From contig JBAZZE010000001.1 of assembly GCA_041658955.1 (NCBI GenBank), positions 16,676 to 80,675 on the forward strand: a DNA stretch of 64,000 bases, read 5' to 3'. Source of the DNA: Candidatus Shapirobacteria bacterium (GTDB lineage Bacteria > Patescibacteriota > Microgenomatia > UBA12405). A program made the position numbers and the translations under genes. Below are positions 1 to 64,000 of the stretch, piece by piece. Within the stretch, counting starts at the first letter, position 1; the number at the start of each line of letters is the position of its first letter. The notes under the pieces were generated by a model. It worked only from the letters and a program-made list of their open reading frames with translations, did no database searches and was not told the DNA's origin.

Positions 1-76
1 GCTTGCGGAGTTGTTTAACTTTTTTGCCGAGTATTGTCCGAACGGCAGCGGAAAGTTGGGGATTTGTTTTTGTCAT
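1..76 (-). CDS. Probable ribosomal protein L25/Ctc, N-terminal fragment running off the left edge
   Basis: Reverse complement of 1-76 begins ATG (74-76) and reads MTKTNPQLSAAVRTILGKKVKQLRK. This fits the L25/Ctc N-terminal pattern (A-x-x-R-x-x-x-GK ... LR). Only 25 aa are visible. Confidence 0.4.
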   Translation of the reverse strand, partial: MTKTNPQLSAAVRTILGKKVKQLRK

Positions 77-151
77 TTTATCTTGGATGCCTTTACCCTC
101 TAACACGGGGCTACCTCATCCACAGTTAGGTCAGAGGCTATTTTATCATAA

Positions 152-367
152 CTACCTAGATTGAGGAGTATTGGCATCAAATGTTGTTATTGCAAGATGA
201 CCTTCTATCAATACAGTTCTATGTGATGAAGCGGCGAGTGCTTCATCCTCTCGTTGGTGAATCAGTGATCTAATCTTCCCTACCTCCTCCAGTTTTCCAT
301 TCTTGCCAATTATGTGTACTGGCACATCAGCGGTTAAGGGGTCTTCTGGTGTTTTGAAAAGTTTCAT
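152..367 (-). CDS. Hypothetical small protein (71 aa)
   Basis: Intact ORF with no recognisable motif. I considered a TRAP-like fold and rejected it. Confidence 0.35.
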   Translation of the reverse strand: MKLFKTPEDPLTADVPVHIIGKNGKLEEVGKIRSLIHQREDEALAASSHRTVLIEGHLAITTFDANTPQSR

Positions 368-432
368 ATTTTGTTAACGATATTACATAAACATTATACC
401 TAAAATACCGTAAAAAGTCAAGGTCTAATATG

Positions 433-666
433 TTAAAAAAACACTTCCAGGTTTTCGGCAATATACATTTCACGGGTATGTTTATCCATTGCCCAAATGT
501 CTACCTGTTTTTGATTATTGATGTCTTGTTTGGATCGGGCCACAACCTCAGATGTGTGTCTTAGCATATTCAATCGTTGACCCTCCGCTATTCTCAAGGC
601 TTCCATTCTATCTTCAGCGCGCATGCAATCTAACATATGCCCTATTTTATCATGTATTGTATCCAC
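433..666 (-). CDS. Hypothetical protein (77 aa)
   Basis: ORF only. Confidence 0.3.
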   Translation of the reverse strand: MDTIHDKIGHMLDCMRAEDRMEALRIAEGQRLNMLRHTSEVVARSKQDINNQKQVDIWAMDKHTREMYIAENLEVFF

Positions 667-678
667 TTTTCCAAAAAT

Positions 679-706
679 TTGACAAAAAAATAATCTAACC
701 TATAAT
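679..706 (+). promoter_or_regulatory. Sigma-70-like promoter (TTGACA -16 nt- TATAAT)
   Basis: TTGACA at 679-684 and TATAAT at 701-706 with a 16-nt AT-rich spacer. It sits in the intergenic region upstream of the leader ORF, tRNA-Trp and trpB. Confidence 0.45.
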
Positions 707-716
707 TACAACAATT

Positions 717-788
717 ATGAAATCATTCGTCTCTCAAGCTTGGTGGCAAGTCCAAAGCCCAACCGCGGGAGATATTGATCTGTCATAA
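717..788 (+). CDS. Putative trp leader peptide (23 aa, MKSFVSQAWWQVQSPTAGDIDLS) with tandem Trp codons
   Basis: ATG at 717 lies about 11 nt after the -10 box. Codons 9 and 10 are TGG TGG (741-746). Stop TAA at 786-788, 27 nt before the terminator hairpin. Confidence 0.4.
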   Translation: MKSFVSQAWWQVQSPTAGDIDLS

Positions 789-814
789 GCCATTCTTTTT
801 TCCAAAATATCACA

Positions 815-836
815 CCCGCGCGAGCGGGTTTTTTGT
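815..836 (+). terminator. Intrinsic terminator / attenuator hairpin
   Basis: CCCGC-GCGA-GCGGG is a 5-bp all-GC stem with a GNRA loop (815-828), followed by TTTTTTGTTTT. The upstream CGCGGG (764-769) can pair with the left arm CCCGCG as an alternative antiterminator. Confidence 0.5.
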
Positions 837-858
837 TTTCTGGCACCTTTTTAAAAAT

Positions 859-929
859 AGGAATGTAGTTCAATGGTAGAGCTCCTGTCTCCAAAACAGG
901 CGATGATGGTTCGATTCCGTCCGTTCCTG
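859..929 (+). tRNA. tRNA-Trp (anticodon CCA)
   Basis: Hand-folded cloverleaf. Acceptor AGGAATG/CGTTCCT, D-arm GTTC-AATGGTA-GAGC, anticodon stem CCTGT/ACAGG with loop CTCCAAA, T-arm GATGG-TTCGATT-CCGTC. CCA is not encoded. Confidence 0.8.
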
Positions 930-1034
930 CTATGACCTTTATACATAAAATATTAGTTATTACGGCACCTAGTCGGTGGCGGATGTTTTGGCGAAGTACT
1001 TATTTTTCCTTTATATCTTTAAATTTAAATTCTT

Positions 1035-2225
1035 ATGAAAAATTATCAAAAACTTATCAAAAACGGTTATTTTGGACAGTACGGTGGGCGTTTTGTTCCA
1101 CCTCAACTTGAAGATGTCTTGAAACATCTCGAAGTTGAGTACCATAAAGCGATCAAAGATCCCCAGTTCAAAAAGGAGTTGACTTATTGTTATCACCATT
1201 ACGCCGGTCGTCCTAGTCCACTTTATTTTGCCAAGAGGCTAACCAAAGTCTGCAACGGTGCCCAAATATATTTAAAACGAGAAGACCTCAATCATACCGG
1301 CGCTCACAAGATAAATAATGCTTTAGGCCAAGCACTTTTGGCTCGTAGAATGGGCAAAACCAAGTTAATTGCTGAAACCGGAGCTGGTCAGCATGGTGTG
1401 GCCACAGCTACTGTTGCTGCCATCTTTGGCATGAAATGTGATGTCTATATGGGTCAACGTGACATGGACAATCAAAACATTAATGTCTATCGCATGAAAC
1501 TTCTAGGTGCCAATGTTATTCCGGTAACTGGAGGACAGAAGACTCTCAAAGATGCGGTTGATGCGGCTCTTATGGCCTACATCAAAGAATCTGATGCTTA
1601 TTATCTATTAGGTTCAGCAGTTGGTCCTCACCCATACCCCTCTATGGTTCGTGATTTCCAAAAAATAATTGGTCAGGAAGCCAAAAGACAATTCCGAAAA
1701 ACTAATTCTTCGCTACCTGACTATTTAGTGGCCTGTATTGGCGGAGGTTCAAATGCTATTGGACTTTTTTATCCATTTATATTCAACAAAAGTGTCAGAA
1801 TGATTGGGGTGGAACCAGCTGGACTTGGTGCTAAAAGTGGTCGTCATGGCTTATCTTTAGGACAAGGAAAAGTCGGTCAAATCCATGGATATAACTGTCT
1901 TGTCCTTCAGGATAAGGATGGTCATATCGCTGAATCGTATTCAGCCGCTTCTGGACTTGATTATCCCGGTGTCGGGCCTGAACTTTGTTATCTAAGGGAT
2001 ATCGGCCGTCTGGAAACAACTGGTATCACCGATGCTATGGCTGTTAGCGCCTTCAAGGCCTTGTCTCAATTGGAGGGAATAATTCCTGCTCTTGAGTCAG
2101 CTCATGCAATAGCTTATGCCATTGAATTGGCCAAAACGTTATCAAAAGAAAAAACCATCATCGTCAACCTCTCTGGCCGAGGTGATAAAGATGTAGTTAA
2201 CGTTTATCAAAATTTAATGAAGTAG
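1035..2225 (+). CDS. trpB: Tryptophan synthase beta subunit (TrpB1-type)
   Basis: Carries the PLP-lysine motif LNHTGAHKINNALGQALLARRMGK. The 396-aa length and overall layout are typical of TrpB. Confidence 0.9.
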   Translation: MKNYQKLIKNGYFGQYGGRFVPPQLEDVLKHLEVEYHKAIKDPQFKKELTYCYHHYAGRPSPLYFAKRLTKVCNGAQIYLKREDLNHTGAHKINNALGQALLARRMGKTKLIAETGAGQHGVATATVAAIFGMKCDVYMGQRDMDNQNINVYRMKLLGANVIPVTGGQKTLKDAVDAALMAYIKESDAYYLLGSAVGPHPYPSMVRDFQKIIGQEAKRQFRKTNSSLPDYLVACIGGGSNAIGLFYPFIFNKSVRMIGVEPAGLGAKSGRHGLSLGQGKVGQIHGYNCLVLQDKDGHIAESYSAASGLDYPGVGPELCYLRDIGRLETTGITDAMAVSAFKALSQLEGIIPALESAHAIAYAIELAKTLSKEKTIIVNLSGRGDKDVVNVYQNLMK

Positions 2226-2268
2226 CAATTACTCCCCCTCCTCAATTGGGGAGGGGGAAAAAATATAA

Positions 2269-3747
2269 ATGTTAAACTCAAATATAAATATGGATCCATT
2301 AATACAAAAAAATAACGAAATCTTAGTCAAACTCGGTATCGAGTTTACATCAATCGAGCATCCTCCTTTTAAGGAGATCTTCGATTGTATGCGTCACCTT
2401 GGCTTACCCATTTCTGAAGGTTTTTCTACTTTAGTTATGAAAGCAGACGATCAGTATGTCGCTATTATTCGCCGGGATGATTGTCAGCTCGATCTTGATC
2501 GTGCTTGTCAACTTATTGGGTGTAAAAAATTAAGTCTAGCTTCACCTTCGGAATTTGAAGCCCTAACCCACACACCTTCTGGTGCCGCTTTTGTTGTTAA
2601 TCCGGTTACCGCCACCTACTTGGATCAAAAACTTTTTGAAAAAGAATTTCTTATGGGTGGTTCAGGTAGTCTTTCGATTACCAATCGATACCGTTCAGCT
2701 GATCTTAAAAAAATTCCTGGTAGTAAAGTTGTTGATATTGCGACCCTTAAAGCTCGCAAGCGCATCTTAACTGGGGATACCCCTAGTGGTCGCCTCCATC
2801 TCGGACATTATGTTGGTACTCTTGAAAACCGTGTTCGTCTTCAGGATGAATATGAGACTTTCATTCTTTTGGCCAATGTTCATGCTTATGCCAATAATTA
2901 TCGCGACTCAGAGACTATTAATAAAAACGTCTACGAAGTGTTTTTAGACAACTTAGCAGTGGGTATCGATCCCAATAAATCTACAATTTATCTAGAATCT
3001 GGTATCCCAGAGACCATGGAACTTTATAGTTATTTTCTAACTATGGTTACTCATGCCCGTGCACTCCGAAACCCGTCCGTCAAAGAAGAAATTAAATATA
3101 AAAAAATAGACCCATCCATCGGCTTTATCGTCTATCCCGTACTTCAAGCTGCCGATATTCTCGGTTTTAATGCCAACTTGGTCCCGGTCGGTGAAGACCA
3201 GTCTCCAGTCATCGAACAAACTAGAGAAATTGCCCGTGACTTCAATAAAGCTTTTGGGACTACTTTCAATATTCCCGATGCTATGATTGGCCGAGTTCCT
3301 CGTCTGGTTGGTACCGATGGTCTTACTAAGATGAGCAAAAGTGGTGGCAATGCCATCCTTCTCTCTGATGATGAAGCGACTCTTAAGAAGAAAATTCAAG
3401 CATGTTATACCGATCCTCAACGGGTTCACGCCACCGATCCAGGAAGAGTTGAAGGTAACCCTGTATTCGAATATCATCGTGCATTTAATCCCAATAAAGA
3501 AGAAGTAGCCGATTTGGAAGCTCGTTATCTGGTTGGTAAGGTGGGGGATAAAGAAGTTAAAGACAAACTCTTTATCGCCCTTAATACCTTTTTGGAACCT
3601 ATTCGCGCTAAAAGGAAATATTATGAAGACAATCCCGATATTGCCAAACAGATTCTTATCGAAGGCACCAAAAGAGCCAGAACCATCGTCGCTTCAGTAA
3701 CTAGTGAAGTCCGCGAAAAAATGGCATTTAACAAGCTTCTAAGTTGA
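2269..3747 (+). CDS. trpS: Tryptophanyl-tRNA synthetase with an N-terminal YbaK/ProX-like (tRNA_edit) domain
   Basis: C-terminal class I aaRS signatures: HLGHYVG (HIGH) and KMSKS. The N-terminal ~165 aa matches the YbaK/ProX deacylase pattern (LDLDRACQLIGCKKLSLASPSEFEALTHTPSGAAFVVNP ... GGSGSLSI). Confidence 0.85.
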   Translation: MLNSNINMDPLIQKNNEILVKLGIEFTSIEHPPFKEIFDCMRHLGLPISEGFSTLVMKADDQYVAIIRRDDCQLDLDRACQLIGCKKLSLASPSEFEALTHTPSGAAFVVNPVTATYLDQKLFEKEFLMGGSGSLSITNRYRSADLKKIPGSKVVDIATLKARKRILTGDTPSGRLHLGHYVGTLENRVRLQDEYETFILLANVHAYANNYRDSETINKNVYEVFLDNLAVGIDPNKSTIYLESGIPETMELYSYFLTMVTHARALRNPSVKEEIKYKKIDPSIGFIVYPVLQAADILGFNANLVPVGEDQSPVIEQTREIARDFNKAFGTTFNIPDAMIGRVPRLVGTDGLTKMSKSGGNAILLSDDEATLKKKIQACYTDPQRVHATDPGRVEGNPVFEYHRAFNPNKEEVADLEARYLVGKVGDKEVKDKLFIALNTFLEPIRAKRKYYEDNPDIAKQILIEGTKRARTIVASVTSEVREKMAFNKLLS

Positions 3748-3751
3748 TCAT

Positions 3752-4612
3752 ATGAGTTGGCTAGTACTAACTATCCTTGGTATGTTTGCAGTCGCTACTG
3801 CCGATGTTAGTCAAAAAATTACTCTCAAAGGCCAGTCACCACTTAGTAGTATTACCAATAACTTCCTTGTCTGGAATGGTATTGGTGTTTTGGCTTTGAT
3901 CTATTTTTTACTTTCAGGGCAAAAATTTCCGGTACTGACACCAACCTTTTATTATCAATTTGCCCCCATGACAGTTCTTTATTTTCTCGGGGGAACTTTT
4001 TATTATCAAAGTTTTAAAAGTAAAAGTGTTTCTATCTCGGCAGTTCTGGCCACCATATCTTCAGTTATGACCACTGTTTTGGGTATATTTCTCTATGGTG
4101 AGAGTACTCATCCTTTAAAATTTCTGGGTTCAGCTTTTATTATCGTGGCAATTTTCATGGTTAATTTTCATAAGAATTCTCATTTTGATAAATATAACCT
4201 TTATGCCCTCTTGGGTGGAATTTTTTATGGTTTTGCTTATGCTCTCGACAAACATTTTGTCCTCAACTCAACTCCTGACTTTTATCAAATTGTTCTCTGT
4301 TTTGCAGTTGGTATGGCTAGCCTTATCTTTAGCCCAGCCAGAATCGTTAAAGAACTTAAGCATTTTCACCGAGGACTTCTAATCTCAATAATATCTTCAA
4401 CCTTCTTTTTCTTTCTCTATCAGAAGTTTTACTTTCTGGCTTATACTCGCGGCGGGGAGGTGGGTCGGATTGATGTCCTTAATAACACCACCATCTTTAT
4501 CGTTATTTTACTTGAGTACTTTTTACTAAAAGACAGGACAAATCTCCGACAAAAGATTCTTTCGGCAATAATAGCAGTTATCGGAGCAACTTTACTTTCT
4601 ATCGCAAACTAA
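3752..4612 (+). CDS. Membrane protein, EamA/DMT-type transporter-like (about 10 TM)
   Basis: Hydrophobicity pattern with two repeated 5-TM halves. No sharper motif. Confidence 0.45.
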   Translation: MSWLVLTILGMFAVATADVSQKITLKGQSPLSSITNNFLVWNGIGVLALIYFLLSGQKFPVLTPTFYYQFAPMTVLYFLGGTFYYQSFKSKSVSISAVLATISSVMTTVLGIFLYGESTHPLKFLGSAFIIVAIFMVNFHKNSHFDKYNLYALLGGIFYGFAYALDKHFVLNSTPDFYQIVLCFAVGMASLIFSPARIVKELKHFHRGLLISIISSTFFFFLYQKFYFLAYTRGGEVGRIDVLNNTTIFIVILLEYFLLKDRTNLRQKILSAIIAVIGATLLSIAN

Positions 4613-4920
4613 AAAGGCACTTTTTCGAGGTTGATGTAGGTTCCAATTGAGTTGCCTAAGGCATAAGCAGTAATTACAAAGACATTATTTCCCATTCCAT
4701 TAGCGATCTGAGTGATGATGAACAAAGCAACTAAGGTCTCAAAAAATACTAAGAGGGCTGCAGCGATAGATTTGCCGTTTGAAATCCAATAGGTTCTTTG
4801 GGTGGCCAAAAACATCTCCAAAAACCCTACGCCAAAGTAGCCTAATATTTGACCTATTAAATGCCAATTCATAATTTTTTTGTTTAATTGTAGAGCTACG
4901 CCCGAGCGGGTCTGTCCCAC
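4609..4920 (-). CDS. Hypothetical small membrane protein
   Basis: ORF with 2-3 predicted TM segments. Confidence 0.3.
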   Translation of the reverse strand: MGQTRSGVALQLNKKIMNWHLIGQILGYFGVGFLEMFLATQRTYWISNGKSIAAALLVFFETLVALFIITQIANGMGNNVFVITAYALGNSIGTYINLEKVPF

Positions 4921-5147
4921 CAGGGTCGTTTATTTGATCTTTTTTCATTCATTTAGTGAACAAAACTATTAATTATATCCTATATTACGGAAATATTCAA
5001 TCACCAGCAAAATGGTCAGCATAATTTTAAAAAACCTACTATTTTAGGTTATAATTCCCATAGCTTTTGCAAGCTCGCCTTGCCGAAGCTAACGCACGCA
5101 GTTCTCTGGCAGGCTTGCCTTGCCGAAGTTCTGCAGAGCAGAACAAA

Positions 5148-5221
5148 GGCAGGATAGCTCAGTTGGTTAGAGCATCGCATTCATAACGCGAAGGTCGCGG
5201 GTTCAAGTCCCGCTCCTGCTA
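5148..5221 (+). tRNA. tRNA with anticodon CAU (elongator Met or lysidine-Ile2)
   Basis: Acceptor GGCAGGA/TCCTGCT (1:72 is G:U), D-arm GCTC-AGTTGGTTA-GAGC, anticodon loop TTCATAA, T-arm GCGGG-TTCAAGT-CCCGC. The anticodon stem is not three G-C pairs and 11:24 is Y:R, so it is not the initiator. Confidence 0.75.
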
Positions 5222-5224
5222 CTA

Positions 5225-5298
5225 GGGCATGTAGCTCAGTCGGTTAGAGCACCGATCTTATAAGTCGGGGGTCCATGGTTCGAGTCCATGCATGCCTA
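5225..5298 (+). tRNA. tRNA-Ile (anticodon UAU)
   Basis: Acceptor GGGCATG/CATGCCT, D-arm GCTC-AGTCGGTTA-GAGC, anticodon stem CCGAT/GTCGG with loop CTTATAA (U33, then TAT, then A37), 5-nt variable loop, T-arm CATGG-TTCGAGT-CCATG. Confidence 0.7.
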
Positions 5299-5301
5299 CT
5301 T

Positions 5302-5964
5302 GTGGAAAAACATATTCGAGCTAAGTCACTCAAACTTACTTCTACGGTCAAATGGTACGATCAAAATGCCAAAAAATTTGATTCTTTAATCTCATCTCTT
5401 GCCATCCCTGAACACATCAATACTTTTCGGGAACAATTGTTCCCGGGAGCCTTCGTACTTGATGCTGGTTGTGGTTCTGGACGTGATACCGCCCTTCTTG
5501 AAGCTAAAAAATTGATTTTAACTGGACTAGATCTTTCTACTGAGTTATTAAAAATTGCCCAAAAAAGGTGTCCCCAAGCCAAATTTGTTCAAGGTAATTT
5601 ACTCGATCTCCCTTTCAGAAACGAATCCTTTGATGGTGTTTGGGCCAATGCTTGTTTGGTTCACCTCAAAAATAATGTGGCAGTCAAAAAAGCCCTATCC
5701 GAATTCCACCGAGCACTAAAAAAAGACGGTGTTTTACATATATTTGTCAGAGCAAACCTCGGTGGTAAAAAGGTACTTTTTCATCAAGACGCTCAATCTC
5801 AATTCAAAAGACTCTTCCACAACTTTACCCTGTCTGAAGTCACCAGTTTACTATCCGAAGCTGGATTCAAAGAATTGTTTACTACCCAAACAAAAGAAAT
5901 AGACCAACACCCCCAAGGCCGAGCTGATGTCGAATGGATTCACTCAATTAGTCACAAAATCTAA
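5302..5964 (+). CDS. Class I SAM-dependent methyltransferase
   Basis: Motif I VLDAGCGSGRD, then a LDLS ... post-I acidic motif. The ORF-track start at 5275 lies inside the tRNA, so the true start is probably GTG 5302 or later. Confidence 0.65.
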   Translation: MEKHIRAKSLKLTSTVKWYDQNAKKFDSLISSLAIPEHINTFREQLFPGAFVLDAGCGSGRDTALLEAKKLILTGLDLSTELLKIAQKRCPQAKFVQGNLLDLPFRNESFDGVWANACLVHLKNNVAVKKALSEFHRALKKDGVLHIFVRANLGGKKVLFHQDAQSQFKRLFHNFTLSEVTSLLSEAGFKELFTTQTKEIDQHPQGRADVEWIHSISHKI

Positions 5965-6007
5965 TTAGTTAACAAAAAAGCCGTCAAGTTAATGACGACC
6001 TCTTTGT

Positions 6008-6080
6008 TGGTTGCGGGGCCGGGAGTTGAACCCGGCCTGTGAGATTATGAGCCTCACGTGCAGCCGTACACTACCCCGCA
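6008..6080 (-). tRNA. tRNA with anticodon CAU (Met or Ile2); CCA encoded
   Basis: The reverse complement folds with acceptor TGCGGGG/CCCCGCA, anticodon loop CTCATAA, T-arm CCGGG-TTCAACT-CCCGG, and a genomic ACCA at the 3' end. Confidence 0.7.
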
Positions 6081-6136
6081 TATCTTGTCACACGCTCAAA
6101 ATATATCATGAGCTTGTCGAATGACTGCTTATTCTA

Positions 6137-6550
6137 TCACAATAATCCTTTTGTAAACAGCTTCCACCATTTTATCAAATTTGGCTCAGTTTCCACTTCA
6201 TTTACTTCGCTAGTAATTCTCTCCTCTTTTGTAATCGACGGTAGGGCAATCCACCTATCATTCTCAGTACCTACACCAAAGTATTGCCTCTGATTCCGGC
6301 TTATTGTAGCGCTACTCGTCGATTCTTCTACTAATCGTTGGTACTTCTTTTTCTCTATTTCTAGCTCGTTCACTCTTCTTTCTAGAGTATCAACCCTATT
6401 CCTGGCTGCTTTTAAAGTTATAAATTGCCGGTAAATGTTAATTAGCGAAGAATAAATGATATATCCCAGTATTACGTAAAAAAGGATTTGTTTTGCCCGT
6501 TGCCACCGTTCTGATTGTGTTTTGTCCTTATTTGTGTTACTATAAGTCAT
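6137..6550 (-). CDS. FtsB/DivIC-like septum-formation initiator (one TM plus coiled coil)
   Basis: One N-terminal TM helix (ILFYVILGYIIYSSLINIY) followed by a heptad coiled coil (RVDTLERRVNELEIEKKKYQRL). Confidence 0.4.
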   Translation of the reverse strand: MTYSNTNKDKTQSERWQRAKQILFYVILGYIIYSSLINIYRQFITLKAARNRVDTLERRVNELEIEKKKYQRLVEESTSSATISRNQRQYFGVGTENDRWIALPSITKEERITSEVNEVETEPNLIKWWKLFTKGLL

Positions 6551-6573
6551 CTTTTCAAGTTAAATTAAATATC

Positions 6574-7440
6574 ATGAGTCAAATAACCATCGATGCTGCC
6601 CTCAATTTGTTTACTGGAGCGCTTGCCAAAAAAGGTAAGTCTACCAATACTATTGTAGCCTACAAGGGAGACATCAACCAGCTTATTAACTATCTTAAAA
6701 CCCAAGAGATCATTACCATAGATGGTATTTTGGCTAGCCACATTGAAGGCTTCAAAAAAGATTTAATTAATAACAACTATACTGCCAAATCAGTTTCTAG
6801 AAAATTAAATTCCATCAAAAACTTTTTCTCATTTTTAGTTTCTGAAGGTGTAATTACTAAGGATCCTTCCACCGAAGTTAAGCATCCAAAATACGAAAAT
6901 GATATTCCTAAGATTCTCAAACCATTAGAATATCGTTCACTTCGTGATGCTTGTCGCAATGATGTCCGTTCTACTGCTATTGTCGAACTCATGCTTCAAT
7001 CAGGACTTCGAATTAAAGAGATCGAAAACCTAAAATTAGAAAATATTCGCGAGAATGACATTTTCATCGAAAGCTATGAGAGTCACTCATCCCGTGTAGT
7101 TCCTTTAAACAATTCTGCTAAGACTGCTCTAAAAAAATACCTCGATGAAGGCCGTTACCAAACAAAAGCCAAGAACGTTTTTGTTACCAAGACTGGTCGT
7201 CATCTCTTAGCCCGTAATATCCGTAGTTTACTCAATCGTTACTTCGACAAAGCCGATATCAAAGGTGTCAAGGTCAACGACTTGAGAAATACCTTTATCG
7301 TTTTCCAACTAAAATCAGGCGTACCTATTGATGTCGTCTCTCAAGTTGTTGGACATAAGCGTATTTCCACTACCGAAAAATATCTTGAACTCATCGATTC
7401 CAAAGAAGAATCAAAGGGAATCAAGTTAAAAGAATTGTAA
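6574..7440 (+). CDS. Tyrosine recombinase, XerC/XerD/phage-integrase family
   Basis: N-terminal SAM-like domain. Catalytic residues present: R (GLRIKE), LRNTF, HKRISTTEKYLE (H-x-x-R ... Y). I placed the start at ATG 6574 (MSQITID) rather than 6493, which overlaps the upstream gene. Confidence 0.75.
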   Translation: MSQITIDAALNLFTGALAKKGKSTNTIVAYKGDINQLINYLKTQEIITIDGILASHIEGFKKDLINNNYTAKSVSRKLNSIKNFFSFLVSEGVITKDPSTEVKHPKYENDIPKILKPLEYRSLRDACRNDVRSTAIVELMLQSGLRIKEIENLKLENIRENDIFIESYESHSSRVVPLNNSAKTALKKYLDEGRYQTKAKNVFVTKTGRHLLARNIRSLLNRYFDKADIKGVKVNDLRNTFIVFQLKSGVPIDVVSQVVGHKRISTTEKYLELIDSKEESKGIKLKEL

Positions 7441-8144
7441 GTTAACTATGCCCCAGTGTTTTTCCGGAAAAATTTGCGAAGCTTTGTGCTGTGGTTCGTG
7501 TAATGTGTCCAATGACGCTGCCAGAGCCAAATTCCCTGCCGGAAAAGTTTTGTCTATTCGCACTTCTTGGGATTATCTTGAGTTAAGCATAACCCGTACT
7601 GACCCAACTCCTGTGGGAGAAATCAAAGAAATCATCGTCCGTAGAGGTATAATAAGTACCATTATTCAAAATAACAATTCATAATCATGACTTTAAGCAA
7701 AGATACAATCCAACGATCGTGTAGCCGCCCACCAGCAAGTGGAGTTGGTGCCCGAACAATTGAAGACTGTGGACACCCTATTCAGAAGTACTTACCACCT
7801 TCAGAACATTGTATTGCTTGTATTACTGCATCTATGAGGGGTGGTCAGGCTGTTGATGTTCCAGCGTCTAGAAATTCCCAACCAATTCCTCAGAAATAGT
7901 CAAATTATTCTCGGTGTTATAATCTGCTATGGCAGGACCGACAACTCTTCCTGAAAATATCCTTCGAGATATTCGTCTGGCGATTAGCACTGGTCTAATA
8001 ACTCCCCCTCTTTCTGCTCGCTCCACGGAGCCTGGAGCCATTAGAATCGGTGACGAAACTTTTGATCCATCCACTCTAAGTGACCTGATTACTCGTAAAA
8101 TTCAATCCACTCCTGTTACTGACCTAATGTTCGACATTGGCTAA

Positions 8145-10478
8145 CTAAAGCTTTGCTCTCTTTCCAATCTCACTTTCGACAATTTCTCTAGGTCGTCCAT
8201 ACTTAAGTCCAGACAATTTTTTGATCATAGCTGCCAATTCTTTGTTTCCAGGTTTCTTAATTTCATCAGCTGTCACATTCAGTGAAAATGGAGGTTGGGG
8301 GATACCGTTAACCATGGTTTTTAGATAAGTGTGTCCGATTGGTAAGTTTAGTAAGTCGTGTTCATTAAATTCTGGTTTAAATTGGTTTACCAAAAATGAT
8401 GCGTCGGAAATACCCACCCGGAATGAACAGATCGAACCAACATTTCCAAACACAGCGTTTTTGATCTCATCGTCCATCTGGCTGATGAACTGATTTCCCA
8501 CCGTCAAATTCAAATGGTATTTTCTAGCCTCGCTCATGATTACTGCAAAGTCTTGAGTGGCAAAGTTCTGAAACTCATCGACATATAAGTAAAAATCTTT
8601 CCGAAGTGGCTCTGGGGTATCCTGTCGGCTCATGGCGGCGATCAATATTTTTGGAATCAAAACTAGTCCTAAGAATGCCGAATTTTCTTCTCCAATCGAT
8701 CCCTTAGCTAAGTTGATGATCAAAATTTTACCTTCATCCATCGCCGTTCTAAAGTTAAATGAGCTGGTCGATTGTCCGATGATGTTTCTCATCATGGTGT
8801 TAGTAATAAACCGCCCAAACTTTGAAACAATGTAGTCCAAAACCTCTGATTTATGGAACTCATTGGTATTGGCAATCTGGTCAGTCCAATAGCGCTTAAC
8901 CATCGGATCACTCACTTTTGGTAACAGTTGTTGGACAAATGACGGGTCAGTTAAACATCGAACAATTTCAATAAAAGTTGCCCCTGGTTCCGCCATGACA
9001 GTCAACATGATGTTTCGGATAGCATGTTCAAACCTAGGTCCGACGATACCTGTTTTATAAGGATCGTACAGTTTGTACATCAGGTTGATGATCGATGAGG
9101 TTACAAAATCTTTTTGATCTTCTCTCTCGCATTCCATGACATTAAAACCCATTGGTCGATCTACCATTCCTGGATCAAAATAAATTACATCCTCAATCCG
9201 CTCTGGTGGTATCCGTTCCAAAATCATTTCAAAAGTGTCATGGGGGTCGATAAAACAAACTCCCTTACCTGCCTTGATATCTTGAAGTGCCATGTTTGCC
9301 AAAAGCCATGACTTACCCACACCAGTTTGTCCGACGATATAAAAATGTCTTTGGCGATCTTTGGTCGTTACATGAAATTTTTTCTTAATGCCACGATAAT
9401 GATTTTCTCCAATATAAATTCCTTCATTTGGACTATCTGATGGCGCTGGTGCTGCTTTGGCTTTTAGCCAATAAATATTTGGTGTCTCAATTGTTTTGTT
9501 GGGAAAATGAAAAATCGAAGCTATCTCATCGGACGATAAAATTGTCTTTCCTTTGTGCCAATAAATGATTGGATACTTATATATAAAATCGTCTAAGAAA
9601 AATTTCTTAATCCAAATTTTTCGGCTAGAAAGTTTGTTCCAAGGTGACTCGTATTGACCAAACGTCGCCTTAATGTTCGACAGGTTCATCTTAGCTGTTT
9701 CTTCATTTGGCGCAAAAGATACTATTCGAATTGCTGTCTCAAATCCAACTTTACTTGATTTAACATCGATCGCCTCTAGCTGTCTCGCATCTACTTTGTA
9801 ACTAGCTTTTTCTGGGTTAGCTTCTGATTTTTTGGTACTAGATACAAATCCCTTACCAGCTTTGGCCCAAGATCCATCGGTTGGCGACAGTACTAATTGG
9901 ATAGCCATGGTTTCATCTTTACCAAGCTTGGACATAGCTGAAGTGATAGTAGACAGGGGATCCGTAGGTATGTCTTTATATGTTTTAAGTGGAAAATAGG
10001 GTATCTTTTTTATTCCCATCCAGGCATATTCGGCTTTACCTTCTTCAGGATAGATATTTGGTTCTTCTGCCTCCTGGACATCAGCACCGGCGTAGACGCT
10101 ATAAATTTGTTTTTCAATAAAATCCTGTGTCTTACGAGGGATACAAATATAAAATTTTATATCCTCGCTAGTACCGATTAGTTCTAATGACACACTTGGT
10201 TGGGCTTGAAATCTTTGCAAAAACTTAAACTTAGCACTCTTGTATAAACTAGCTAAAGACCCAATAATTTGCTCCATCGCATCAACCTTTATTTCATTCT
10301 CTTCAGGAACTGCCACCAACAAAGTGACCATCTCCAGTGACTTTTCTTCCCTATCTTTCCACTTATACCACAGTACAAACGCTGCAGTTAAAGCCCACAA
10401 CAACACTAATACCATTACAGTGATCATCAGCATCAACATTGCGTTGGTTGCAAACGCGATCATTATATCAGGGGTCAT
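8145..10478 (-). CDS. Membrane-anchored VirB4/TraG-like P-loop ATPase (DUF87/HerA-FtsK superfamily)
   Basis: Two N-terminal TM helices, Walker A GQTGVGKSW and Walker B LYVDEFQNF. The 777-aa size matches type IV secretion and conjugation ATPases. Confidence 0.6.
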   Translation of the reverse strand: MTPDIMIAFATNAMLMLMITVMVLVLLWALTAAFVLWYKWKDREEKSLEMVTLLVAVPEENEIKVDAMEQIIGSLASLYKSAKFKFLQRFQAQPSVSLELIGTSEDIKFYICIPRKTQDFIEKQIYSVYAGADVQEAEEPNIYPEEGKAEYAWMGIKKIPYFPLKTYKDIPTDPLSTITSAMSKLGKDETMAIQLVLSPTDGSWAKAGKGFVSSTKKSEANPEKASYKVDARQLEAIDVKSSKVGFETAIRIVSFAPNEETAKMNLSNIKATFGQYESPWNKLSSRKIWIKKFFLDDFIYKYPIIYWHKGKTILSSDEIASIFHFPNKTIETPNIYWLKAKAAPAPSDSPNEGIYIGENHYRGIKKKFHVTTKDRQRHFYIVGQTGVGKSWLLANMALQDIKAGKGVCFIDPHDTFEMILERIPPERIEDVIYFDPGMVDRPMGFNVMECEREDQKDFVTSSIINLMYKLYDPYKTGIVGPRFEHAIRNIMLTVMAEPGATFIEIVRCLTDPSFVQQLLPKVSDPMVKRYWTDQIANTNEFHKSEVLDYIVSKFGRFITNTMMRNIIGQSTSSFNFRTAMDEGKILIINLAKGSIGEENSAFLGLVLIPKILIAAMSRQDTPEPLRKDFYLYVDEFQNFATQDFAVIMSEARKYHLNLTVGNQFISQMDDEIKNAVFGNVGSICSFRVGISDASFLVNQFKPEFNEHDLLNLPIGHTYLKTMVNGIPQPPFSLNVTADEIKKPGNKELAAMIKKLSGLKYGRPREIVESEIGKRAKL

Positions 10479-10867
10479 TCTTGTTTAAATTTTACATTAC
10501 CCTTCTTCTTTTTTATTAATTTTAGTAAGAATCCAGATAGCCATCGACTTGCTTCATTAACTGACTTTTTAAATCCTTCTACAAACTTTTCTCGGGTTAT
10601 GGGTAAAACTATTTTTGGATTTTGATTGGGTGTGGGGACCAGCACTGGTTGGCCACTATCATCATGGACTGTCTTCATTTGACCTGGATCTTCTTCGATT
10701 TTTTGCATCCAGCTTTTTACTTCATGAGGGACACGTGGAGTTGTCTCCCTAACATCGGTCATTACTACCTCCGGTGTCCGTCGTTCTGTCGTGGTTACTA
10801 CTTCAGCAGAAGTTGGCCTATTTTCTTGTTCAAACTGATTGTTAGTTTCCTTAATCTCTGGCATCAA
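10475..10867 (-). CDS. Hypothetical protein, first gene of the ATPase operon (ATGA start/stop overlap)
   Basis: ORF with a Pro/Thr-rich N-terminus and a basic C-terminus; its stop overlaps the start of the ATPase gene. Confidence 0.4.
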   Translation of the reverse strand: MMPEIKETNNQFEQENRPTSAEVVTTTERRTPEVVMTDVRETTPRVPHEVKSWMQKIEEDPGQMKTVHDDSGQPVLVPTPNQNPKIVLPITREKFVEGFKKSVNEASRWLSGFLLKLIKKKKGNVKFKQE

Positions 10868-10907
10868 AATAAGTATAAACTATAAAAATTTGTTATGATA
10901 ACCCAGT

Positions 10908-11708
10908 ATGTCCCAGGCGACAGGAAAACTCTTCTTAATAGATCACGACGGTACTCTTTGTCAGACAAATCCTTTTGCCTTTGAAAGCATCAAATACGCC
11001 GCTCTCGACGCTGTCAACAAGCTCGGTCACGAAAATAAAATAACTGCCAACGATTGGGACGATATTTTTTCTGAAACGTCAGGTACTACTGAAAAAAATC
11101 TAGCTCGTTTTATTTGCAACATGATTGGTGTTTCCCTCGAAGAGTTTGAAAAACATTTTTACAGTTCTCGGGCCAACTGGTTTTTGCAAATGAAAAAGAG
11201 TCAGGAATTTATTTTTGACACGTATTATCCAGATGCCGAATTTCTAATCAACAAAGTTGACGCTTCTTCCGACTACCACCTAATGATGGTCACTGGTAAT
11301 CCTGAAAATGTGATGGATGTCCGCCTCAGTACTCATTTGCGTAAACATTTTTGTAACGATGGTGACAGGATTTTAGGTGGCTTTGGTAATGAGTGTTTTA
11401 GCCGTCAGGATCTAATTAAAAATGCCATCGACGATGCCATAGAATTATTTCCTGACTTTGTTCCTTCCAAAAATAATTTTGGTTTTTATGACAATGTTTA
11501 TTACATTGGTGATGGATATAAAGACTTTAAGGCCGGCATCTATGCCAAAGTCAAAACCATTTGGATACCTTCCCGCTCCCTACCTATGGTAAAAGAAAAA
11601 TCTAGTGATGAGCAAATAAAACTCCTCATGGATGTTTTAGGAAGTAATGCCATTATCACCAACAATCTCGAATCCAAGCCAGTCCTCGACTTTATTGGCC
11701 TGAACTAG
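10908..11708 (+). CDS. HAD-superfamily hydrolase
   Basis: Motif I LIDHDGTL (DxDGT), then a later GDGYKD (motif IV-like). Confidence 0.55.
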   Translation: MSQATGKLFLIDHDGTLCQTNPFAFESIKYAALDAVNKLGHENKITANDWDDIFSETSGTTEKNLARFICNMIGVSLEEFEKHFYSSRANWFLQMKKSQEFIFDTYYPDAEFLINKVDASSDYHLMMVTGNPENVMDVRLSTHLRKHFCNDGDRILGGFGNECFSRQDLIKNAIDDAIELFPDFVPSKNNFGFYDNVYYIGDGYKDFKAGIYAKVKTIWIPSRSLPMVKEKSSDEQIKLLMDVLGSNAIITNNLESKPVLDFIGLN

Positions 11709-11740
11709 ACTTTATTTACTGTTGGTATACTACCTTAACT

Positions 11741-12925
11741 ATGTCTGCTGATTCGCCTTTATCCCAAATTCGTAAAATCGACACCAAGCGTTCTGCTCCT
11801 TTTGCCACGATTTTCATGATCGGCCTGACTCTGTTGATTTTTTATTGGTTTTTTAGAGGCGGTAGTTTTCGACTTTACGCTAGCATCTTTTTCGGTTTGT
11901 ACTTTATTACTCGTCAAATCTGGGTGTCAGTACTATTAATTGGTATTATCCAAAACATCGCTTTTCTTCCTCTCCACTTTATTTGGCTAAAAATGTCTAC
12001 TTCTATGCAGTCTTTTGAAGATGAAATAGATGCCATTAAAGCTCCAGAAGAACAATACATTGTATTTCAACAAAAAGTTAGCAAAGGGGACTTTGCCGCC
12101 TCATTTTATATCTTTAGTTTTATCGTCAATGCAATTGCTTTTTTCTCGGCCGGACGCGTCTTTCTTATTGATTTCTACACCAAAAACTTAGACCCAGCTC
12201 TTATTTATTCTTTTATTCCCTATCCCCAATACCCACTTCAGGGTGAATTGTTCAAATTTCCCTTTTACAAGGTTACTGGTACGACTGCCGTCAATTGGCA
12301 ATACATCTTCTTTTTTTGGCTATCGATCACTATTTTCTTTGCAGTTCTTAGACTACTTTGGCGTTTTCTCAAAATATTTCTTTCTACCAATCCTTCAGTT
12401 TTAAAATTTCGTATCGGTTACAATCGGATCTTATTGGCAGTTGGTGGAGTTGGTCTGACTATTCTAATTTTATCTACAATTTTGCTTCGTCATTTACCAA
12501 CCCAGTTCTCTTTTACTTGGTTGATAGTTGACTTGAGTCATCAGAATACACCAATGAACTTTATTACCGCCGTGGGAACTTTTCTCACCACTATTATGGC
12601 TGGTTATAAACACAATAGTATTGCCTCAACCAACTTGCGTCAGGGAGGAGTTTCCGAAGAAGTTATTGAAAAAATATTTAGAGACAAAATGAGACAAAGT
12701 TTGAGCAATGGTCTACTTCTCGGTGCCGGCGCTTTCTTTATTACCAATCAAATCCCTAGTGCTTTCGAATTATCTGTGGCGATGTTTGAACTGCTTTATA
12801 TTATTTCACCTTATACTTTTGACCGCTTCTTAGTTCAAGTCGCCAATAAATCATCCACCAAGACTGCTGTTGCCACCTCAGAAACAGCACCTGCAGTTAC
12901 CACCGAATCTTCCGAGAAAAAATAA
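11741..12925 (+). CDS. Polytopic membrane protein, function unknown
   Basis: Eight or more hydrophobic segments. Confidence 0.4.
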   Translation: MSADSPLSQIRKIDTKRSAPFATIFMIGLTLLIFYWFFRGGSFRLYASIFFGLYFITRQIWVSVLLIGIIQNIAFLPLHFIWLKMSTSMQSFEDEIDAIKAPEEQYIVFQQKVSKGDFAASFYIFSFIVNAIAFFSAGRVFLIDFYTKNLDPALIYSFIPYPQYPLQGELFKFPFYKVTGTTAVNWQYIFFFWLSITIFFAVLRLLWRFLKIFLSTNPSVLKFRIGYNRILLAVGGVGLTILILSTILLRHLPTQFSFTWLIVDLSHQNTPMNFITAVGTFLTTIMAGYKHNSIASTNLRQGGVSEEVIEKIFRDKMRQSLSNGLLLGAGAFFITNQIPSAFELSVAMFELLYIISPYTFDRFLVQVANKSSTKTAVATSETAPAVTTESSEKK

Positions 12926-13455
12926 TGACTATCACTACTGACCCTCTAAACGAAATATTTCCGATCGTCGATGCTGATGATAATGTCATCGGTCAAACTA
13001 CGCGCCAAAATGCCAATAGTAATCCATCTATTATCCACCGCTCCATAAATATTCTTATTTATAATTTACGAGGTGAGTTACTAATCCAACAGCGTAGCCC
13101 CACCAAAGATACTTACCCCAACACCTGGGCAGTCGGAGTAGGTGGCCATGTAGAATTTGGTGACGATTATCTTTCCACTGCAATCAGAGAAATCTCTGAA
13201 GAATTGGGACTGTCAGTTACTTCATCAGAACTCAGACCTCTTGGTAAAACCCTAATCCAGATGCCTTCTGAAAACGAATATTCACAAATCTACGAATATC
13301 ACGCCACTACCGAGTTGGTAATAAACCCTTCTCCTTCTGAAATCTCGAAGACAAAATTCGTAACTATTTCGGAAATGAAATCAATGTTGGCCGATCCAAG
13401 TATAAATTGGAATCCATTTTCGCTAGCGGTCCTCAAAGCTTTTCCTTTGGTTTAG
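12925..13455 (+). CDS. Nudix hydrolase
   Basis: Nudix box GGHVEFGDDYLSTAIREISEELGL, which matches Gx5Ex7REUxEExGU. Confidence 0.65.
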   Translation: MTITTDPLNEIFPIVDADDNVIGQTTRQNANSNPSIIHRSINILIYNLRGELLIQQRSPTKDTYPNTWAVGVGGHVEFGDDYLSTAIREISEELGLSVTSSELRPLGKTLIQMPSENEYSQIYEYHATTELVINPSPSEISKTKFVTISEMKSMLADPSINWNPFSLAVLKAFPLV

Positions 13456-14522
13456 ACATCGCGATCAACCATGTATTCAGCCACGCCCTGAATAAAGTCA
13501 ATTGCCTCCACATTTAGCCCTTCTATCTTTCTCAATTTTTCTGCAGTAGTCGCAGCTTTTCTAGCGAAGTCTCTTGAAATATTTCTCGAATACTCCAGCG
13601 AGCCACTGTCAATCAGCGCCTTCTTGGCTTTTTCGATATCATCTGGCTCAGCTTTTCTTTTTCCCCAGACTTTTTTCAAATCTTCAATTTGTTCTGGCGT
13701 ACCATCCTTAAAAGTTCGTAAAATTAGTAAGGTAACTTTTCCTTGCAGTAGGTCTGAGTTTGCCGACTTACCGGTTTTTTCCGGGTCACCAAACACACCT
13801 AAAATATCATCTTGAAGCTGGAACGCCACCCCACCATCCATTGAGTAGTCGGTCAAAACTTTAAATACTTCCCCACTAAGGCCGGCTAGTATTGCCCCGA
13901 TGTATAAAGGGTTTTCATATGTATAAATCGCTGTTTTTGCCTTATGTAGGACTATTACATCTTCCTCATCAACCTTATCCAATATCTTTTCCAGAGTCAC
14001 ATCGTACGCTTGTCCCCAGACAGTCTGAGTAATTCCCCTCAACATTTTTAGGGTGGCTCTTCTAACTGCTTCTGGTTCAAAATCAGCGGAGAGTAATAAC
14101 TCTTGACCTATTTCCAGAACTGCATCACCTGAGTTAACTGCCATGGTATCACCGTAGTGGCTATCACCATTTTCAAAAAACTTATGAGTTGTTGGCTTAC
14201 CTCTTCGAACATCATCCTGATCCATAAAATCATCGTGCATCAGTAGGGCAGTGTGAACGAGTTCTACTCCCAAAGCGGCGTTCCATATCCTCTCATCTCT
14301 ATCTTTTCCCAATAAATAGCCATAGTAAGTGAATGCTCCCCGTAGTCTCTTTGATGAACGAAGGCTATGCTCAGCTGCATGGGTCAACATTTTTTCTACC
14401 AATTCTTTTTGTTTACTATTAAAACCAAAATTCTTCTTCAGTTCAGTCTTCCAATACTCCTCTAGTTTTTTATCAATAATTGGGACAAATTGTTGTAGTA
14501 TTTCTTTTGCGTTCATATTCAC
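13452..14522 (-). CDS. trans-Polyprenyl diphosphate synthase (FPP/GGPP/long-chain type)
   Basis: First DDxxD motif LMHDDFMDQDD and second QLQDDILG. Confidence 0.85.
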   Translation of the reverse strand: MNMNAKEILQQFVPIIDKKLEEYWKTELKKNFGFNSKQKELVEKMLTHAAEHSLRSSKRLRGAFTYYGYLLGKDRDERIWNAALGVELVHTALLMHDDFMDQDDVRRGKPTTHKFFENGDSHYGDTMAVNSGDAVLEIGQELLLSADFEPEAVRRATLKMLRGITQTVWGQAYDVTLEKILDKVDEEDVIVLHKAKTAIYTYENPLYIGAILAGLSGEVFKVLTDYSMDGGVAFQLQDDILGVFGDPEKTGKSANSDLLQGKVTLLILRTFKDGTPEQIEDLKKVWGKRKAEPDDIEKAKKALIDSGSLEYSRNISRDFARKAATTAEKLRKIEGLNVEAIDFIQGVAEYMVDRDV

Positions 14523-14627
14523 TATTAGTCGCTAATAATTTAAATATCCTCCGTATTCTATCTTATTTCGCTCTAACGTACTTAAGTTCCAAAGTTCTAA
14601 CCTTCTAATTTTCTGCTAATCTTAATA

Positions 14628-15806
14628 ATGCCGAGTCCACAACCCAACTTTACCATCACCTTCGGCGGCTGGTACCAACGGACCACACTTCATCTTTCCG
14701 AAATTTATGATCTGTTCGCTCTTGGCCATTCTGGATTAAAACTAGATAAAACTATCCTTCAAAATCTTCATCGAAAACTTGATTTTGTATCTGTCACCCG
14801 AGAATGGGGTGAGCTCGAATATATCAAATGTCTCACTGGTAAAGGAATTGAAGTTCGCTATTACGAAGACGGACTCTATGTCCTGATATTTAATAGTACC
14901 CACATCGTTACCGGTCAAAAAATGCTTCGCGATTATTATGATGAATGTCTTTCCCCAGCAATATCGTACATTTTCTCTTTGGGAGCACCTACCCCCAAGG
15001 TGCTCGCCAACATCAAACAGGACCATCCTACCGTAGTTTCTGCGGTCACTTCCACTCCTAAAACATTTTTTGCCAAACTAAAATTTGGTCCTGTTTATAG
15101 CCAAATACTTTCACCCGATCTTTCGGTATATAAAACTCCAGCGCATATCGTCATTCTCAGTAAAAGTAGTTCTCAGGATGTCACTAAACTTATTGAGATG
15201 CAAATCTTTTTCCGTGAGTTTAAAGATCAACTCCACCGCTATTTAAATCTCCACCGAGAAATTTGGGAAGAAATCTCCGATATTAAAGAGCGTGGTTCTA
15301 TAGCTGGTAAAGAAGTTGAGACACTTCGGGCTCGTCTTGATTCTTATCAAAAAACTATCAATCTTATTAAAAGCCGTCTCAATCAAATGGGGACCTATGT
15401 CCGTACCCGGGCCTCAATTGCCAAGAAACTTGAGCTAGAAGATAAGCTCGCTTCAGTCTTTCAATATAAATTTGAAACTCTCAGTAATACTCACTCTTAT
15501 GTCCAAGACATTTGGAAAATGACTCAAGACTATGTCGACACTGCTATCCAAGTCATCAATGAAGTCAAATCTCTTAGTACCAGTAACGGTATCAACTCTC
15601 TCCGTCTAATCACTACCATTGGTGTACTTTCGGGAATTTTTACATACCTCAGCAAAGATCAGTTCCCCACCTTTACCCTCATCGGCCTTTGGTACTTTTT
15701 AGTCCTAGTCTTAGGCACTTGGATTATTAACCAGATAGTAACCACAGCCTTTAGGTCCATTCATTACCGTCTAAAATTCACCCAAAACATAGGGATTAAG
15801 TCATGA
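14628..15806 (+). CDS. Hypothetical protein with two C-terminal TM helices
   Basis: Large soluble N-terminal domain plus two TM. The layout resembles CorA but the GMN motif is absent. Confidence 0.35.
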   Translation: MPSPQPNFTITFGGWYQRTTLHLSEIYDLFALGHSGLKLDKTILQNLHRKLDFVSVTREWGELEYIKCLTGKGIEVRYYEDGLYVLIFNSTHIVTGQKMLRDYYDECLSPAISYIFSLGAPTPKVLANIKQDHPTVVSAVTSTPKTFFAKLKFGPVYSQILSPDLSVYKTPAHIVILSKSSSQDVTKLIEMQIFFREFKDQLHRYLNLHREIWEEISDIKERGSIAGKEVETLRARLDSYQKTINLIKSRLNQMGTYVRTRASIAKKLELEDKLASVFQYKFETLSNTHSYVQDIWKMTQDYVDTAIQVINEVKSLSTSNGINSLRLITTIGVLSGIFTYLSKDQFPTFTLIGLWYFLVLVLGTWIINQIVTTAFRSIHYRLKFTQNIGIKS

Positions 15807-16897
15807 GACACATTTTTATATCAGCAGTCTTTCTCCAATTCATGGGTACTGTCGGTTCTGGAATATTTGTATTACCTTATCTTTTTTATCATTCCAATTT
15901 TATTTTTTCTGTCTTTTTTTTGGTGGTCTTAGCGGTAGTTACTGGAGTACTAAATCATTTTTATGCCCACATTGTCACCAGCACCACCGGTGATCATCAG
16001 CTAGCTGGTTACTCTCGTATTTACTTAGGTAAAAGGTTTTCTAGTTTAGCTACCCTAAATTTAATATTGCTCTCGTTCGGGGCTATCGCTGCCTATTTAA
16101 AACTTTTTGTTAGTTTTACTAGTGTTCTTTTTTCTTCTCTTTCCCCAAGTATCGCTTCAATTATTTATATAGTAGTTCTTTTTATTGCCTACCGACTCTA
16201 TTTTCACCCCTCAAATATTCTTGATTATCTTATTCCCGTTTTTATGCTCCTAGTGCCAATTACTGTATTTGTAATTTCTTTTTTTTCTGGTTCTCCAACC
16301 AACAGTTTTTACTTGGTTTCTCCCAAGTTTTCATTTTTTGGTGCCACTATATATGCCCTATCTGGCTTCACTATTATTCCTGAAGTACAGGAAATTCTTC
16401 TCAAAGATAAAAAACATAAACACTCATTATCTTTGGCTGTCGCTCTGGGTATGGTCTTAGTAGTCATTTCCTACTTCTTGTTTTCTTATGGAGTCATTGT
16501 CATCAGCAATGGGGGAGTAACCATCGATACAGTTACTGGTCTTGCTCGATCATTACCTATACTTGCCAAGGTAATTTCAACTTTCGGAGCGGTCATTGTT
16601 TTGAGGGCTTCGTTTGGATTTTTACTCGTTTTACGAGAACTATTTTTCCGTGATCTTCAACTTCGAAAAAGAACTGCCGACTATCTCCCCTTGGCTTTTC
16701 CACTTGTCGCTATGACCCTCGGTTCCGTTTCTCTGATATCTCTAATTTCCCTAACCGGCAACATCACTATTTTTGTTTCAGCTCTGCTAATTTGTCTAAT
16801 TCGCCTTCGATTACCAACTACTTTTTGGACTCAGTTTTGGGTGATGTCTGTAATGATTAGTTTATTTCTTGGGTTAGCCATTAATACTATTTCCTAA
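15803..16897 (+). CDS. Polytopic membrane protein (transporter-like)
   Basis: About 10 TM segments; start overlaps the upstream stop. Confidence 0.4.
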   Translation: MRHIFISAVFLQFMGTVGSGIFVLPYLFYHSNFIFSVFFLVVLAVVTGVLNHFYAHIVTSTTGDHQLAGYSRIYLGKRFSSLATLNLILLSFGAIAAYLKLFVSFTSVLFSSLSPSIASIIYIVVLFIAYRLYFHPSNILDYLIPVFMLLVPITVFVISFFSGSPTNSFYLVSPKFSFFGATIYALSGFTIIPEVQEILLKDKKHKHSLSLAVALGMVLVVISYFLFSYGVIVISNGGVTIDTVTGLARSLPILAKVISTFGAVIVLRASFGFLLVLRELFFRDLQLRKRTADYLPLAFPLVAMTLGSVSLISLISLTGNITIFVSALLICLIRLRLPTTFWTQFWVMSVMISLFLGLAINTIS

Positions 16898-18153
16898 TGG
16901 CTCCGCTTCATCTCGTTTTGTCAGGTTCCGGTCAGCAAAAGAAGTCCACTAGACTTGTCTACACCGTCGCTCTTATGGCCTTTTTTTGGACAATTTTTGA
17001 TTTAATAATTTCCTTTATCGCTCCCATTCTTATTACTGAAAGAGGATTTTCAAATTCTCAAATGGGAATGATTATTGCTTTTTCTTCTATCTCCGGAGCC
17101 TTTTTTGATTTTATTTTGGCGCGACTTCTGCGTTCGACCAATTATCTAAAAACATTTTTCCTAGTTCTAGTGATTTCCTTCATCTTACCTTTTGTTCTCT
17201 GGACTTCGCATCACATTTTTGTCTATCTCTTGGCCATGGCCATATGGGGTTTGTACTACGATCTCTATACCTTCGCCTCGTATGATTTTGTTAGTCGAAA
17301 CGCTCTAACCGAAGGTCAGCATGCCCGCGACTTTGGCATTATCGAACTATTCCGATCTCTTGGTGGGTTGGTAGCTCCAATTATTACCACCATACTCATT
17401 GTCGATAAAGTTTACTTCGGGCATATGATGTGGCCCTTACTATTTTTAATTATCGCTTTTGGTTTTTATCTTTTACTCTTAAGTTTTTCTCCACTCCATC
17501 ATTTTCATTCTTCTGATCATCGTCACAAATCGGTCAGCATTCTCACTGAGGTTTTTCGCTGGAACGCTCTTGGTAAAAAGCTTCTGCCAGTTTTAGCATT
17601 TATGATTTCTATTTATATTTTTGATGCTACCTTCTGGACCGTTGGCCCACTGTTCTCGGAAAGTTTCCCGGATTTTAAACATTTCAGCGGATTTCTGATG
17701 ATCCTTTACAGTCTGCCATCAATGCTCACTGCTTGGAAAATAGAACCACTTACTCGCCGTTTTGGTAAGAAGAAAACTGCCTATATTACCTTTCTTCTAG
17801 CCAACATTCTATTAATTCCAATTGGATTTCTAAGCTCTCCTATTTTGGTGCTATTTTTTGTTTTCCTATCTTCAGTTGCCACTTCAATTACCTGGCCCTC
17901 GATTGAAGCTGCTTTTGCCGATTACACTTCCGAAGCCGGCAAACTTCAAACAGAAGTTGAGGGGATTACCGATCTAACTAGTAATATTGGTTATATCATC
18001 GGTCCCATATTCGCTGGTTTCTTCTCCGAAAAAATTAGTATCAGCTGGTCATTTGGTGCTCTCGGTTTTATTAATGTCTTTATAATCATCCTTTTGCTTT
18101 TAGTCACCCCCAAACAAATAAAAATCGCTTCACTGGCCAACAAGTTCACCTAA
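16897..18153 (+). CDS. MFS-type transporter-like membrane protein
   Basis: Twelve hydrophobic segments arranged as two 6-TM halves. Confidence 0.45.
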   Translation: MAPLHLVLSGSGQQKKSTRLVYTVALMAFFWTIFDLIISFIAPILITERGFSNSQMGMIIAFSSISGAFFDFILARLLRSTNYLKTFFLVLVISFILPFVLWTSHHIFVYLLAMAIWGLYYDLYTFASYDFVSRNALTEGQHARDFGIIELFRSLGGLVAPIITTILIVDKVYFGHMMWPLLFLIIAFGFYLLLLSFSPLHHFHSSDHRHKSVSILTEVFRWNALGKKLLPVLAFMISIYIFDATFWTVGPLFSESFPDFKHFSGFLMILYSLPSMLTAWKIEPLTRRFGKKKTAYITFLLANILLIPIGFLSSPILVLFFVFLSSVATSITWPSIEAAFADYTSEAGKLQTEVEGITDLTSNIGYIIGPIFAGFFSEKISISWSFGALGFINVFIIILLLLVTPKQIKIASLANKFT

Positions 18154-18183
18154 ATCACGGCTTTCTTAGTCCCCAGTTCAAAG

Positions 18184-19983
18184 ATGTTAAACTACCCTAT
18201 GGAGTCGCAGGTTCAGGAAATTAAACAAAAGCTGGATATTGTCGAAGTTATTGGCAAATACATCACCGTCAAAAAACGGGGACGTCACTATTTGGCCAAC
18301 TGTCCCTTTCATGGAGAAAAAACTCCATCATTTACCATTTCCCCAGAACTCCAGATTTTCAAATGTTTCGGTTGTGGCAAAGCCGGTGATGTTTTTTCTT
18401 TTGTCCAAGAATACGAGCATGTCGATTTTCGTGAAGCTCTTGAGGATATGGCCAAGATTGCCGGAGTGGTTCTCAAAAAAGACCCTCATCTTACTCAAGT
18501 TGAAAAATTGCATCGCCGTCTGGTCGAACTAAATCAAGAAGCTGCTAAGTTTTATCACTACATTCTAACTACCCATCCTCTTGGTAAACCCGCTCTCGAC
18601 TATTTGATCAATCGTCACATAACTCTTGAAACTATCAAACTTTTTCGACTCGGTTATTCACCTTCAAACCCTGAATTAGTCTCAAATTATCTTCTCAAAA
18701 AAGGTTTTACCAAACAAGAAATGCTAAGAAGTGGTACCTATGGCACTTCTCGTTATGGCAATAGTACTTACGACCGATTTTTAGGGAGAGTTATTTTCCC
18801 CCAATCAGATTTTCGAGACCGAATTCTTGGCTTTTCCGGTCGGATACTCCCATCTGATAAGTCCCAAAATCAGGCTAAATATATCAATTCGCCTGAAACC
18901 GATATTTATCACAAGAGCCAACTTTTGTTTGGATTAAATCTTGCTCGTGAAGAAATCAAAAAAAAGAAAACTGTCATTATTGTCGAAGGGGAATTTGACA
19001 TGATTTCTCCTTATCAAGAGGGGATAAAAAATATCGTGGCTATCAAAGGTACTGCTTTTACCATTGATCAACTCCAATTACTTCATCGTTACACTGAAAC
19101 CCTAATCCTCGGGCTCGATGCTGACCTAGCTGGTACCAATGCGGCCCTAAAAAGTATTGAGCTCGCTGACTCCATGGGATTTGATATCCATGTTATTGAC
19201 CTACAATCTCGATTCAAAGACCCGGACGAAGCCATTTCTGCCGACCCCCAGTTTTTTAAGACACAACTTTCTACTCCAGTTCCAATCTGGGACTTTATCA
19301 TCAATTCAGCCCTAAAAGCTAATGATTCAACCACGCCCAAAGGTAAACAAGACATTCTTCGTCAAGTCCTGCCGATGTTAGCCAAGATCAGTAACCTAGT
19401 TACTCGATCCGATTATTTGGCAAAGTTGGCCTCAACCATTGGTTCTGCTACCGAGGCTGTCGAAGCCGAAGCAAAAAAATACCTTGTTTCCGGTAAAATA
19501 GCTACTTCAGTTATCGCTTCGTCTACAATTCCTGTTATCCCCAAAATGGATATTCTCGAAGAACATCTTCTTAGTTTGATTTTTTCCGCCAAAAAGCCCT
19601 ACCTTCTGGCAGCCAAAATTTCCGAGAATTTCACTTTTATCACCCCACGTTATCAAAAAGTATTTAGTTTTCTCCTTAAACCCCGCAAGAATTTTGTGGC
19701 TGCTAAGTTTGCCTCCCGTCTTCCTCCGGAATTATCCTCGGTTTTTCAAGATATTTTTCTTCACTCCACTCAGTTTGAATTTGACTCCCACGCCCGCCTT
19801 TTAGAGATCAATAAAACTATTAATCAGATCCTCTCGATCACCTATAAAGACCAGCTGACCACCTTGAGTACAAAAATAGCTCAAGCCGAAAATATGGGTG
19901 AAGAAGAAATTGTCAAAAAACTCGAACAGGATTATAATCATATACTCTCAGAATTATCATCCATTCAATCGACAAAAAGGTAG
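18184..19983 (+). CDS. dnaG: DNA primase
   Basis: CHC2 zinc finger [11 protein letters not shown] ... CFGCG; TOPRIM motifs [10 protein letters not shown] and LGLDADLAG. Confidence 0.9.
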
Positions 19984-20017
19984 ATTTATCCCGTTCTTTC
20001 GTATACAATATAACCCA

Positions 20018-21103
20018 ATGCCAACTCCTCTAAACTTCCCTAAAATAAAACAGTCGTTAGTTGCCACCGCTAAAAAACTCCACTACCTTACCCAAGATGA
20101 AATACTGGCAGTCGTTGCCGAGCCAGAAAAATACGTCGATGAGATTGATAATCTGTTCGACTATTTATTCGACAAAGGTATAGATGTCTTCGATAAAGTC
20201 GAGTCCCAAGCCCTAGTCGATGTCAAAAAAGAGAAAGCCAACAATGCCGAATTATTGGCCATGCTCACTCAGAAAAACACCGTCGATTCTGTCCGCATGT
20301 ATCTTAAAGAGATCGGAAAGATTGATCTTTTAACCTTTGCCCAGGAAGTCGAATATGCCAAGGCCATCGAAAAAGGTTCTGATGAAGCCCGTGCCAATCT
20401 TATTAATGCTAACCTTCGTTTGGTCGTTTCCATTGCTAAAAAATATATTGGTCGTGGTCTCTCATTTTTAGATCTTGTCCAAGAGGGGAATCAGGGACTT
20501 ATGCGTGCTGTCGAAAAATTCGATTGGAAGCGCGGTTTCAAATTCAGTACCTATGCTACATGGTGGATTCGCCAAGCCATTACCCGTGCTATCGCCGATC
20601 AAGCCAAGACCATTCGTATTCCTGTCCACATGGTCGAGACCATCAATAAGGTTTACAAAGCTACTCGCGCCCTGACCCAACGTCTCGGCCATGAGCCATC
20701 CATCGAACAAATTGCCGATGAAGTCGGTATCACCATCGAAAAAGTCGAAGAAATTTATCGTATCTCTCAAGACACCACCTCACTGGCTACTCCAGTCGGT
20801 GACGATGAGGACTCATTTCTCGGTGATTTTATTGAAGACACCACTCAGCTCTCTCCTTATGAAGAGACTAGTATGGAGCTACTTCGCGAATCCATTGAAG
20901 AAGTTCTTGAAAGCCTCGACGAGCGCGAATCCAAAGTACTTTCCCTTCGTTTTGGTCTAATGGGTGAGACTCCTAAAACACTCGAAGAAGTCGGTAAGAT
21001 TTTTAATGTCACTCGTGAGCGCATTCGTCAAATCGAAGCTAAAGCATTGAGAAAACTCCGACACCCATCCCGTAGAAAGAAACTCCAAGACTACTTAGAA
21101 TAA
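20018..21103 (+). CDS. rpoD: RNA polymerase sigma-70 (primary sigma)
   Basis: Region 2 [37 protein letters not shown], region 3, and region 4 [28 protein letters not shown] placed the start at ATG 20018; the longer ORF from 19898 overlaps dnaG. Confidence 0.9.
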
Positions 21104-21155
21104 GCGACTGTCAATTTCTATCTTTTCAGACTTGTTTTAGTGTTAACATATCCCT

Positions 21156-21551
21156 ATGAGACAAGCTGTCACCGCCGTCATTCGCCAAGGCGATAAAATT
21201 TTACTTCATCAACGTAGTTTGGAGAGTCGTGGTCAGCCAGGTAAGTGGGAAAATGCCGGAGGTGAAATCGATGAAGGTGAGACTCCCGAAGTTGCTATTG
21301 TCCGTGAAATCAAGGAAGAACTTGGTGTCGACTTTACTATCGATAAACGAATTTACGAAGATGTTTTTAAAAGTGGTGAAGACGATTGGAAGGTAATAAT
21401 TTTTGGTGGCTCCATTGTTGGCACTCCAGAAGTTATGATCCCCGCTGAAACCATGGCTGTCAAATGGTTTGATCTTTCCGAATTAAAAGATGCTGATTTG
21501 GCCACCTATACTCGTGCCGATTTTGTAAAGTTTGGTTGGATAAAAGACTAG
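21156..21551 (+). CDS. Nudix hydrolase (MutT-like)
   Basis: Nudix box GGEIDEGETPEVAIVREIKEELGV. Confidence 0.7.
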   Translation: MRQAVTAVIRQGDKILLHQRSLESRGQPGKWENAGGEIDEGETPEVAIVREIKEELGVDFTIDKRIYEDVFKSGEDDWKVIIFGGSIVGTPEVMIPAETMAVKWFDLSELKDADLATYTRADFVKFGWIKD

Positions 21552-21570
21552 TCCTAAGCTACACTCTATT

Positions 21571-22797
21571 GTGTCCAAAAAAATATTTTTCTTTGGTCTT
21601 TTTCTTATTTCAGCAATTTATTTAATTCTTCGTCTTTGGGATCTATCCATTAAACTCGATTTTCGTGCTGATCAAGCCATTCATCTAAGTGAGGCCAAAA
21701 ATATGGTCGAGTCACGAACCATCCGACTTATTGGTCCCATGGTTACTTCACAATCTTTTGATGGACGCAATTTTTTTATCGGTGCCAACTATTATTATGT
21801 ATTAGCTCTCGCTGGTATACTCACGAATTGGGACCCGCTTTTAGTTACCGTATTTTTTATATTTATAGAACTTATATTTTATGTTGTTTTTGCATATTTT
21901 CTAAAGCAAAAATTCGGTACTTTTCTTTCTTTAATCTCTTTTTTCACTATCGCCGTTTCACCTTACTTTGTCGCCCATAGTCGCTTCTTTTGGAACCCTC
22001 ATCTACTTATACCACTGTCAATTATTGCCCTAATTAGCTTAGAAAAATATATTGATACTCGTAAATATAATTTTTTGGCGATGTCTGCATTTGCTTGGGG
22101 GTTCGCTTTCTCCGCTCATTACTCAGCTATTTTTTGGTTGCCAATTTTTATATTTTATTTAACTAAAAGTCGTCAACATTTTAATATAAAGTCACTATTG
22201 ATAATTGGCATTTCTTTTGTTGTTGGAGATCTTCCATTTTTTATCTTTGAACTTCGCCACAATTTTTACAATCTCAAAACATTTTTCTTGGTCTATTTTC
22301 ATCCCTCAGCCTCAACCGGTTTTACCTCACATTATCTAATCTTTCCCTTAATTATTTTTCTAATATATTTTTTACTCTCATTGTTCAAAAAATATAAATC
22401 AATCTTTGTAGGATTATTATTCTTGATCACCATTATTCAATTTTATATTTACCCACGTTACCCTTCTTTGGGTACTGTTCCTGGTTGGGACTATCCTACA
22501 CAATTAAAAATTACCGAATCAATTAGTCAAAACTGCCCACCAAACTTTAATGTCGCCGCTACCATGCAAGGGGATACTCGTTTTTATGATCTACGTTTTT
22601 TAGTAGAGAAAAATAATTGTCATCCCAACAGCGTCGAAAGTTATCCTACTTCCAAAACTTTATTTTTAGTTTCTTCTCACAATCGACTACCGGTTGATGA
22701 AACTGTATGGGAAGTCACTTCTATAAAACCTTTCACTGTCACCTCAACCACTCGTATAAATGATCTACTCGACCTTCACCGTATCGACCGGCTTTAA
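21571..22797 (+). CDS. Polytopic membrane protein, possibly ArnT/PMT-like (GT39/GT83) glycosyltransferase
   Basis: Aromatic-rich protein with 10 or more TM. Only the topology fits the family. Confidence 0.35.
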   Translation: MSKKIFFFGLFLISAIYLILRLWDLSIKLDFRADQAIHLSEAKNMVESRTIRLIGPMVTSQSFDGRNFFIGANYYYVLALAGILTNWDPLLVTVFFIFIELIFYVVFAYFLKQKFGTFLSLISFFTIAVSPYFVAHSRFFWNPHLLIPLSIIALISLEKYIDTRKYNFLAMSAFAWGFAFSAHYSAIFWLPIFIFYLTKSRQHFNIKSLLIIGISFVVGDLPFFIFELRHNFYNLKTFFLVYFHPSASTGFTSHYLIFPLIIFLIYFLLSLFKKYKSIFVGLLFLITIIQFYIYPRYPSLGTVPGWDYPTQLKITESISQNCPPNFNVAATMQGDTRFYDLRFLVEKNNCHPNSVESYPTSKTLFLVSSHNRLPVDETVWEVTSIKPFTVTSTTRINDLLDLHRIDRL

Positions 22798-23232
22798 CTC
22801 CACCTCCACCATCTGTCCATTTTCCAATCTTCTTTTATTATCAGTTTGTAAATAAGAAATCATTTCAATAGTAGTTAAGTGGCTAATAATCAGGATAGTA
22901 TCATCTGGTTTGTGATCAAATCGTAGGTCATCTAAAAATAGTTCAACTCGATCTTTTAGGTCCTCATAATTTTCAGATTTTTTCTTGTGGTTAACTAAGC
23001 TAGTCAAGTGGATTGGCATATCATCATCACGAACTCTCAAAATTTCATCCAATGTTTGAACACATCTTGGTTTTGGTGAGCAATAAATAGCATCAAATTT
23101 TTGATCCTTCAAATTCTCTGCCAGCTTTATAGCCTGGACAACTCCCACAGCAGTTAAGTTGTTTTCATCTCCAGCAACTTTATAACCCCGGTTATGAGCG
23201 GATTCTCCATGTCGGATTAGGATTAATTTCAT
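22765..23232 (-). CDS. Histidine phosphatase (phosphoglycerate mutase-like) family protein
   Basis: N-terminal LILIRHGESAHN (RHG motif). Confidence 0.7.
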   Translation of the reverse strand: MKLILIRHGESAHNRGYKVAGDENNLTAVGVVQAIKLAENLKDQKFDAIYCSPKPRCVQTLDEILRVRDDDMPIHLTSLVNHKKKSENYEDLKDRVELFLDDLRFDHKPDDTILIISHLTTIEMISYLQTDNKRRLENGQMVEVELKPVDTVKVE

Positions 23233-23247
23233 CGCCTATTTTACCAT

Positions 23248-23874
23248 TTAAATTTCTACACCTAACTTCTTAAGTTCTCCCATAAACTGGTCAAAATTTT
23301 CATAGACAAAAGTGTTTATCCCTAGTCCGTTTGCAGCTACCAATTTCTTTTCATCGTCGTCTGAAAATACGATTTCTTCTGGAAGCACCCCTGATTGATT
23401 AATTAGTTCTTGGTATATCATCGGCGAAGCTTTAGTGGCTCCGACTTCATAGGAGATGATCTTTACATCAAAATCATCCAAAAAACCAAATTTATCTTGC
23501 ATACCCTTGATTCTCGCTGGGAAATTATCAGTACAGATCATGGTTTTAAAACCTTTTTCTCTGAGCTCTCTGACAACCTTTACAACTTTATCATCAGTGC
23601 TACAGCCGTCAACGTAAATTTTCATAAACTCATCTGCTGTCATGTTTAGTCCCCACTTCTGCGCAGCCCAGTTCCAATATTCTGAATCACCCCACTTTCC
23701 GGTTTTATAAAACTCTTTCATTTCAGGAGAATCCAAAAAGACATACTTTGCCTGTTCTTCAGATATGCCCATTTCCACAATTTTCTTAATAAAATTAGCT
23801 TTACCGCTTACAAAATAAACACCTTCAAGGTCAAAAGTAATTGCTTTTATCATAGCTGATTCTAACATTATCAA
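23248..23874 (-). CDS. HAD-like hydrolase
   Basis: N-terminal ITFDLEGV (DxD/E-G-V motif I). Confidence 0.5.
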   Translation of the reverse strand: MIMLESAMIKAITFDLEGVYFVSGKANFIKKIVEMGISEEQAKYVFLDSPEMKEFYKTGKWGDSEYWNWAAQKWGLNMTADEFMKIYVDGCSTDDKVVKVVRELREKGFKTMICTDNFPARIKGMQDKFGFLDDFDVKIISYEVGATKASPMIYQELINQSGVLPEEIVFSDDDEKKLVAANGLGINTFVYENFDQFMGELKKLGVEI

Positions 23875-23877
23875 CTG

Positions 23878-24336
23878 TTACCCTTGTTCACTTATCATTT
23901 GCAAAGCACGTTGGATGTAGTTTTGTTGTCCAAAAGCCAGGTCCATATTTGCTGCCACTTCATTTTTCACCCAATGCCTATCCACGCTATGTCCGTGATC
24001 CATATCCAGAGCCTGCTGCGGATCTTCAACCAGCCCTATATACACTCCAATATTATTTTCAGTATCCACAAATCCTCGCCACAATTGAGCATCTATATGT
24101 CCAACACTGTGAGCTACTTCTCTAATTGCCGCTCGATCAGGTTTGTCAGGCATAGTGCTTAGAGGTCCTCTACCACTAATCATCGAGATTTCACGAACAC
24201 CATGTTCATTAGGATTCTTTTTCTTCTTTAAAAATACTTCGCCTTGTCGGTTAAATAGAACTACTACAATCGCTGAAAGTGGGCCTTTTTCAAAATCTGA
24301 TTGTGTGGGTGTTTCCGCGTGTCGAAATTCGATCAT
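23878..24336 (-). CDS. Hypothetical protein with a degenerate Nudix-like box
   Basis: The stretch ...DRAAIREVAHSVG resembles a partial REUxEExG. Confidence 0.3.
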   Translation of the reverse strand: MIEFRHAETPTQSDFEKGPLSAIVVVLFNRQGEVFLKKKKNPNEHGVREISMISGRGPLSTMPDKPDRAAIREVAHSVGHIDAQLWRGFVDTENNIGVYIGLVEDPQQALDMDHGHSVDRHWVKNEVAANMDLAFGQQNYIQRALQMISEQG

Positions 24337-24357
24337 TGTCCAAGTCTAGCATCTATA

Positions 24358-24624
24358 TTAGTGAATTTTTCGATCCCGTAAGACTATACCTGCTTCCATT
24401 TTGTTTCTTGCCTGGTCATAGGTTTCAAATTGATGGCTACTGCTATGTCGTAGTTCAATATGCATATTTATAGTGTTTACCAATACTATCTCATCAATTC
24501 TCGAATCTGCTCCATATTCTGCGGCTACCTCACGACATTCCGAACAGACTATTACTCTCTTTGTTGTACCTTCAATCTCTCTTATCTCTATCGTGGCACT
24601 AATTTTTGTACTATCTTCAGCCAT
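24358..24624 (-). CDS. Hypothetical small protein (CxxC)
   Basis: ORF only. Confidence 0.3.
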   Translation of the reverse strand: MAEDSTKISATIEIREIEGTTKRVIVCSECREVAAEYGADSRIDEIVLVNTINMHIELRHSSSHQFETYDQARNKMEAGIVLRDRKIH

Positions 24625-24726
24625 CGGGTATTATAGCCTGTATTTAGGCAACTATAAATATAAGCATAAATAATTAACTATACAGCTAAGCCTTGAAAAC
24701 TGTGGTTCGTTATTCTAACATTAGTC

Positions 24727-25413
24727 ATGGGTTACGCTGGAAAAATAGCCGAAAGAGAACTGGCAATTTCACTAAGAAAAAAAGGATATTCTTATAACCA
24801 AATTCAAAAATCTACTGGGTTGTCAAAAGATACTATATCTAGAACTTGTAGACAGGTTATTTTGACTAAAGATCAAATAAAAAATCTTGAAACACGAAGA
24901 ACTGCAGGTCAGATGTTGGCTTCAATTAAAGGTGCAAAGTCAAATCAGCTTAAGAAAGAGATCATACAAAAACAGTTATTAGAAGAAGGGGTCCGGCAGG
25001 TAGGTGAGTTAACTCGAAGGGATAAGTTCATATTTGGCATTTCACTTTATCTTGGTGAAGGCTCGAAAACAGGAAGCGCAGTTGAGTTTACTAATGCAGA
25101 CCCCATAGCTGTTAAGTTCATGCTCAATTGGTTCGTTGAATTCTGTGAAATACCTCAGGAAAGTATCAAGGCCAGTCTTTGGATTCATGACAACCTGAGC
25201 GAACCTGAAGCCAAAAAATATTGGTCAAATTTATTGGGCATCGAAATATCACAATTCGATAAGTCCTATATTGCAAAAAACAGGGTAGATAGTCGAAAAA
25301 TACGCAAAAATATTCACAAATATGGAATAATAAAGATTCGATACTATAGTGTAGCCAAATTACGCCTTATATTAGGTTGGATAAAGGGTGTACTTTCTAG
25401 TTACTCAGGATGA
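24727..25413 (+). CDS. HTH-domain protein with a LAGLIDADG-like segment (possible free-standing homing-endonuclease-like gene)
   Basis: N-terminal HTH (GYSYNQIQKSTGLSKDTISR). A central segment FIFGISLYLGEGSKTG resembles a single LAGLIDADG motif. The gene ends 40 bp upstream of the intron-containing tRNA. Confidence 0.35.
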   Translation: MGYAGKIAERELAISLRKKGYSYNQIQKSTGLSKDTISRTCRQVILTKDQIKNLETRRTAGQMLASIKGAKSNQLKKEIIQKQLLEEGVRQVGELTRRDKFIFGISLYLGEGSKTGSAVEFTNADPIAVKFMLNWFVEFCEIPQESIKASLWIHDNLSEPEAKKYWSNLLGIEISQFDKSYIAKNRVDSRKIRKNIHKYGIIKIRYYSVAKLRLILGWIKGVLSSYSG

Positions 25414-25452
25414 TATAATCATCAAGTCTTTCGCACATTCAACAATTTATCT

Positions 25453-25737
25453 TCCCCCTTAGCTCAGTGGTAGAGCGCTCGCCTGTTCCTATAGAGCAGC
25501 TTTCACGAGTAATCGTGATCGAAAATCGGGAGAATTGCGTGAAACCTAACCTGTCGCAAGACAATATGGCAACCCGCAGCCGAGCTCCAACTTTGGTTGG
25601 AGAAGGTTCAGAGACTAGGTGAGTACACCTTTAAGCACCCGAGTCCCATTTATGGGATATGATATAGTCCAAGCCTGTTAGAAATACAGGATTTACTTGT
25701 AAGCGATTGGTCCGAAGTTCGAATCTTCGAGGGGGAG
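25453..25737 (+). tRNA. tRNA gene interrupted by a 213-nt group I intron; exons give tRNA-Asn (GUU) on the most likely junctions
   Basis: 5' exon 25453-25486 (acceptor TCCCCCT, U8, A9, D-arm GCTC-AGTGGTA-GAGC, anticodon stem CTCGC, loop C-T-G-T). 3' exon 25700-25737 (T-A-A, GCGAT, variable TGGTC, T-arm CGAAG-TTCGAAT-CTTCG, acceptor AGGGGGA, discriminator G). The exon ends in U and the intron ends in G, as group I splicing requires. Confidence 0.7.
25487..25699 (+). ncRNA. Group I self-splicing intron (ORF-less) in the tRNA anticodon loop
   Basis: Conserved core elements are present: P AATTGCGTGAAA (25533-25544), Q AACCCGCAGC (25571-25580), R GTTCAGAGACTA (25606-25617, exact consensus), S GATATAGTCC (25661-25670). 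P1 pairing CUGU/GCAG with U.G at the 5' splice site; terminal G at 25699. Confidence 0.7.
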
Positions 25738-25842
25738 CATATTAAAAAAGTCCGTCAAAAAATGACGGATTTTTTAATATCTTCTTCCAAAAGTTCCAAT
25801 TCACTTTAGTGAGGGGAGTTTATCCACCGTGGCGGAAATCCT
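25735..25842 (+). repeat. Repeat copy A (tRNA 3' end plus about 100-bp trailer)
   Basis: GAGCATATTAAAAAAGTCCGTCAAAAAATGACGGATTTTTTAATATCTTCTTCCAAAAGTTCCAATTCACTTTAGTGAGGGGAGTT... This is near-identical to copies B and C. Confidence 0.8.
25744..25776. terminator. Bidirectional intrinsic terminator in the tRNA trailer
   Basis: AAAAAAG-TCCGTCA-AAAAAA-TGACGGA-TTTTTT: a 7-bp stem flanked by an A-run and a T-run. Confidence 0.5.
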
Positions 25843-25902
25843 CGAGGGGTGCTTAACAGAAAGATATGGTGCTAGAGTAAAAAACTAAGAACTAAAAAGA
25901 GG

Positions 25903-26052
25903 ATGTCTCAGCTGGAATTGGATCAAAAAGCCCAGCTAGATTTAACTACCATAAACGAAATTAAGAACGGTAATAGGGAGCCGATGCTAAGAATAATTTG
26001 GAGAATTTCCAACAATTTGGACATACCACTAAATAAGCTTTTTGAACTCTGA
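25903..26052 (+). CDS. XRE-family HTH regulator (49 aa; below the ORF-track size cutoff)
   Basis: MSQLELDQKAQLDLTTINEIKNGNREPMLRIIWRISNNLDIPLNKLFEL has the Cro/CI-type HTH pattern. It is the first gene after the repeat. Confidence 0.5.
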   Translation: MSQLELDQKAQLDLTTINEIKNGNREPMLRIIWRISNNLDIPLNKLFEL

Positions 26053-26129
26053 CTTCACAGAAAAGGATTTACTCTCACGTATTTTATACTATCCAGTATT
26101 GCTAGAGCTATAATCGGTTAGATATTAAC

Positions 26130-26708
26130 ATGAAAAAACAGGCAAAAAACTTAATACCAATAACTGAAGAAGATATTCAAGAATTTATTAGGCAAGCAGA
26201 GCTAATCTCTAAATGTAGCTATCTTAAAAACCCAGTTAAAAAGATAAACATCACCTATGACATGTCTAAAGGTCTAAATTTTGGCGGAGATATACCCCCA
26301 AGGGAGAGTGTTGACTCCTTTTTAATGATTTTAAGGCCTTTTATTGAATATAGAGAAAGACTTCATGTTGGACGCATAATTTCGTATCTTGAAGATACAC
26401 ACGGAAAGGCTGAAATGTTAAGTAAAGCGAGAACCTATCTTGATGCAAAAAGCCAGTTTCCTGTTGTTAAGATTGGAGAAAAGACTTATGGAGCAAATGA
26501 GATGATGTATTTGTACCTATATGGCAAATACTTCCATCTTGAAGAAGCTAAGCAGAAAGCATACCGATTAATAGAAGAAAATCTAGGCTACTACGGAGAA
26601 TTTACTGCCCTAAGCCAATTAGAGCGCTTTGCTGGAATAGTTTTAATGGTAGCGGGGGTTGTTAAAAGGTATGATAGAAATTTAAGTCAAAATGACAATT
26701 ATACATAA
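26130..26708 (+). CDS. Hypothetical protein (island 1 gene 1)
   Basis: ORF with no motif I recognise. It sits in a tightly packed same-strand operon. Confidence 0.4.
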   Translation: MKKQAKNLIPITEEDIQEFIRQAELISKCSYLKNPVKKINITYDMSKGLNFGGDIPPRESVDSFLMILRPFIEYRERLHVGRIISYLEDTHGKAEMLSKARTYLDAKSQFPVVKIGEKTYGANEMMYLYLYGKYFHLEEAKQKAYRLIEENLGYYGEFTALSQLERFAGIVLMVAGVVKRYDRNLSQNDNYT

Positions 26709-27390
26709 TCAAATTAATAGATTTTGGTCGAAGCCTACATATGAAAATTTTAAAAAACACGGCTTCGTAAAAAAAGTTTTTACTATAAATGACTCTGAAG
26801 AGTTTATTAAAACCGGAGCGTATCTCGTTGAAGAAGCTATAAAACAAATGAACTCTCACATTCCGTGGGATGAATCTAGAAAGTTTGAAATTTTATTGCA
26901 TCCAAGATTAGAAAATATTTTTTTGGCCTTAGGGACAGAATATTTCTTAAAGGGGATTTTATTAGCCAAGGGATATGCGATAAATAAGCCAAAGATGGGA
27001 ATTAGCCTCGCTCACCCAATCCCAGTTTCAAGTAATAAGACTAAATTGTTGAAAACAGAAGTTCAAGACCTTTCGTACATAAAAGACCAAATAATACGAA
27101 CGGTAGATTTTTCTGATTTCGATAAATCACAAGAATCAGAAAAAATAAAAGAAAAAAAAGTCAACAAAGGAAAGGGAGTTCGAGGAATAACCAGTCTTTC
27201 CGTACCCCATCCAACAGCAAAACAAATATTGGATTACCTGCATTTCAAAAGAAACTTCTCATTACACCGCCCTTTTATAATTTCAGAATTTAGCGGAATT
27301 GTCCAACAAGAGCTGAAAATACTAAATTATATTGCTCAAAAAGAAACGGGGGAGACAATTAAAAAACTATCTTCAATTATCCACGAGTGA
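26692..27390 (+). CDS. Hypothetical protein with a C-terminal HEPN-like RNxxxH motif (island 1 gene 2)
   Basis: C-terminal segment HFKRNFSLHRPF gives R187-x4-H192 (nt 27250-27267). Confidence 0.4.
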   Translation: MTIIHNQINRFWSKPTYENFKKHGFVKKVFTINDSEEFIKTGAYLVEEAIKQMNSHIPWDESRKFEILLHPRLENIFLALGTEYFLKGILLAKGYAINKPKMGISLAHPIPVSSNKTKLLKTEVQDLSYIKDQIIRTVDFSDFDKSQESEKIKEKKVNKGKGVRGITSLSVPHPTAKQILDYLHFKRNFSLHRPFIISEFSGIVQQELKILNYIAQKETGETIKKLSSIIHE

Positions 27391-27397
27391 ACAGCCA

Positions 27398-28528
27398 ATG
27401 AAAAAACACAACACCCTTGTCTTAATGCCGTATCTGCCACTTGAGGGACTTATTAAATTTGATGGCTTACAAATATGGTCATATCAAAAACTCGGAAATA
27501 CTTTGATAAAAAATACTGCATTAAAAAACCACATAGATAAATTAGTTGGTTGTTACCAGCTTCATAAGGGAAATAAAATACAAAATCCAGCAATAGTTTC
27601 AGGCAGTAAGATTTGCTTCACAAATCCAACACAGCTCACTATCTCAAAAATAGAAGTGTTGAAGAATATTCTTTTGTTTCTTGGAATTCTTGAAAACAAC
27701 AGTTGGTCATTTATTACCAGCGATAACTTTGAGGTTTTCTATCAACGATTTGTTGTTGGTGATTCTGGATTAGCTACACAGGCGGGCGCAATTCACCATA
27801 TTACTTCTGGAGGCTATTCAATTGATGAAATGATTTTTCTTAAACCAGAGTGCATCAACCTACCACTAAGGTTTAATCCAAACGGACCAATATTTAGAGC
27901 ACTAGAGGATTGTATGGTACAGTCACGCAGCAGCCAAGATAAAAGTCAAATTATTCAGTCATTGAACCCATTGTTTAACGCTTACAGAAATAGTCACGAA
28001 CATTCTTGGCAATCACGCATTTTGTTAATCGTAATGGCGTTTGAATTACTATTTGGCGAAACCGAAAGAAAAAATTTTCGCAAGAATATTCAAAAATACT
28101 CAACACTAGGATTAAATAAGTTGTCAAAAACTTACAAGTACCCAATTATGGACACAAGAAATGGAAAAGTGATCGGATATGAAGATCTTACCCTAAATCA
28201 AATATGGGCTGAAGAATTTTATAAATTACGACATAAAATAATTCACGGAGACACGATTTATAGTGACGACTCCATTTTCACAGATCTAGTCGTAAATAAA
28301 GTACCAAAAGAACCCCATTTTTATATAGCTATTAACTTTTTTGTTGTTTGCCTACTCAACAATTTGAGAGAATTAGGTTATCAAAACATAGAGCACTATG
28401 TAATAAATTCCGATTCATCAAAAGTAATATTCAACAAGGTTATTTCAGGTATTAAGGATGAGCTTTTTAAAATCGAAGATATTGGTTTATATGACGCAAT
28501 ATCCAACAACATTCCTGATGAACAATAA
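27398..28528 (+). CDS. Hypothetical protein with a HEPN-like Rx4HG motif (island 1 gene 3)
   Basis: YKLRHKIIHGD at about 28220-28252. I placed the start at ATG 27398, just after the upstream stop; the ORF-track start at 27332 overlaps the previous gene by 59 nt. Confidence 0.4.
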   Translation: MKKHNTLVLMPYLPLEGLIKFDGLQIWSYQKLGNTLIKNTALKNHIDKLVGCYQLHKGNKIQNPAIVSGSKICFTNPTQLTISKIEVLKNILLFLGILENNSWSFITSDNFEVFYQRFVVGDSGLATQAGAIHHITSGGYSIDEMIFLKPECINLPLRFNPNGPIFRALEDCMVQSRSSQDKSQIIQSLNPLFNAYRNSHEHSWQSRILLIVMAFELLFGETERKNFRKNIQKYSTLGLNKLSKTYKYPIMDTRNGKVIGYEDLTLNQIWAEEFYKLRHKIIHGDTIYSDDSIFTDLVVNKVPKEPHFYIAINFFVVCLLNNLRELGYQNIEHYVINSDSSKVIFNKVISGIKDELFKIEDIGLYDAISNNIPDEQ

Positions 28529-28577
28529 GATAATCGTTAGTTGTCAATAGGGTAGTAAATAGGGTTATAATTCCGAC

Positions 28578-28889
28578 ATGGATAAAAGTAAAAAGGTCGA
28601 ATTACTTGATACAAAAATAAGCTTTATTGAAGAATTGGCAGGCGAATACAACCCCAACAATCTTCGGCAGTGGCGAGAAGAAACACTTATGATTTTAGAC
28701 AATTTAATTACAGTTGAATCAAAATACTACACCAATTTCGAAGATATTAGATATGTGTCTGGTGTAATAACTCCTATGGATAGTGTTGGTAATTCGGAAA
28801 GAAACAAAAAGTCTTACTTTGCAGGTTTAGAGAGGGCAAAAAGTTCATTGAAGGCAATTGTTTTTGGCATTCAAAACGATTTAATCTAA
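28578..28889 (+). CDS. Hypothetical protein (island 1 gene 4)
   Basis: ORF only. Confidence 0.35.
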   Translation: MDKSKKVELLDTKISFIEELAGEYNPNNLRQWREETLMILDNLITVESKYYTNFEDIRYVSGVITPMDSVGNSERNKKSYFAGLERAKSSLKAIVFGIQNDLI

Positions 28890-28893
28890 AAAA

Positions 28894-29517
28894 ATGAATA
28901 CTGAAGACGATGTAAAAGAACTAATATTGAAATATCTTTATGACTACAATAAGAAAAAGGGGCTGTGGACCACTCCATTGAAAGTTGTTTCAGATATAAA
29001 GTCCCCGGAGGTAGATAAAGTGCAAATATTAAACAATATTTCATATTTGATTGGAGAAAAATATATAAATAAAAAAACAGTAAAGACAAAAGGTTGTGTT
29101 GGCGGTACGATAACCTTTGAGAAAATAATTATTTCAAATAAGGGAATTCAACATTTTGAAGACTCCAAGTTCTCAGTAAAACAGTTCTCCTCAATCAATA
29201 TTCAATCAGTACAAGGATCGAATAATGTCTTTATTTTGGGTGATCAAACCGGAACAATTAACCAAACGGTCGGAAATTCGATTGCGGAACTTGATAAATT
29301 GATTGATCAAATCAAGAGTCAAGAATTGTCAGTCGATAAAGAAAGAGAGTTGATTGGGGATGTTGAGACTATCAAAAGTCAGTTAATAAAGCCAAGTCCT
29401 TCTTCTCAAATAATAAAAATTGCATGGCTAGCATTAAATGGAGCCGCAACTTTATCTGGTTCACACGACCTGATGTTGAAAATTGGTATGTTGCTGCAAC
29501 AGTATCTGACACATTAA
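28894..29517 (+). CDS. Hypothetical protein, possible N-terminal winged-helix plus coiled coil (island 1 gene 5)
   Basis: ORF; the N-terminal ~70 aa resembles a wHTH by pattern only. Confidence 0.35.
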   Translation: MNTEDDVKELILKYLYDYNKKKGLWTTPLKVVSDIKSPEVDKVQILNNISYLIGEKYINKKTVKTKGCVGGTITFEKIIISNKGIQHFEDSKFSVKQFSSINIQSVQGSNNVFILGDQTGTINQTVGNSIAELDKLIDQIKSQELSVDKERELIGDVETIKSQLIKPSPSSQIIKIAWLALNGAATLSGSHDLMLKIGMLLQQYLTH

Positions 29518-29524
29518 GCCATAC

Positions 29525-29971
29525 ATGATTTACGTAATTGGAGTCGGTCACACTATCCAGCACGATAGCCTTCACTTTTTTGGTGAAACTCATGAATATA
29601 TAGCCAAGTTAAGGCAGTTGGTACATGATAATAATATTCAACTTATTGCTGAGGAGTACTCTAATGAAGCTGCCAGAATGGACCAAGTCACCGATTCAGT
29701 TACTAAAATAGTTGCTGATGAGCTAGGAGTTCCACACAGATATTGTGATCCCGATTCGGCTGAGCGAAGATCAATTGGATGTCATTCAAGTGACGATGAT
29801 CATTTAAGACTTGGCAATTGGTTTGATAAAATTTACGACAAGGCAAGAGAGCAAGTAATTTTTGTTTGCGGAGACAGTCATAAAACTGACTTTGCATCCT
29901 TAATTGCAGGAAATGGATTTGAAGTCATGATTGTGGAAAATAGTTTTATCACCAAAGTTGACAGGACATGA
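29525..29971 (+). CDS. Hypothetical protein (island 1 gene 6)
   Basis: ORF only. Confidence 0.35.
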   Translation: MIYVIGVGHTIQHDSLHFFGETHEYIAKLRQLVHDNNIQLIAEEYSNEAARMDQVTDSVTKIVADELGVPHRYCDPDSAERRSIGCHSSDDDHLRLGNWFDKIYDKAREQVIFVCGDSHKTDFASLIAGNGFEVMIVENSFITKVDRT

Positions 29972-30018
29972 TCTTTCCAAGCTTCCGAAAAAGGCGACTT
30001 TGCTAGAAAGTATCTATT

Positions 30019-30666
30019 TTGATATCATATGATATGAAAAAGAAAAGACTTATAACATCGAGTTCTAGAGATTATCAGGAACTTTACTCGTATTTACATG
30101 ATAACTATAAAGACACGAAGCTTGACTCATTATCTAAAGTATTTTTGTCCATGTTTATTGTTTCTACTGCTGTTATTTCGCTTTTCTTACTACCTGGAAA
30201 TAATAGATTATTTTCCTCAATATTGTTTCCGACTAGCACCACATTAAACGATATATCGAAGATATCAAAGTTGGAGGATTCCGTGAAAAAACTTAGTACT
30301 GCGGTTGAATCAATTAACAACAATTTAATAAAAGACCCAACAAATACAGATCTAAAAAAAATTAGCATTAGAATGTCAGGATTAGAATCGTCACAAGAAG
30401 CACTTACTGAGACGATTCTAGAAAACCCAGATAAGGCACTAACATCAAAGCTGATCAGAGAAAAACAGATAATGGTTGAAAATGGAGTCGCAGAGATAAA
30501 GTCAAATTTGTCAAAACTAAACGACCGACTAGATAATATCGTTACAGCGTTAGTAGCTATTCCTCTTGGCGGATTTGTTTTATCTTTGGTTAGTACACTA
30601 ATATATTTTTTAATAAACAAAGGCAAAACTCATTCAGCTAAAAACAAAATATTAAAGAAAAGGTAA
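30019..30666 (+). CDS. Hypothetical coiled-coil protein with an N-terminal TM and a C-terminal TM (island 1 gene 7)
   Basis: N-terminal hydrophobic segment (FLSMFIVSTAVISLFLL), C-terminal TM, central heptad repeats. Confidence 0.35.
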   Translation: MISYDMKKKRLITSSSRDYQELYSYLHDNYKDTKLDSLSKVFLSMFIVSTAVISLFLLPGNNRLFSSILFPTSTTLNDISKISKLEDSVKKLSTAVESINNNLIKDPTNTDLKKISIRMSGLESSQEALTETILENPDKALTSKLIREKQIMVENGVAEIKSNLSKLNDRLDNIVTALVAIPLGGFVLSLVSTLIYFLINKGKTHSAKNKILKKR

Positions 30667-30939
30667 GCCAAGACATAGGGTGCTATTTTTAGTCTCGTCA
30701 CGACTTAAAAGTCGATCCAGAATTTACTTTCTTGATCCTTTTACCTAAATACTCATTCAATAGGGTTGTAATAGGGTATTTACGGTGCTTGCAGACCACC
30801 CCATACTTTTTAGGCACAAAGTCACTGCAAGCCTCCTGATTTCCAGCCACCGTTGTTTCATTTCTCCAAAGTATTTTAGCTCTGTTGGCCCATCAATAAT
30901 TGCCTGATAATTCGAGGTTGTGTTAATCGAATGATTGGG

Positions 30940-31048
30940 GAGCATATTAAAAAAGTCCGCCAAAAAATGACGGATTTTTTAATATATTCTTCCAAAAGTT
31001 CCAACTCACTTTAGTAAGGGGAGTTTATCCGCCGTGGCGGAAATCCTC
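30940..31048 (+). repeat. Repeat copy B, preceded by a decayed tRNA 3' end
   Basis: ...TCGAATGATTGGGGAGCAT followed by the same trailer as copy A. The match to A runs to AAATCCTC, with 5 mismatches. Confidence 0.8.
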
Positions 31049-31119
31049 TGGGGGGGTGAGCCTACTATTCAGAAAACCTACAACCGTAGCCTTCTATCGT
31101 ATAATAAGCCAATAGTTAT

Positions 31120-32166
31120 ATGAATATAAAAAATTTTGTTGGTTTAAAATTTCTTCGTTGGGCCATTGGTCTCTTTTTTGCTTTAGGTGCACTTGTATAT
31201 ATCAAAGAGAGCATTATCACTTCCGCTAGTTTTTTTCTTTTGACAATTTTTACCCTGCCTCCTTTATCTGATATTCCATCTTCAATAATCAAAAGACCAA
31301 TTAATAAACCAATTAAATTAATAATTGGTTTTTTACTATTTCTCATAGCTGTCAAGTTCACTCCTCCGGTATCTGAATCAAAAAGTAGCACTACTCAAGA
31401 CTCGTCTTCCGCCATTGCACTCACATCTATTCCTACTATTACTTCCACCCTAACTACAATCCCATCAATATCACCTACCCCAACCACAAATCCTCATCTC
31501 GCCAGAATGGTCAGAGTAGTTGACGGCGATACAATAGTGGTTAAAATTAACAGCCAGGAAGAAACAGTCAGGTTAATTGGTATCGATACTCCGGAAGTAG
31601 TTGACCCCAGGAAACCAGTCCAATGTTTTGGAAAAGAAGCTTCAGAAAAGATCAAAGAATTAATTCAGGGTAAAAGCGTAATTCTAACTCCAGATCCTAC
31701 TCAGAATGATAAAGATAATTACGGTCGACTTTTAAGATATGTTTATCTTGAGGATAGTACTTTCATTAATAAAAAAATGATTGAAGAGGGTTATGCTTTT
31801 GAGTACACCTACAGTATTCCTTACAAATACCAGTTAGAGCTTAAAGAATCCCAAAGACAAGCAAAGACAAACAAACTCGGACTATGGGCTGACAACGCCT
31901 GTCCGACAAACACTCTAGTCCCTACCAAAAAACCCACTTCACTACCACAGTCGACCGCTGTCCCTCAAAAACCCTCATCATCAACGAATACTAATGTTGC
32001 ACCTGCAGACACTTCATCACCCGGTGGTTCTTGGGCTTGTGACTGTAGTAAAGCTTGTGGGGTGATGTCATCATGTGCTGAAGCTCAATATCAACTTAAT
32101 TCCTGCGGGTGTCAGGCAAGGGATGGGGATAAAGATGGAATAGCTTGCGATAGTGACTGTCAATGA
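31120..32166 (+). CDS. Secreted thermonuclease (SNase-like) with a C-terminal Excalibur Ca-binding domain
   Basis: N-terminal TM/signal, S/T/P-rich linker, SNase core VVDGDTIVV ... RLIGIDTPE ... YGRLL ... GLW. C-terminal CAEAQYQLNSCGCQARDGDKDGIACD is Excalibur-like (DxDxDG). Confidence 0.7.
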   Translation: MNIKNFVGLKFLRWAIGLFFALGALVYIKESIITSASFFLLTIFTLPPLSDIPSSIIKRPINKPIKLIIGFLLFLIAVKFTPPVSESKSSTTQDSSSAIALTSIPTITSTLTTIPSISPTPTTNPHLARMVRVVDGDTIVVKINSQEETVRLIGIDTPEVVDPRKPVQCFGKEASEKIKELIQGKSVILTPDPTQNDKDNYGRLLRYVYLEDSTFINKKMIEEGYAFEYTYSIPYKYQLELKESQRQAKTNKLGLWADNACPTNTLVPTKKPTSLPQSTAVPQKPSSSTNTNVAPADTSSPGGSWACDCSKACGVMSSCAEAQYQLNSCGCQARDGDKDGIACDSDCQ

Positions 32167-32333
32167 AAGACACAGTAATTGTGTTATCGTGACCGCACAC
32201 CACCTTCCAAATTTCTTCTAACGCTGGGAGCATTTGTACTACATACATATTAGGATAGAACGATTTTTGTACTTTTTAGCGGTAAATTGGTATAACAAAG
32301 TCTCGAGAAATTAGTGTTACCATATTTTAAAAT

Positions 32334-32750
32334 ATGGGCAAATTTAGAAAAGAGCCTCCAGTATTATCAACTAATATTGTAGGAAAAGTGGTAGCGACTG
32401 AAGAGGGAAATTTATTTAATGGTGAACCTATTCAGGTTGTTGATAAAGCTAGTATTCCCGTAGATATGGAAGAAGCTTTGCGTAAGAGTCAAGAATATGC
32501 TGAGGCGATTCGGTTGCTGTCTGCTAGATTAGGTGTTGATCCTTTAGATCCTGATGGTATTTTAGATCCTGATGAGTTTGAATTACCAATTTTTTATAAT
32601 TCTGTTGGCGATTCAGTAGTTATCAAAGACGGTGTGCAAAAAGTATTAGATGGGGTTTATGTACCTAAAGTTCATTCAGTCACGCAGTTACCAGTAATTA
32701 ATGGTGATTTGTTTGTTTACGTAAAAAAGGAAGTGGACTCAAAAGGTTAA
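32334..32750 (+). CDS. Hypothetical protein
   Basis: ORF only. Confidence 0.35.
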   Translation: MGKFRKEPPVLSTNIVGKVVATEEGNLFNGEPIQVVDKASIPVDMEEALRKSQEYAEAIRLLSARLGVDPLDPDGILDPDEFELPIFYNSVGDSVVIKDGVQKVLDGVYVPKVHSVTQLPVINGDLFVYVKKEVDSKG

Positions 32751-32809
32751 AACATTTTTTAACTATACGATACATCCGGTAAAGTAGTAGGAAGATCGTT
32801 CCATAGTTC

Positions 32810-32895
32810 GAGCATATTAAAAAAGTCCGTCAAAAAATGACGGATTTTTTAATATCTTCTTCCAAAAGTTCCAACTCACTTTAGTGAGGGGAGTT
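32810..32895 (+). repeat. Repeat copy C, preceded by a deleted tRNA 3' remnant
   Basis: GTTCGAGCATATTAAAAAAGTCCGTCAAAAAATGACGGATTTTTTAATATCTTCTTCCAAAAGTTCCAACTCACTTTAGTGAGGGGAGTT, then diverges. Confidence 0.8.
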
Positions 32896-32964
32896 CAGTC
32901 CGATCGTAGCATCGGACAATCTTCGAGGTGGAGCCAGATATTTTTATCTTGATACAATGTTTAA

Positions 32965-33561
32965 ATGAGAAAAATTATTGCAGTTGAATTTATTACCCTT
33001 GATGGTGTGATGCAAGCTCCAGGTGACTCTAAAGAAGATGCAAGTGAAGGCTTCAAATATGGAGGTTGGATGGGTCCTCATTTTGATGAAGTTGGAGGAC
33101 AAGAAATGGATAAACAGATGAAAGCGACACGTGGATTACTCCTGGGTCGAAAAACATACAACATCTTTGCCGAATATTGGCCTAAGAACACTGAAAAAGG
33201 TTGGCCCCAAATAAACAAAATTCCAAAATACGTAGTTTCCAATACTTTAAAGAATCCAACCTGGGAAAATACTGTCGTATTAAAAAATATAGACGAACTA
33301 AAAAAACTAAAAAACTCTAGTGGGGAAGACCTGCAGGTATACGGAAGCAGCAATCTTCTTCAGACATTAATGAAACATGACCTGGTAGATGAGTTTTGGC
33401 TTAAAATATTTCCTATTACTCTTGGTACAGGTAAAAAACTTTTTGAAGAAGGAACAATTCCTACTTCTTTTACTTTGATTGAAAGTAAAATAACTCCTTC
33501 CGGGGTTATCTTTGCATCTTACAGACGTGCAGGAAAAGTCAAAACTAGCTCAATGTTGTGA
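32965..33561 (+). CDS. Dihydrofolate reductase-like (RibD C-terminal domain) family protein
   Basis: MRKIIAVEFITLDGVMQAP ... LQVYGSSNLLQTL matches the RibD_C/YwjB pattern. Confidence 0.6.
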   Translation: MRKIIAVEFITLDGVMQAPGDSKEDASEGFKYGGWMGPHFDEVGGQEMDKQMKATRGLLLGRKTYNIFAEYWPKNTEKGWPQINKIPKYVVSNTLKNPTWENTVVLKNIDELKKLKNSSGEDLQVYGSSNLLQTLMKHDLVDEFWLKIFPITLGTGKKLFEEGTIPTSFTLIESKITPSGVIFASYRRAGKVKTSSML

Positions 33562-33698
33562 AATAAGTATTAATCTGGTCTATTGCGAAGCGTCCGGGGA
33601 GTTCTAAAATCGTACCACCTAGCGAGCAAATCAAAACAATGTGGTTCCGATAAGACATGATGATTGGAGACAATGGTCAAAAAGAGATATTATAAGGA

Positions 33699-34514
33699 AT
33701 GAACAAAATACCAAAAACCATAAAGCTTTATAATGGTGTGGAAATTCCCAGAATTGGTTTAGGAGTCTGGAAAATTGATAATTCCAAAGTAGATCAAGTA
33801 ATTTCATGGGCAATTGAAACTGGCTATCGTCATATCGATACCGCTTGCGCTTATAGAAACGAAAATGGCGTCGGTCTGGGTATCCGGCAAAGTAATTTAA
33901 ATCGGCAGGATATTTTTGTTACCACAAAACTTGCGATTCAAGATTTTTTTAAACCAGAAAAAGCCTTTTCTCAAAGTCTAGACAAATTAAAAACGGGTTA
34001 TATTGATTTATATTTGCTTCACTGGCCGTTTCTGAACTGGAAAAACGCTTGGAAATCATTGGAAAATATTTACAAAAACGGCCAAGCAAAAGCCATTGGC
34101 GTTAGTAATTTTAGTATTAAACAATTAGAGGAATTAAAAAAAATAGGCGGGATCAAACCAATGGTAAATCAAGTTGAATTGAGCCCTTTTTTATTTAGAG
34201 AAAAACTAATTGATTACTGTCAGTCAGAAAATATTGTTGTCGAGGCTTATAGTCCTCTCACCCGAGGAAAAAGAATCGATGACCAGACGTTAACTGAAAT
34301 AGCTAAAGGTTCCAGGAAGACTGTTGCTCAAATTATGATCCGTTGGGGATTGCAGCATAATTTAGTTGTCCTCCCTAAGTCGGAAACTAAAAGTCATATC
34401 CAGAGTAATTTTGATGTTTTTGATTTTGAAATAGATAAAAAAGACATGCAAAAATTGGACCTCCTCAATGAAAATTTCAGTGCCCTAATACCTGGCTGGA
34501 GTCGAAAGGACTGA
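33699..34514 (+). CDS. Aldo/keto reductase
   Basis: IPRIGLGVWK ... GYRHIDTACAYRNE ... LLHWP matches the AKR pattern. Confidence 0.8.
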   Translation: MNKIPKTIKLYNGVEIPRIGLGVWKIDNSKVDQVISWAIETGYRHIDTACAYRNENGVGLGIRQSNLNRQDIFVTTKLAIQDFFKPEKAFSQSLDKLKTGYIDLYLLHWPFLNWKNAWKSLENIYKNGQAKAIGVSNFSIKQLEELKKIGGIKPMVNQVELSPFLFREKLIDYCQSENIVVEAYSPLTRGKRIDDQTLTEIAKGSRKTVAQIMIRWGLQHNLVVLPKSETKSHIQSNFDVFDFEIDKKDMQKLDLLNENFSALIPGWSRKD

Positions 34515-34520
34515 TCACCA

Positions 34521-35012
34521 TCACTCCTCTTTTTCAGCAAAGTTCCAACTAGCTGGGTGGCAGATGATTTCTACTGATTCGATTTCAAATTTGAAGGCAT
34601 CAAACAACTTTTCAGCAATAGCGGCGTTTTGCGCCATATCAAGAATTCTAGACTCAGCGTCTTCTATTCTCATAGCCTCATCTTGTGCTGCCGAGTTTAC
34701 GAGAGACCTTTTAACATCGAGTTTCGCCCGTTCAAAAGCTTCTAATGGATTTACTGCATCATTGGTGGTTGTATGAGTCCCAAATTCGTTGTCATAAATA
34801 ATGACTTGAAAAATATATTGGTCTGGTTTGACTAATGTGCTCAATATTTCAGCTATTGGCTCGGCGATTAAGCTATCACTTGTTGGCACGGTCAGACTCA
34901 CACCATATAAGCCATCTTTTCGTTTCGGCATTAATGTTTTTATTTCCACGCCCATGTTCGCCAAGTCAGAATCTGGTTGATTTAGAGTGCTCCACAGTTC
35001 TTTGTTAACCAC
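34521..35012 (-). CDS. Hypothetical protein
   Basis: ORF only. Confidence 0.35.
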   Translation of the reverse strand: MVNKELWSTLNQPDSDLANMGVEIKTLMPKRKDGLYGVSLTVPTSDSLIAEPIAEILSTLVKPDQYIFQVIIYDNEFGTHTTTNDAVNPLEAFERAKLDVKRSLVNSAAQDEAMRIEDAESRILDMAQNAAIAEKLFDAFKFEIESVEIICHPASWNFAEKEE

Positions 35013-35113
35013 ACCTGTATTCTACATGAACAACACAACCCAATAATTTTGAAGAGTAATCAGTAAAAAACTACACTTATATCTTTTCGAAAATCGTTCC
35101 AGAGTTCGGGTAT

Positions 35114-35644
35114 CTATTTTCTTTCCGTTCCCTTGTTGGAATCGGTGCAGTATACATTCAAATGAGGTACATCCTCACCGGGGTATTTACTCCAATCATA
35201 TTTACAAACCAAGTTGTCTTTGCGGTATCCAACTTTGTGACTATCATCGCCCTTGGATTCATTAAATTTCATGTATATAAAATTATTTTCTTTGAAATAA
35301 TTTTCAACTTTCTTTTCGTCTTCTGGTTTAGGGTCTGAATAGCTTATCAAATATGAATTCCCAAAAAATGTTTTGCGGGTTGAGACGGTGTCTCCTTCAC
35401 TCCAAAAGATGTCAGCCTTCACTGGCGCTAAGAAAGGTATCTTCGTATTTTTAGTCAGTTCTACTAGAAAAGTGTAGGTCAGGTCTGTAGGCACCGCGAC
35501 TACTTCTGCTGTCGGTGTGGATTCAACTGGTTTTTCTGTCTCTATAACTATTTCCTTTTTTACATTACATCCGGCTAGTAAAAATGCAGATATTATCACT
35601 GTTATTAATACAAGTTTATTTTTCATATACACATCATAGCTCAT
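35114..35644 (-). CDS. Putative lipoprotein
   Basis: Signal peptide with a lipobox-like LLAGC. Confidence 0.4.
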   Translation of the reverse strand: MSYDVYMKNKLVLITVIISAFLLAGCNVKKEIVIETEKPVESTPTAEVVAVPTDLTYTFLVELTKNTKIPFLAPVKADIFWSEGDTVSTRKTFFGNSYLISYSDPKPEDEKKVENYFKENNFIYMKFNESKGDDSHKVGYRKDNLVCKYDWSKYPGEDVPHLNVYCTDSNKGTERK

Positions 35645-35712
35645 TTACGCCCAGCGATTATGATTGACTCTAGCCCACTTGTGTATAATGTAACTGAACT
35701 TAAAAATAACAC

Positions 35713-36618
35713 ATGTTTCCCATTACGAACGAATCCCCACTAGCCAACGAGCCAGCCTTTGGACTCAAATCCCATGAAATGGTTTTGGGTGTAAAAGTTG
35801 TTCCTCTTGTATTTGGTATGGCCAGATTTTCTGCAACCGGCCCACAAAATCCAGAGACCGGACTTTTCCCAGCAAGTCATGTAAATGACGCAGCTGAACA
35901 GGCATTGCTTCACGATGCTATTGCGCAGGGATATAATTTTTTTGACACAGCCCAAGCTTATGGTGACTCCGAGTTCATGTTAGGTCGAGTGCTAAAAGAC
36001 TACTCTCGTAAAAATTTTATAGTTGCTACCAAAGTTGGAATTAGACCGGACCCGGATATTAGAGGTTCTATTAGGCAAAGTGTAGACAGGTTGGGCACAG
36101 TCCCCGATATTTTATTTGTCCATAATCGCTGGCAAGGCCAAATGGAACAAGAAATGGACAATTGTCTCGCCGCGTTGGACGAAGCAGTTGACCAGGGTTA
36201 TGCTCGAGAGATTGGCATCAGTAACTTTCAACCCCACGAGTTAGAGATGGCTATTAGTAAGCTAAGGCATAAACCACTTTTTTACCAAGCTAAACTAAAT
36301 TTAGTCAATCCCCGAAAAGATGCCACTGATACACTGGCTATCTGTGAAAAAAACGGAGTGACCTTCATGGCATCATCAGCTCTTGATAGGGGAGGTGTAA
36401 CCGGTGACACCCTGAATCCAGTCGTTTTAGATGTGGCTAAAAAATACAACATGTCTCCTGCTCAAGTCGCCATTTTTGCGGTTAGATCTTTAGGATCTTT
36501 ACCTCTTGTCCAAACACATAACCTTACTCACCTGAAAGAAAATCTTGACACGCTTTCCTTTTCCATGAAACAAACTGATATTGATAATTTAAAAAATATC
36601 TTGTTAAGAAAAGTTTGA
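35713..36618 (+). CDS. Aldo/keto reductase family protein
   Basis: GYNFFDTAQAYGDSE ... weaker AKR pattern. Confidence 0.6.
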   Translation: MFPITNESPLANEPAFGLKSHEMVLGVKVVPLVFGMARFSATGPQNPETGLFPASHVNDAAEQALLHDAIAQGYNFFDTAQAYGDSEFMLGRVLKDYSRKNFIVATKVGIRPDPDIRGSIRQSVDRLGTVPDILFVHNRWQGQMEQEMDNCLAALDEAVDQGYAREIGISNFQPHELEMAISKLRHKPLFYQAKLNLVNPRKDATDTLAICEKNGVTFMASSALDRGGVTGDTLNPVVLDVAKKYNMSPAQVAIFAVRSLGSLPLVQTHNLTHLKENLDTLSFSMKQTDIDNLKNILLRKV

Positions 36619-36679
36619 TCTTTCAGGTAAATATTGTGTTTTAAAATACTTTTAAAATCTAACTTGGTATAATATCTCA

Positions 36680-36985
36680 ATGACCAAAAACCCCCTGATC
36701 AATGCCCTAAGTGCTTCCGCCTATATTATTCTGGGTGTCACTATCATGTCTTTTGTGACAAAACCATTACAAAATAAACCCGATACTTTTTTTGCTCCGG
36801 TCGTATTCCTATCTCTTTTGACTCTATCAGTCGCCGTCATGGCATTTCTATTTTTCTACCAACCAATTGTTCTTTTAATCGATGGTAAGAAAAAACAAGC
36901 CGTCGACCATTTTTTTAAAACAGTCGGTATCTTTGCAGCCATCACTGGACTCTCTCTCGTCCTTCTTTTTTCCGGTCTGATTTAA
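36680..36985 (+). CDS. Small membrane protein
   Basis: Three TM segments. Confidence 0.3.
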   Translation: MTKNPLINALSASAYIILGVTIMSFVTKPLQNKPDTFFAPVVFLSLLTLSVAVMAFLFFYQPIVLLIDGKKKQAVDHFFKTVGIFAAITGLSLVLLFSGLI

Positions 36986-37001
36986 TAAAGCCCACTAAGT
37001 T

Positions 37002-37280
37002 ATGTGTCGTAGTATCAAACCACTTTTCAATTTTGATCCACCAGCCACAACCGATGAGATCAACCATGCCTCGCAGCAGTTTGTCAAAAAAATTTCCGGA
37101 CTAAGTAAACCCTCAAAAATCAATGTAGAAGTTTTTGACAAAGCTGTCCTAGAAATTTCTAAAATATCTCAAGAACTTCTAGAAACTTTAGTAACCAATG
37201 CAAAGCCAAAGAATCGAGAAAAAGAAAGCCAAAAAGCCAAAGAAAAATCACTTAAGCGATTTGGAATTTCCTCAGCTTAA
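37002..37280 (+). CDS. Hypothetical small protein
   Basis: ORF only. Confidence 0.3.
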   Translation: MCRSIKPLFNFDPPATTDEINHASQQFVKKISGLSKPSKINVEVFDKAVLEISKISQELLETLVTNAKPKNREKESQKAKEKSLKRFGISSA

Positions 37281-37330
37281 CTCATACTATATAAGTAGAC
37301 GATCCATTCAAAGGACTGTAAAATTGTTCT

Positions 37331-37942
37331 ATGAATAACCAAAAAGTCACTTGTAGTATAGCCATATCTGTTGATGGTTTTACCGCCGGACAAAATCAAA
37401 GTTTTGAAAAACCATTTGGCGACAACTTCGATGTCGATCTTCTCCGTCGCTGGATGTTTGTTGAGTCGGAAAAGAAAAATCACCAAAAAGAAATCGATGC
37501 TATTCTCGACGCCGGTGCCTTCATCATGGGAAGTAATATGTTTGGTCCAAAAGACCGCCGGGACACAGTTGAGTGGCGAGGTTGGTGGGGAGACGAGCCA
37601 CCATATCATGCTCCAGTTTTTGTACTATCTCACCAACCACGTGAATCATTTAATATGGCCGGTGGTACTTCTTTTACCTTTGTTACAGATGGTATAGAAT
37701 CTGCCCTGGCACAGGCCAAGAAAGCAGCAGGGGAGCGCAATGTGGCCATCTCAGGTGGTGCTAGTACTATCAATCAATTTTTATCCGCTGGCCTTATCGA
37801 TGAACTCTGGCTTCACATAGTCCCAGTAACTATCGGTGTTGGTACTAAGCTTTTTGAAGATGTCCCTCCATTAAAACTCGAGCCAATGGAAGTCAGTGGC
37901 AATGCTCTCGTTACCCACATCAGATATAAAATTCTTAAATAA
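37331..37942 (+). CDS. Dihydrofolate reductase-like (RibD_C) family protein, paralog 2
   Basis: VTCSIAISVDGFTAG ... AISGGASTINQF pattern. Confidence 0.6.
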   Translation: MNNQKVTCSIAISVDGFTAGQNQSFEKPFGDNFDVDLLRRWMFVESEKKNHQKEIDAILDAGAFIMGSNMFGPKDRRDTVEWRGWWGDEPPYHAPVFVLSHQPRESFNMAGGTSFTFVTDGIESALAQAKKAAGERNVAISGGASTINQFLSAGLIDELWLHIVPVTIGVGTKLFEDVPPLKLEPMEVSGNALVTHIRYKILK

Positions 37943-37966
37943 TTTTTTAAAAATTAATCAAAAAAT

Positions 37967-38347
37967 ATGTCCAAATATGTCGATGGATTTGTCCTAGTCG
38001 TTCCCAGTAATAAAACCGAAGAGTACAAAAAAATAGCCGAGATCGGTCGTGATTCTTGGATGAAGCATGGCGCTCTTAACTATTTTGAATGTCGTGGTGA
38101 TGACATGAAACAGCAAGAAATGGGAGATGAAAAAACCCGATTTTTCCCCGAAATGGTCGGTGCTAGTAGTGAGGAAACTGTTTGGTTTTCTTTTATAACA
38201 TTTAAATCCAAAGCCCATCGCGATGAGGTTAACGCTTTGGTCATGGCAGAGATGGCACAGGAGATGAGCAAAATGAAAGACATGGAAATGCCAGTAAACA
38301 TGAACCGTATGGCTTACGGTGGTTTTGAGGTGGAAGTGGAAGGATAA
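37967..38347 (+). CDS. DUF1428-like protein
   Basis: MSKYVDGFVLVVP ... GALNYFEC pattern. Confidence 0.45.
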   Translation: MSKYVDGFVLVVPSNKTEEYKKIAEIGRDSWMKHGALNYFECRGDDMKQQEMGDEKTRFFPEMVGASSEETVWFSFITFKSKAHRDEVNALVMAEMAQEMSKMKDMEMPVNMNRMAYGGFEVEVEG

Positions 38348-38374
38348 AGAACCAAAACAAGACTATAATTAGTA

Positions 38375-38944
38375 ATGAATATAACTCAAATTGATGTCTT
38401 AATTCATCCTGATTTTTATCAGATGAAAAATCCATCAATGCCTCTACATCAAATTCAAAAAGATCTGAGAAGCTTGTGGGATGAAAGAGTCAACGAGTTA
38501 AGGAATAGTGGAGATGGAGTATTGATATATTTTTCAAATATGCCAAAAGATGAGTTGGCAATGGGGATGAGGAATAAAAACTCGCTTGATAATGATATTA
38601 AACGAGGGGATATTGATAGAATAAAACGCTATCAAAGGGAGTTAGGTGACCGATTTATTTTATTTAGCGAGTTGGAGCAGCCAAGCGCAGAACAGTTAAA
38701 AGATATTTTTAGCAGCCGAGGATTTTCTTACGAACCAGATGAAACAAAACTGTGTCCATATGGTGAAGCGTTTGATGCTTGTGTCACTGCTTGGGGTTAT
38801 CACATCAAGACAGTTCTCCAAATTCCTAATTCTAATTATGATTTCTATACCGAAGGTATGTCTTTAACGTTTGAAGACACTAAAGTGATCGACAGCTGGA
38901 GGCGTGGGGTAGAAGGTGATCATAAACAAGTAAGAAGAAAATAA
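38375..38944 (+). CDS. Hypothetical protein
   Basis: ORF only. Confidence 0.35.
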   Translation: MNITQIDVLIHPDFYQMKNPSMPLHQIQKDLRSLWDERVNELRNSGDGVLIYFSNMPKDELAMGMRNKNSLDNDIKRGDIDRIKRYQRELGDRFILFSELEQPSAEQLKDIFSSRGFSYEPDETKLCPYGEAFDACVTAWGYHIKTVLQIPNSNYDFYTEGMSLTFEDTKVIDSWRRGVEGDHKQVRRK

Positions 38945-38973
38945 ATAATTGCCACCCCTGCTAAAATCAACAT

Positions 38974-39699
38974 ATGAAAAATATACTTGTCACTGGTGCA
39001 CTTCGGGGAATTGGTAAATCAGTTTTACAAGTTCTTCATGATGAAAGCTTCAATATCATTGGTATCTACAACTCCACCGAGTCTGAAGTTGAAAAAATAT
39101 CCAAAGATTTTCCCAACACTCAACTCCACAAAGTCGATCTCTCGTCTCGATTACAAATTAATGAATTTGTAACCAAATTAGGTGACACCAAACTTTTTGC
39201 GATTATCAATGTCGCCGGTATTGCTCTGGGAGACTCTGTTGGTTTATTCAGTCTCGACCAGTGGGACCAAACTATGGAAGTTAATTTAACTGCTCCACTA
39301 ATGCTGTCTACTTTGCTGGCCAACAATCTCGAAAACGGGGGATCAATAGTCAATGTTACTAGCGTTTATGGTTCACAATATGGAATGAATATGAGTCTAT
39401 CGTATTCATCTTCTAAGGCTGCTCTAAGTAATCTAACCAAATCATTGTCCTACCAATTAAGAGATAAAAACATTAGAGTCAACGCTGTTTCTCCCAGTAT
39501 TGTCGATACTGATATGACCTCTCAAGATACCAAGGAAATGTTAGACGAGGTCGCTCGCCGAACTCCGGTTGGGCGGATTGCCAAATCAGTGGAGATTGCC
39601 AATGTTGTTAGTTTTTTAATCTCTGAAAAAGCTAGCTACATCAATGGCCAGACAATTATTGCCGATGGGGGATACTCCTCTTGGGACGGAATCTACTAA
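38974..39699 (+). CDS. SDR-family oxidoreductase
   Basis: Nucleotide-binding TGALRGIGKS and catalytic YSSSK. Confidence 0.8.
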   Translation: MKNILVTGALRGIGKSVLQVLHDESFNIIGIYNSTESEVEKISKDFPNTQLHKVDLSSRLQINEFVTKLGDTKLFAIINVAGIALGDSVGLFSLDQWDQTMEVNLTAPLMLSTLLANNLENGGSIVNVTSVYGSQYGMNMSLSYSSSKAALSNLTKSLSYQLRDKNIRVNAVSPSIVDTDMTSQDTKEMLDEVARRTPVGRIAKSVEIANVVSFLISEKASYINGQTIIADGGYSSWDGIY

Positions 39700-39753
39700 A
39701 TTTTTAAAATAATCCTATTCATATTTCTCGGTCACAATCGGGTAAAATATACT

Positions 39754-39972
39754 ATGAAGAAATATGTTGTCGCTCTGATTGGTATTCTCTCCGCCTTCTA
39801 TCTTCTCAATCCCGGCTTTGGACTTTTCGAGTTTATCCCTGACAATATTCCCATCATTGGAAATTTGGACGAGGGGACTGCTATGTATCTACTTATCTCA
39901 TCACTTGCTTATTTTGGTATAGACATCAAAGGGATATTTAAGAATTGGTGGACTCGCCAAGATAAAAAATGA
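39754..39972 (+). CDS. DUF1232 (YkvA-like) small membrane protein
   Basis: IPDNIPIIGNLDEG motif. Confidence 0.4.
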   Translation: MKKYVVALIGILSAFYLLNPGFGLFEFIPDNIPIIGNLDEGTAMYLLISSLAYFGIDIKGIFKNWWTRQDKK

Positions 39973-40418
39973 ATCTTGCTCAAACCCTTTTCATAACAAT
40001 TTATGGTTTTGTTTCTCTGCTAGTTTTTGTTAAAGGGTTTTATGAAGTAGCCAAAAAACACAACCCATTTGGCGAAAGTTTTGTTCTTTTTTGGATGGGA
40101 GTATTTGTTTGGGGTGATGCACTGGTCCTTGGTCTGTTCTGGTTTCTAGTATCAATCTTCATTTTTATATTAAAAGATTGGATTCTGTTTCTATTAATCT
40201 TTTCAGTATTTTGGGTAGTGAGAAGCCTGGGTGAAGTTGTATATTGGTTCAGTCATCAGTTTTCCACAGTGGTCCGCAATCCTCCCGAAACATTACTAGG
40301 ATACCGGCTTTTTAAAAATGATTCTATTTGGTTTGTTTACCAAATTGTCTGGCAATGTATATTAACTATTTCAATAGTCACCACCATTTTTCTAATAAAT
40401 TTGTGGAGATTAAGTTAA
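39969..40418 (+). CDS. Membrane protein
   Basis: Four TM segments. Confidence 0.3.
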   Translation: MNLAQTLFITIYGFVSLLVFVKGFYEVAKKHNPFGESFVLFWMGVFVWGDALVLGLFWFLVSIFIFILKDWILFLLIFSVFWVVRSLGEVVYWFSHQFSTVVRNPPETLLGYRLFKNDSIWFVYQIVWQCILTISIVTTIFLINLWRLS

Positions 40419-40534
40419 ATACACTTTCTGAGGTATTAAAGTTTTTTCATACTATAAACTTGGATTAAGAAATATTTGTAAAAAGATCTACAAAAATCAA
40501 TTGACATTTTCGTAGAAATATCTATAGTTAGCCT

Positions 40535-41080
40535 ATGTTCAATCTTACAGTTAGTAACGCCCGTACCAATTTCCCCCTTAGCCCCAAAAAAATTATTAAA
40601 AAGACCATCTCAAAGGCGATGGCCTTACCTTGGATATATCTTTTCTTAGGTGCATTTTTTGCCCCGGCTTACCCATTATTACGCAATATCTTTGGTACTA
40701 GCACTATTCCCATCATTATAATTTTTATTATCATTTTATTTCTCCTAAACGTTCTTTGGACTTATATCTACGAAGGTTGGTACTTTAATACTTATTTTTA
40801 CGAACTCACTGAGAGTTTTATAGTAATTCGCAAAGGTGTTTTCTCAAATCAGGAGATAACAATTCCTTACGACAGAATTCAGGATGTCTATGTAGATCAA
40901 GATATCATCGATCGTATTTTTGGTCTTTATGATGTCCACTTATCGAGCGCAACTATGTCATCTTCTTGGTTGGCTCATATTGATGGTGTTGAACAAGCTG
41001 CTGCTGATGGACTAAAGCAAGCCTTACTTTCGAAATTACAACGTGGTCAAACCAGTAATGGAAACAAAATCACTCAATAA
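40535..41080 (+). CDS. Bacterial PH-domain (bPH_2/DUF304, YdbS-like) membrane protein
   Basis: TM hairpin plus RKGVFSNQEITIPYDRIQDVYVDQDIIDRIFGLYDV. Confidence 0.5.
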   Translation: MFNLTVSNARTNFPLSPKKIIKKTISKAMALPWIYLFLGAFFAPAYPLLRNIFGTSTIPIIIIFIIILFLLNVLWTYIYEGWYFNTYFYELTESFIVIRKGVFSNQEITIPYDRIQDVYVDQDIIDRIFGLYDVHLSSATMSSSWLAHIDGVEQAAADGLKQALLSKLQRGQTSNGNKITQ

Positions 41081-41654
41081 ACAAACCACGTTTACCATAA
41101 ATAAATTGTGGAAAATATTTCCTATATTTTCCCCCACTTTGCTCAGTCTGATTAATCTGATAATCAGCTTGTCTCTACTAGGATTCTATGGCAGATCTAA
41201 TATTTCCCCGGAAAGTATCGGACCATTATTCGTCTTTACTGCCGTCGGATTACTTTTCACCTTGGTATACTTTTTCTTAGGGACGGCTAGCCTTTACAGT
41301 ATTATTTATCGTCATTTATATATAAACAGTTTCCAGGTCACCGTCGGTGATGATCACCTGGTTGTCCAAAGTGGCATTCTCAATAAAAGTGAACGAACCA
41401 TTCCTTTTTCAGTTATCCAAAACATTGTCCTGTCCCACAGTCTAACTGATTATTATTTTGGACTTGCCTCTATATTTATTGAAAACGCCTCAAACTCTGG
41501 AATGGCTTTTGCACCATCTCGCCAGTCAGGAGCTGGTTTTAGTAACATGGTTTTTGTTCCTTGTTTATCGTCAGCTGCTGCTTTGGATTTGCGTAATCAA
41601 TTGCTGGATAAAGTAAAACTGTTTAATAGTTTGGCACCTGGCCAAGGTATCTAG
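41043..41654 (+). CDS. Second bPH_2-like (YdbT-like) membrane protein; overlaps the upstream gene by 38 nt
   Basis: TM hairpin plus SERTIPFSVIQNIVLSHSLTDYYFGLASI. Confidence 0.45.
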   Translation: MVKPVMETKSLNKQTTFTINKLWKIFPIFSPTLLSLINLIISLSLLGFYGRSNISPESIGPLFVFTAVGLLFTLVYFFLGTASLYSIIYRHLYINSFQVTVGDDHLVVQSGILNKSERTIPFSVIQNIVLSHSLTDYYFGLASIFIENASNSGMAFAPSRQSGAGFSNMVFVPCLSSAAALDLRNQLLDKVKLFNSLAPGQGI

Positions 41655-42347
41655 ATGACAACTTATATTTCCGATCCGACCTACACTCCAAATCAAAACG
41701 AAAACGACGGTCAAAAACATGGTTTGATCATAGCCCTTATAGCCATTCAATTATTTTCAGTCGTTGCTACACTAGTCGTCTACGTTCTGATAATAACTAA
41801 AAACAGGTCACGTTTTGGCAACTTTACCATCGATAATACTACTTCAAAATCGGGCTACACTGCCAAAGTGGCTCCGCCTTCCACTACTTTTATTTCTAAG
41901 TCAAATCAAATCAAACTTGATTATAGTCAAGGAAATTACGATAAAGCCGATTCTGCGGCAACACAGCTATTGGCTTTTGCCAAAACTGATGATGAGCGAG
42001 CCATTGCCTATTATTGGCAAGGATTGACTTCTTACAGTTTAAAAAAATATAACGATTCTGAAATTTATTTAAACCAAGCCCTGGCTCTAAATCCCAAGTA
42101 CGCTGCTCCTTATGTCACCTTAGGTTCAATATCTCAACTAAGACAGGATGGTCAAAAAATGTTGGAATACTCAACAAAATGTATAAGTATTGATCCAAAA
42201 TACGCTTGGTGTCATAACAATCTTGGAATAGGTTACATGATGACCAATCAAAAAGAAAAAGGAATTGAAGAATTTCGTGAAGCAGTCAAACTGGACCCCA
42301 CTCAATATGTCTTTAATGAAAATCTAAAGCGAGCCTTGTCCCAATAA
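41655..42347 (+). CDS. TPR-repeat protein with an N-terminal TM
   Basis: AYYWQGL ... LNQALALNPKYAAPY ... TPR-like 34-aa repeats. Confidence 0.55.
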   Translation: MTTYISDPTYTPNQNENDGQKHGLIIALIAIQLFSVVATLVVYVLIITKNRSRFGNFTIDNTTSKSGYTAKVAPPSTTFISKSNQIKLDYSQGNYDKADSAATQLLAFAKTDDERAIAYYWQGLTSYSLKKYNDSEIYLNQALALNPKYAAPYVTLGSISQLRQDGQKMLEYSTKCISIDPKYAWCHNNLGIGYMMTNQKEKGIEEFREAVKLDPTQYVFNENLKRALSQ

Positions 42348-42672
42348 AATTATTTGCCTAAATGTCTACAGTCCGAAGCTAGGGAGTGGTCAATATAGTT
42401 CAAATTTCCACCTGGCCAGTTGTTCGATTAGTGAATTTACTTTTTAAAACCTATAACATGACAAATATCACTTATAATGATATAATTGTCCCGTAGTAAT
42501 ATCTAACGCCAAGCAATAGCAGCCTGGCTTTTTAGGTATTGCAGTACATTAAAAGCTTGACTATGACCAGCAACTTGTCGATCTTTATAGGTCGATAAAT
42601 TGCTGGTCATACTGTGCTGAAAACACCCGTCGTAAGTAAAAATCATCAAGAAAATACTCAAGGAGAATACGC

Positions 42673-43728
42673 ATGAACATAACCATTGGAACTGGATGGG
42701 CAATCACTTATGCCATCCTCGGTCTCATCGGAATCATCGGTGGAGCCATCTGGCTGATCTATAATGCCAGAGAACGTGAATCTGTACTTGGTCCGCTTGC
42801 CGTGCTCGTTGTTGGAATTGCCTCCGCCTACCTCTGGTCCTATGCGGCGACGCACTTCCGTGTTCCGGTCAATAAGCAAGCCCTGCTCATCAACACCATT
42901 GACCAGAAAGTCATCGGTACCCGCCAGTCAGGTATCCAAACCCGACCCATCTTCGGCGTCAAAGTGGAGCTGTGGCCCGCCAATACCCAGTACGACCTTC
43001 TCGTTGATATGGGTCCTGGAGTTGAGAGCGCAACCACGAAGAATGGCACCTCCATCTATGCTGACACCAAAGTCTATCTTGATCTGAGCCATATGGACAT
43101 CGAAGCGGCTTTTCGTGCATCCAATGGCAATTGGGACACCTTCTACGAAAAGAACCTTCGCCCTGGTCTAATGGATGTCACTCGAAACGTCTCGGATGGC
43201 TATGGAACAAGCGACCACACCTTCAAACGTGGCGAATGGGTCACAGATTACGAAGCCGCCCTGCAGGTGTACTTTGCCACTGCTGGAAAAGGATATGGTA
43301 TCGTTCTGGTTCCTGGTCGAACCACCATGTCATGGGACTTCGTAAACGAGCAGGATGCAAAGGCATACGATGATGCCAACCGCGCCGGTTACCTGACTCA
43401 ACAGCGTGAGAACGAAAAGGCGGCGCTGTTAATTGAAGCGGAAATGGCGAAGATTCGTTCAGAAATGCTCTCCTCAACGGCTGATGGAAGCATCACTGGT
43501 CTTCAGAAGATTTCCGATTTCATCGCTTCTCAGCCCGCAGAACTTCGCCCCTATCTGATGGAGTATTTGAAGACCATGGTTGATTTGGAATATTTGCGCC
43601 TTGTTGGTGAACAGCGTCCTGAGCAGTTCCTCCCTCCAAACAGTGGCACTGTTCCCACCTACAACTTCAACCAGCCCTTGGTAATCCCGACCAGTTTGCC
43701 ATCGGCAACACCTGCACCAACTCAGTAA
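42673..43728 (+). CDS. Membrane-anchored hypothetical protein with atypical (higher) GC
   Basis: Two N-terminal TM helices. Local GC is clearly above its surroundings. It has its own long terminator. Confidence 0.4.
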   Translation: MNITIGTGWAITYAILGLIGIIGGAIWLIYNARERESVLGPLAVLVVGIASAYLWSYAATHFRVPVNKQALLINTIDQKVIGTRQSGIQTRPIFGVKVELWPANTQYDLLVDMGPGVESATTKNGTSIYADTKVYLDLSHMDIEAAFRASNGNWDTFYEKNLRPGLMDVTRNVSDGYGTSDHTFKRGEWVTDYEAALQVYFATAGKGYGIVLVPGRTTMSWDFVNEQDAKAYDDANRAGYLTQQRENEKAALLIEAEMAKIRSEMLSSTADGSITGLQKISDFIASQPAELRPYLMEYLKTMVDLEYLRLVGEQRPEQFLPPNSGTVPTYNFNQPLVIPTSLPSATPAPTQ

Positions 43729-43762
43729 AAGTTTTCAACCAGCACAGTATCAAGTCGGCTAT

Positions 43763-43834
43763 GGCCGCTCCTGCAATGTTGTTTGCGCCTGGGGATTTCC
43801 CCGGGCGCAACACATTGGGAGCGGCTTTTTTTTG
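43763..43834 (+). terminator. Long imperfect hairpin plus T8 intrinsic terminator
   Basis: GGCCGCTCC ... GGAGCGGC outer stem with inner TTGCGCC/GGCGCAA, followed by TTTTTTTT. Confidence 0.6.
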
Positions 43835-43944
43835 GTCAAATTACTATCAAATAAATTCTCTCGTCAAAAATAAAAATATTGTCACGGTCATTGGTTCATT
43901 TTTGTCATCAGAGTTGAGTCCTAATCTTTGAGTTATACTTTCCT

Positions 43945-44484
43945 ATGTCGGCCAAAAAACTAATCGTTTGCGTCTGTCGAGGAAATATACTTCGCTCGGC
44001 CATCGCCGAAAAATTAATCAATAATCAACTTGATATTAATGGTTTGGGCGATAAGTACGAAGTCATCTCCAGAAGTATTCAGGGGACCACACTCGACACC
44101 AAACAGGTTAGATATCCAAACTTAACCTATTATTCGGAAGTTTATCAACGAGTAAAACCAATTCTGGACGAACTAAATGTTGATCTCAGCCAGCACGTTT
44201 CCACCGCAATTAATAATCAAACTGCGACAAACGCTACCCACATCTTCGCCATGGATAAACTAACTAAGTCTGCTCTTCAAACTCTTTTTCCAGACCATGC
44301 CAATAAAATATTATTATTTTCTGATTTAGTCGAACATATTGATGAAGTGGTAGATGTGCCTTATTACACCAAGCCAACATATAGTATTAAAACAATTCAA
44401 GAAATCAAAGGTATTTTAGATAAAGGAATTGGCAATCTACTTACTTTAGTTGAAACTGGAAATCTACCCGAAAAGTCTGTTTAG
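43945..44484 (+). CDS. Low-molecular-weight protein-tyrosine phosphatase / ArsC-like
   Basis: P-loop VCVCRGNILRS, matching the Cx5R(S/T) active-site motif near the N-terminus. Confidence 0.55.
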   Translation: MSAKKLIVCVCRGNILRSAIAEKLINNQLDINGLGDKYEVISRSIQGTTLDTKQVRYPNLTYYSEVYQRVKPILDELNVDLSQHVSTAINNQTATNATHIFAMDKLTKSALQTLFPDHANKILLFSDLVEHIDEVVDVPYYTKPTYSIKTIQEIKGILDKGIGNLLTLVETGNLPEKSV

Positions 44485-44506
44485 AATTTCTTGATAAAAT
44501 CAATCA

Positions 44507-45121
44507 ATGAAATTTGTTTTTGTTTCCCACGGTATTAACCAACTTGCTCGTAAAAAGTTGTTATCTCTAGCTGGTAAAAATACTAAGTTACTTTTAATCG
44601 ACACTCCGGCTAAAACATATATTCCAACTCCACCATGGTTGATTGAATCTATTGATGAACTAAAAGAAATTGGATTCAATGTCGATCAGTTTGACATTGA
44701 AGACGCTTACTATAACAAAGTTGACCTTGCCACTAAATTCAAAGAATATGGAGTTGTCGCCGTCAGCGGTGGTAATGTTTTTTATTTTCTATATTGGGCA
44801 GAAAAAGTTGGACTCAAAAAAATACTAGCGGACTATCTAAACAATGATGGAATTTATTTGGGTGAAAGTGCCGGTGCGGTCTGCCATCACCACGACCTCG
44901 AGCCTCTTAAGCTCGCCGATAAACCAGAGTTAGCACCTGCAATAGTTACTCATGGACTAGAGCTAACCGGCATCATAGTTATTCCTCACTGGGATAATGT
45001 CAAATATCACGAAGTTATGGAAAAAATTAGAAACATGTATATATCCCAAAATCTCACTACCTATCCACTCAATGACGGTCAAGTTATGTTTGTGGATGGT
45101 GATCAAATTGAAATTATCTAA
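44507..45121 (+). CDS. Peptidase S51 (dipeptidase E/cyanophycinase-like) family protein
   Basis: VAVSGGNVFYFL ... YLGESAGAV pattern. Confidence 0.5.
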   Translation: MKFVFVSHGINQLARKKLLSLAGKNTKLLLIDTPAKTYIPTPPWLIESIDELKEIGFNVDQFDIEDAYYNKVDLATKFKEYGVVAVSGGNVFYFLYWAEKVGLKKILADYLNNDGIYLGESAGAVCHHHDLEPLKLADKPELAPAIVTHGLELTGIIVIPHWDNVKYHEVMEKIRNMYISQNLTTYPLNDGQVMFVDGDQIEII

Positions 45122-45167
45122 GTCTGGTCTTCACAACTATTACTTATTCGTTTGTTAAAATCAGGTT

Positions 45168-46034
45168 ATGAATAAAATCCTTATAATCGGCGGATCCCGT
45201 TTTGTCGGTCCATATCTAGTTGATCTAGTACTTAAAGACGGTAACGACTTAACAATCTTTAATCGGGGTAACTTTTCATCTGAATATCCAAACGTAAAAT
45301 TCATAAAAGGTGACCGCAACAATGGTTTTGCCACTCTTAAAGATCAGCATTTTGATATAGTCTTCGATACCTGCGCCTACAATGGGGTACAGACTCAACA
45401 GGTACTTGACCAAATAGATTTTGATTTCTTGGTTCATTTTGGGACTATGGCTTCCTATGCGGAAACTCATATTTTCCCCATTAAGGAAACTTCCCCAATC
45501 GGCATTTGGCCCACCATGGGGGATTATGGCAAAGGAAAAGCTGAGTGTGAAAAAGTTCTCGCCAATTCCCATAAAAAATATGCTTCACTTAGACCAACTT
45601 ATGTTTTAGGTCCAAATAATTATTGTGATCGGGAGAATTTTATCTATAACAAATTAGTCAAAGGTGAAGCAATAAAAATCCCCGGCAAAGGTACGTGTCT
45701 AAACCAATTTGTCTTTGCCAATGAGGTGGCTTATTGCCTTTATCTGCTTGGTAAAAATAAAATCGAAGGAGAGTACAACTGTGGCGGTGACGAATATATT
45801 TCACTCCTCGATCTGGTCAAAGAGATGGCTAGCATCAGTGGAACGGTACCGAAAATTGAATTCGATATGGACCACGATGGCAGCAATCAAGACGAATCTC
45901 TTTTCCCGTTTTCTAATGAAAATTTCCTTATCGATAATCAATTGATCAAAAAAACATTAAATATTGCCTTTGAGCCATTAGTTCCCAGACTCAAAAAAGA
46001 TTGGGAAGAATATTATAAAAATAATTTGAAATAA
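45168..46034 (+). CDS. NAD-dependent epimerase/dehydratase family protein
   Basis: N-terminal ILIIGGSRFVGPYL Rossmann motif. Confidence 0.7.
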   Translation: MNKILIIGGSRFVGPYLVDLVLKDGNDLTIFNRGNFSSEYPNVKFIKGDRNNGFATLKDQHFDIVFDTCAYNGVQTQQVLDQIDFDFLVHFGTMASYAETHIFPIKETSPIGIWPTMGDYGKGKAECEKVLANSHKKYASLRPTYVLGPNNYCDRENFIYNKLVKGEAIKIPGKGTCLNQFVFANEVAYCLYLLGKNKIEGEYNCGGDEYISLLDLVKEMASISGTVPKIEFDMDHDGSNQDESLFPFSNENFLIDNQLIKKTLNIAFEPLVPRLKKDWEEYYKNNLK

Positions 46035-46922
46035 GTGGATAAATTCAAAAAAATCGCCACCATCAATGTTCTAAATATTCCCAAGAATATTGAAGAACAA
46101 ATTCAAAAATATTCAGAAGAAAAGGTGATGTTTTACTCCGATGACAGTCAATCAGAAGATGAGACAATCAGCCGGATTGGCGACGCCGACGCAGTTTTGG
46201 GTTCTTGGAACTCCACTATTACTAAAAAAGTTTTAGATAGTTGTCCAAATATAAAATACATTGGCATTTGTGGAACTAGCTTAACCAAGGTAGATGTCGA
46301 AGAAGTTAAAAAACACAATATTATTCTCAAAAACGTCACTGACTATGGTGATGAAGCTACTGCCGAATTTATTTTTGCCCAATTGTTAAACCTATACCGT
46401 GGCTTCGGAAAATATCATCTTGAAGAGGTACCGTCAGAATTAAACGGAAAAACTATTGGCATAATCGGTCTTGGTGCGGTCGGAAGGCAAGTTGCCGGTA
46501 TTGCTCTGGGGTTCAATATGAAGGTTACTTATTTTTCCAGAACCAGAAATTCTGAATTTGAAAATAAGGATTTGGTTTTTCAAGAGCTCGAAACTTTATT
46601 GGCTACTTCTGACATAATTTCACTTTGTGTTCCTAGAAATCTAAACATTATCGGTCAACATGAGTTTTCTCTGATTAAACCAAACGCTATTTTAGTAAAT
46701 ACTGCTATAGGCAATGTCTTTGACTTACCTAGTTTTATCGAGTGGATTAGTAAAGGACAAAACTTTTTTATAGTCGATAACCAAGAATATATCGACCAAA
46801 TTAAAAATCTTAAAAACGTTATTGCTCTATCTATTACCGCCGGTAAAACTAAAGAATCAATCGATCGTTTATCCAAAAAGATAATTTCGAATATCGAAAA
46901 ATATTTATCCGAAATAAACTAA
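46035..46922 (+). CDS. D-isomer-specific 2-hydroxyacid dehydrogenase family protein
   Basis: GIIGLGAVGRQVA NAD-binding motif. GTG start directly after the upstream stop. Confidence 0.65.
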   Translation: MDKFKKIATINVLNIPKNIEEQIQKYSEEKVMFYSDDSQSEDETISRIGDADAVLGSWNSTITKKVLDSCPNIKYIGICGTSLTKVDVEEVKKHNIILKNVTDYGDEATAEFIFAQLLNLYRGFGKYHLEEVPSELNGKTIGIIGLGAVGRQVAGIALGFNMKVTYFSRTRNSEFENKDLVFQELETLLATSDIISLCVPRNLNIIGQHEFSLIKPNAILVNTAIGNVFDLPSFIEWISKGQNFFIVDNQEYIDQIKNLKNVIALSITAGKTKESIDRLSKKIISNIEKYLSEIN

Positions 46923-46971
46923 ATCTGTCCTCCTCATAGTTCACCAGAAATTCAAAGAGTTACAATTATTA

Positions 46972-47199
46972 ATGGCCAAAAAAAAGTTTTCCGAAAATCT
47001 TACTCGATCGATAATCAAATCAATTACTTTTCGGATATTAATAATTTGTTCAGATAGTATTATTATCTATTCCATTAGCCATCGGCTCGACTTAACCTTA
47101 GGAGTAATTTTTTTCTCAAACTTAGCTAGTACAATACTTTACTTTATTCACGAGAGAACCTGGAATTCAGTTCATTGGGGTAGAAATCATCTAGTGTAA
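46972..47199 (+). CDS. DUF2061-like small membrane protein
   Basis: RSIIKSITFRIL ... pattern. Confidence 0.3.
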   Translation: MAKKKFSENLTRSIIKSITFRILIICSDSIIIYSISHRLDLTLGVIFFSNLASTILYFIHERTWNSVHWGRNHLV

Positions 47200-47233
47200 A
47201 ATTACCATACTACTATTTTATTAGTATGAGTCT

Positions 47234-47794
47234 ATGACCAAAAAAACATTATCTTCTTCTCAAAGCGAACAACTACTTAAAACATTAAAATCCCGCTTCG
47301 ATAAAAACTTAGTACGACATTCCAGTCTAGACTGGTCCAAAATTCAGAAAAAATTAGAATCTAATCCGGAAAAACTTTGGTCATTAAATGAAATGGAACG
47401 GACAGGTGGCGAACCAGATGTGGTAGGTCTAGATAATAAAACTGGTGAATATTTATTTTTTGACTGCTCACCGGAAACACCCAAAGATAGGCGTAGTTTT
47501 TGCTATGACCGCGCCGCCCTAGACTCCCGAAAATCTTTTAAACCTAAAGATACGGCTATTGATATGTGTCAGTCTATGGGTATCGAATTGTTATCTGAAG
47601 AACAATACCGCCAGTTGCAGGAACAAGGTAAGTTTGACCTTAAAACCTCAAGTTGGCTACTAACCCCATCCCCTATACGTAAACTTGGTGGAGCTATCTT
47701 TGCCGATCGCCGATATGATCATGTGTTTATCTATCACAATGGCGCCGATTCTTATTATGCAGTTAGAGGTTTTCGTGGTGTTTTGAGAGTCTAA
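47234..47794 (+). CDS. DUF4256 family protein
   Basis: LLKTLKSRFDKN ... WSLNEMERTGGEPDVVG pattern. Confidence 0.5.
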   Translation: MTKKTLSSSQSEQLLKTLKSRFDKNLVRHSSLDWSKIQKKLESNPEKLWSLNEMERTGGEPDVVGLDNKTGEYLFFDCSPETPKDRRSFCYDRAALDSRKSFKPKDTAIDMCQSMGIELLSEEQYRQLQEQGKFDLKTSSWLLTPSPIRKLGGAIFADRRYDHVFIYHNGADSYYAVRGFRGVLRV

Positions 47795-47801
47795 CTATTC
47801 T

Positions 47802-48335
47802 ATGACCAGAAAAATTATTCTCAGCTTAGCCATGAGTCTTGATGGATATATTGCCACTAAAGATGACAAGTTTGATTGGATTTTGGGTGATGGTGATAAT
47901 TCGCTAAATACCAAAGAGTTTTGGAATTTTCCAGAGTTTCTCAAAACGGTTGATACTATTGTAATGGGCTCGCGTTGTTATGATCTCGGCCAGCATAAAG
48001 ATTTTACTGACAAGGAAGTCTTTATAGCCACTTTCAAAAAGCTGGAAGATAAGGATAATCTTCATTTTATTAATGGCAACATCGTCGAGGCTGTCTTAGA
48101 AAATAATCATCAATCAGATAAAAATATTTTTATTTGGGGAGGTGGGGGACTAGTTCATAATTTTCTAGAGTCCTCTGAAATAGATGAATTTTATATTGGT
48201 ATAGTCCCGGTAATTTTGGGTGATGGAATCCCTCTCTTTCGAGGAAAGACTCCTTCTATCAGACTCCACTTAGAAAAAATTATGTCAGAGAATGGAATTG
48301 TAGTTCTAAAGTATTCTAAAAAGTCACCAGTCTGA
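47802..48335 (+). CDS. Dihydrofolate reductase-like (RibD_C) family protein, paralog 3
   Basis: MTRKIILSLAMSLDGYIAT ... IWGGGGLV pattern. Confidence 0.6.
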   Translation: MTRKIILSLAMSLDGYIATKDDKFDWILGDGDNSLNTKEFWNFPEFLKTVDTIVMGSRCYDLGQHKDFTDKEVFIATFKKLEDKDNLHFINGNIVEAVLENNHQSDKNIFIWGGGGLVHNFLESSEIDEFYIGIVPVILGDGIPLFRGKTPSIRLHLEKIMSENGIVVLKYSKKSPV

Positions 48336-48391
48336 ACGTCTTGATGACATGTGGTTTAAAATCATTATTTATAAATTGATAATATATTTAT

Positions 48392-49003
48392 ATGTGTGGC
48401 CGATTTGCCCTAGAACCAGGAGACGATTTTTATGACCGATTTGATATTACCAATCAACTAAGTAAGCTACCTCAAAAAATAGATGCAGTTCCCGGAAAAG
48501 ACATTCCTGTAATTTTAAAAGAAAAAACAAACATAGTTCGACTAATGCGCTGGGGACTTGTTCCGTTTTGGGCCAAAGATGAAAAAATTGGTTTTAAAAT
48601 GTTCAACGCCAGAGCCGAAACTATTTTAGAAAAGCCATCTTTTCAAAAAGCTTTTAAAACACAGCGTTGCTTAGTCCCTGCCAGCGGCTTTTATGAGTGG
48701 AAGGTAGATGGAGATAAAAAAACTCCTTATTTTTTTGAAATAGGTTCCCGACCACTCATTTCTCTCGCCGGTCTTTTTGACATTTGGATAGAGCCTTTCC
48801 ACCAAAAACAAATCTACTCATTTACCATTATCACCACCCAACCTAATAGTGTTGTCAAACCTATCCATGACCGGATGCCAGTGATTTTGAAAGAAAAAGA
48901 AGAAAAAATGTGGCTCGACGAGTCAAAATCACCAGAAGAATTACTATCACTTCTAATTCCGTCTACTGAATCATTAGACTCGCGTTTACACAACTTTGCT
49001 TAA
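48392..49003 (+). CDS. SOS-response-associated peptidase (SRAP/YedK)
   Basis: N-terminal catalytic MCGRFAL, then WGLVPFWAKD. Confidence 0.8.
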   Translation: MCGRFALEPGDDFYDRFDITNQLSKLPQKIDAVPGKDIPVILKEKTNIVRLMRWGLVPFWAKDEKIGFKMFNARAETILEKPSFQKAFKTQRCLVPASGFYEWKVDGDKKTPYFFEIGSRPLISLAGLFDIWIEPFHQKQIYSFTIITTQPNSVVKPIHDRMPVILKEKEEKMWLDESKSPEELLSLLIPSTESLDSRLHNFA

Positions 49004-49007
49004 GTTG

Positions 49008-49583
49008 TTATTTTAGTTCTACACCTTCTATCCGGTCACTAAAATGCCACTTACCATCGATATAAAAATAGGCGTCGATCCTGTATTTTCCCGGGACTAA
49101 TACTTGCTGGGTACTATGCATGTGAGTCACCCTTGCCGATATTTTTTCACCCGATTCTGGTATTTTTTCCCAAGTCGTACTGTACCATTGTGGGGTTTGG
49201 TTTTTATCGTTACACATCTCCATTACTACTTTTGATCCGGTGACATAATTTTGAGGAAAAACATCACGTTGGACACGATAATAAATACTATCCGTATCTT
49301 TTTTATCTGCTAATTTACTAAGTTCAAATGTCCGAGTGTTTGTAGTCGTGGCCTCGTTGTCGCTTGACTTGTCTTCTAGTTTTGCCGCATAAAGTTTTGT
49401 CGACCAGTCAGAGTATTTTTGGGGATTGTCGCTGATCTTACTAGTACAATCTACCCATTTTACTGTCGATGAATTGGAAGTAATCGGAGGCTTAGTTCGA
49501 AATCTAATGAAAAGAAACAAGAATACAATAATAAGACAAATTAGAATTGCAATTGTTTTTTTATTCACAAAATAATATAACAC
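49008..49583 (-). CDS. Hypothetical secreted/membrane-anchored protein
   Basis: N-terminal TM/signal. Confidence 0.35.
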   Translation of the reverse strand: MLYYFVNKKTIAILICLIIVFLFLFIRFRTKPPITSNSSTVKWVDCTSKISDNPQKYSDWSTKLYAAKLEDKSSDNEATTTNTRTFELSKLADKKDTDSIYYRVQRDVFPQNYVTGSKVVMEMCNDKNQTPQWYSTTWEKIPESGEKISARVTHMHSTQQVLVPGKYRIDAYFYIDGKWHFSDRIEGVELK

Positions 49584-49665
49584 AAAGGGTAACCATCATC
49601 ACATTAATCCGTATTTTTTATATTCAGCAATTGCTTAATGTAGTAGATTAAGATTAAATTAATCA

Positions 49666-51591
49666 ATGCGTAAATATTTGATTGCAGTCCTGATTTGTCT
49701 AACTGCAATTCTATTGTTTAATATCCGCTCAATTCTTGCTTGGGATATTGCTACTCCGCCTATCAGCGGGGGAACTTTCACTACTGTAAATAATTATGGA
49801 CAACTCGCCGTTGGAGCTAGTGGTTTTGTTTATGTCACGGGTGTTGGTATTTCCGGTCACGATGTCGCCAAATACGATGCCAATGGCAATTTTGTTATGT
49901 CCTTTGGTCCTTCTGGTTCACCAGGTGTAACAGTTGACAGTGATGGCAATATCCTAGTGACCAACTGGAATTCGCAAGTTGGCGTCAATCCCGGAGTCTA
50001 CAAATTTGATAGTAGCGGCACTCCAATAGATATTTCTGGTACCGATTTGGGTGCTTCAACTTTTATTTTTTCATTCGGCATCGCCTCCGATAGTCTAGGA
50101 AATGTTTATGTTTCCGATATCCAAGGGAATGGCGACTCTGATATGGTACGAAAATACGATTCCACTGGAACATTGGTTGCCACCATAACCGGTAATGGCA
50201 CGCCTTTTAATCAGCCTCAAGCTGTGGCTGTAGATGGATCAGATAATCTTTATGTTCTTGATTCAGGTAATAATCGCGTCCAAAAATTTAATTCCGCCGG
50301 GACATTTGTTTTAGAGATAACTGACGGTGTTCAAGCCATGAGTTATCCTGAGGGTTTTACTGTCGACACTAGTGGCAATCTTTATATTTCTGACTCGGGT
50401 AACAATAAAGTAAAAATATTTAATACTGCGGGAGTTCTCCAACAATCATTAGTTCCTGCCGATTTTGGATTAGGCGCTTTTAATTACCTGGTCGGCCAAG
50501 CTATTACCACTGATGGGATTTTGTATTCCGGCGACTCAAATAAAATTTTGAAGGCAACCTTTGATCGCACTCCTGCTAGTCTTTCCGTCAATAGTTTACC
50601 GAGTGACACCTCTAGTTCAGCCACACCATCTTTTACTGGTACTGCTACCGATTCACAATCGACTATTACTTCTGTTGAATACGCAGTTGATGCTAGTGCC
50701 TACTCCGCCTGCGTTGCTGATGATGGGGCTTTTGATGAATTATCCGAAGCCTACACTTGTACTGTTTCTCCTGCCCTTAGTGAAGGATCACATACCTTAA
50801 GTGTCCGTTCAACTGATAGTAAAGGCAATACTAATACCGGGCTTACCCTCTTTGATTATGGTTTTACTGTCAATACAGTAGTTCCCACCGCCACACCTAC
50901 TCCGACTAGTGCGGTAACTCCCACTCCCACTCCTACGGCCACTCCCACCTCAGTTCCCCAAAATAATTCTAACAATAACAATTCAAATTCATCACAAGGA
51001 AGTAATTCAGCTCCTTCATGCTCTGATTCTCCAACTCTGTTTACTCCTGATTTATTTGAAATTCGTACCACCAAAAATACTGCCAAATTACAATTTACTC
51101 CACTTCCTGATACCAATAAGTACTACATTAGTTTTTCGGTTAAACCGTCAGCAGAAGAAAATGGTGAAGAAGTCGTCCTAACTCGTGAAGGAATTCAGAG
51201 CCACACGGTCTATCAGCTAAAACCATATACTTTTTATTATTTTAAGGTCCGTGGCCATAATGGATGTATGCCTGGAAAATGGAGTAATATCGTCAAGGTA
51301 AGAACCAGTTCACAAGTTTTTTATAAAAACAGTTTGCCTATTAGCAACCTTTCCTCTAGTCGCACTACTAAAACAATAATTCCAGCCAAAAACAAAGCCA
51401 AAGACAGGATTATTCCCAGTAATAGTACAACTACTGAAACTCAAATTATTTTGCCACCTTCGGTTGCAATTACTGACGCACCTCAACCAACTCAAGTAAC
51501 TAATATTGCTCCAGTCCAAAAAAACTCAGAGGCACCAGCATCTGCTCCTGTAGAAAAACCGAAACGTTGTTTCCTCTGGTGGTGTTTTTAG
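49666..51591 (+). CDS. Secreted NHL-repeat beta-propeller protein with Ig/Fn3-like domains
   Basis: Signal peptide, then repeated ...YV.D.GNNR..KF.. NHL-like blades, a T/P-rich linker, poly-N, and C-terminal CFLWWCF. Confidence 0.55.
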   Translation: MRKYLIAVLICLTAILLFNIRSILAWDIATPPISGGTFTTVNNYGQLAVGASGFVYVTGVGISGHDVAKYDANGNFVMSFGPSGSPGVTVDSDGNILVTNWNSQVGVNPGVYKFDSSGTPIDISGTDLGASTFIFSFGIASDSLGNVYVSDIQGNGDSDMVRKYDSTGTLVATITGNGTPFNQPQAVAVDGSDNLYVLDSGNNRVQKFNSAGTFVLEITDGVQAMSYPEGFTVDTSGNLYISDSGNNKVKIFNTAGVLQQSLVPADFGLGAFNYLVGQAITTDGILYSGDSNKILKATFDRTPASLSVNSLPSDTSSSATPSFTGTATDSQSTITSVEYAVDASAYSACVADDGAFDELSEAYTCTVSPALSEGSHTLSVRSTDSKGNTNTGLTLFDYGFTVNTVVPTATPTPTSAVTPTPTPTATPTSVPQNNSNNNNSNSSQGSNSAPSCSDSPTLFTPDLFEIRTTKNTAKLQFTPLPDTNKYYISFSVKPSAEENGEEVVLTREGIQSHTVYQLKPYTFYYFKVRGHNGCMPGKWSNIVKVRTSSQVFYKNSLPISNLSSSRTTKTIIPAKNKAKDRIIPSNSTTTETQIILPPSVAITDAPQPTQVTNIAPVQKNSEAPASAPVEKPKRCFLWWCF

Positions 51592-51655
51592 CCTAAAATT
51601 CCAAATATTCAAAATAAGGTATAATATAGTATTAGTTTATTCACCCTGATTTTGT

Positions 51656-52003
51656 ATGTTAAGCCTAATTTTAATTTTGTTAGTAGGTAGCGGATTAGTT
51701 TATATATCTCGTTTTAATTACACGCCAGTTGATGTCAACTTGGGTGTTTATGCTTTTTATGGGGTGCCACTTTTTTACGTCATCGTCGCAGCTATTCTAA
51801 TCGGCTTAACTATCTCTTATATTGTTCTGATCATCAACTCGATTTCTTATGCTTTGACTATCCGTAAAAAAGATATTCAACTCAAAAAAGATCAGGAGGA
51901 AATTCTTGAACTCACCAAGAGAGTTCACCAGCTCGAGCTCGATGCTGAAAAACTAAAAAATGGCGACATCACACCTGTTCCCTCTGATCCAAACGCCTTG
52001 TGA
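51656..52003 (+). CDS. Membrane protein with a C-terminal coiled coil
   Basis: Two TM segments plus heptads. Confidence 0.3.
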   Translation: MLSLILILLVGSGLVYISRFNYTPVDVNLGVYAFYGVPLFYVIVAAILIGLTISYIVLIINSISYALTIRKKDIQLKKDQEEILELTKRVHQLELDAEKLKNGDITPVPSDPNAL

Positions 52004-52464
52004 AAAACCTACTAGGAAACATCTACCGGTCCCTACATATGCCAAAAAACCTCCAGTTATTTATCATGCGTCTTTTGCATGACAAATTTCTAGTCGGGGT
52101 CACTGGCATTATTCTCAATGATAAAAATGAAATCCTGGTGTTTAAACATACCTACCGTTCCCACCCTTGGAGTTTGCCTGGCGGATATCTAAACGGTGGC
52201 GAACACCCTCAAGAGGCTTTGGAAAGAGAAATCAAAGAAGAATCAGGTTTTACTATCTGTATTGACGAAGCCCTTAAAATTCGTACCGACCGGGAGACTC
52301 CTAGACTTGATCTTTGTTATGTTGGTACATACATTGGCGGTGAGTTTACTCCTACCAAAGAGGTATTAGAATACGGCTTCTTTTCAATGGACAATTTGCC
52401 ATTACTTAGGAAAAATCAACTGTTTCTCATAAATGAAGTTCTCAAAGATCATATGGACAAGTAG
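52000..52464 (+). CDS. Nudix hydrolase
   Basis: GGYLNGGEHPQEALEREIKEESG Nudix box. Confidence 0.7.
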   Translation: MKNLLGNIYRSLHMPKNLQLFIMRLLHDKFLVGVTGIILNDKNEILVFKHTYRSHPWSLPGGYLNGGEHPQEALEREIKEESGFTICIDEALKIRTDRETPRLDLCYVGTYIGGEFTPTKEVLEYGFFSMDNLPLLRKNQLFLINEVLKDHMDK

Positions 52465-52489
52465 TTGAACTAGTTGTAGTATATGATAT

Positions 52490-52666
52490 ATGGCAACTAC
52501 TTCAAGTACATCAAAGCAAAGAGTAACCCTATTTCTTAATCCAAAACTTCTTATTCATGCCAAGGCCCAAGCCGCCATCAACAATCTAACTCTAACTGTA
52601 TTAGTCGAAAAAGCCCTGGTAGCTTATTTACCAGACGAGATAATCACCAAGAAACCACGCCTTTAG
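52490..52666 (+). CDS. Ribbon-helix-helix (CopG/Arc-like) small protein, 58 aa (not in the ORF track)
   Basis: MATTSSTSKQRVTLFLNPKLLIHAKAQAAINNLTLTVLVEKALVAYL fits the RHH pattern (basic beta-strand followed by two helices). Confidence 0.3.
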   Translation: MATTSSTSKQRVTLFLNPKLLIHAKAQAAINNLTLTVLVEKALVAYLPDEIITKKPRL

Positions 52667-52702
52667 AGAATCGTTAACCGTTTAAATAGTGAGGGTAAGT
52701 GT

Positions 52703-52909
52703 ATGACGACTGTTGTAAGTAGTCCTGTCCAAAAAGAAGGTAGTAGTGGAGCTGTTGTTGGCGTATTTGCCATCCTCGTTCTCGCTCTACTATTTATTTA
52801 TTTCGGTATTCCCGCTCTTCGGAGTATGGGCAATCCACAAATAAATGTTCCAGCTCCGGTGATCAATATGCCGGATAAAGTCGATGTGAATGTCAAGCAA
52901 GCGCCGTAG
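52703..52909 (+). CDS. Small membrane protein
   Basis: One TM segment. Confidence 0.3.
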   Translation: MTTVVSSPVQKEGSSGAVVGVFAILVLALLFIYFGIPALRSMGNPQINVPAPVINMPDKVDVNVKQAP

Positions 52910-52951
52910 TTTATAGGAATTTATTTATTAGTTTTTTTAGGAGTATTTAAT

Positions 52952-53206
52952 ATGGGAATTTTACTTTGGATCATCTTTGGAGCCCTCGCTGGTTGGATCG
53001 CTTCGGTTATCATGAAAACCAACTATTCACAGGGGACTGCTACTGACATAGTCCTAGGTATTGTCGGTTCAGTTGTTGGTGGATTTTTACTTGGTACTGT
53101 TGGTCAGTCCGGAGTTACCGGATTTAATGTCCAAAGTTTACTAGTCGCCATTTTTGGAGCCGTAGTGGTTATCTATGTCGGCCGAGCTATTAGAAATAGA
53201 AATTAA
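52952..53206 (+). CDS. GlsB/YeaQ/YmgE-family transglycosylase-associated membrane protein
   Basis: MGILLWIIFGALAGWIAS ... pattern. Confidence 0.65.
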   Translation: MGILLWIIFGALAGWIASVIMKTNYSQGTATDIVLGIVGSVVGGFLLGTVGQSGVTGFNVQSLLVAIFGAVVVIYVGRAIRNRN

Positions 53207-53225
53207 TAATTTAAAAAATAAAAAT

Positions 53226-53483
53226 ATGACAGATAAAAATATAAAAACTCAAAACGATACTAGTGTTAATCCGGTAATCGCTGCCGTCGCCGGAGCCGTC
53301 GTCGCTGGTGCTGCTGTTGCTAGTGCTTTTGTCTTATCAAATAAAGACAATCAAGAAAAAATTAAAGCAGCCGCTTCTAATATTAAAACAAATATCCAAG
53401 ACAAAAATGCCCAAGTTATGGGTAAAGCCAAGAAACTTGGAGAGATCACCAAGAACGCAGTTAATGATGTAAAAAATATATGA
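53226..53483 (+). CDS. Hypothetical small membrane protein
   Basis: I placed the start at MTDKN; the longer ORF overlaps the upstream gene. Confidence 0.3.
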   Translation: MTDKNIKTQNDTSVNPVIAAVAGAVVAGAAVASAFVLSNKDNQEKIKAAASNIKTNIQDKNAQVMGKAKKLGEITKNAVNDVKNI

Positions 53484-53860
53484 AAGAAATAATTGTCACA
53501 CCTGTTACCACCACTCCAATCGTGGAAACACCAGTCAAAGTTGGTGCCACCGATAATGAAACCATCGAATACTTTGTCTATTACTTCTTCGGTTTTGTCG
53601 AAGTCTTATTGGCTATCCGCTTAATTCTTAAGATCGCCGGAGCTAGTGTAACTAGTGGTTTTGTCCGTCTAATCTACGCCATAGCCGGATTCTTTACCAT
53701 GCCCTTCGATGGTATTTTCCGACGCTCCTACGCTGAAGGTTCCGGTTCTTCCTCGATTTTTGAGCCGGCCGTCATCGTTGCCATCGGTTTTTATTTATTA
53801 CTCGCTTGGGGAATAGTCAAACTAATTCGTATTTCCTCTGGTGAGAAGCAAGCTGAATAA
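53480..53860 (+). CDS. Membrane protein (YGGT-like?)
   Basis: Two to three TM segments. Confidence 0.3.
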   Translation: MKEIIVTPVTTTPIVETPVKVGATDNETIEYFVYYFFGFVEVLLAIRLILKIAGASVTSGFVRLIYAIAGFFTMPFDGIFRRSYAEGSGSSSIFEPAVIVAIGFYLLLAWGIVKLIRISSGEKQAE

Positions 53861-53861
53861 T

Positions 53862-54004
53862 ATGAATATTTCCATAAATGGACTAACACCGTTTGTCTCT
53901 CTCGTTTTTGGTGTTTTGGTATTACTGTTTCCCAAAATAGTGAACTACCTTATCGCCGCTTACCTGATCGTCAACGGACTTATTGGACTTGGATTATTAA
54001 AATA
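53862..54004 (+). CDS. DUF3096-like small membrane protein, 47 aa (not in the ORF track)
   Basis: MNISINGLTPFVSLVFGVLVLLFPKIVNYLIAAYLIVNGLIGLGLLK. Confidence 0.3.
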
Positions 54005-54091
54005 AAAGTAAGCTAGGGTACCAAATTTGACTCTAGTCTCTTATAGGACTATAAATTAGTTGTACGCATTAAATATTTACTCCAGCGAAAT

Positions 54092-55081
54092 ATGAAAAAG
54101 ATTTTTTCAATGTTTATCGCCGCAGCCGCTTTGGTGCTTACCACCAGCCCTGCTTTCGCGGTAACTTCCTCTGTTTATGATGCTCTACCTAGCGTGTCTC
54201 CATCTACAAATTATCCCAGTCTTGGCTACCAAGCTACTCAAACCAAAGAGTTTGGAGATTATATTCATCTCGGTGGAACAGATAGAGTTTTAAAAAATAT
54301 CACCGTGTCTATGAGTGATTGGGCATTGTTCTCTGATTATTCTGCAGACCCAAGATATATGGGGAACTCCTCAACTTGGACTCATCCTATAACCATAAAG
54401 GTTTACAGTAATCATTTAGATGCTCAAGGTGTGCCAGATACTTTACTTGCTACTAAAACAGCAGATATAAATATTCCTTGGCGCCCAGTTGCTGACCCGA
54501 CCTGTACTACTCCAACAGCATGGAGAGCTACAAATGGTCAATGTTATAACGGTTTCGCATTTAACGCCAATTTTGATCTGAGTGACTTAAACGTCACCTT
54601 ACCAAATGATCTAATTGTTAGTGTCAAATACAATACTCAAACTTATGGTGACTCACCTCTAGGTGTAAATGGACCATACAACTCACTTAATGTCTCTGTC
54701 CCAGATAATCAACTGGTTGCAGTAGGTACTGACGACAGCGCTAATAAAGTATTCTGGAACACCATCACTGCTGGTTGGTATGCTGATGGTGGCGCTGCTG
54801 GAGTTGGTGTACTTCGTGAAGATAGTAATTGGACACCTAATGGTACAGTTGCACTTAAAATCGAAGCCGGTCCTGTTCTCGTCGCACCTCCTACAAACAA
54901 AGATCAGTGTAAAAAAGATGGATGGAAAATATTTAACAATCCATCATTCAAAAATCAGGGTGACTGTGTGAGTTTTGTTGAAAAAAACAAAAAAGAGGAT
55001 AGCGATGAAAAAGAAGAAAAAAACCGAGAAAAAGAAAATAAAAACAAAGAAAGTGAACACGACGATAAAAAAGATAACTAA
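54092..55081 (+). CDS. Secreted hypothetical protein with a KE-rich C-terminus
   Basis: Signal peptide AFAV; C-terminal poly-K/E. Confidence 0.4.
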   Translation: MKKIFSMFIAAAALVLTTSPAFAVTSSVYDALPSVSPSTNYPSLGYQATQTKEFGDYIHLGGTDRVLKNITVSMSDWALFSDYSADPRYMGNSSTWTHPITIKVYSNHLDAQGVPDTLLATKTADINIPWRPVADPTCTTPTAWRATNGQCYNGFAFNANFDLSDLNVTLPNDLIVSVKYNTQTYGDSPLGVNGPYNSLNVSVPDNQLVAVGTDDSANKVFWNTITAGWYADGGAAGVGVLREDSNWTPNGTVALKIEAGPVLVAPPTNKDQCKKDGWKIFNNPSFKNQGDCVSFVEKNKKEDSDEKEEKNREKENKNKESEHDDKKDN

Positions 55082-55148
55082 AGTTATTTTGTAATTCACT
55101 TTAACAGCCCACTAAAAAGTGGGCTGTTTGTTTTGGTAAAATGCAGCT

Positions 55149-56123
55149 ATGAATAATCGTGTTGGACTAGGTACCTTTCCACTTGCTGGTGTCTTTACCC
55201 CGACCAGTTCAGATGATGCTCAAAAAATAATCCATAAATTTATCGATCTTGGTGGATATTATTTTGATACCGCTCCGGTCTATGGCAATGGTGAAATTGA
55301 AAAACTATTGGGGCACTCATTAAAGGGTATTCCTCGAGAAAAGTATTATTTGGGAACTAAAACTATCAAGCATGTCGATGTTGATGGTCGTGTTTTCAAA
55401 AGCGGACGTTATGCTGATGTAGTCAAACAAATAGATAACTCACTTTCCCGACTAAATACCAACTATGTCGATCTTTTGATGGTTCACCTTCCCGACGAAG
55501 AAACGCCAATAGATGAAACACTCCGGGCTATGGAAGATCTCCAAAAAGCCGGCAAAGTCAAAGAGTTGGCGGTTTCCAATGTTAGTCTGGACGAACTCGT
55601 AGCCTACAACACTACAGGAAAAATTAAATATGTTCAAAATCGTTTTAGCCTAATTAGCCGGAGTTTATCAACAGAATTTCAAAACTATCTTTTAGAAAAT
55701 AATATTTATCTTCTTCCTTATCATCTTCTTGAGATTGGTCTACTAACCAACTTGGCTCTAGAAGAGTTTCATCTCCGGGAAGGGGATTTGCGCGAAAAGC
55801 TTCCCTATTGGAATAATGAAAACCAAGCAGTCATTTTTGAATGGGTTAAAAATAATCTTGGGCCTATCGCAACTGAGCTGGGAATAACTATCGGTCAACT
55901 AACCATTGCCTGGACCTTAGCCCAACCATTTGTTGATTATGTCGTCGTTGGCACTACTAACCCCGAATATCTGGCACTCAACTTAAAAGCCAACGATATC
56001 AAACTTGATAAGAATATAATTTCTAAAATCGAAAAAGCTTATTCTGACCTAGAATTATTCATTAAGAATAAATACGGCCAAACCATGAGACAATTCAGAG
56101 GTCTAAATGCCAGATTCTATTAA
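55149..56123 (+). CDS. Aldo/keto reductase
   Basis: GLGTFPL ... GGYYFDTAPVYGNGE ... LLMVH pattern. Confidence 0.7.
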   Translation: MNNRVGLGTFPLAGVFTPTSSDDAQKIIHKFIDLGGYYFDTAPVYGNGEIEKLLGHSLKGIPREKYYLGTKTIKHVDVDGRVFKSGRYADVVKQIDNSLSRLNTNYVDLLMVHLPDEETPIDETLRAMEDLQKAGKVKELAVSNVSLDELVAYNTTGKIKYVQNRFSLISRSLSTEFQNYLLENNIYLLPYHLLEIGLLTNLALEEFHLREGDLREKLPYWNNENQAVIFEWVKNNLGPIATELGITIGQLTIAWTLAQPFVDYVVVGTTNPEYLALNLKANDIKLDKNIISKIEKAYSDLELFIKNKYGQTMRQFRGLNARFY

Positions 56124-56125
56124 CT

Positions 56126-56638
56126 ATGAACAATAAACTTTACATTCTCTGTGGAATTCCCTTTTCCGGTAAAACTACCTTAGCAAAGAAAATGGAAGAC
56201 AAACTCAATACCCTTTCGATCGATCTTGATGCTATCAAATTTGAATTCTTTGGTAACGATGCCACAGATGCTCTGATTGGTAAGGAAGGTTGGAACCGTA
56301 TTTATCAGGAAATGTATCAAAGAATCAAAGACGCACTGTCATCAGGTCGAACTGTTGTTCACGATACTGGAAACTTTACCAAATATGAGCGAGACTTAGT
56401 CCGAAAAATTGCTGAGGAACAAAAACTAGAGTCAACCACCATTTTTGTCGATATCCCCACTGCTGAGGCTTATAAAAGATTGGTCGCCAATCGTCAAACC
56501 AAAGCCAGATTTGATGTTCCTGATGATGATTTTTATGGTGTCGTCGAAGAGATGGAAATTCCCGATGCGAATGAAAAGCCGTTGGTATTAAAGTGGAACG
56601 ATTCTTTTGATAATTGGATTGACAAAAATTTAGTTTAG
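56126..56638 (+). CDS. P-loop kinase/AAA_33-like ATP-binding protein
   Basis: Walker A CGIPFSGKTT. Confidence 0.55.
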   Translation: MNNKLYILCGIPFSGKTTLAKKMEDKLNTLSIDLDAIKFEFFGNDATDALIGKEGWNRIYQEMYQRIKDALSSGRTVVHDTGNFTKYERDLVRKIAEEQKLESTTIFVDIPTAEAYKRLVANRQTKARFDVPDDDFYGVVEEMEIPDANEKPLVLKWNDSFDNWIDKNLV

Positions 56639-57708
56639 TTCCTCAAACTTGTTTTTATATCAACCAAAGCACTTTTGAGCAACTTCCCTTTACTGGTTAT
56701 TTGGTTATTCCAGTCAAAAAGTCCCATGCGAGACAAGTTATCTATCGTATGCACTACAAATCCCAGCTTTGCATATTTGAAACTACTAATATAACTACTA
56801 ACACAATCCAAGTCTTTATAAGATCCAAAATCATCCGTGTAAGTACCTCCAAATTCTCCAACTATCAATGGTACTTTACCAAAATATTGAGTTGGCAGAA
56901 TACATTTACTGGAATCAACATCTTTGGCAGTTGACCCGACATATTGATGGATATCATACAAGATATTCTTTTGTTCAGGTGGGTTTGCAATGTAAATATC
57001 TAAATAATGTCCATACTCCATCCCGTTAATTACTCCCACTGCATCAGGACTATTTTTTCTGACTGTGTCGAGCATGTCTAGCTGTCTTTTGTACAAGTCA
57101 GTTTGGGATACACCATGGGACTCTGCTCCCATTCCATACATTACCCCCACATTGTTTTTTAATTTTTTTGATAATGTTTCCAATATTTTTTCAGTATTTT
57201 TTCCCAGTGGACTGTAGTAAACATCTTCTCGTTTTTTTTGCCTATCATTTAATGGAATAAAATCGGTCTCGTGAACTACTGGAAAAATTAAGGTATACAT
57301 TTTGTTTTCAGTTGCCCAGTTGGCCAGCTCGACAATTTCATCAACCCGTTTGTTTACTTTCAGTGGCTGTTGTAAATATAGGACAACTAAATTGACTCCC
57401 CAGCTTTTTACTTCCAAAATATTTTGCTTCAATGTTTCTATATTTTTGTGCATCGGATTAAATCTAAACTCGTCAGTTGTTATTCCTACCAACATCACGT
57501 CATTTCCATCCGTATCAATAACACGGGTACCTACTATTGACAAAGGTTTTATTTTATCTGTCCTTGTAGCCGCTTCTTTTACGGGTTCGGTATCGGTGGC
57601 TACCAGAGTGGATATTTTACGATATTGTTTATGAATCACTGTTCCACCTACTACCACCACTAATACCAATATAATCCACCTTAACCATTTCATTAAAAAG
57701 TATAACAA
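56635..57708 (-). CDS. Glycoside hydrolase family 5-like protein (membrane-anchored)
   Basis: N-terminal TM; pattern similar to a GH5 (beta/alpha)8 barrel. Weak call. Confidence 0.4.
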   Translation of the reverse strand: MLYFLMKWLRWIILVLVVVVGGTVIHKQYRKISTLVATDTEPVKEAATRTDKIKPLSIVGTRVIDTDGNDVMLVGITTDEFRFNPMHKNIETLKQNILEVKSWGVNLVVLYLQQPLKVNKRVDEIVELANWATENKMYTLIFPVVHETDFIPLNDRQKKREDVYYSPLGKNTEKILETLSKKLKNNVGVMYGMGAESHGVSQTDLYKRQLDMLDTVRKNSPDAVGVINGMEYGHYLDIYIANPPEQKNILYDIHQYVGSTAKDVDSSKCILPTQYFGKVPLIVGEFGGTYTDDFGSYKDLDCVSSYISSFKYAKLGFVVHTIDNLSRMGLFDWNNQITSKGKLLKSALVDIKTSLRN

Positions 57709-57945
57709 TCAGAACATCATTCGGTCAGAACTAATCTCAAAAACTTTTTGCTTCGATTTTGCTCCACGAATCAAAGACACCAATGACTTTTTAGTTTTGA
57801 AATACTTAGCCAAAGTATCAACGATTACCTCGTTAGCTCTACCATCTATTGGCGGTGCGTTTACATAAACGTGTAGTGCACCCATTTTGTCTGTCTCAAC
57901 TCTCGGATTTCTGGAATTTGTATGGGCCACAATCGTCACTTTCAT
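57709..57945 (-). CDS. DUF167 (YggU-like) protein
   Basis: HVYVNAPPIDGRANEVIVDTLAKYF pattern. Confidence 0.55.
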   Translation of the reverse strand: MKVTIVAHTNSRNPRVETDKMGALHVYVNAPPIDGRANEVIVDTLAKYFKTKKSLVSLIRGAKSKQKVFEISSDRMMF

Positions 57946-58014
57946 AACTAAGTAATTATACCTTTAACCAACAAAACCCCCTCAAACATAAGGGGGTTTT
58001 GTAAATAAAGTCTG

Positions 58015-58392
58015 TTATCTGCTATTGTTTTGATTACCCATTCCCATACCACGACCTTGTCCGTTTCCCTGTCGCATACCCAAACCGTATTTTGCTCTAA
58101 AAGCATTTAATAAAGTTGAGTCACCTTTCAAAGATGCTAGGTGAGCGGCGGCAAATTCTTTAAAATTTGATTCGTTGACGAATCGGGTAGCCCCACGTCC
58201 AGACATATTTGTAGTCCAGGCTTTGTAGTCACCTTTTTCGAACGCAGCTAAGTTGGCATTGTGTCTTTCTTCAGAATAATTTGGTCCTTTGACTGTAGCG
58301 TCCCCTCGATAAGCGAAAACTGGAGTCAAAGTATTAATAGCCACTAAACCGAGTGCCAATGCGGCTACTCCTAATGCAATTTTTGTTTTCAT
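58015..58392 (-). CDS. Secreted hypothetical protein
   Basis: Signal peptide. Confidence 0.35.
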   Translation of the reverse strand: MKTKIALGVAALALGLVAINTLTPVFAYRGDATVKGPNYSEERHNANLAAFEKGDYKAWTTNMSGRGATRFVNESNFKEFAAAHLASLKGDSTLLNAFRAKYGLGMRQGNGQGRGMGMGNQNNSR

Positions 58393-58445
58393 AGAATTTA
58401 TGAATTATTAATAGACTTGCGCAGTCTATTAGTAATACAAACCTT

Positions 58446-59126
58446 CTATTGGTTTTCTTTCATCATGTTTTGGCCCATCCCATTCCAAGGTCTGATTTCA
58501 TCAACCTTAAAAATGTCGCTACTTTCCTGTGTCCCGATAAGTTTTATCTCTTCTCCTATCTCCATTTGTACTCGTCCCCGGACGATAGGTGATTCACCAT
58601 TTATATTCCATCGCTTTCCACTAAAATCTTTAATCACAAAATCATTTGCACTATTTATGCTGACTATTTCTCCTGAAAGATATCCAGACTGGGGGTTGCT
58701 CCATACCATCATTCTCATTGGCACCATTTGTCTATACAAGGAATATCTCGATTCCAAGCCACGGTCAATTCGGCTAGCAACGCCAATTCTAAACAGAATG
58801 CCTCCCATTAACATTCCAGTTAAAACTATTGCCAATCCTACTTGCCATTTGATAAATCGATATGATTTTTTAGTTTTTTGGAACAACAAAAAAGACGTAG
58901 ATAGAAAAATAATGGACATGGCTATCCACAAGTTCGGAGTTATGATGCTATCAATCAGACCAAACCAAGAAACTGAAACACCAAGTATTAATAAAATTAA
59001 GCTAACTACAAAACCAAGCCAGAGTAACCAGTTTTTAGCAACAAATTCCCACTTCGGTATTGGGCTCATTTGTTTTTGATGGATAAGTTTAAGTGTCTTA
59101 TCACTAATATTTGTTTTCTGTTTCAT
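58446..59126 (-). CDS. Putative anti-sigma factor (membrane)
   Basis: Sits directly downstream of the ECF sigma and overlaps it; four TM segments. I placed the start at the second Met; the ORF-track start at 59228 overlaps the sigma gene more deeply. Confidence 0.35.
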   Translation of the reverse strand: MKQKTNISDKTLKLIHQKQMSPIPKWEFVAKNWLLWLGFVVSLILLILGVSVSWFGLIDSIITPNLWIAMSIIFLSTSFLLFQKTKKSYRFIKWQVGLAIVLTGMLMGGILFRIGVASRIDRGLESRYSLYRQMVPMRMMVWSNPQSGYLSGEIVSINSANDFVIKDFSGKRWNINGESPIVRGRVQMEIGEEIKLIGTQESSDIFKVDEIRPWNGMGQNMMKENQ

Positions 59127-59691
59127 ATATTTGTTTAAATTGTATTTTTGCTCTGGAAAGTAGGGTAGCCACCGTCCCCATTGGCTTCTGGAGAATGTCG
59201 CTAATTTCTTTATAATCCTTTTCTTCAAAAAATTTTAAGGCGATTACTTCTTTATATTCTGGTTTTAACTTATCTAAGACAGTTTTTATGTATTCATTAA
59301 AATGTTTGGTTACCGTCTCTTTCTCAATGTTTGTATCGGCTACTAGCCAGTCTACAAATTCGTCATCAGTTTCGTCGACTTCAATTCGCAATGATTGCTT
59401 ATGCTTTTTAATAAAATTAATGGCACTATTGTGAACAATTCGGTACATCCAGCTACTAAACTTCAAATCACAATCGCAGTCGTTTAAGTGGAGATAGGCA
59501 TTTACAAAGGAATCTTCGACTATATCAGCAATATCATCATCTGGAAGATAGGTAAACCGGTGTACATAACTAGTTAGTTTATCTTCATATCTTTTCATCA
59601 GACAATAAAAATATTGACTATCTTTTATAGATAGTGCCACCAGCTCATTATCCTCATAGTTTTGGCATTTTTGATCAATCATTGCTTCCAC
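59104..59691 (-). CDS. ECF-type RNA polymerase sigma-70 family factor
   Basis: Region 2 (DIVEDSFVNAYLHL ... FSSWMYRIVHNSAINFIKK) and region 4 (YKEVIALKFFEEKDYKEISDILQKPMGTVATLLSRAK). Confidence 0.75.
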   Translation of the reverse strand: MEAMIDQKCQNYEDNELVALSIKDSQYFYCLMKRYEDKLTSYVHRFTYLPDDDIADIVEDSFVNAYLHLNDCDCDLKFSSWMYRIVHNSAINFIKKHKQSLRIEVDETDDEFVDWLVADTNIEKETVTKHFNEYIKTVLDKLKPEYKEVIALKFFEEKDYKEISDILQKPMGTVATLLSRAKIQFKQIYETENKY

Positions 59692-59747
59692 CTATATTAT
59701 ATACAGTATATTTTTAACATTTCTTTCAAATATGCTAATATTTTTGT

Positions 59748-60683
59748 ATGAATAAAAACTCCTACCTTTTTACTTACCTAGTTATTGCTTCACTTTTAAC
59801 CCCAATTAGTGCATCTGCGTACTATATGTCAATGGATATTGGTACAGCTGGTAATGTCAGTTATTCTTATCCCTCAGTCTTAGGAGATGAAGATAAACCA
59901 GAAGAGAAAAAAGAGGAAAAGAAAGAAGAGAAAAAAGAAGATCAAAAACCAGAACCAAAAAAAGAAGAACCTAAAAAAGAAGACAAGCCCTCCCGTGTAG
60001 AAAACAAACCTGAAAAAATCGAAATAAAAAAAATCGAAAACAAAACTAGGGTGAATCTTATTAAGCAAGACAAGGTCAAACAGGAGCTAGAACCAGAGAA
60101 AGTCAGCATCAAATTCTCAGCTGTTCCCAAATTAACTCCTACTCGTACCCCAGAAAAAAATAATGAAGATAAGAATAAAATCGAAAATGAAGTAGAAACT
60201 GAGACTAAGACTGAAGCCGAGAAAGAAATGGACAAGACTGTCAAAGAGCGTGCTGAAAGAAAAGATGAGAAAGTAGAAATTCAGTCTGAAACTCATGATG
60301 ATGGCACTGTCGAAATGCAAATCGAGTCCCGTGATGTCAAAGCAAAAATCAAAGATAATGAAATTGAAGTAGACGTTAAAAACAACAGTGTTGGTACTAC
60401 CAACCAAGCTGGTGGTGATATCAAACTCATCCATCTGCCAGACCAAGCTATGCAAAAATTCATTGATAGGGGATTATCAACCGTCCCCGATACTATGGAA
60501 GTGGGCCAGTCAGGTGACAGTTTTGAATACACCATCGATGCCACTAAAAAGGAAAAACTGTTTGGCATCATTCCTCGTGAAGCCAAATACAAATTGAAGT
60601 TGGACGATCAAAATGGGGTCGTATCCGAGCAGAAAGTCGACAATAATATTGTTGAAAGATTACTAAACATTTTCTCTTTCTAG
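59748..60683 (+). CDS. Secreted KE-rich repeat protein
   Basis: Signal peptide; EEKKEEKK low-complexity run. Confidence 0.4.
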   Translation: MNKNSYLFTYLVIASLLTPISASAYYMSMDIGTAGNVSYSYPSVLGDEDKPEEKKEEKKEEKKEDQKPEPKKEEPKKEDKPSRVENKPEKIEIKKIENKTRVNLIKQDKVKQELEPEKVSIKFSAVPKLTPTRTPEKNNEDKNKIENEVETETKTEAEKEMDKTVKERAERKDEKVEIQSETHDDGTVEMQIESRDVKAKIKDNEIEVDVKNNSVGTTNQAGGDIKLIHLPDQAMQKFIDRGLSTVPDTMEVGQSGDSFEYTIDATKKEKLFGIIPREAKYKLKLDDQNGVVSEQKVDNNIVERLLNIFSF

Positions 60684-60704
60684 CCACTAAAACTGTATAA
60701 TCAG

Positions 60705-61004
60705 TTGATGACTGATATTCAGAATTTACAGCAAAAAATTGCGAATTTAGAAGAAAGACTTAAAGTAGTTGAGGCTAGACTTGGTGCTACTTCTTCAAAT
60801 CAAGATTCCCAATTGATGGATGAACTCTACCAAAAATCTCGTTTTTTAGTAGTTCGTTATCAAAAAGCTTCAGCTATATTTCTGCAGAAAAAACTATTAA
60901 TCGACTATCCCCGAGCTAGTCAATTAATCATCCGTCTCGAAGAAGAAGGGGTGATAAGTTCTCCTAAATCTGATCATAGTCGGGATATTTTAGTAACCAA
61001 GTAA
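60705..61004 (+). CDS. Stand-alone FtsK-gamma (winged-helix) domain protein with an N-terminal coiled coil
   Basis: DELYQKSRFLVVRYQKASAIFLQKKLLIDYPRASQLIIRLEEEGVISSPKSDHSRDILV fits the FtsK C-terminal gamma-domain pattern (ASTSLLQRRLRIGYNRAARLID.LE..GIV ... REVLV). Confidence 0.5.
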   Translation: MMTDIQNLQQKIANLEERLKVVEARLGATSSNQDSQLMDELYQKSRFLVVRYQKASAIFLQKKLLIDYPRASQLIIRLEEEGVISSPKSDHSRDILVTK

Positions 61005-61048
61005 TCAAACTCCTACCATAATAGTATGAGTTATGTTTATAATACTTC

Positions 61049-61876
61049 ATGTTTCCAACATTCTTAATAACTTTTCGTGAGGTTTTAGAGGCCTTGGTCA
61101 TCGTCTCCATCATTATTGGATATCTAAAAAAATCCCAACGGACAGATTCTATTCGCATCGTCTGGCTAGCTACTTTTATAGCTTTTGCCTTAAGTTTCTT
61201 TTTGTTAGTTTTTGGAAGCTTTTTAGGATTTCAGCTTTCAAATTTTCATTCCAGCTATGAAGAATACATCGAAGGTACTTTGATGTTTATAACCGTCATC
61301 TTCATAACTTGGGCCATCTTTTTTCTTCATAATAATCTTGCCTCTACTCAAAGAAAGCTCACCGGTCATACGGTCAGAACAATAGATAATCAAAATAACT
61401 GGGGGATATTTGCGCTTATATTTACTTCAGTTTTTCGTGAAGGCATGGAGATAGTTCTATTCTTGTCCACACTTTTTATTAGTACCACCACTCAAAACAT
61501 TATTGGGGGATTTTTATTAGGTTTGTTTATTGGTGTGCTTACTGCGGCGACTTTCTATGGGGTTACTCAAAAATTTGAACTTCGTCGGATAACTGGATAC
61601 ATAAATATTTTTCTAATATTATTTGCCGGTGGTTTGCTAATGAGGGCGATACATGAGTTTACCGACGCCGGTTTAATTCCCAACATTGGTCAATTCTCAC
61701 TTAACTTTATTCCACCTGCATCAACTTTCATTGGCGGTGTATTTAAGAGTATTCTTGGTATAACCCAAAAATTAAACTTGATTCAGATCTCTGTTTATTT
61801 TGTATATATTCTGTTAATTAGCCAAAAAGCTTCAATTTTCCACAATTCTTCAAACAAAAATCTGCCTAAAGCTTAA
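61049..61876 (+). CDS. FTR1/EfeU-family iron permease-like
   Basis: Two RExxE motifs, FREVLEAL and FREGMEIV, within TM segments. Confidence 0.55.
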   Translation: MFPTFLITFREVLEALVIVSIIIGYLKKSQRTDSIRIVWLATFIAFALSFFLLVFGSFLGFQLSNFHSSYEEYIEGTLMFITVIFITWAIFFLHNNLASTQRKLTGHTVRTIDNQNNWGIFALIFTSVFREGMEIVLFLSTLFISTTTQNIIGGFLLGLFIGVLTAATFYGVTQKFELRRITGYINIFLILFAGGLLMRAIHEFTDAGLIPNIGQFSLNFIPPASTFIGGVFKSILGITQKLNLIQISVYFVYILLISQKASIFHNSSNKNLPKA

Positions 61877-61917
61877 AAAATTTAATTTTGATTTGGATCT
61901 TTTGTGAATTCTAATAC

Positions 61918-62637
61918 ATGTTAAAATTCGTCATGTCCACCAATTTGGACCAGCAAAACAATAAATATTGGCAAAATTATCTTCCTGGCCAGGTTCCCTC
62001 AATCCCCCAATCAGTTCCTCTCAAGCTCCTCGACAATCTAAATGGTCCTATTCTCGATGTTGGAACAGGGGATGGGTTATTAGCTGAAAATCTCTCCCGT
62101 AAAGGACTAACAGTTTTTGCTATTGATATTGCCAAAAACATAATTGAAGAAAACCAGAAAAGAACTAGTCGTGTTGACTACTCCATTCAAAATATCACTG
62201 CAAAAACGAGTTTTCCATCCGAATATTTTGATCTAATAATTTTCAAATTTACCCTCACCAATATTCACAAAGAATCATGGAACAAACTAGGCAACGAGAT
62301 TTATCGTATTTTAAAACCAGGGGGCAAAATGTGGATTCTCGAACCGCTAGTCTCCGAGTCTTACCAAGATCGCTATCAATTAGCTACTAATTTTATAAAA
62401 GACCCACATTGTGTTTATGTATTTAACGACAAAGATCTTGCCGCAAAAATTAACACCGTATCAGACTTGAAAACTGCTATCAAAAACGACCAAGTTAGTC
62501 GAATTATTAAGCACTATACCCAAGAAGAATTAAAATCAATATTCCCCAAATTCAAACTCATTGACTCGCGAACTTTGGACATTCCATCTCCTTCTGGATT
62601 TCCTATAAAAACCTTTGAAGGAATATTTTCAAAATAA
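61918..62637 (+). CDS. Class I SAM-dependent methyltransferase
   Basis: Motif I ILDVGTGDGLLA. Confidence 0.65.
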   Translation: MLKFVMSTNLDQQNNKYWQNYLPGQVPSIPQSVPLKLLDNLNGPILDVGTGDGLLAENLSRKGLTVFAIDIAKNIIEENQKRTSRVDYSIQNITAKTSFPSEYFDLIIFKFTLTNIHKESWNKLGNEIYRILKPGGKMWILEPLVSESYQDRYQLATNFIKDPHCVYVFNDKDLAAKINTVSDLKTAIKNDQVSRIIKHYTQEELKSIFPKFKLIDSRTLDIPSPSGFPIKTFEGIFSK

Positions 62638-62664
62638 TTTTCTTAAAAAATTAGTTAGTCTTAT

Positions 62665-63165
62665 TTATTCCACAGTTTTGTCACTTTTTCTTTTGCCCTC
62701 AACTGCTTCACGTAGTTGACCAACATCGTTCATGAGTTTCATTAGGTCGGTGCTGATCTTATCAAGACCTGATATTTTTTCCATCCATAAATCGTCCTCA
62801 CTATCTTCTTCTAAATCTTTTTTCTGAATCTCTTCGATATCTTCAGTCATTTCACCGACATCGTCTTCAATCCCCTCGACATCTTTTTGGATTTCATCAA
62901 TGTCTTCTTCTACATCTTCCAAACTTTCGGCATGCTTATTTACTGTCATTTGAATAAATAGTGATAAATATATGGCTTCAAGAGAGACTGCAGTCGTCAA
63001 AATCAGCATAACCTGATCAATACTAAATCCGATCGGAACTAATAGAAATATTCCTCCAAACAAAACTGTATGCACCACAATTGACCCGGTAGTTCCCATC
63101 ATTTGTGGAATTTTCTCAGATAATATAGCTACAAAATTAATTTTATTTTTATTTCTCTTGGTCAT
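62665..63165 (-). CDS. DUF1003-like membrane protein with an acidic coiled-coil tail
   Basis: Two TM segments followed by a D/E-rich heptad region. Confidence 0.3.
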   Translation of the reverse strand: MTKRNKNKINFVAILSEKIPQMMGTTGSIVVHTVLFGGIFLLVPIGFSIDQVMLILTTAVSLEAIYLSLFIQMTVNKHAESLEDVEEDIDEIQKDVEGIEDDVGEMTEDIEEIQKKDLEEDSEDDLWMEKISGLDKISTDLMKLMNDVGQLREAVEGKRKSDKTVE

Positions 63166-63303
63166 AGCTGTTTCACTTTTAAGACTGTCTATTCTCCTAC
63201 CATCGGAGTATTAAAACAACCCCCATATTTAAACTAAAAATTTATTGATGCTATACTGGTGCTGATCTAAAAAATCTTCATATTCTGTCCTATTTCAAAA
63301 TTG

Positions 63304-64000
63304 TTGCAACAAATAGATAGATATACTTACACCGTAACAGCACCCGAACAAACAGGTTTTGCAGTCGCTTCATGTACAGACTCAGTCACTGGGATTGTTG
63401 TTCGTACCCCCCTTGCCTCTCCTGAAAGAAGTTTCCCGGCTTTTATTGCTTATGTTGGCGCTCGTTTTTCTCGTGACCGAGATGGCATGGTTACTCTTAT
63501 GAGTAAAGTTGAAGCTGCGTACCAACAAGGAAGGTCTACCCCAGATGCTCGGCTTGCCAATATAGTTTCTGGATTAAAACATCAATCTCCAGGTGGGATG
63601 GCTCATGTAGCCGTTTCTATAGAAAATGTTCCCATTCTCACTGCAGCCTCACTATTTAGAAGGACAACTTTACATGATGGCCAAGAGTCATCAACCCGCT
63701 ACATCGATTTTGCATCGGGAAACGATTTACCGGCTTTAGAAACATTGTTGCCTCCAGGGACGAAAATTTCTCCAGAACTTATTAAAAAGTATCAGTCTCT
63801 CCAGACCAAATCTCTGGAAATGTATTTAGGCTGGTTCCCTAAGATTTTCGAAGCATACAAAAATCATTTCAAAGTTAACGAGTCAGAAAAATCGGAAGTT
63901 GATGCCCTTACTGCCCGGGCTTATGATACCGTTCGCGGTTTTCTATTATCTGGTTTTAGAACTTCGATGGTTTATGTCACCAATGCTACTACTATGCAGC
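63304..64000 (+). CDS. thyX: Flavin-dependent thymidylate synthase ThyX-like (partial; runs off the right edge; probable TTG start)
   Basis: VAVSIENVPILTAASLFRRTTLHDGQESSTRY aligns to the ThyX core (..[31 protein letters not shown]). ARAYDTVRGFLLSGFRTSMVYVTNATT resembles EARYVLP ... VVTMNAR. There is no ATG near the 5' end and an in-frame stop at 63268. Confidence 0.5.
   Translation, partial: MQQIDRYTYTVTAPEQTGFAVASCTDSVTGIVVRTPLASPERSFPAFIAYVGARFSRDRDGMVTLMSKVEAAYQQGRSTPDARLANIVSGLKHQSPGGMAHVAVSIENVPILTAASLFRRTTLHDGQESSTRYIDFASGNDLPALETLLPPGTKISPELIKKYQSLQTKSLEMYLGWFPKIFEAYKNHFKVNESEKSEVDALTARAYDTVRGFLLSGFRTSMVYVTNATTMQ

Follow-up and report, generated by a model that had tools for sequence, protein, structure and literature searches.

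A candidate accretion array of recombinase-less islands at the 3′ end of an intron-containing tRNA-Asn gene in Candidatus Shapirobacteria

How did two islands of genes come to lie between three copies of a non-coding repeat, directly behind a tRNA gene, in a MAG of Candidatus Shapirobacteria, an uncultured and ultra-small member of the CPR? In the window, by which we mean the whole stretch of 64 kb that was analysed, the repeat search delivered a single family of direct repeats with three copies, A (25732-25849), B (30937-31054, 94%) and C (32807-32924, 76%), spaced by 5205 and 1870 nt. It thereby recovers the three direct copies that a first-pass annotation had placed at 25735, 30940 and 32810. 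The mismatches were recounted from the motif GAGCA onwards and the earlier numbers were obtained again: copies A and B differ at 5 positions in 108 nt, and copy C can be aligned over 86 nt, with 1 mismatch to A and 3 to B, and diverges beyond. A 34-nt core of the repeat and a 32-nt terminator each occur exactly three times in the 64 kb, with no occurrence expected from shuffled sequences.

The array is genuine. Independent assemblies reproduce all three copies: two contigs of ENA ERZ27249449, a k141 assembly from another sample, cross copy A (L001, 21090-26404) and copies B and C (L004, 26410-34719), both with at least 99.9% identity to the window. The copies carry copy-specific SNPs, and these are matched exactly by the starts of Logan contigs, two of which begin at 32845, the first position in copy C that is unique at k=31. 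An artefact of assembly or binning, with several copies made from a single tRNA trailer or with contigs of different origin fused where they share a repeat, could be suspected from the short-read assemblies of other samples (L002, L003, L005 and L006), whose breaks lie at the repeats and the tRNA or close to them. Against the independent contigs and the SNPs, however, it is extremely improbable. No alternative junction was found in the assembled contigs, which break at the repeats.

The array begins at the 3′ end of a split tRNA-Asn(GUU) gene (25453..25737, plus strand; 5′ exon 25453-25486, 3′ exon 25700-25737). A group I intron of 213 nt (25487-25699, plus strand) is inserted at position 35/36; it matches Rfam RF00028 with 63.8 bits, and its splice site obeys the U(-1)/omega-G rule. 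Because of this intron, no tRNA was called at 25453-25737 by ARAGORN with default settings, and the 213-nt intron in tRNA-Asn was reported once introns were allowed. Both exons are intact and have the same sequence as in the relatives L009 and L010. Introns of this class have been published (PMC13011429). The left flank (24727..25413, plus strand) encodes a protein of 228 aa in which an HTH is combined with a LAGLIDADG-fold domain. This protein is a conserved neighbour upstream of tRNA-Asn across the CPR and was used as synteny anchor for the comparison of loci.

On the right, the array is followed by a gene of the RibD_C family (32965..33561, plus strand; Pfam RibD_C). An empty site, which the first-pass annotation had proposed to look for in related genomes, is found in the distant genome L023, where the RibD_C homologue starts 54 nt past tRNA-Asn. 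In L072, tRNA-Asn is followed by a repeat-bounded insert of 1.3 kb and then by the RibD_C flank; this genome and the window also have a 101-aa membrane protein in common (36680-36985 in the window). The empty-site genomes are distant, with 42-50% identity in the anchor protein. By this gene order, tRNA-Asn was ancestrally followed by the RibD_C gene. Collinearity of the window with L009 and L010 extends as far as the tRNA, beyond which the three sequences are unrelated, and the homology with L010, the closest relative, stops exactly past ...GGGGGAGCA (after GAGCA). Since distant relatives have RibD_C directly after tRNA-Asn, the 7.2 kb at 25740-32936 are, by comparison of loci, DNA inserted at the 3′ end of this gene.

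The same end of the gene is used in other genomes. An example is presented with L010: a gene for a 578-aa protein with Resolvase, Recombinase and Zn_ribbon domains lies at the junction and reads into the tRNA. Recombinase genes at this junction were also found in L014, L025, L026, L030, L031, L034, L044, L070, L079 and L080, which are 10 of the 53 GTDB loci with at least 1.5 kb of downstream sequence. Altogether, at least 11 CPR genomes other than that of the window have a large serine recombinase gene adjoining the 3′ end of tRNA-Asn, and all of these junctions fall directly after ...GGAGC(CA). In seven further genomes the insertion is bounded downstream by a direct repeat of the terminal 18-20 nt of the tRNA, which span T-loop to terminus; the reverse-strand control gave one hit. 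In L053 and L069 the tRNA is followed by 111-158 nt and then by a perfect copy of these 18-20 nt. L011 carries an insert of 5.9 kb, followed by GAATCCTCGAGGGGGAGCA and a terminator with about 90% identity to the repeat of the window; because a displaced tRNA end and the terminator are paired here, both together can be regarded as the target junction in this lineage. In the phylum, integrative elements have repeatedly used the tRNA-Asn 3′ terminus as their landing site. The enzyme family acting at the site is, judging by the relatives, likely that of the serine recombinases. The loci are too short to reach an attR of any recombinase-bearing element, and by analogy only these elements may be connected with the 18-20-nt repeats. 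A literature search on the targeting of tRNA 3′ termini by large serine recombinases (LSRs) gave nothing for Patescibacteria, and we know of no description of such targeting across a phylum.

The repeats of the window belong to non-coding units of about 115-125 nt, each with the terminator and the trailer of the tRNA, then a hairpin and finally a segment resembling the tRNA 3′ end. Their first 5-8 nt are the end of the tRNA (GAGCA), and a bidirectional terminator follows. Unit A (25735..25852, plus strand) consists of the terminal GAGCA of the tRNA itself, the terminator (25745-25775), a spacer with the hairpin and the end AATCCTCGAGGGGTGC (25837-25852). Unit B (30937..31062, plus strand) starts with GGGGAGCA and continues with the terminator (30950-30980), which has a single mismatch in its stem, the spacer with its hairpin and a degenerate tRNA-3′-like end, AATCCTCTGGGGGGGTGAGCC. 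In unit C (32810..32936, plus strand), GAGCA, the terminator (32820-32850) and the spacer are followed by a different hairpin (32898-32917) and the end CAATCTTCGAGGTGGAGCCA (32917-32936). About 55 nt of the repeat correspond to the terminator and trailer of the tRNA, and most of the repeat is not tRNA sequence. The tRNA-3′-like segment at the end of every unit is absent from the first-pass annotation.

All units are bordered by sequence resembling the tRNA 3′ end, in short or degenerate form at the internal boundaries. On the left they follow the tRNA (...GAGCA), island 1 (...GGGGAGCA) and island 2 (...GAGCA); the identity of the copies with the tRNA at this edge is limited to GGGGAGCA in B and GAGCA in C, and the internal boundaries of the array have only 5-13 nt in common with the tRNA. 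The better tRNA copies stand at the right ends. In unit A, AATCCTCGAGGGG (25837-25849) matches at 12 of 13 positions. The best displaced end, CAATCTTCGAGGTGGAGCC in unit C (32917-32935), matches at 16 of 19 with none expected, and it bounds the whole array 30 nt upstream of the RibD_C gene. Matches to the pattern AATCYTCGAGGGG are confined to the tRNA and the ends of units A and C (0.16 expected). Decayed remnants of the T-arm, which the earlier reading had seen to the left of copies B and C, score no better than shuffled sequences (p about 0.03-0.1 for B and 0.1-0.3 for C).

Island 1 (25853..30936, plus strand, 5.1 kb) starts with an N-terminally truncated HTH protein of the XRE/C-protein-like type (25903-26052), followed by seven plus-strand ORFs with no assigned function (26130-30666). 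No Pfam family reaches the cut-off in this island; PADLOC gives weak matches, which concern an HTH control protein and two candidate defence families, PDC-S35 and PDC-M14B. Its GC content is 0.32-0.36 versus 0.37-0.40 in the flanks, and no homologues of it were found in L010 or L009. Island 2 (31063..32809, plus strand, 1.75 kb) encodes an SNase nuclease that is anchored in the membrane and has a C-terminal tail rich in Cys (31120-32166; Pfam SNase 9.6e-27; PADLOC C3a212, SNc+LTD, 1.9e-49) and a 138-aa ORF with no assigned function (32334-32750). Homologues of SNase+Excalibur type are located within serine-recombinase elements at the tRNA-Asn of L034 (64% aa identity) and L026 (53%), where, with respect to the tRNA, the gene points the other way from that in the window; XRE homologues are present in the same two elements. 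As the first-pass annotation had stated, neither island contains an integrase. Neither a recombinase nor a remnant of one was detected in the islands, nor across the window with the queries used.

We consider it somewhat probable that 25740-32936 is an accretion array, in which site-specific insertions regenerated their target and the recombinase genes have since been lost. Elements would have inserted repeatedly into the tRNA end plus terminator, each insertion rebuilding the target, and the inserted pieces may have been composite modules of one unit and one island. With the later loss of the recombinase genes, the islands would remain as recombinase-less, at best cis-mobilisable remnants with defence-like and nuclease cargo, and the repeated terminators are predicted to end now the tRNA transcript and two island operons. 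The repeats, the insertion as judged against an empty site, the copies of the tRNA end and the hot spot with its recombinases in relatives are observed. We infer that a recombinase of the family found in the relatives made the junctions of the window; the order of the events is inferred as well, and any route to three copies of the unit would be hypothetical. The empty site, the recombinases at the junction, the homologues of the island 2 nuclease in two of the recombinase elements and the 18-20-nt copies in relatives support successive insertion at the tRNA 3′ end in kind, and this part of the earlier interpretation stands, without the T-arm remnants. Counting against accretion are the lack of a recombinase, the shortness of the tRNA matches at internal boundaries, the reversed SNase gene, the distance of the empty-site genomes and the failure to find the unit elsewhere in GTDB representative genomes, JGI metagenomes or IMG/VR. 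A simple series of attL-island-attR-island-attR does not account for a full terminator unit directly behind the intact tRNA, nor for the second tRNA-like end in each unit. The attB and attP sites of LSRs are about 40-50 bp long with a short common crossover core, and attL and attR share this core only. Serine recombinases typically need a few bp of identity and yield no repeats of 86-118 nt, so that an additional step is required for the unit to be present three times. Correspondingly, the junctions ...GGGGAGCA|TATT and ...CGAGCA|TATT fit a core of 5-8 bp, whereas the identical stretch of 86-118 nt on their right is not a product of such an enzyme.

A single crossover within a segment common to both molecules leaves behind long, near-identical flanking repeats of just this size. 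Foreign DNA carrying the native tRNA-Asn trailer, on a circular or linear molecule taken up for instance from related strains, might therefore have entered by Campbell-type single crossover, or unequal crossing-over might have acted, the unit being duplicated around the island. The left 55 nt or so are native-like and present behind the displaced tRNA end in L011, the units are mosaic (A and B share their right part and C differs from the breakpoint at offset 86, as crossovers inside the unit would give), and a recombinase is absent. However, homologous recombination does not predict base-exact tRNA-3′-end-like sequence on both sides of all units. Elements with a recombinase have their junction at the same base in 11 or more other genomes, and no donor with unit and island was found in GTDB representatives, JGI metagenomes or IMG/VR. 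We regard this explanation as unlikely, although it is the one to which we give most weight beside accretion.

Less probable still is that the roughly 120-nt unit is itself a miniature non-autonomous element that inserts exactly at a tRNA-Asn-type 3′ terminus. Even lower we rank a selected regulatory or RNA element, for example a bidirectional terminator with a structured RNA, a leader or an antisense sRNA, which was duplicated for each downstream operon while the islands are ordinary variable genes. The strong bidirectional terminator is kept in three of three units, the units fold better than shuffled sequences (z = -3.0 to -5.6), copy C has replaced its second hairpin by a different one at the same place, and the units close transcription units (tRNA, island 1 and island 2). 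Yet unit B has three private changes, two of which break hairpins. In the window only tRNAs and the group I intron pass the gathering threshold of Rfam 15, with the best match on unit C at 23.5 bits versus a threshold of 56. Beyond the terminator part, the unit has no match in the relatives or elsewhere in the GTDB representative genomes, JGI metagenomes and IMG/VR, and the tRNA-end copies are left unexplained by such a role. Three copies, of which two are almost the same, offer too little variation for a covariation test.

Among known systems, the closest analogue of the array is given by the ssrA islands of Dehalococcoides (McMurdie et al. 2011, PMC3146451). These are tandem islands directly downstream of a single-copy small-RNA gene, bounded by the 3′ end of the gene and direct copies of about 20 bp that start in the T-loop, with a serine recombinase of about 540 aa on the reverse strand beside attL; about half of them have no integration module and were read as cis-mobilisable or fixed remnants. 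L010, L034, L026 and others likewise have the recombinase on the reverse strand beside attL. In contrast, the target in the window is an intron-containing tRNA-Asn in a CPR host, both islands are without any integration module, the boundaries comprise 86-118 nt including a terminator rather than about 20 bp, and inside the array copies of the tRNA are short or degenerate. In the tycheposons and tRNA-proximal islands of Prochlorococcus, repeated integration at one tRNA pushes older elements inward, and earlier events are recognisable by scattered partial tRNAs and by elements that have degenerated; the genes carried are adaptive or defensive, and a minority have large serine recombinases while most have tyrosine recombinases (Hackl et al., bioRxiv 10.1101/2020.12.28.424599). 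Their repeat is a partial tRNA only, whereas that of the window is mostly post-tRNA sequence and no recombinase-bearing element is present in the window.

Cis-mobilisable elements (CIMEs) are att-flanked islands without recombination and transfer genes that build up in tandem by integration at a regenerated att site. They are defined by a cognate ICE whose integrase acts on this att, and their mobilisation has been shown experimentally. The islands of the window resemble them in being tandem, flanked by att-type repeats and without recombination or transfer functions, but the window contains no cognate element. Because they contain no recombinase, they can be classed only as recombinase-less remnants or as CIME-like. 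To our knowledge, no conjugative systems are known in CPR bacteria. Prophages and islands of the phiC31, Bxb1 and SCCmec type, which depend on LSRs, have att sites sharing about 2-12 bp and no long direct repeats; the relatives agree with them in the position of the recombinase gene at the extreme edge of the element and in a junction whose base position within a conserved host gene is constant. The concept of accretion and CIMEs has been reviewed for streptococcal ICEs (PMC5704250).

The attC sites of integron cassettes were rejected as a model for the unit, which shows a directional terminator and a tRNA-like end rather than a palindrome, has no integrase and separates multi-gene islands. 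Integron cassettes depend on an IntI integrase with attI, and attC sites are imperfect palindromes with a conserved GTTRRRY.

If the unit were a miniature element after all, its own terminator and fresh tRNA end would rebuild the landing pad for serine-recombinase elements, and the strict alternation of unit, island, unit, island and unit would be accounted for. The mini-units in L053 and L069 would then be further members, and a tiny CPR genome could take up cargo islands time after time at a single safe place. Under the accretion that we favour, the array would be of an ordinary genomic-island kind, here in a little-studied phylum.

The window belongs to a 116,933-bp NCBI contig of a Candidatus Shapirobacteria MAG (CPR/Patescibacteria). 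A repeat search across it revealed a single family of direct repeats with three copies, at 25732-25849 (unit A), 30937-31054 (unit B) and 32807-32924 (unit C). Both a 34-nt core and a 32-nt terminator are present at precisely three places in the 64 kb, where chance would provide none. In an alignment that starts at GAGCA, A and B have five mismatches over 108 positions, and over the first 86 positions C shows one mismatch to A and three to B before it diverges, which agrees with the figures of the first-pass annotation (five mismatches in 108 bp for A and B, homology of C over 86 nt). An assembly artefact as origin of the array was ruled out: an independent k141 assembly of another sample reproduces 21090-26404 and 26410-34719 at ≥99.9% identity, and two Logan contigs start at 32845, the first position where a 31-mer separates copy C from A and B. 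Judged by exact-pattern scans, the repeat unit could not be traced outside the population of the window itself, as the 22-26-nt repeat core had no match in GTDB representative genomes, IMG/VR or JGI metagenomes and the terminator with variable loop had none in JGI metagenomes.

The array lies behind a tRNA-Asn gene at 25453-25737, which is split by a 213-nt group I intron at 25487-25699 (Rfam RF00028, 63.8 bits; ARAGORN with introns allowed). Because this intron hides the gene, no tRNA is called at 25453-25737 by default ARAGORN. The splice sites were set by the rule for group I introns, which have a U preceding the 5′ splice site and a G as last base of the intron. This rule and the orthologues in the relatives L009 and L010 give the anticodon loop CUGU|UAA, therefore a tRNA-Asn(GUU) whose intron lies at position 35/36. 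The intron class of Patescibacteria tRNA-Asn has already been described, is experimentally validated and self-splicing (Nakagawa et al. 2026, PMC13011429). In L010 the tRNA gene carries a 52-nt insertion at its 5′ end (2487-2566), with a 14-nt direct repeat on either side (TCTTCCCCCTTAGC) that takes in the first 11 nt of the tRNA. Elsewhere in the window, a small tRNA cluster at 5148-6080 (ARAGORN) contains a tRNA-Ile with anticodon UAU at 5225-5299, adjoining tRNA-Met(CAU). A tRNA-Ile with this anticodon is uncommon in bacteria.

Each unit starts directly after tRNA-end-like sequence and finishes with one. The tRNA's last 5 nt in C and 8 nt in B (GAGCA or GGGGAGCA) are followed by a strong bidirectional intrinsic terminator, a spacer of ~35 nt with a small hairpin, a second hairpin, which is a different one in C, and a copy-like segment of the T-loop, T-stem and acceptor 3′ strand of the tRNA. 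This last segment was absent from the first-pass description. The 19-mer GAATCTTCGAGGGGGAGCA (up to 3 mismatches) was found only at the tRNA and at 32917-32935 (0 expected), and the pattern AATCYTCGAGGGG (up to 1 mismatch) only at the tRNA and at the ends of unit A (25837) and unit C (32918), with 0.16 matches expected; the end of unit B is a degenerate version of the tRNA-like end of unit A. Past the unit ends, the DNA of island 1, island 2 and the RibD_C flank is mutually unrelated. Decayed T-arm remnants, which had been proposed to lie left of B and C, could not be upheld, since local and end-anchored alignments were no better than those of shuffled or random genomic sequence.

ARAGORN and Rfam gave no support to the unit being tRNA-like or another known RNA, and a cloverleaf-like fold of copy C is not common to A or B. 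By eye, the window unit seemed to have a right-end motif (GAGTTTAY...) in common with GIY-YIG-associated insertions in L011, L053 and L073 at their right ends; this likeness is at chance level in a shuffle test (p 0.1-0.9). The spacer of the unit contains the 12-mer TTGGAACTTTTG (25795-25806, minus strand; equal offset in B and C), which recurs unchanged in L016, and in part in L013 and L015, on the forward strand just past tRNA-Asn. There it falls inside a conserved promoter-like motif (..GGAACTTTTGTATAAT), for which no match was detected in the window.

For comparison, 80 loci were gathered via the tRNA's immediate upstream neighbour (24727-25413), a gene for a 228-aa protein that is conserved beside tRNA-Asn across CPR. 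The window is collinear with L009/L011 (L011 being the GTDB locus of the same record as L009) and with L010 through the last base of the tRNA, with nothing in common beyond; in L010, the closest relative (86% aa identity in the 228-aa protein), homology ends exactly after ...GGGGGAGCA. Relatives were also checked for an empty site, as the first-pass annotation had proposed, and tRNA-Asn followed by a RibD_C homologue was found in two distant genomes. In L023 this homologue begins 54 nt after tRNA-Asn, and in L072, which has a further flank gene in common with the window, it comes after one 193-aa ORF and a 1.3-kb insert bounded by a tRNA-end copy. From this gene order we infer that RibD_C is the ancestral neighbour and that 25740-32936 is inserted DNA relative to these distant empty-site genomes.

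As a synteny probe for close relatives, RibD_C failed, being 75-89% identical across many CPR classes and without a match on the L010 contig. The dihydrofolate-reductase-like RibD_C protein of the window (32965-33561) shows this identity of 75-89% to proteins labelled Woesebacteria, Saccharimonadales and Levyibacteria, and the adjoining HAD hydrolase is ~50-57% identical to all except a few closest homologues. This contrast would mean that RibD_C is exceptionally well conserved or else was recently transferred between CPR lineages. Another RibD_C paralogue is located ~4.4 kb downstream (L005, 4487-5098).

Island 1 (25853-30936) has a slightly low GC content and carries a truncated XRE/C-protein-like HTH and seven ORFs on the + strand. 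No Pfam family passes the cut-off for any of these, and only weak matches to candidate defence families were obtained. Island 2 (31063-32809) carries the gene of an SNase nuclease with a membrane anchor, and an ORF of 138 aa. No recombinase is encoded in either island, as had been noted from the sequence alone. A tblastn search of the window with recombinases and GIY-YIG proteins of the relatives delivered nothing real, and the window contains no remnant of a GIY-YIG gene. A putative recombinase remnant at 25696-25869 (C-terminus of the L010 recombinase, 38%, E 3e-4) was rejected, because the match arises largely from the overlap of the L010 recombinase ORF with the identical tRNA exon.

In L010, a 578-aa large serine recombinase (2799-4535) is encoded right after the tRNA on the opposite strand, its ORF running into the tRNA exon. 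The same arrangement was detected in L014, L025, L026, L030, L031, L034, L044, L070, L079 and L080, that is in 10 of the 53 GTDB loci with at least 1.5 kb of downstream sequence, and the Pfam domains Resolvase and Recombinase (with or without Zn_ribbon_recom) were confirmed in all four loci checked (L014, L026, L034, L079). With L059 listed too, the end of a large serine recombinase ORF abuts or overlaps the tRNA-Asn 3′ end in no fewer than 11 CPR genomes, which span several classes. The junction always lies directly after ...GGAGC(CA), and members of a recombinase subfamily share conserved element-side arms, e.g. GATGGGACGCAGAGGCAA in L031, L059 and L080. Among the cargo are type IIG restriction-modification genes and genes for HEPN and SNase+Excalibur proteins. 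The SNase+Excalibur proteins in the elements of L034 (64% aa) and L026 (53% aa) are homologous to the island-2 nuclease, and the L034 element also has an XRE resembling the island-1 fragment. The right end of the L014 element was not reached within 10 kb of extension. A literature search found no description of a Patescibacteria tRNA-Asn serine recombinase family.

In seven loci, the final 18-20 nt of the tRNA recur as a direct copy 0.1-6.6 kb downstream, compared with one hit in the reverse-strand control. In L011, a 5.9-kb insert closes with GAATCCTCGAGGGGGAGCA, followed at once by a terminator that matches the leftmost ~55 nt of the window unit at ~90% identity. Therefore, the tRNA end joined to this terminator is the native target in this lineage, which bears out the earlier view of units B and C as displaced copies of the tRNA-end junction.

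Genes for GIY-YIG proteins of ~90 aa were observed directly downstream of tRNA-Asn, beside an 18-20-nt tRNA-end copy, in L027 (6632-6907, where the 377-nt insert consists of this gene alone), L073 (8076-8276 and 9692-9976) and L011 (13566-13868, interrupted by an in-frame stop codon). In L029, a locus without tRNA-end copy, the tRNA is followed by a more distantly related homologue (4861-5130). This suggests a tRNA-Asn-targeting GIY-YIG cassette. In the mini-inserts of L053 (7883-8012) and L069 (7975-8151), tRNA-Asn is followed by 111 or 158 nt of non-coding DNA, which in L069 contains a terminator, and then by a near-perfect 18-20-nt tRNA-end copy; their architecture is that of one window repeat unit.

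The first-pass annotation had explained the array by successive integrations (attL-island-attR-island-attR). Insertion at the tRNA 3′ end and the displaced tRNA-end copies speak for this scheme; in its plain form it misses the complete unit between the intact tRNA and island 1 and the repetition of 86-118 nt. For serine recombinases, identity over a few bp suffices. The array could have arisen by five successive insertions at a tRNA-end-type target, which would correspond to three miniature arms-only elements and two cargo elements. It could also consist of composite modules, each a unit plus an island, inserted by accretion and cis-mobilisation, or result from Campbell-type homologous recombination within the unit.

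The periodic structure is compatible with all three readings. We regard a site-specific origin as the somewhat more probable one, because all boundaries coincide exactly with tRNA-end-like sequences and because the same base serves as junction in at least 11 other genomes; against these observations, pure homologous recombination appears rather unlikely. It is highly improbable that the unit is a functional RNA: fold energy and the replaced hairpin are the sole points in favour, no Rfam family matches and copy B is decaying.

Among described systems, the ssrA-specific genomic islands of Dehalococcoides (PMC3146451) are the closest. These are arranged in tandem downstream of a small-RNA gene and bounded by ~20-bp 3′-end copies that start in the T-loop, and a ~540-aa serine recombinase is encoded on the reverse strand adjoining attL; about half of them have no integration module and were read as cis-mobilisable or fixed remnants (PMC3146451). 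The tRNA islands built by Prochlorococcus tycheposons and the accretion/CIME concept of streptococcal ICEs are also close to the window array. In contrast to these systems, the window belongs to another host phylum, the target is an intron-containing tRNA-Asn, the islands wholly lack a recombinase and the repeated unit is long. Therefore, we file the islands as recombinase-less remnants rather than active elements. The array is an expected outcome of known biology and no new mechanism is involved.

CPR/Patescibacteria have tiny genomes and no known conjugative systems, and their mobile elements and gene flow are poorly charted. The window and the compared loci show the 3′ end of the intron-containing tRNA-Asn as a phylum-wide landing site for integrative elements, many of which carry large serine recombinases together with genes for defence or nucleases. 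Such elements can degenerate into tandem islands that lack a recombinase. This tRNA end thus offers a concrete, PCR-testable site for island turnover in CPR, and the elements supply natural recombinase/att pairs whose target, a tRNA end, is defined.

Follow-up and report, generated by a model that had tools for sequence, protein, structure and literature searches.

Two unclassified HEPN protein families in a candidate mosaic defence island at a tRNA-Asn gene of a Candidatus Shapirobacteria genome

Within the analysed window, a 64,000-nt stretch of a Candidatus Shapirobacteria genome, two adjacent genes, G2 and G3, represent two families of the HEPN superfamily that had not been classified before, each retaining the Rx4H catalytic motif. 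Both lie in a region of about 5 kb (25850-30936) that is flanked by direct repeats and inserted where a tRNA gene ends. This region is interpreted, with moderate confidence, as a horizontally acquired mosaic defence island, in which at least four independently distributed cargo modules lie at the 3′ end of tRNA-Asn(GUU) and the HEPN mechanism is assigned by analogy. An earlier note on this DNA had proposed a candidate novel defence system; the novelty holds for the two HEPN families and not for the type of system, because HEPN RNase genes in defence islands, mosaic ones included, are already well described (PMC3710099) and bring no new principle. The relevant features are as follows:

25453..25738, + strand: tRNA-Asn(GUU), with a group I intron (about 25488-25701) just 3′ of the anticodon
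25732..25849, + strand: direct repeat copy A, left boundary of the island, starting in the last 6-7 nt of tRNA-Asn
25903..26052, + strand: G0, XRE/HTH_3 protein of 49 aa (Pfam HTH_3, E 3.4e-7)
26130..26708, + strand: G1, 192 aa, from an unannotated family of ~190-aa proteins
26692..27390, + strand: G2, 232 aa, HEPN-fold protein ending ...HFKRNFSLHRPF
27398..28528, + strand: G3, 376 aa, ATG start at 27398, containing YKLRHKIIHGD
28578..28889, + strand: G4, 103-aa helical protein, first gene of the conserved G4-G5 pair
28894..29517, + strand: G5, 207 aa, helical C-terminal half related to PADLOC candidate PDC-M14B
29525..29971, + strand: G6, 148-aa orphan with sub-threshold matches only
30034 (or 30019)..30666, + strand: G7, orphan of 210 aa (215 aa from 30019)
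30937..31054, + strand: direct repeat copy B, 94% to copy A, right boundary of the island
32807..32924, + strand: direct repeat copy C, 76% to copy A, right boundary of a second small insertion

The tRNA-Asn gene is missed by ARAGORN because the group I intron (Rfam Intron_gpI match at 25477-25691, 63.8 bits) splits it. Brute-force trial splicing with ARAGORN yields a 73-nt tRNA-Asn(gtt), a result that is ambiguous alone; the identity was settled by comparing the exons with the intron-less tRNA-Asn(GUU) of a related locus (L011, 3191-3263), which they match. The 118-nt direct repeat has three copies in the window and no further ones, with 0 expected by chance, and copy A includes a bidirectional terminator-like hairpin. 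The variable, repeat-bounded insertion at tRNA-Asn previously proposed between copies A and B is supported. Its cargo had been described as compositionally the same as the host, which is wrong: no other 5.1-kb stretch of the window has a GC content as low as that of the island (34.1%, against a mean of 38.2%, sd 1.6). Among the hallmarks of a genomic island, insertion at a tRNA 3′ end and direct repeats are present and an element-encoded integrase is not, profile searches of all island genes having detected no recombinase or integrase domain in G0-G7; the element has either lost its own recombinase or never had one. The repeats stand 41-66 nt upstream of gene starts, so that they may serve as repeated regulatory spacers and not as att sites. 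The second small insertion, ending at copy C, bears a SNase/Excalibur nuclease gene and a 138-aa ORF.

An RNA antitoxin or other structured RNA in the island was ruled out, with no type III toxin-antitoxin-like tandem repeats found and no Rfam match besides the intron. A phage or plasmid origin was also rejected: G2, G3 and G6 have no relatives in IMG/VR, and tblastn gives no match to G3 in the GenBank phage or PLSDB plasmid collections and none to G2 and G6 in PLSDB.

The XRE gene and the seven closely spaced ORFs that follow it are present as originally described, all eight on the + strand with spacings of -17 to +77 nt. No terminator-like sites were found inside the island, and its modules are probably co-transcribed from this one strand. 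G0 aligns to positions 10-55 of the 55-position HTH_3 profile, with an in-frame stop 27 nt upstream; because the first ~9 positions (the first helix) are missing, it looks truncated and is probably a remnant. The suggested role of an HTH gatekeeper finds no support, since G0 is a 49-aa, N-terminally short HTH without a homologue in any related locus. The statement that the seven proteins after it belong to no recognised family is valid for G1, G2, G3, G6 and G7 (no curated family or PADLOC system); G4 and G5 partially match PADLOC candidates.

The G1 family counts 36 representatives at E<=1e-3, with RPF and YFH.D..KR as conserved motifs in the alignment; its 31 searched members gave no Pfam match and only scattered, single-member PADLOC matches (E>=6e-4). 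G1 adjoins G2 in the window and in L035 only; elsewhere its neighbours are a Gabija-like OLD-Toprim/UvrD pair or, where it stands alone on its strand, genes of opposite orientation on both sides. Its slot is occupied by DUF4145 genes in L011; equivalence with these was considered and no relation was found. A PDB sequence search with G1, G5 and G6 returned nothing significant.

HEPN domains are defined by an alpha-helical four-helix core, an Rx4-6H motif with polar N, D or H after the arginine and a second acidic residue in helix 2, typically within E-x3-[KR]; they are metal-independent RNases leaving 2′,3′-cyclic phosphate ends (PMC3710099). The four-helix core of G2 resembles solved HEPN domains, and the family conserves the motif KRNxxLHRPF (R187, N188, H192) together with E83-x3-K87. 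R187, N188, E83 and K87 are invariant, and H192 is present in at least 90% of 25 sequences, the sole exception being chimeric-looking. The E-x3-K pair lies within helix 61-92, and the DSSP strings show helix 176-190, a loop bearing H192 and then helix 201-219. Pfam HEPN and HepT-like models do not match G2, which is predicted to be a metal-independent RNase.

For G3, the ATG at 27398 is preferred to an upstream TTG because the N-termini of homologues support it. The protein begins with an alpha/beta domain (about 1-160); the helical domain that comes next (about 163-325) is HEPN-like, and its alpha-helical core likewise resembles solved HEPN structures. R278 and H283 (R278-x4-H283) are invariant in 26 sequences, with H, N or D after the arginine; according to the DSSP strings, R278 is carried by helix 266-282, H283 lies just past it, and the next long helix spans 307-325. 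The nearly invariant E216 is located in helix 204-219, with no K/R at +4. G3 is predicted to be a sensor-plus-RNase protein. The residue after the arginine, N in G2 and H in the window G3, fits the HEPN definition (PMC3710099). Since Rx4H arises in about 25% of G2 or G3 shuffles, and R[NDH]x3H in 3-5%, the motif alone is weak evidence; the HEPN-type signature first noticed in both proteins is borne out by its conservation across these homologues and by the fold. Profile-profile comparison shows no relation between G2 and G3, which argues against diverged paralogs. A 245-aa gene of L037 proved unrelated to G2, and the alignment of G3 with the Rx4H proteins of L025 and L030 is limited to the motif.

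Co-occurrence was compared over 30+ related loci. In about 10 of them (the window, L003/L020, L004, L005, L006, L011, L012, L018, L024 and L035), G2 and G3 lie side by side, with spacings that range between a 4-nt overlap and a gap of roughly 20 nt; this tight spacing could reflect functional coupling rather than independence. Such adjacency speaks for the foremost alternative, an obligate two-component system of G2 and G3 in which their two unlike HEPN domains build a heteromeric RNase or one protein restrains the other in a toxin-antitoxin-like manner, G1 and G4-G5 being optional accessories. HEPN active sites are indeed composite dimer sites (PMC13017515), and G2 without G3 usually adjoins a further gene of HEPN type, which is AbiU2-like in L025 and encodes an RNGLSH-motif protein in L022/L023; two DUF4145 genes accompany G2 in L011. 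Nevertheless, this alternative is considered unlikely. G3 occurs without G2 in six loci (L007, L008, L009, L015, L037, L038) and G2 without G3 in five (L021, L022, L023, L025, L036). Compared with the window, L035 is 88% identical over G1-G2 and only 61% in G3, with nucleotide identity stopping 45 nt into G3, whereas L011 shows the reverse pattern (G3 74%, G2 49%); such discordance is not expected of tightly co-evolving partners. Furthermore, no G2-G3 fusion is found among 109 homologues, the two profiles are unrelated, and both catalytic motifs are complete, so that neither protein looks like a degenerate inhibitor.

The neighbourhoods of G2 and G3 relatives agree with the mobile and defence setting proposed earlier. 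G2 usually adjoins a further HEPN-type gene or immediately follows a type I restriction-modification (R-M) operon, the latter (HsdR-HsdM-HsdS, same strand) in L023 and L036; in L012, the G2-G3 pair directly follows an MvaI/BcnI-type R-M pair, and conjugation genes are also among the neighbours of relatives. Other neighbours are serine recombinases, one tyrosine integrase, SIR2, DUF5677, AbiU2, a PD-T7-4/RAZR-like DUF4145 protein and, in L007 and L008, Fic-motif proteins (HPFxDGNGR, read by eye). In L011, the closest relative, a large serine recombinase gene abuts the matching tRNA-Asn and the element carries G2-G5; in L022, a different cargo including G2 follows another intron-bearing tRNA.

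The same surroundings bear on a second, somewhat less probable alternative, namely that the HEPN genes have no anti-phage role and act either in selfish addiction, stabilising the element, or in RNA processing for host RNA metabolism. Toxins of toxin-antitoxin pairs and RNA-processing enzymes are numerous among HEPN proteins (PMC3710099), integrative and conjugative elements carry relatives, and the G3 homologue of L038 sits among housekeeping genes. On the other hand, no adjacent antitoxin-type gene, MNT or of another known family, is detected in the window, and the repeated placement immediately behind R-M operons and next to Abi-type genes speaks against this view; so patchy a distribution, with gene versions shuffled between loci, is more in keeping with conflict genes than with housekeeping ones.

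A more speculative, and rather doubtful, proposal is that G2 acts as a shared HEPN subunit that would form heteromeric RNases with interchangeable, unlike HEPN partners (G3, AbiU2-like, RNGLSH-motif), and that HEPN arrays at tRNA- or R-M-linked hot spots would be a main innate immune strategy of small-genome Patescibacteria. If true, two separate polypeptides would here correspond to the pair of unlike HEPN domains that Cas13 combines in one. Patescibacteria (candidate phyla radiation) have tiny genomes and, to our knowledge, reports of recognised defence systems in them are few. Both HEPN families are seen almost only in this group and are missed by Pfam, NCBIfam and PADLOC; they would therefore go uncounted in current defence-system censuses, and gaps in annotation may account for part of the apparent shortage of defence genes.

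The reading of the earlier note, that the XRE gene and the seven genes downstream work as a single new multi-protein defence system with an HTH gatekeeper, is largely refuted and highly improbable. In its favour are the single strand, the short gaps, the lack of internal terminator-like sites, and the order G2-G3-G4-G5 kept in L011 and G1-G2-G3 in L035. Against it, the genes do not travel together: no related locus holds all eight, G0, G6 and G7 were found nowhere else, G1, G2, G3 and G4-G5 each keep other company elsewhere, the L035 comparison places a recombination breakpoint at the G2/G3 junction, and G0 is a truncated HTH.

In the preferred mosaic defence island, the modules would be the XRE remnant G0, G1, G2 with G3 as the HEPN genes, the pair G4-G5, and two orphans, G6 and G7. 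On the model of HEPN systems that have been characterised, G2 and G3 would each dimerise to create a composite metal-independent RNase site and stay inactive until infection, upon which cleavage of cellular and/or phage RNA would stop translation and lead to abortive infection. The conserved alpha/beta domain of G3 may be the trigger-sensing or regulatory part, like the zinc-finger domain of RAZR, and the compact G2 may add a further RNA-targeting layer of the kind put forward for HEPN genes linked to R-M. The island contains no antitoxin-like partner such as an MNT nucleotidyltransferase, which counts against this explanation.

G4 and G5 would form a separate small module with a domain-level relation to PADLOC defence candidates. 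G4 matches PDC-S35 (E 3.2e-7, profile positions 1-98 of 264). In G5, a possible winged helix at the N-terminus precedes a C-terminal half that hits four PDC-M14B models (E 6e-7 to 4e-5), and a Pfam DUF5457 match to this protein falls below the cut-off (E 5.5e-4). Homologue sampling is very thin for G4-G7: the G4-G5 pair is found in three loci (the window, L011, L030), and G5 has only 3 homologues in 5.8 billion clusters. G6 gives sub-threshold matches to ABC-3C CTD6 (E 0.086, 13.7 bits vs a cut-off of 26.4) and to a SAVED-type PADLOC model (E 0.002); neither assignment was accepted, the required partners being absent. G7 has only sub-threshold coiled-coil profile matches, and the hydrophobic segments previously noted before and after a coiled coil are both present (about 41-60 and 172-197 in the 215-aa reading), flanking a coiled-coil-like middle.

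Several known systems resemble parts of the island. HEPN-MNT toxin-antitoxin systems (HepT; PDB 5yep, 7ae2, 8xdj) have an MNT neighbour, whereas no nucleotidyltransferase domain is detected in G0-G7 at E<=1 (Pfam, NCBIfam, PADLOC), an MNT-like gene being seen only in L007, two genes downstream of a distant G3 homologue; G2 also differs from HepT in its N-terminal extension and an insert of ~60 residues. ABC-three-component (ABC-3C) systems combine an ABC ATPase gene with genes for a middle component and a C-terminal-domain effector, and the island encodes no ABC ATPase. The single-gene PDC-S35 and the two-gene PDC-M14 are candidates from 'guilt-by-embedding' with function undemonstrated (10.1101/2024.01.29.577857), and G4 and G5 match them in part and not over the full length (103 aa vs a 264-position model for G4), with no PDC-M14A partner detected. 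R-M-linked HEPN genes are known from PrrC/EcoprrI and RloC (PMC3710099). The R-M genes preceding the G2 homologues of L023 and L036 and the G2-G3 pair of L012 recall this arrangement, although no ABC/P-loop ATPase domain is found here and the window island is without R-M genes.

ApeA, a name reportedly from Gao et al. 2020, and other Apea-like HEPN proteins, which are single-gene defence proteins, are of similar size class to G3, with an N-terminal domain and then a HEPN domain. By sequence, G3 is not an ApeA member: the window protein matches neither the Pfam HEPN_Apea and ApeA N-terminal domain models nor a PADLOC model of any system, ApeA included, at E<=1, and only one of the 26 homologues hits HEPN_Apea, below the cut-off (E 0.015). 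RAZR/PD-T7-4 couples a zinc-finger sensor domain to a divergent DUF4145 HEPN RNase in abortive infection (PMC13017515). It shares with G3 the single-gene organisation and an N-terminal non-catalytic domain followed by a divergent HEPN domain with R and H, essential in RAZR, and L011 has a PD-T7-4-like gene two genes upstream of its G2-G3 pair; however, RAZR has a zinc ribbon where G3 has an alpha/beta domain, and G3 matches neither the DUF4145 nor the PD-T7-4 model. In PrrC, RloC and KEN (PMC3710099), in HEC-08 (10.1101/2024.01.29.577857) and in RAZR (PMC13017515), both RNase activity and defence depend on the Rx4-6H residues; R187/H192 of G2 and R278/H283 of G3 offer the corresponding concrete targets for mutation.

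The eight closely spaced open reading frames that an earlier note described as one defence operon are all present on the + strand at 25903-30666 of the window, and databases list proteins of identical sequence, annotated as hypothetical, from a Candidatus Shapirobacteria MAG.

Genes of island 1, the region between copies A and B of a 118-nt direct repeat
25903-26052, + strand, G0, 49 aa, HTH protein
26130-26708, + strand, G1, 192 aa
26692-27390, + strand, G2, 232 aa, predicted HEPN protein
27398-28528, + strand, G3, 376 aa, N-terminal domain and predicted HEPN part
28578-28889, + strand, G4, 103 aa
28894-29517, + strand, G5, 207 aa
29525-29971, + strand, G6, 148 aa
30034-30666 or 30019-30666, + strand, G7, 210 or 215 aa

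No terminator-like hairpin was found inside this block, so co-transcription of the eight genes is plausible. The start of G3 is the ATG at 27398 and not an upstream TTG, since an equivalent start occurs in all homologs and is the choice of gene callers on identical contigs. The HTH_3 match of G0 (E 3.4e-7) begins only at position 10 of the profile, and the gene has an in-frame stop 27 nt upstream; G0 reads as an N-terminally short HTH protein.

The functional interpretation centers on G2 and G3. Shuffled versions of either protein contain a bare Rx4H motif in about 25% of cases and the R[NDH]x3H form in 3-5%, so the presence of the bare motif is weak evidence. Among 25 homologs of G2 (43-88% identity), R187 and N188 are invariant, as is the E-x3-K pair formed by E83 and K87, and H192 is retained in all except one chimeric-looking sequence. 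The 26 homologs of G3 (29-73% identity) all have R278 and H283. Another Rx4H of G3, RNSHEH at 197, is not conserved. AlphaFold2 models built on the homolog alignments are confident for both proteins (pLDDT 86 and pTM 0.85 for G2; pLDDT 87 and pTM 0.88 for G3). In each model the motif arginine lies at the end of a helix (176-190 in G2, 266-282 in G3) and the histidine at the start of the next loop, the same placement as in the description of the HEPN superfamily (PMC3710099), with which the polar residue after the arginine (N in G2, H in G3) also agrees. Motif conservation, modeled fold and motif position together settle the predicted assignment of both proteins to HEPN. Neither family has a match in Pfam, NCBIfam, PHROGs or PADLOC, apart from one G3 homolog that touches HEPN_Apea (E 0.015), and a Foldseek search with the whole G3 chain gave no match. 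No kinship is detectable between the two families.

Residues about 1-160 of G3 form a conserved alpha/beta N-terminal domain, with an evolutionary rate close to that of the HEPN part. Within it (27398-27880), the motifs TSDNFE..YQRF and GGAIH.I..GGY are strongly conserved and surround a low-confidence loop at residues 129-137 of the model, an arrangement suggestive of a ligand-binding site or a second active site.

More than 30 related loci, given here as L numbers, were retrieved, and each was searched with all window proteins. G2 and G3 are adjacent in about 10 distinct loci, with spacings from a 4-nt overlap to a gap of roughly 20 nt. This tight spacing, together with the tendency of G2 to adjoin some HEPN gene, makes it possible that the two form an obligate two-component system. 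This reading is nevertheless unlikely, as either gene also occurs alone (G3 without G2 in L007, L008, L009, L015, L037 and L038; G2 without G3 in L021, L022, L023, L025 and L036) and the identities to the window copies are discordant. L035 shares 88% identity with the window copies of G1 and G2 (86% at the nucleotide level), against 61% for G3; the G3 of L011 is the nearest relative known (74%), and the G2 of that locus is only 49% identical. When L035 1-2301 is compared with window 26212-28528, nucleotide identity ends at 27443, 45 nt into G3, at a sharp recombination breakpoint.

The surroundings of the relatives are of mobile-element and defence type. G2 lies directly downstream of HsdR-HsdM-HsdS in L023 and L036, followed in L036 by DUF5677, SIR2 and a serine recombinase. 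In L012-14, G2-G3 come directly after an N6_N4 methylase/MvaI_BcnI pair within a block of conjugation genes. In L025, an AbiU2 HEPN protein (E 5.5e-10) comes after G2, and two more proteins with Rx4H motifs flank G2. In L011, a large serine recombinase gene abuts the same tRNA-Asn as the window island; behind it come HTH genes, a PD-T7-4/RAZR-like DUF4145 gene, a DUF4145/HepT-like gene, G2, G3, G4 and G5. With the two DUF4145-type genes just before G2 and G3, the run of consecutive HEPN-type genes on this serine-recombinase element, inserted at tRNA-Asn, reaches four (7474-11134). Further loci carry Y1 transposase, TraG-like genes, a tyrosine integrase, a DNA methylase and, read by eye, Fic-motif proteins. 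Only one homolog, in L038, has housekeeping genes around it. In view of the restriction-modification (R-M) and Abi neighbourhoods, a purely selfish or housekeeping role for G2 and G3 is unlikely.

The named homologs belong to Patescibacteria (Shapiro-, Roizman- and Woesebacteria, WWE3, Microgenomates), except for a few oddly labeled MAGs. Searches of IMG/VR gave no relatives of G2, G3 or G6, the plasmid collection gave no match to G2 or G6, and tblastn with G3 gave none in phage or plasmid collections. In L007, from a WWE3 genome (11107-12297), the start of an HNH-like gene abuts the stop codon of the G3 homolog, and an MNT-like nucleotidyltransferase comes next; such nucleotidyltransferases are the usual partner class of HEPN toxins. 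Three unrelated loci have a DUF5677 gene beside their G2 or G3 homolog; the window island lacks such a gene.

DUF5677 proteins near G2 or G3 homologs
L022, 2483-3241
L036, 8721-9491
L037, 6444-7265

G1 and the G4+G5 pair also have other neighbours elsewhere. The pair recurs twice, behind G3 in L011 and behind an unrelated 217-aa gene in L030; a search of the whole database gave only three homologs of G5. G1 belongs to a family of ~190-aa proteins (36 representatives) with no Pfam match and only scattered, sub-threshold PADLOC matches; it stands beside G2 elsewhere only in L035, and in other loci it adjoins a Gabija-like OLD-Toprim/UvrD pair or is the only gene on its strand, flanked by genes of opposite orientation. 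G0, G6 and G7 were not found in any of the related loci, and G6 has no match in plasmid and viral-contig searches either. The island 1 operon is thus a mosaic, and the idea of one system of eight genes is all but excluded. Three points of the earlier note stand, namely the assignment to HEPN, the conflict context and the absence of annotation; its view of the operon as one system does not.

The island adjoins a tRNA gene and is bounded by the repeats, which also enclose a second small insertion.

Features of the insertion site
about 25453-25738, + strand, tRNA-Asn(GUU), split just after the anticodon by a group I intron
25477-25691, group I intron (Rfam match)
25732-25849, repeat copy A, its first bases inside the last nucleotides of the tRNA
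30937-31054, repeat copy B, 94% to A
31055-32806, second repeat-bounded insertion, with an SNase + Excalibur nuclease gene and a 138-aa ORF
32807-32924, repeat copy C, 76% to A

ARAGORN makes no call at the tRNA-Asn; the gene is identified because the exons flanking the intron equal the intron-less tRNA-Asn(GUU) of L011 (3191-3263), save a few T-arm bases. The window holds no further copies of the 118-nt repeat, and none is expected by chance. No other 5.1-kb stretch of the window has a GC content as low as that of island 1 (34.1%, against a mean of 38.2%, sd 1.6), which contradicts the compositional sameness with the host supposed in the earlier note. Domain searches of G0-G7 revealed no recombinase gene. 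The nuclease of the second insertion (348 aa; SNase E 1e-26) is probably secreted.

Each repeat contains three hairpins. The third reads TCCACCGTGGCGGA in copy A and TCCGCCGTGGCGGA in copy B, and in copy C it is swapped for a different perfect hairpin, GTCCGATCGTAGCATCGGAC, the sequence being altered and the structure preserved. Since every copy lies 41-66 nt upstream of the next + strand gene start, the repeat may serve in regulation or recombination and be more than an att scar. Just upstream of the split tRNA, 24727-25413 encodes a 228-aa HTH protein with a LAGLIDADG-like stretch, LYLGEGSK, recognized by eye only. Its homolog on a Woesebacteria contig (L022 1268-1945, 48% identical) likewise lies just upstream of an intron-bearing tRNA, a different one, which is followed by a different island including G2. 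The gene may be a free-standing homing-endonuclease-like gene that moves along with these introns. Elsewhere in the window, ARAGORN finds a tRNA-Ile with anticodon UAU (tat) at 5225-5299, adjoining tRNA-Met(cat); this is an uncommon solution for AUA reading in bacteria.

Collectively, conservation and modeling identify G2 and G3 as two HEPN families so far unclassified, whose catalytic-type motifs are intact, and their distribution is patchy and modular, in mobile-element and defence-type neighbourhoods. They represent new families within a well-known kind and introduce no new principle; the finding indicates that annotation misses defence genes of Patescibacteria, and it provides clear mutational tests. 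By analogy, both would be latent RNases that arrest translation upon infection. The precedents are PrrC, RloC and many R-M-linked HEPN clades (PMC3710099), HEC-08, whose defence requires the histidine of its Rx4-6H motif (10.1101/2024.01.29.577857), and RAZR/PD-T7-4, in which phage ring proteins are bound by an N-terminal sensor domain that shifts the HEPN dimers into a position to cleave RNA (PMC13017515). No minimal nucleotidyltransferase (MNT) or other antitoxin family was found in the island. G4-G5 match parts of the PADLOC candidates PDC-S35 and PDC-M14B. The layout of G3, an N-terminal domain joined to HEPN, fits a RAZR-type logic, and G2 fits the pattern of R-M-linked HEPN genes, in which an additional RNA-targeting layer would stand next to R-M.
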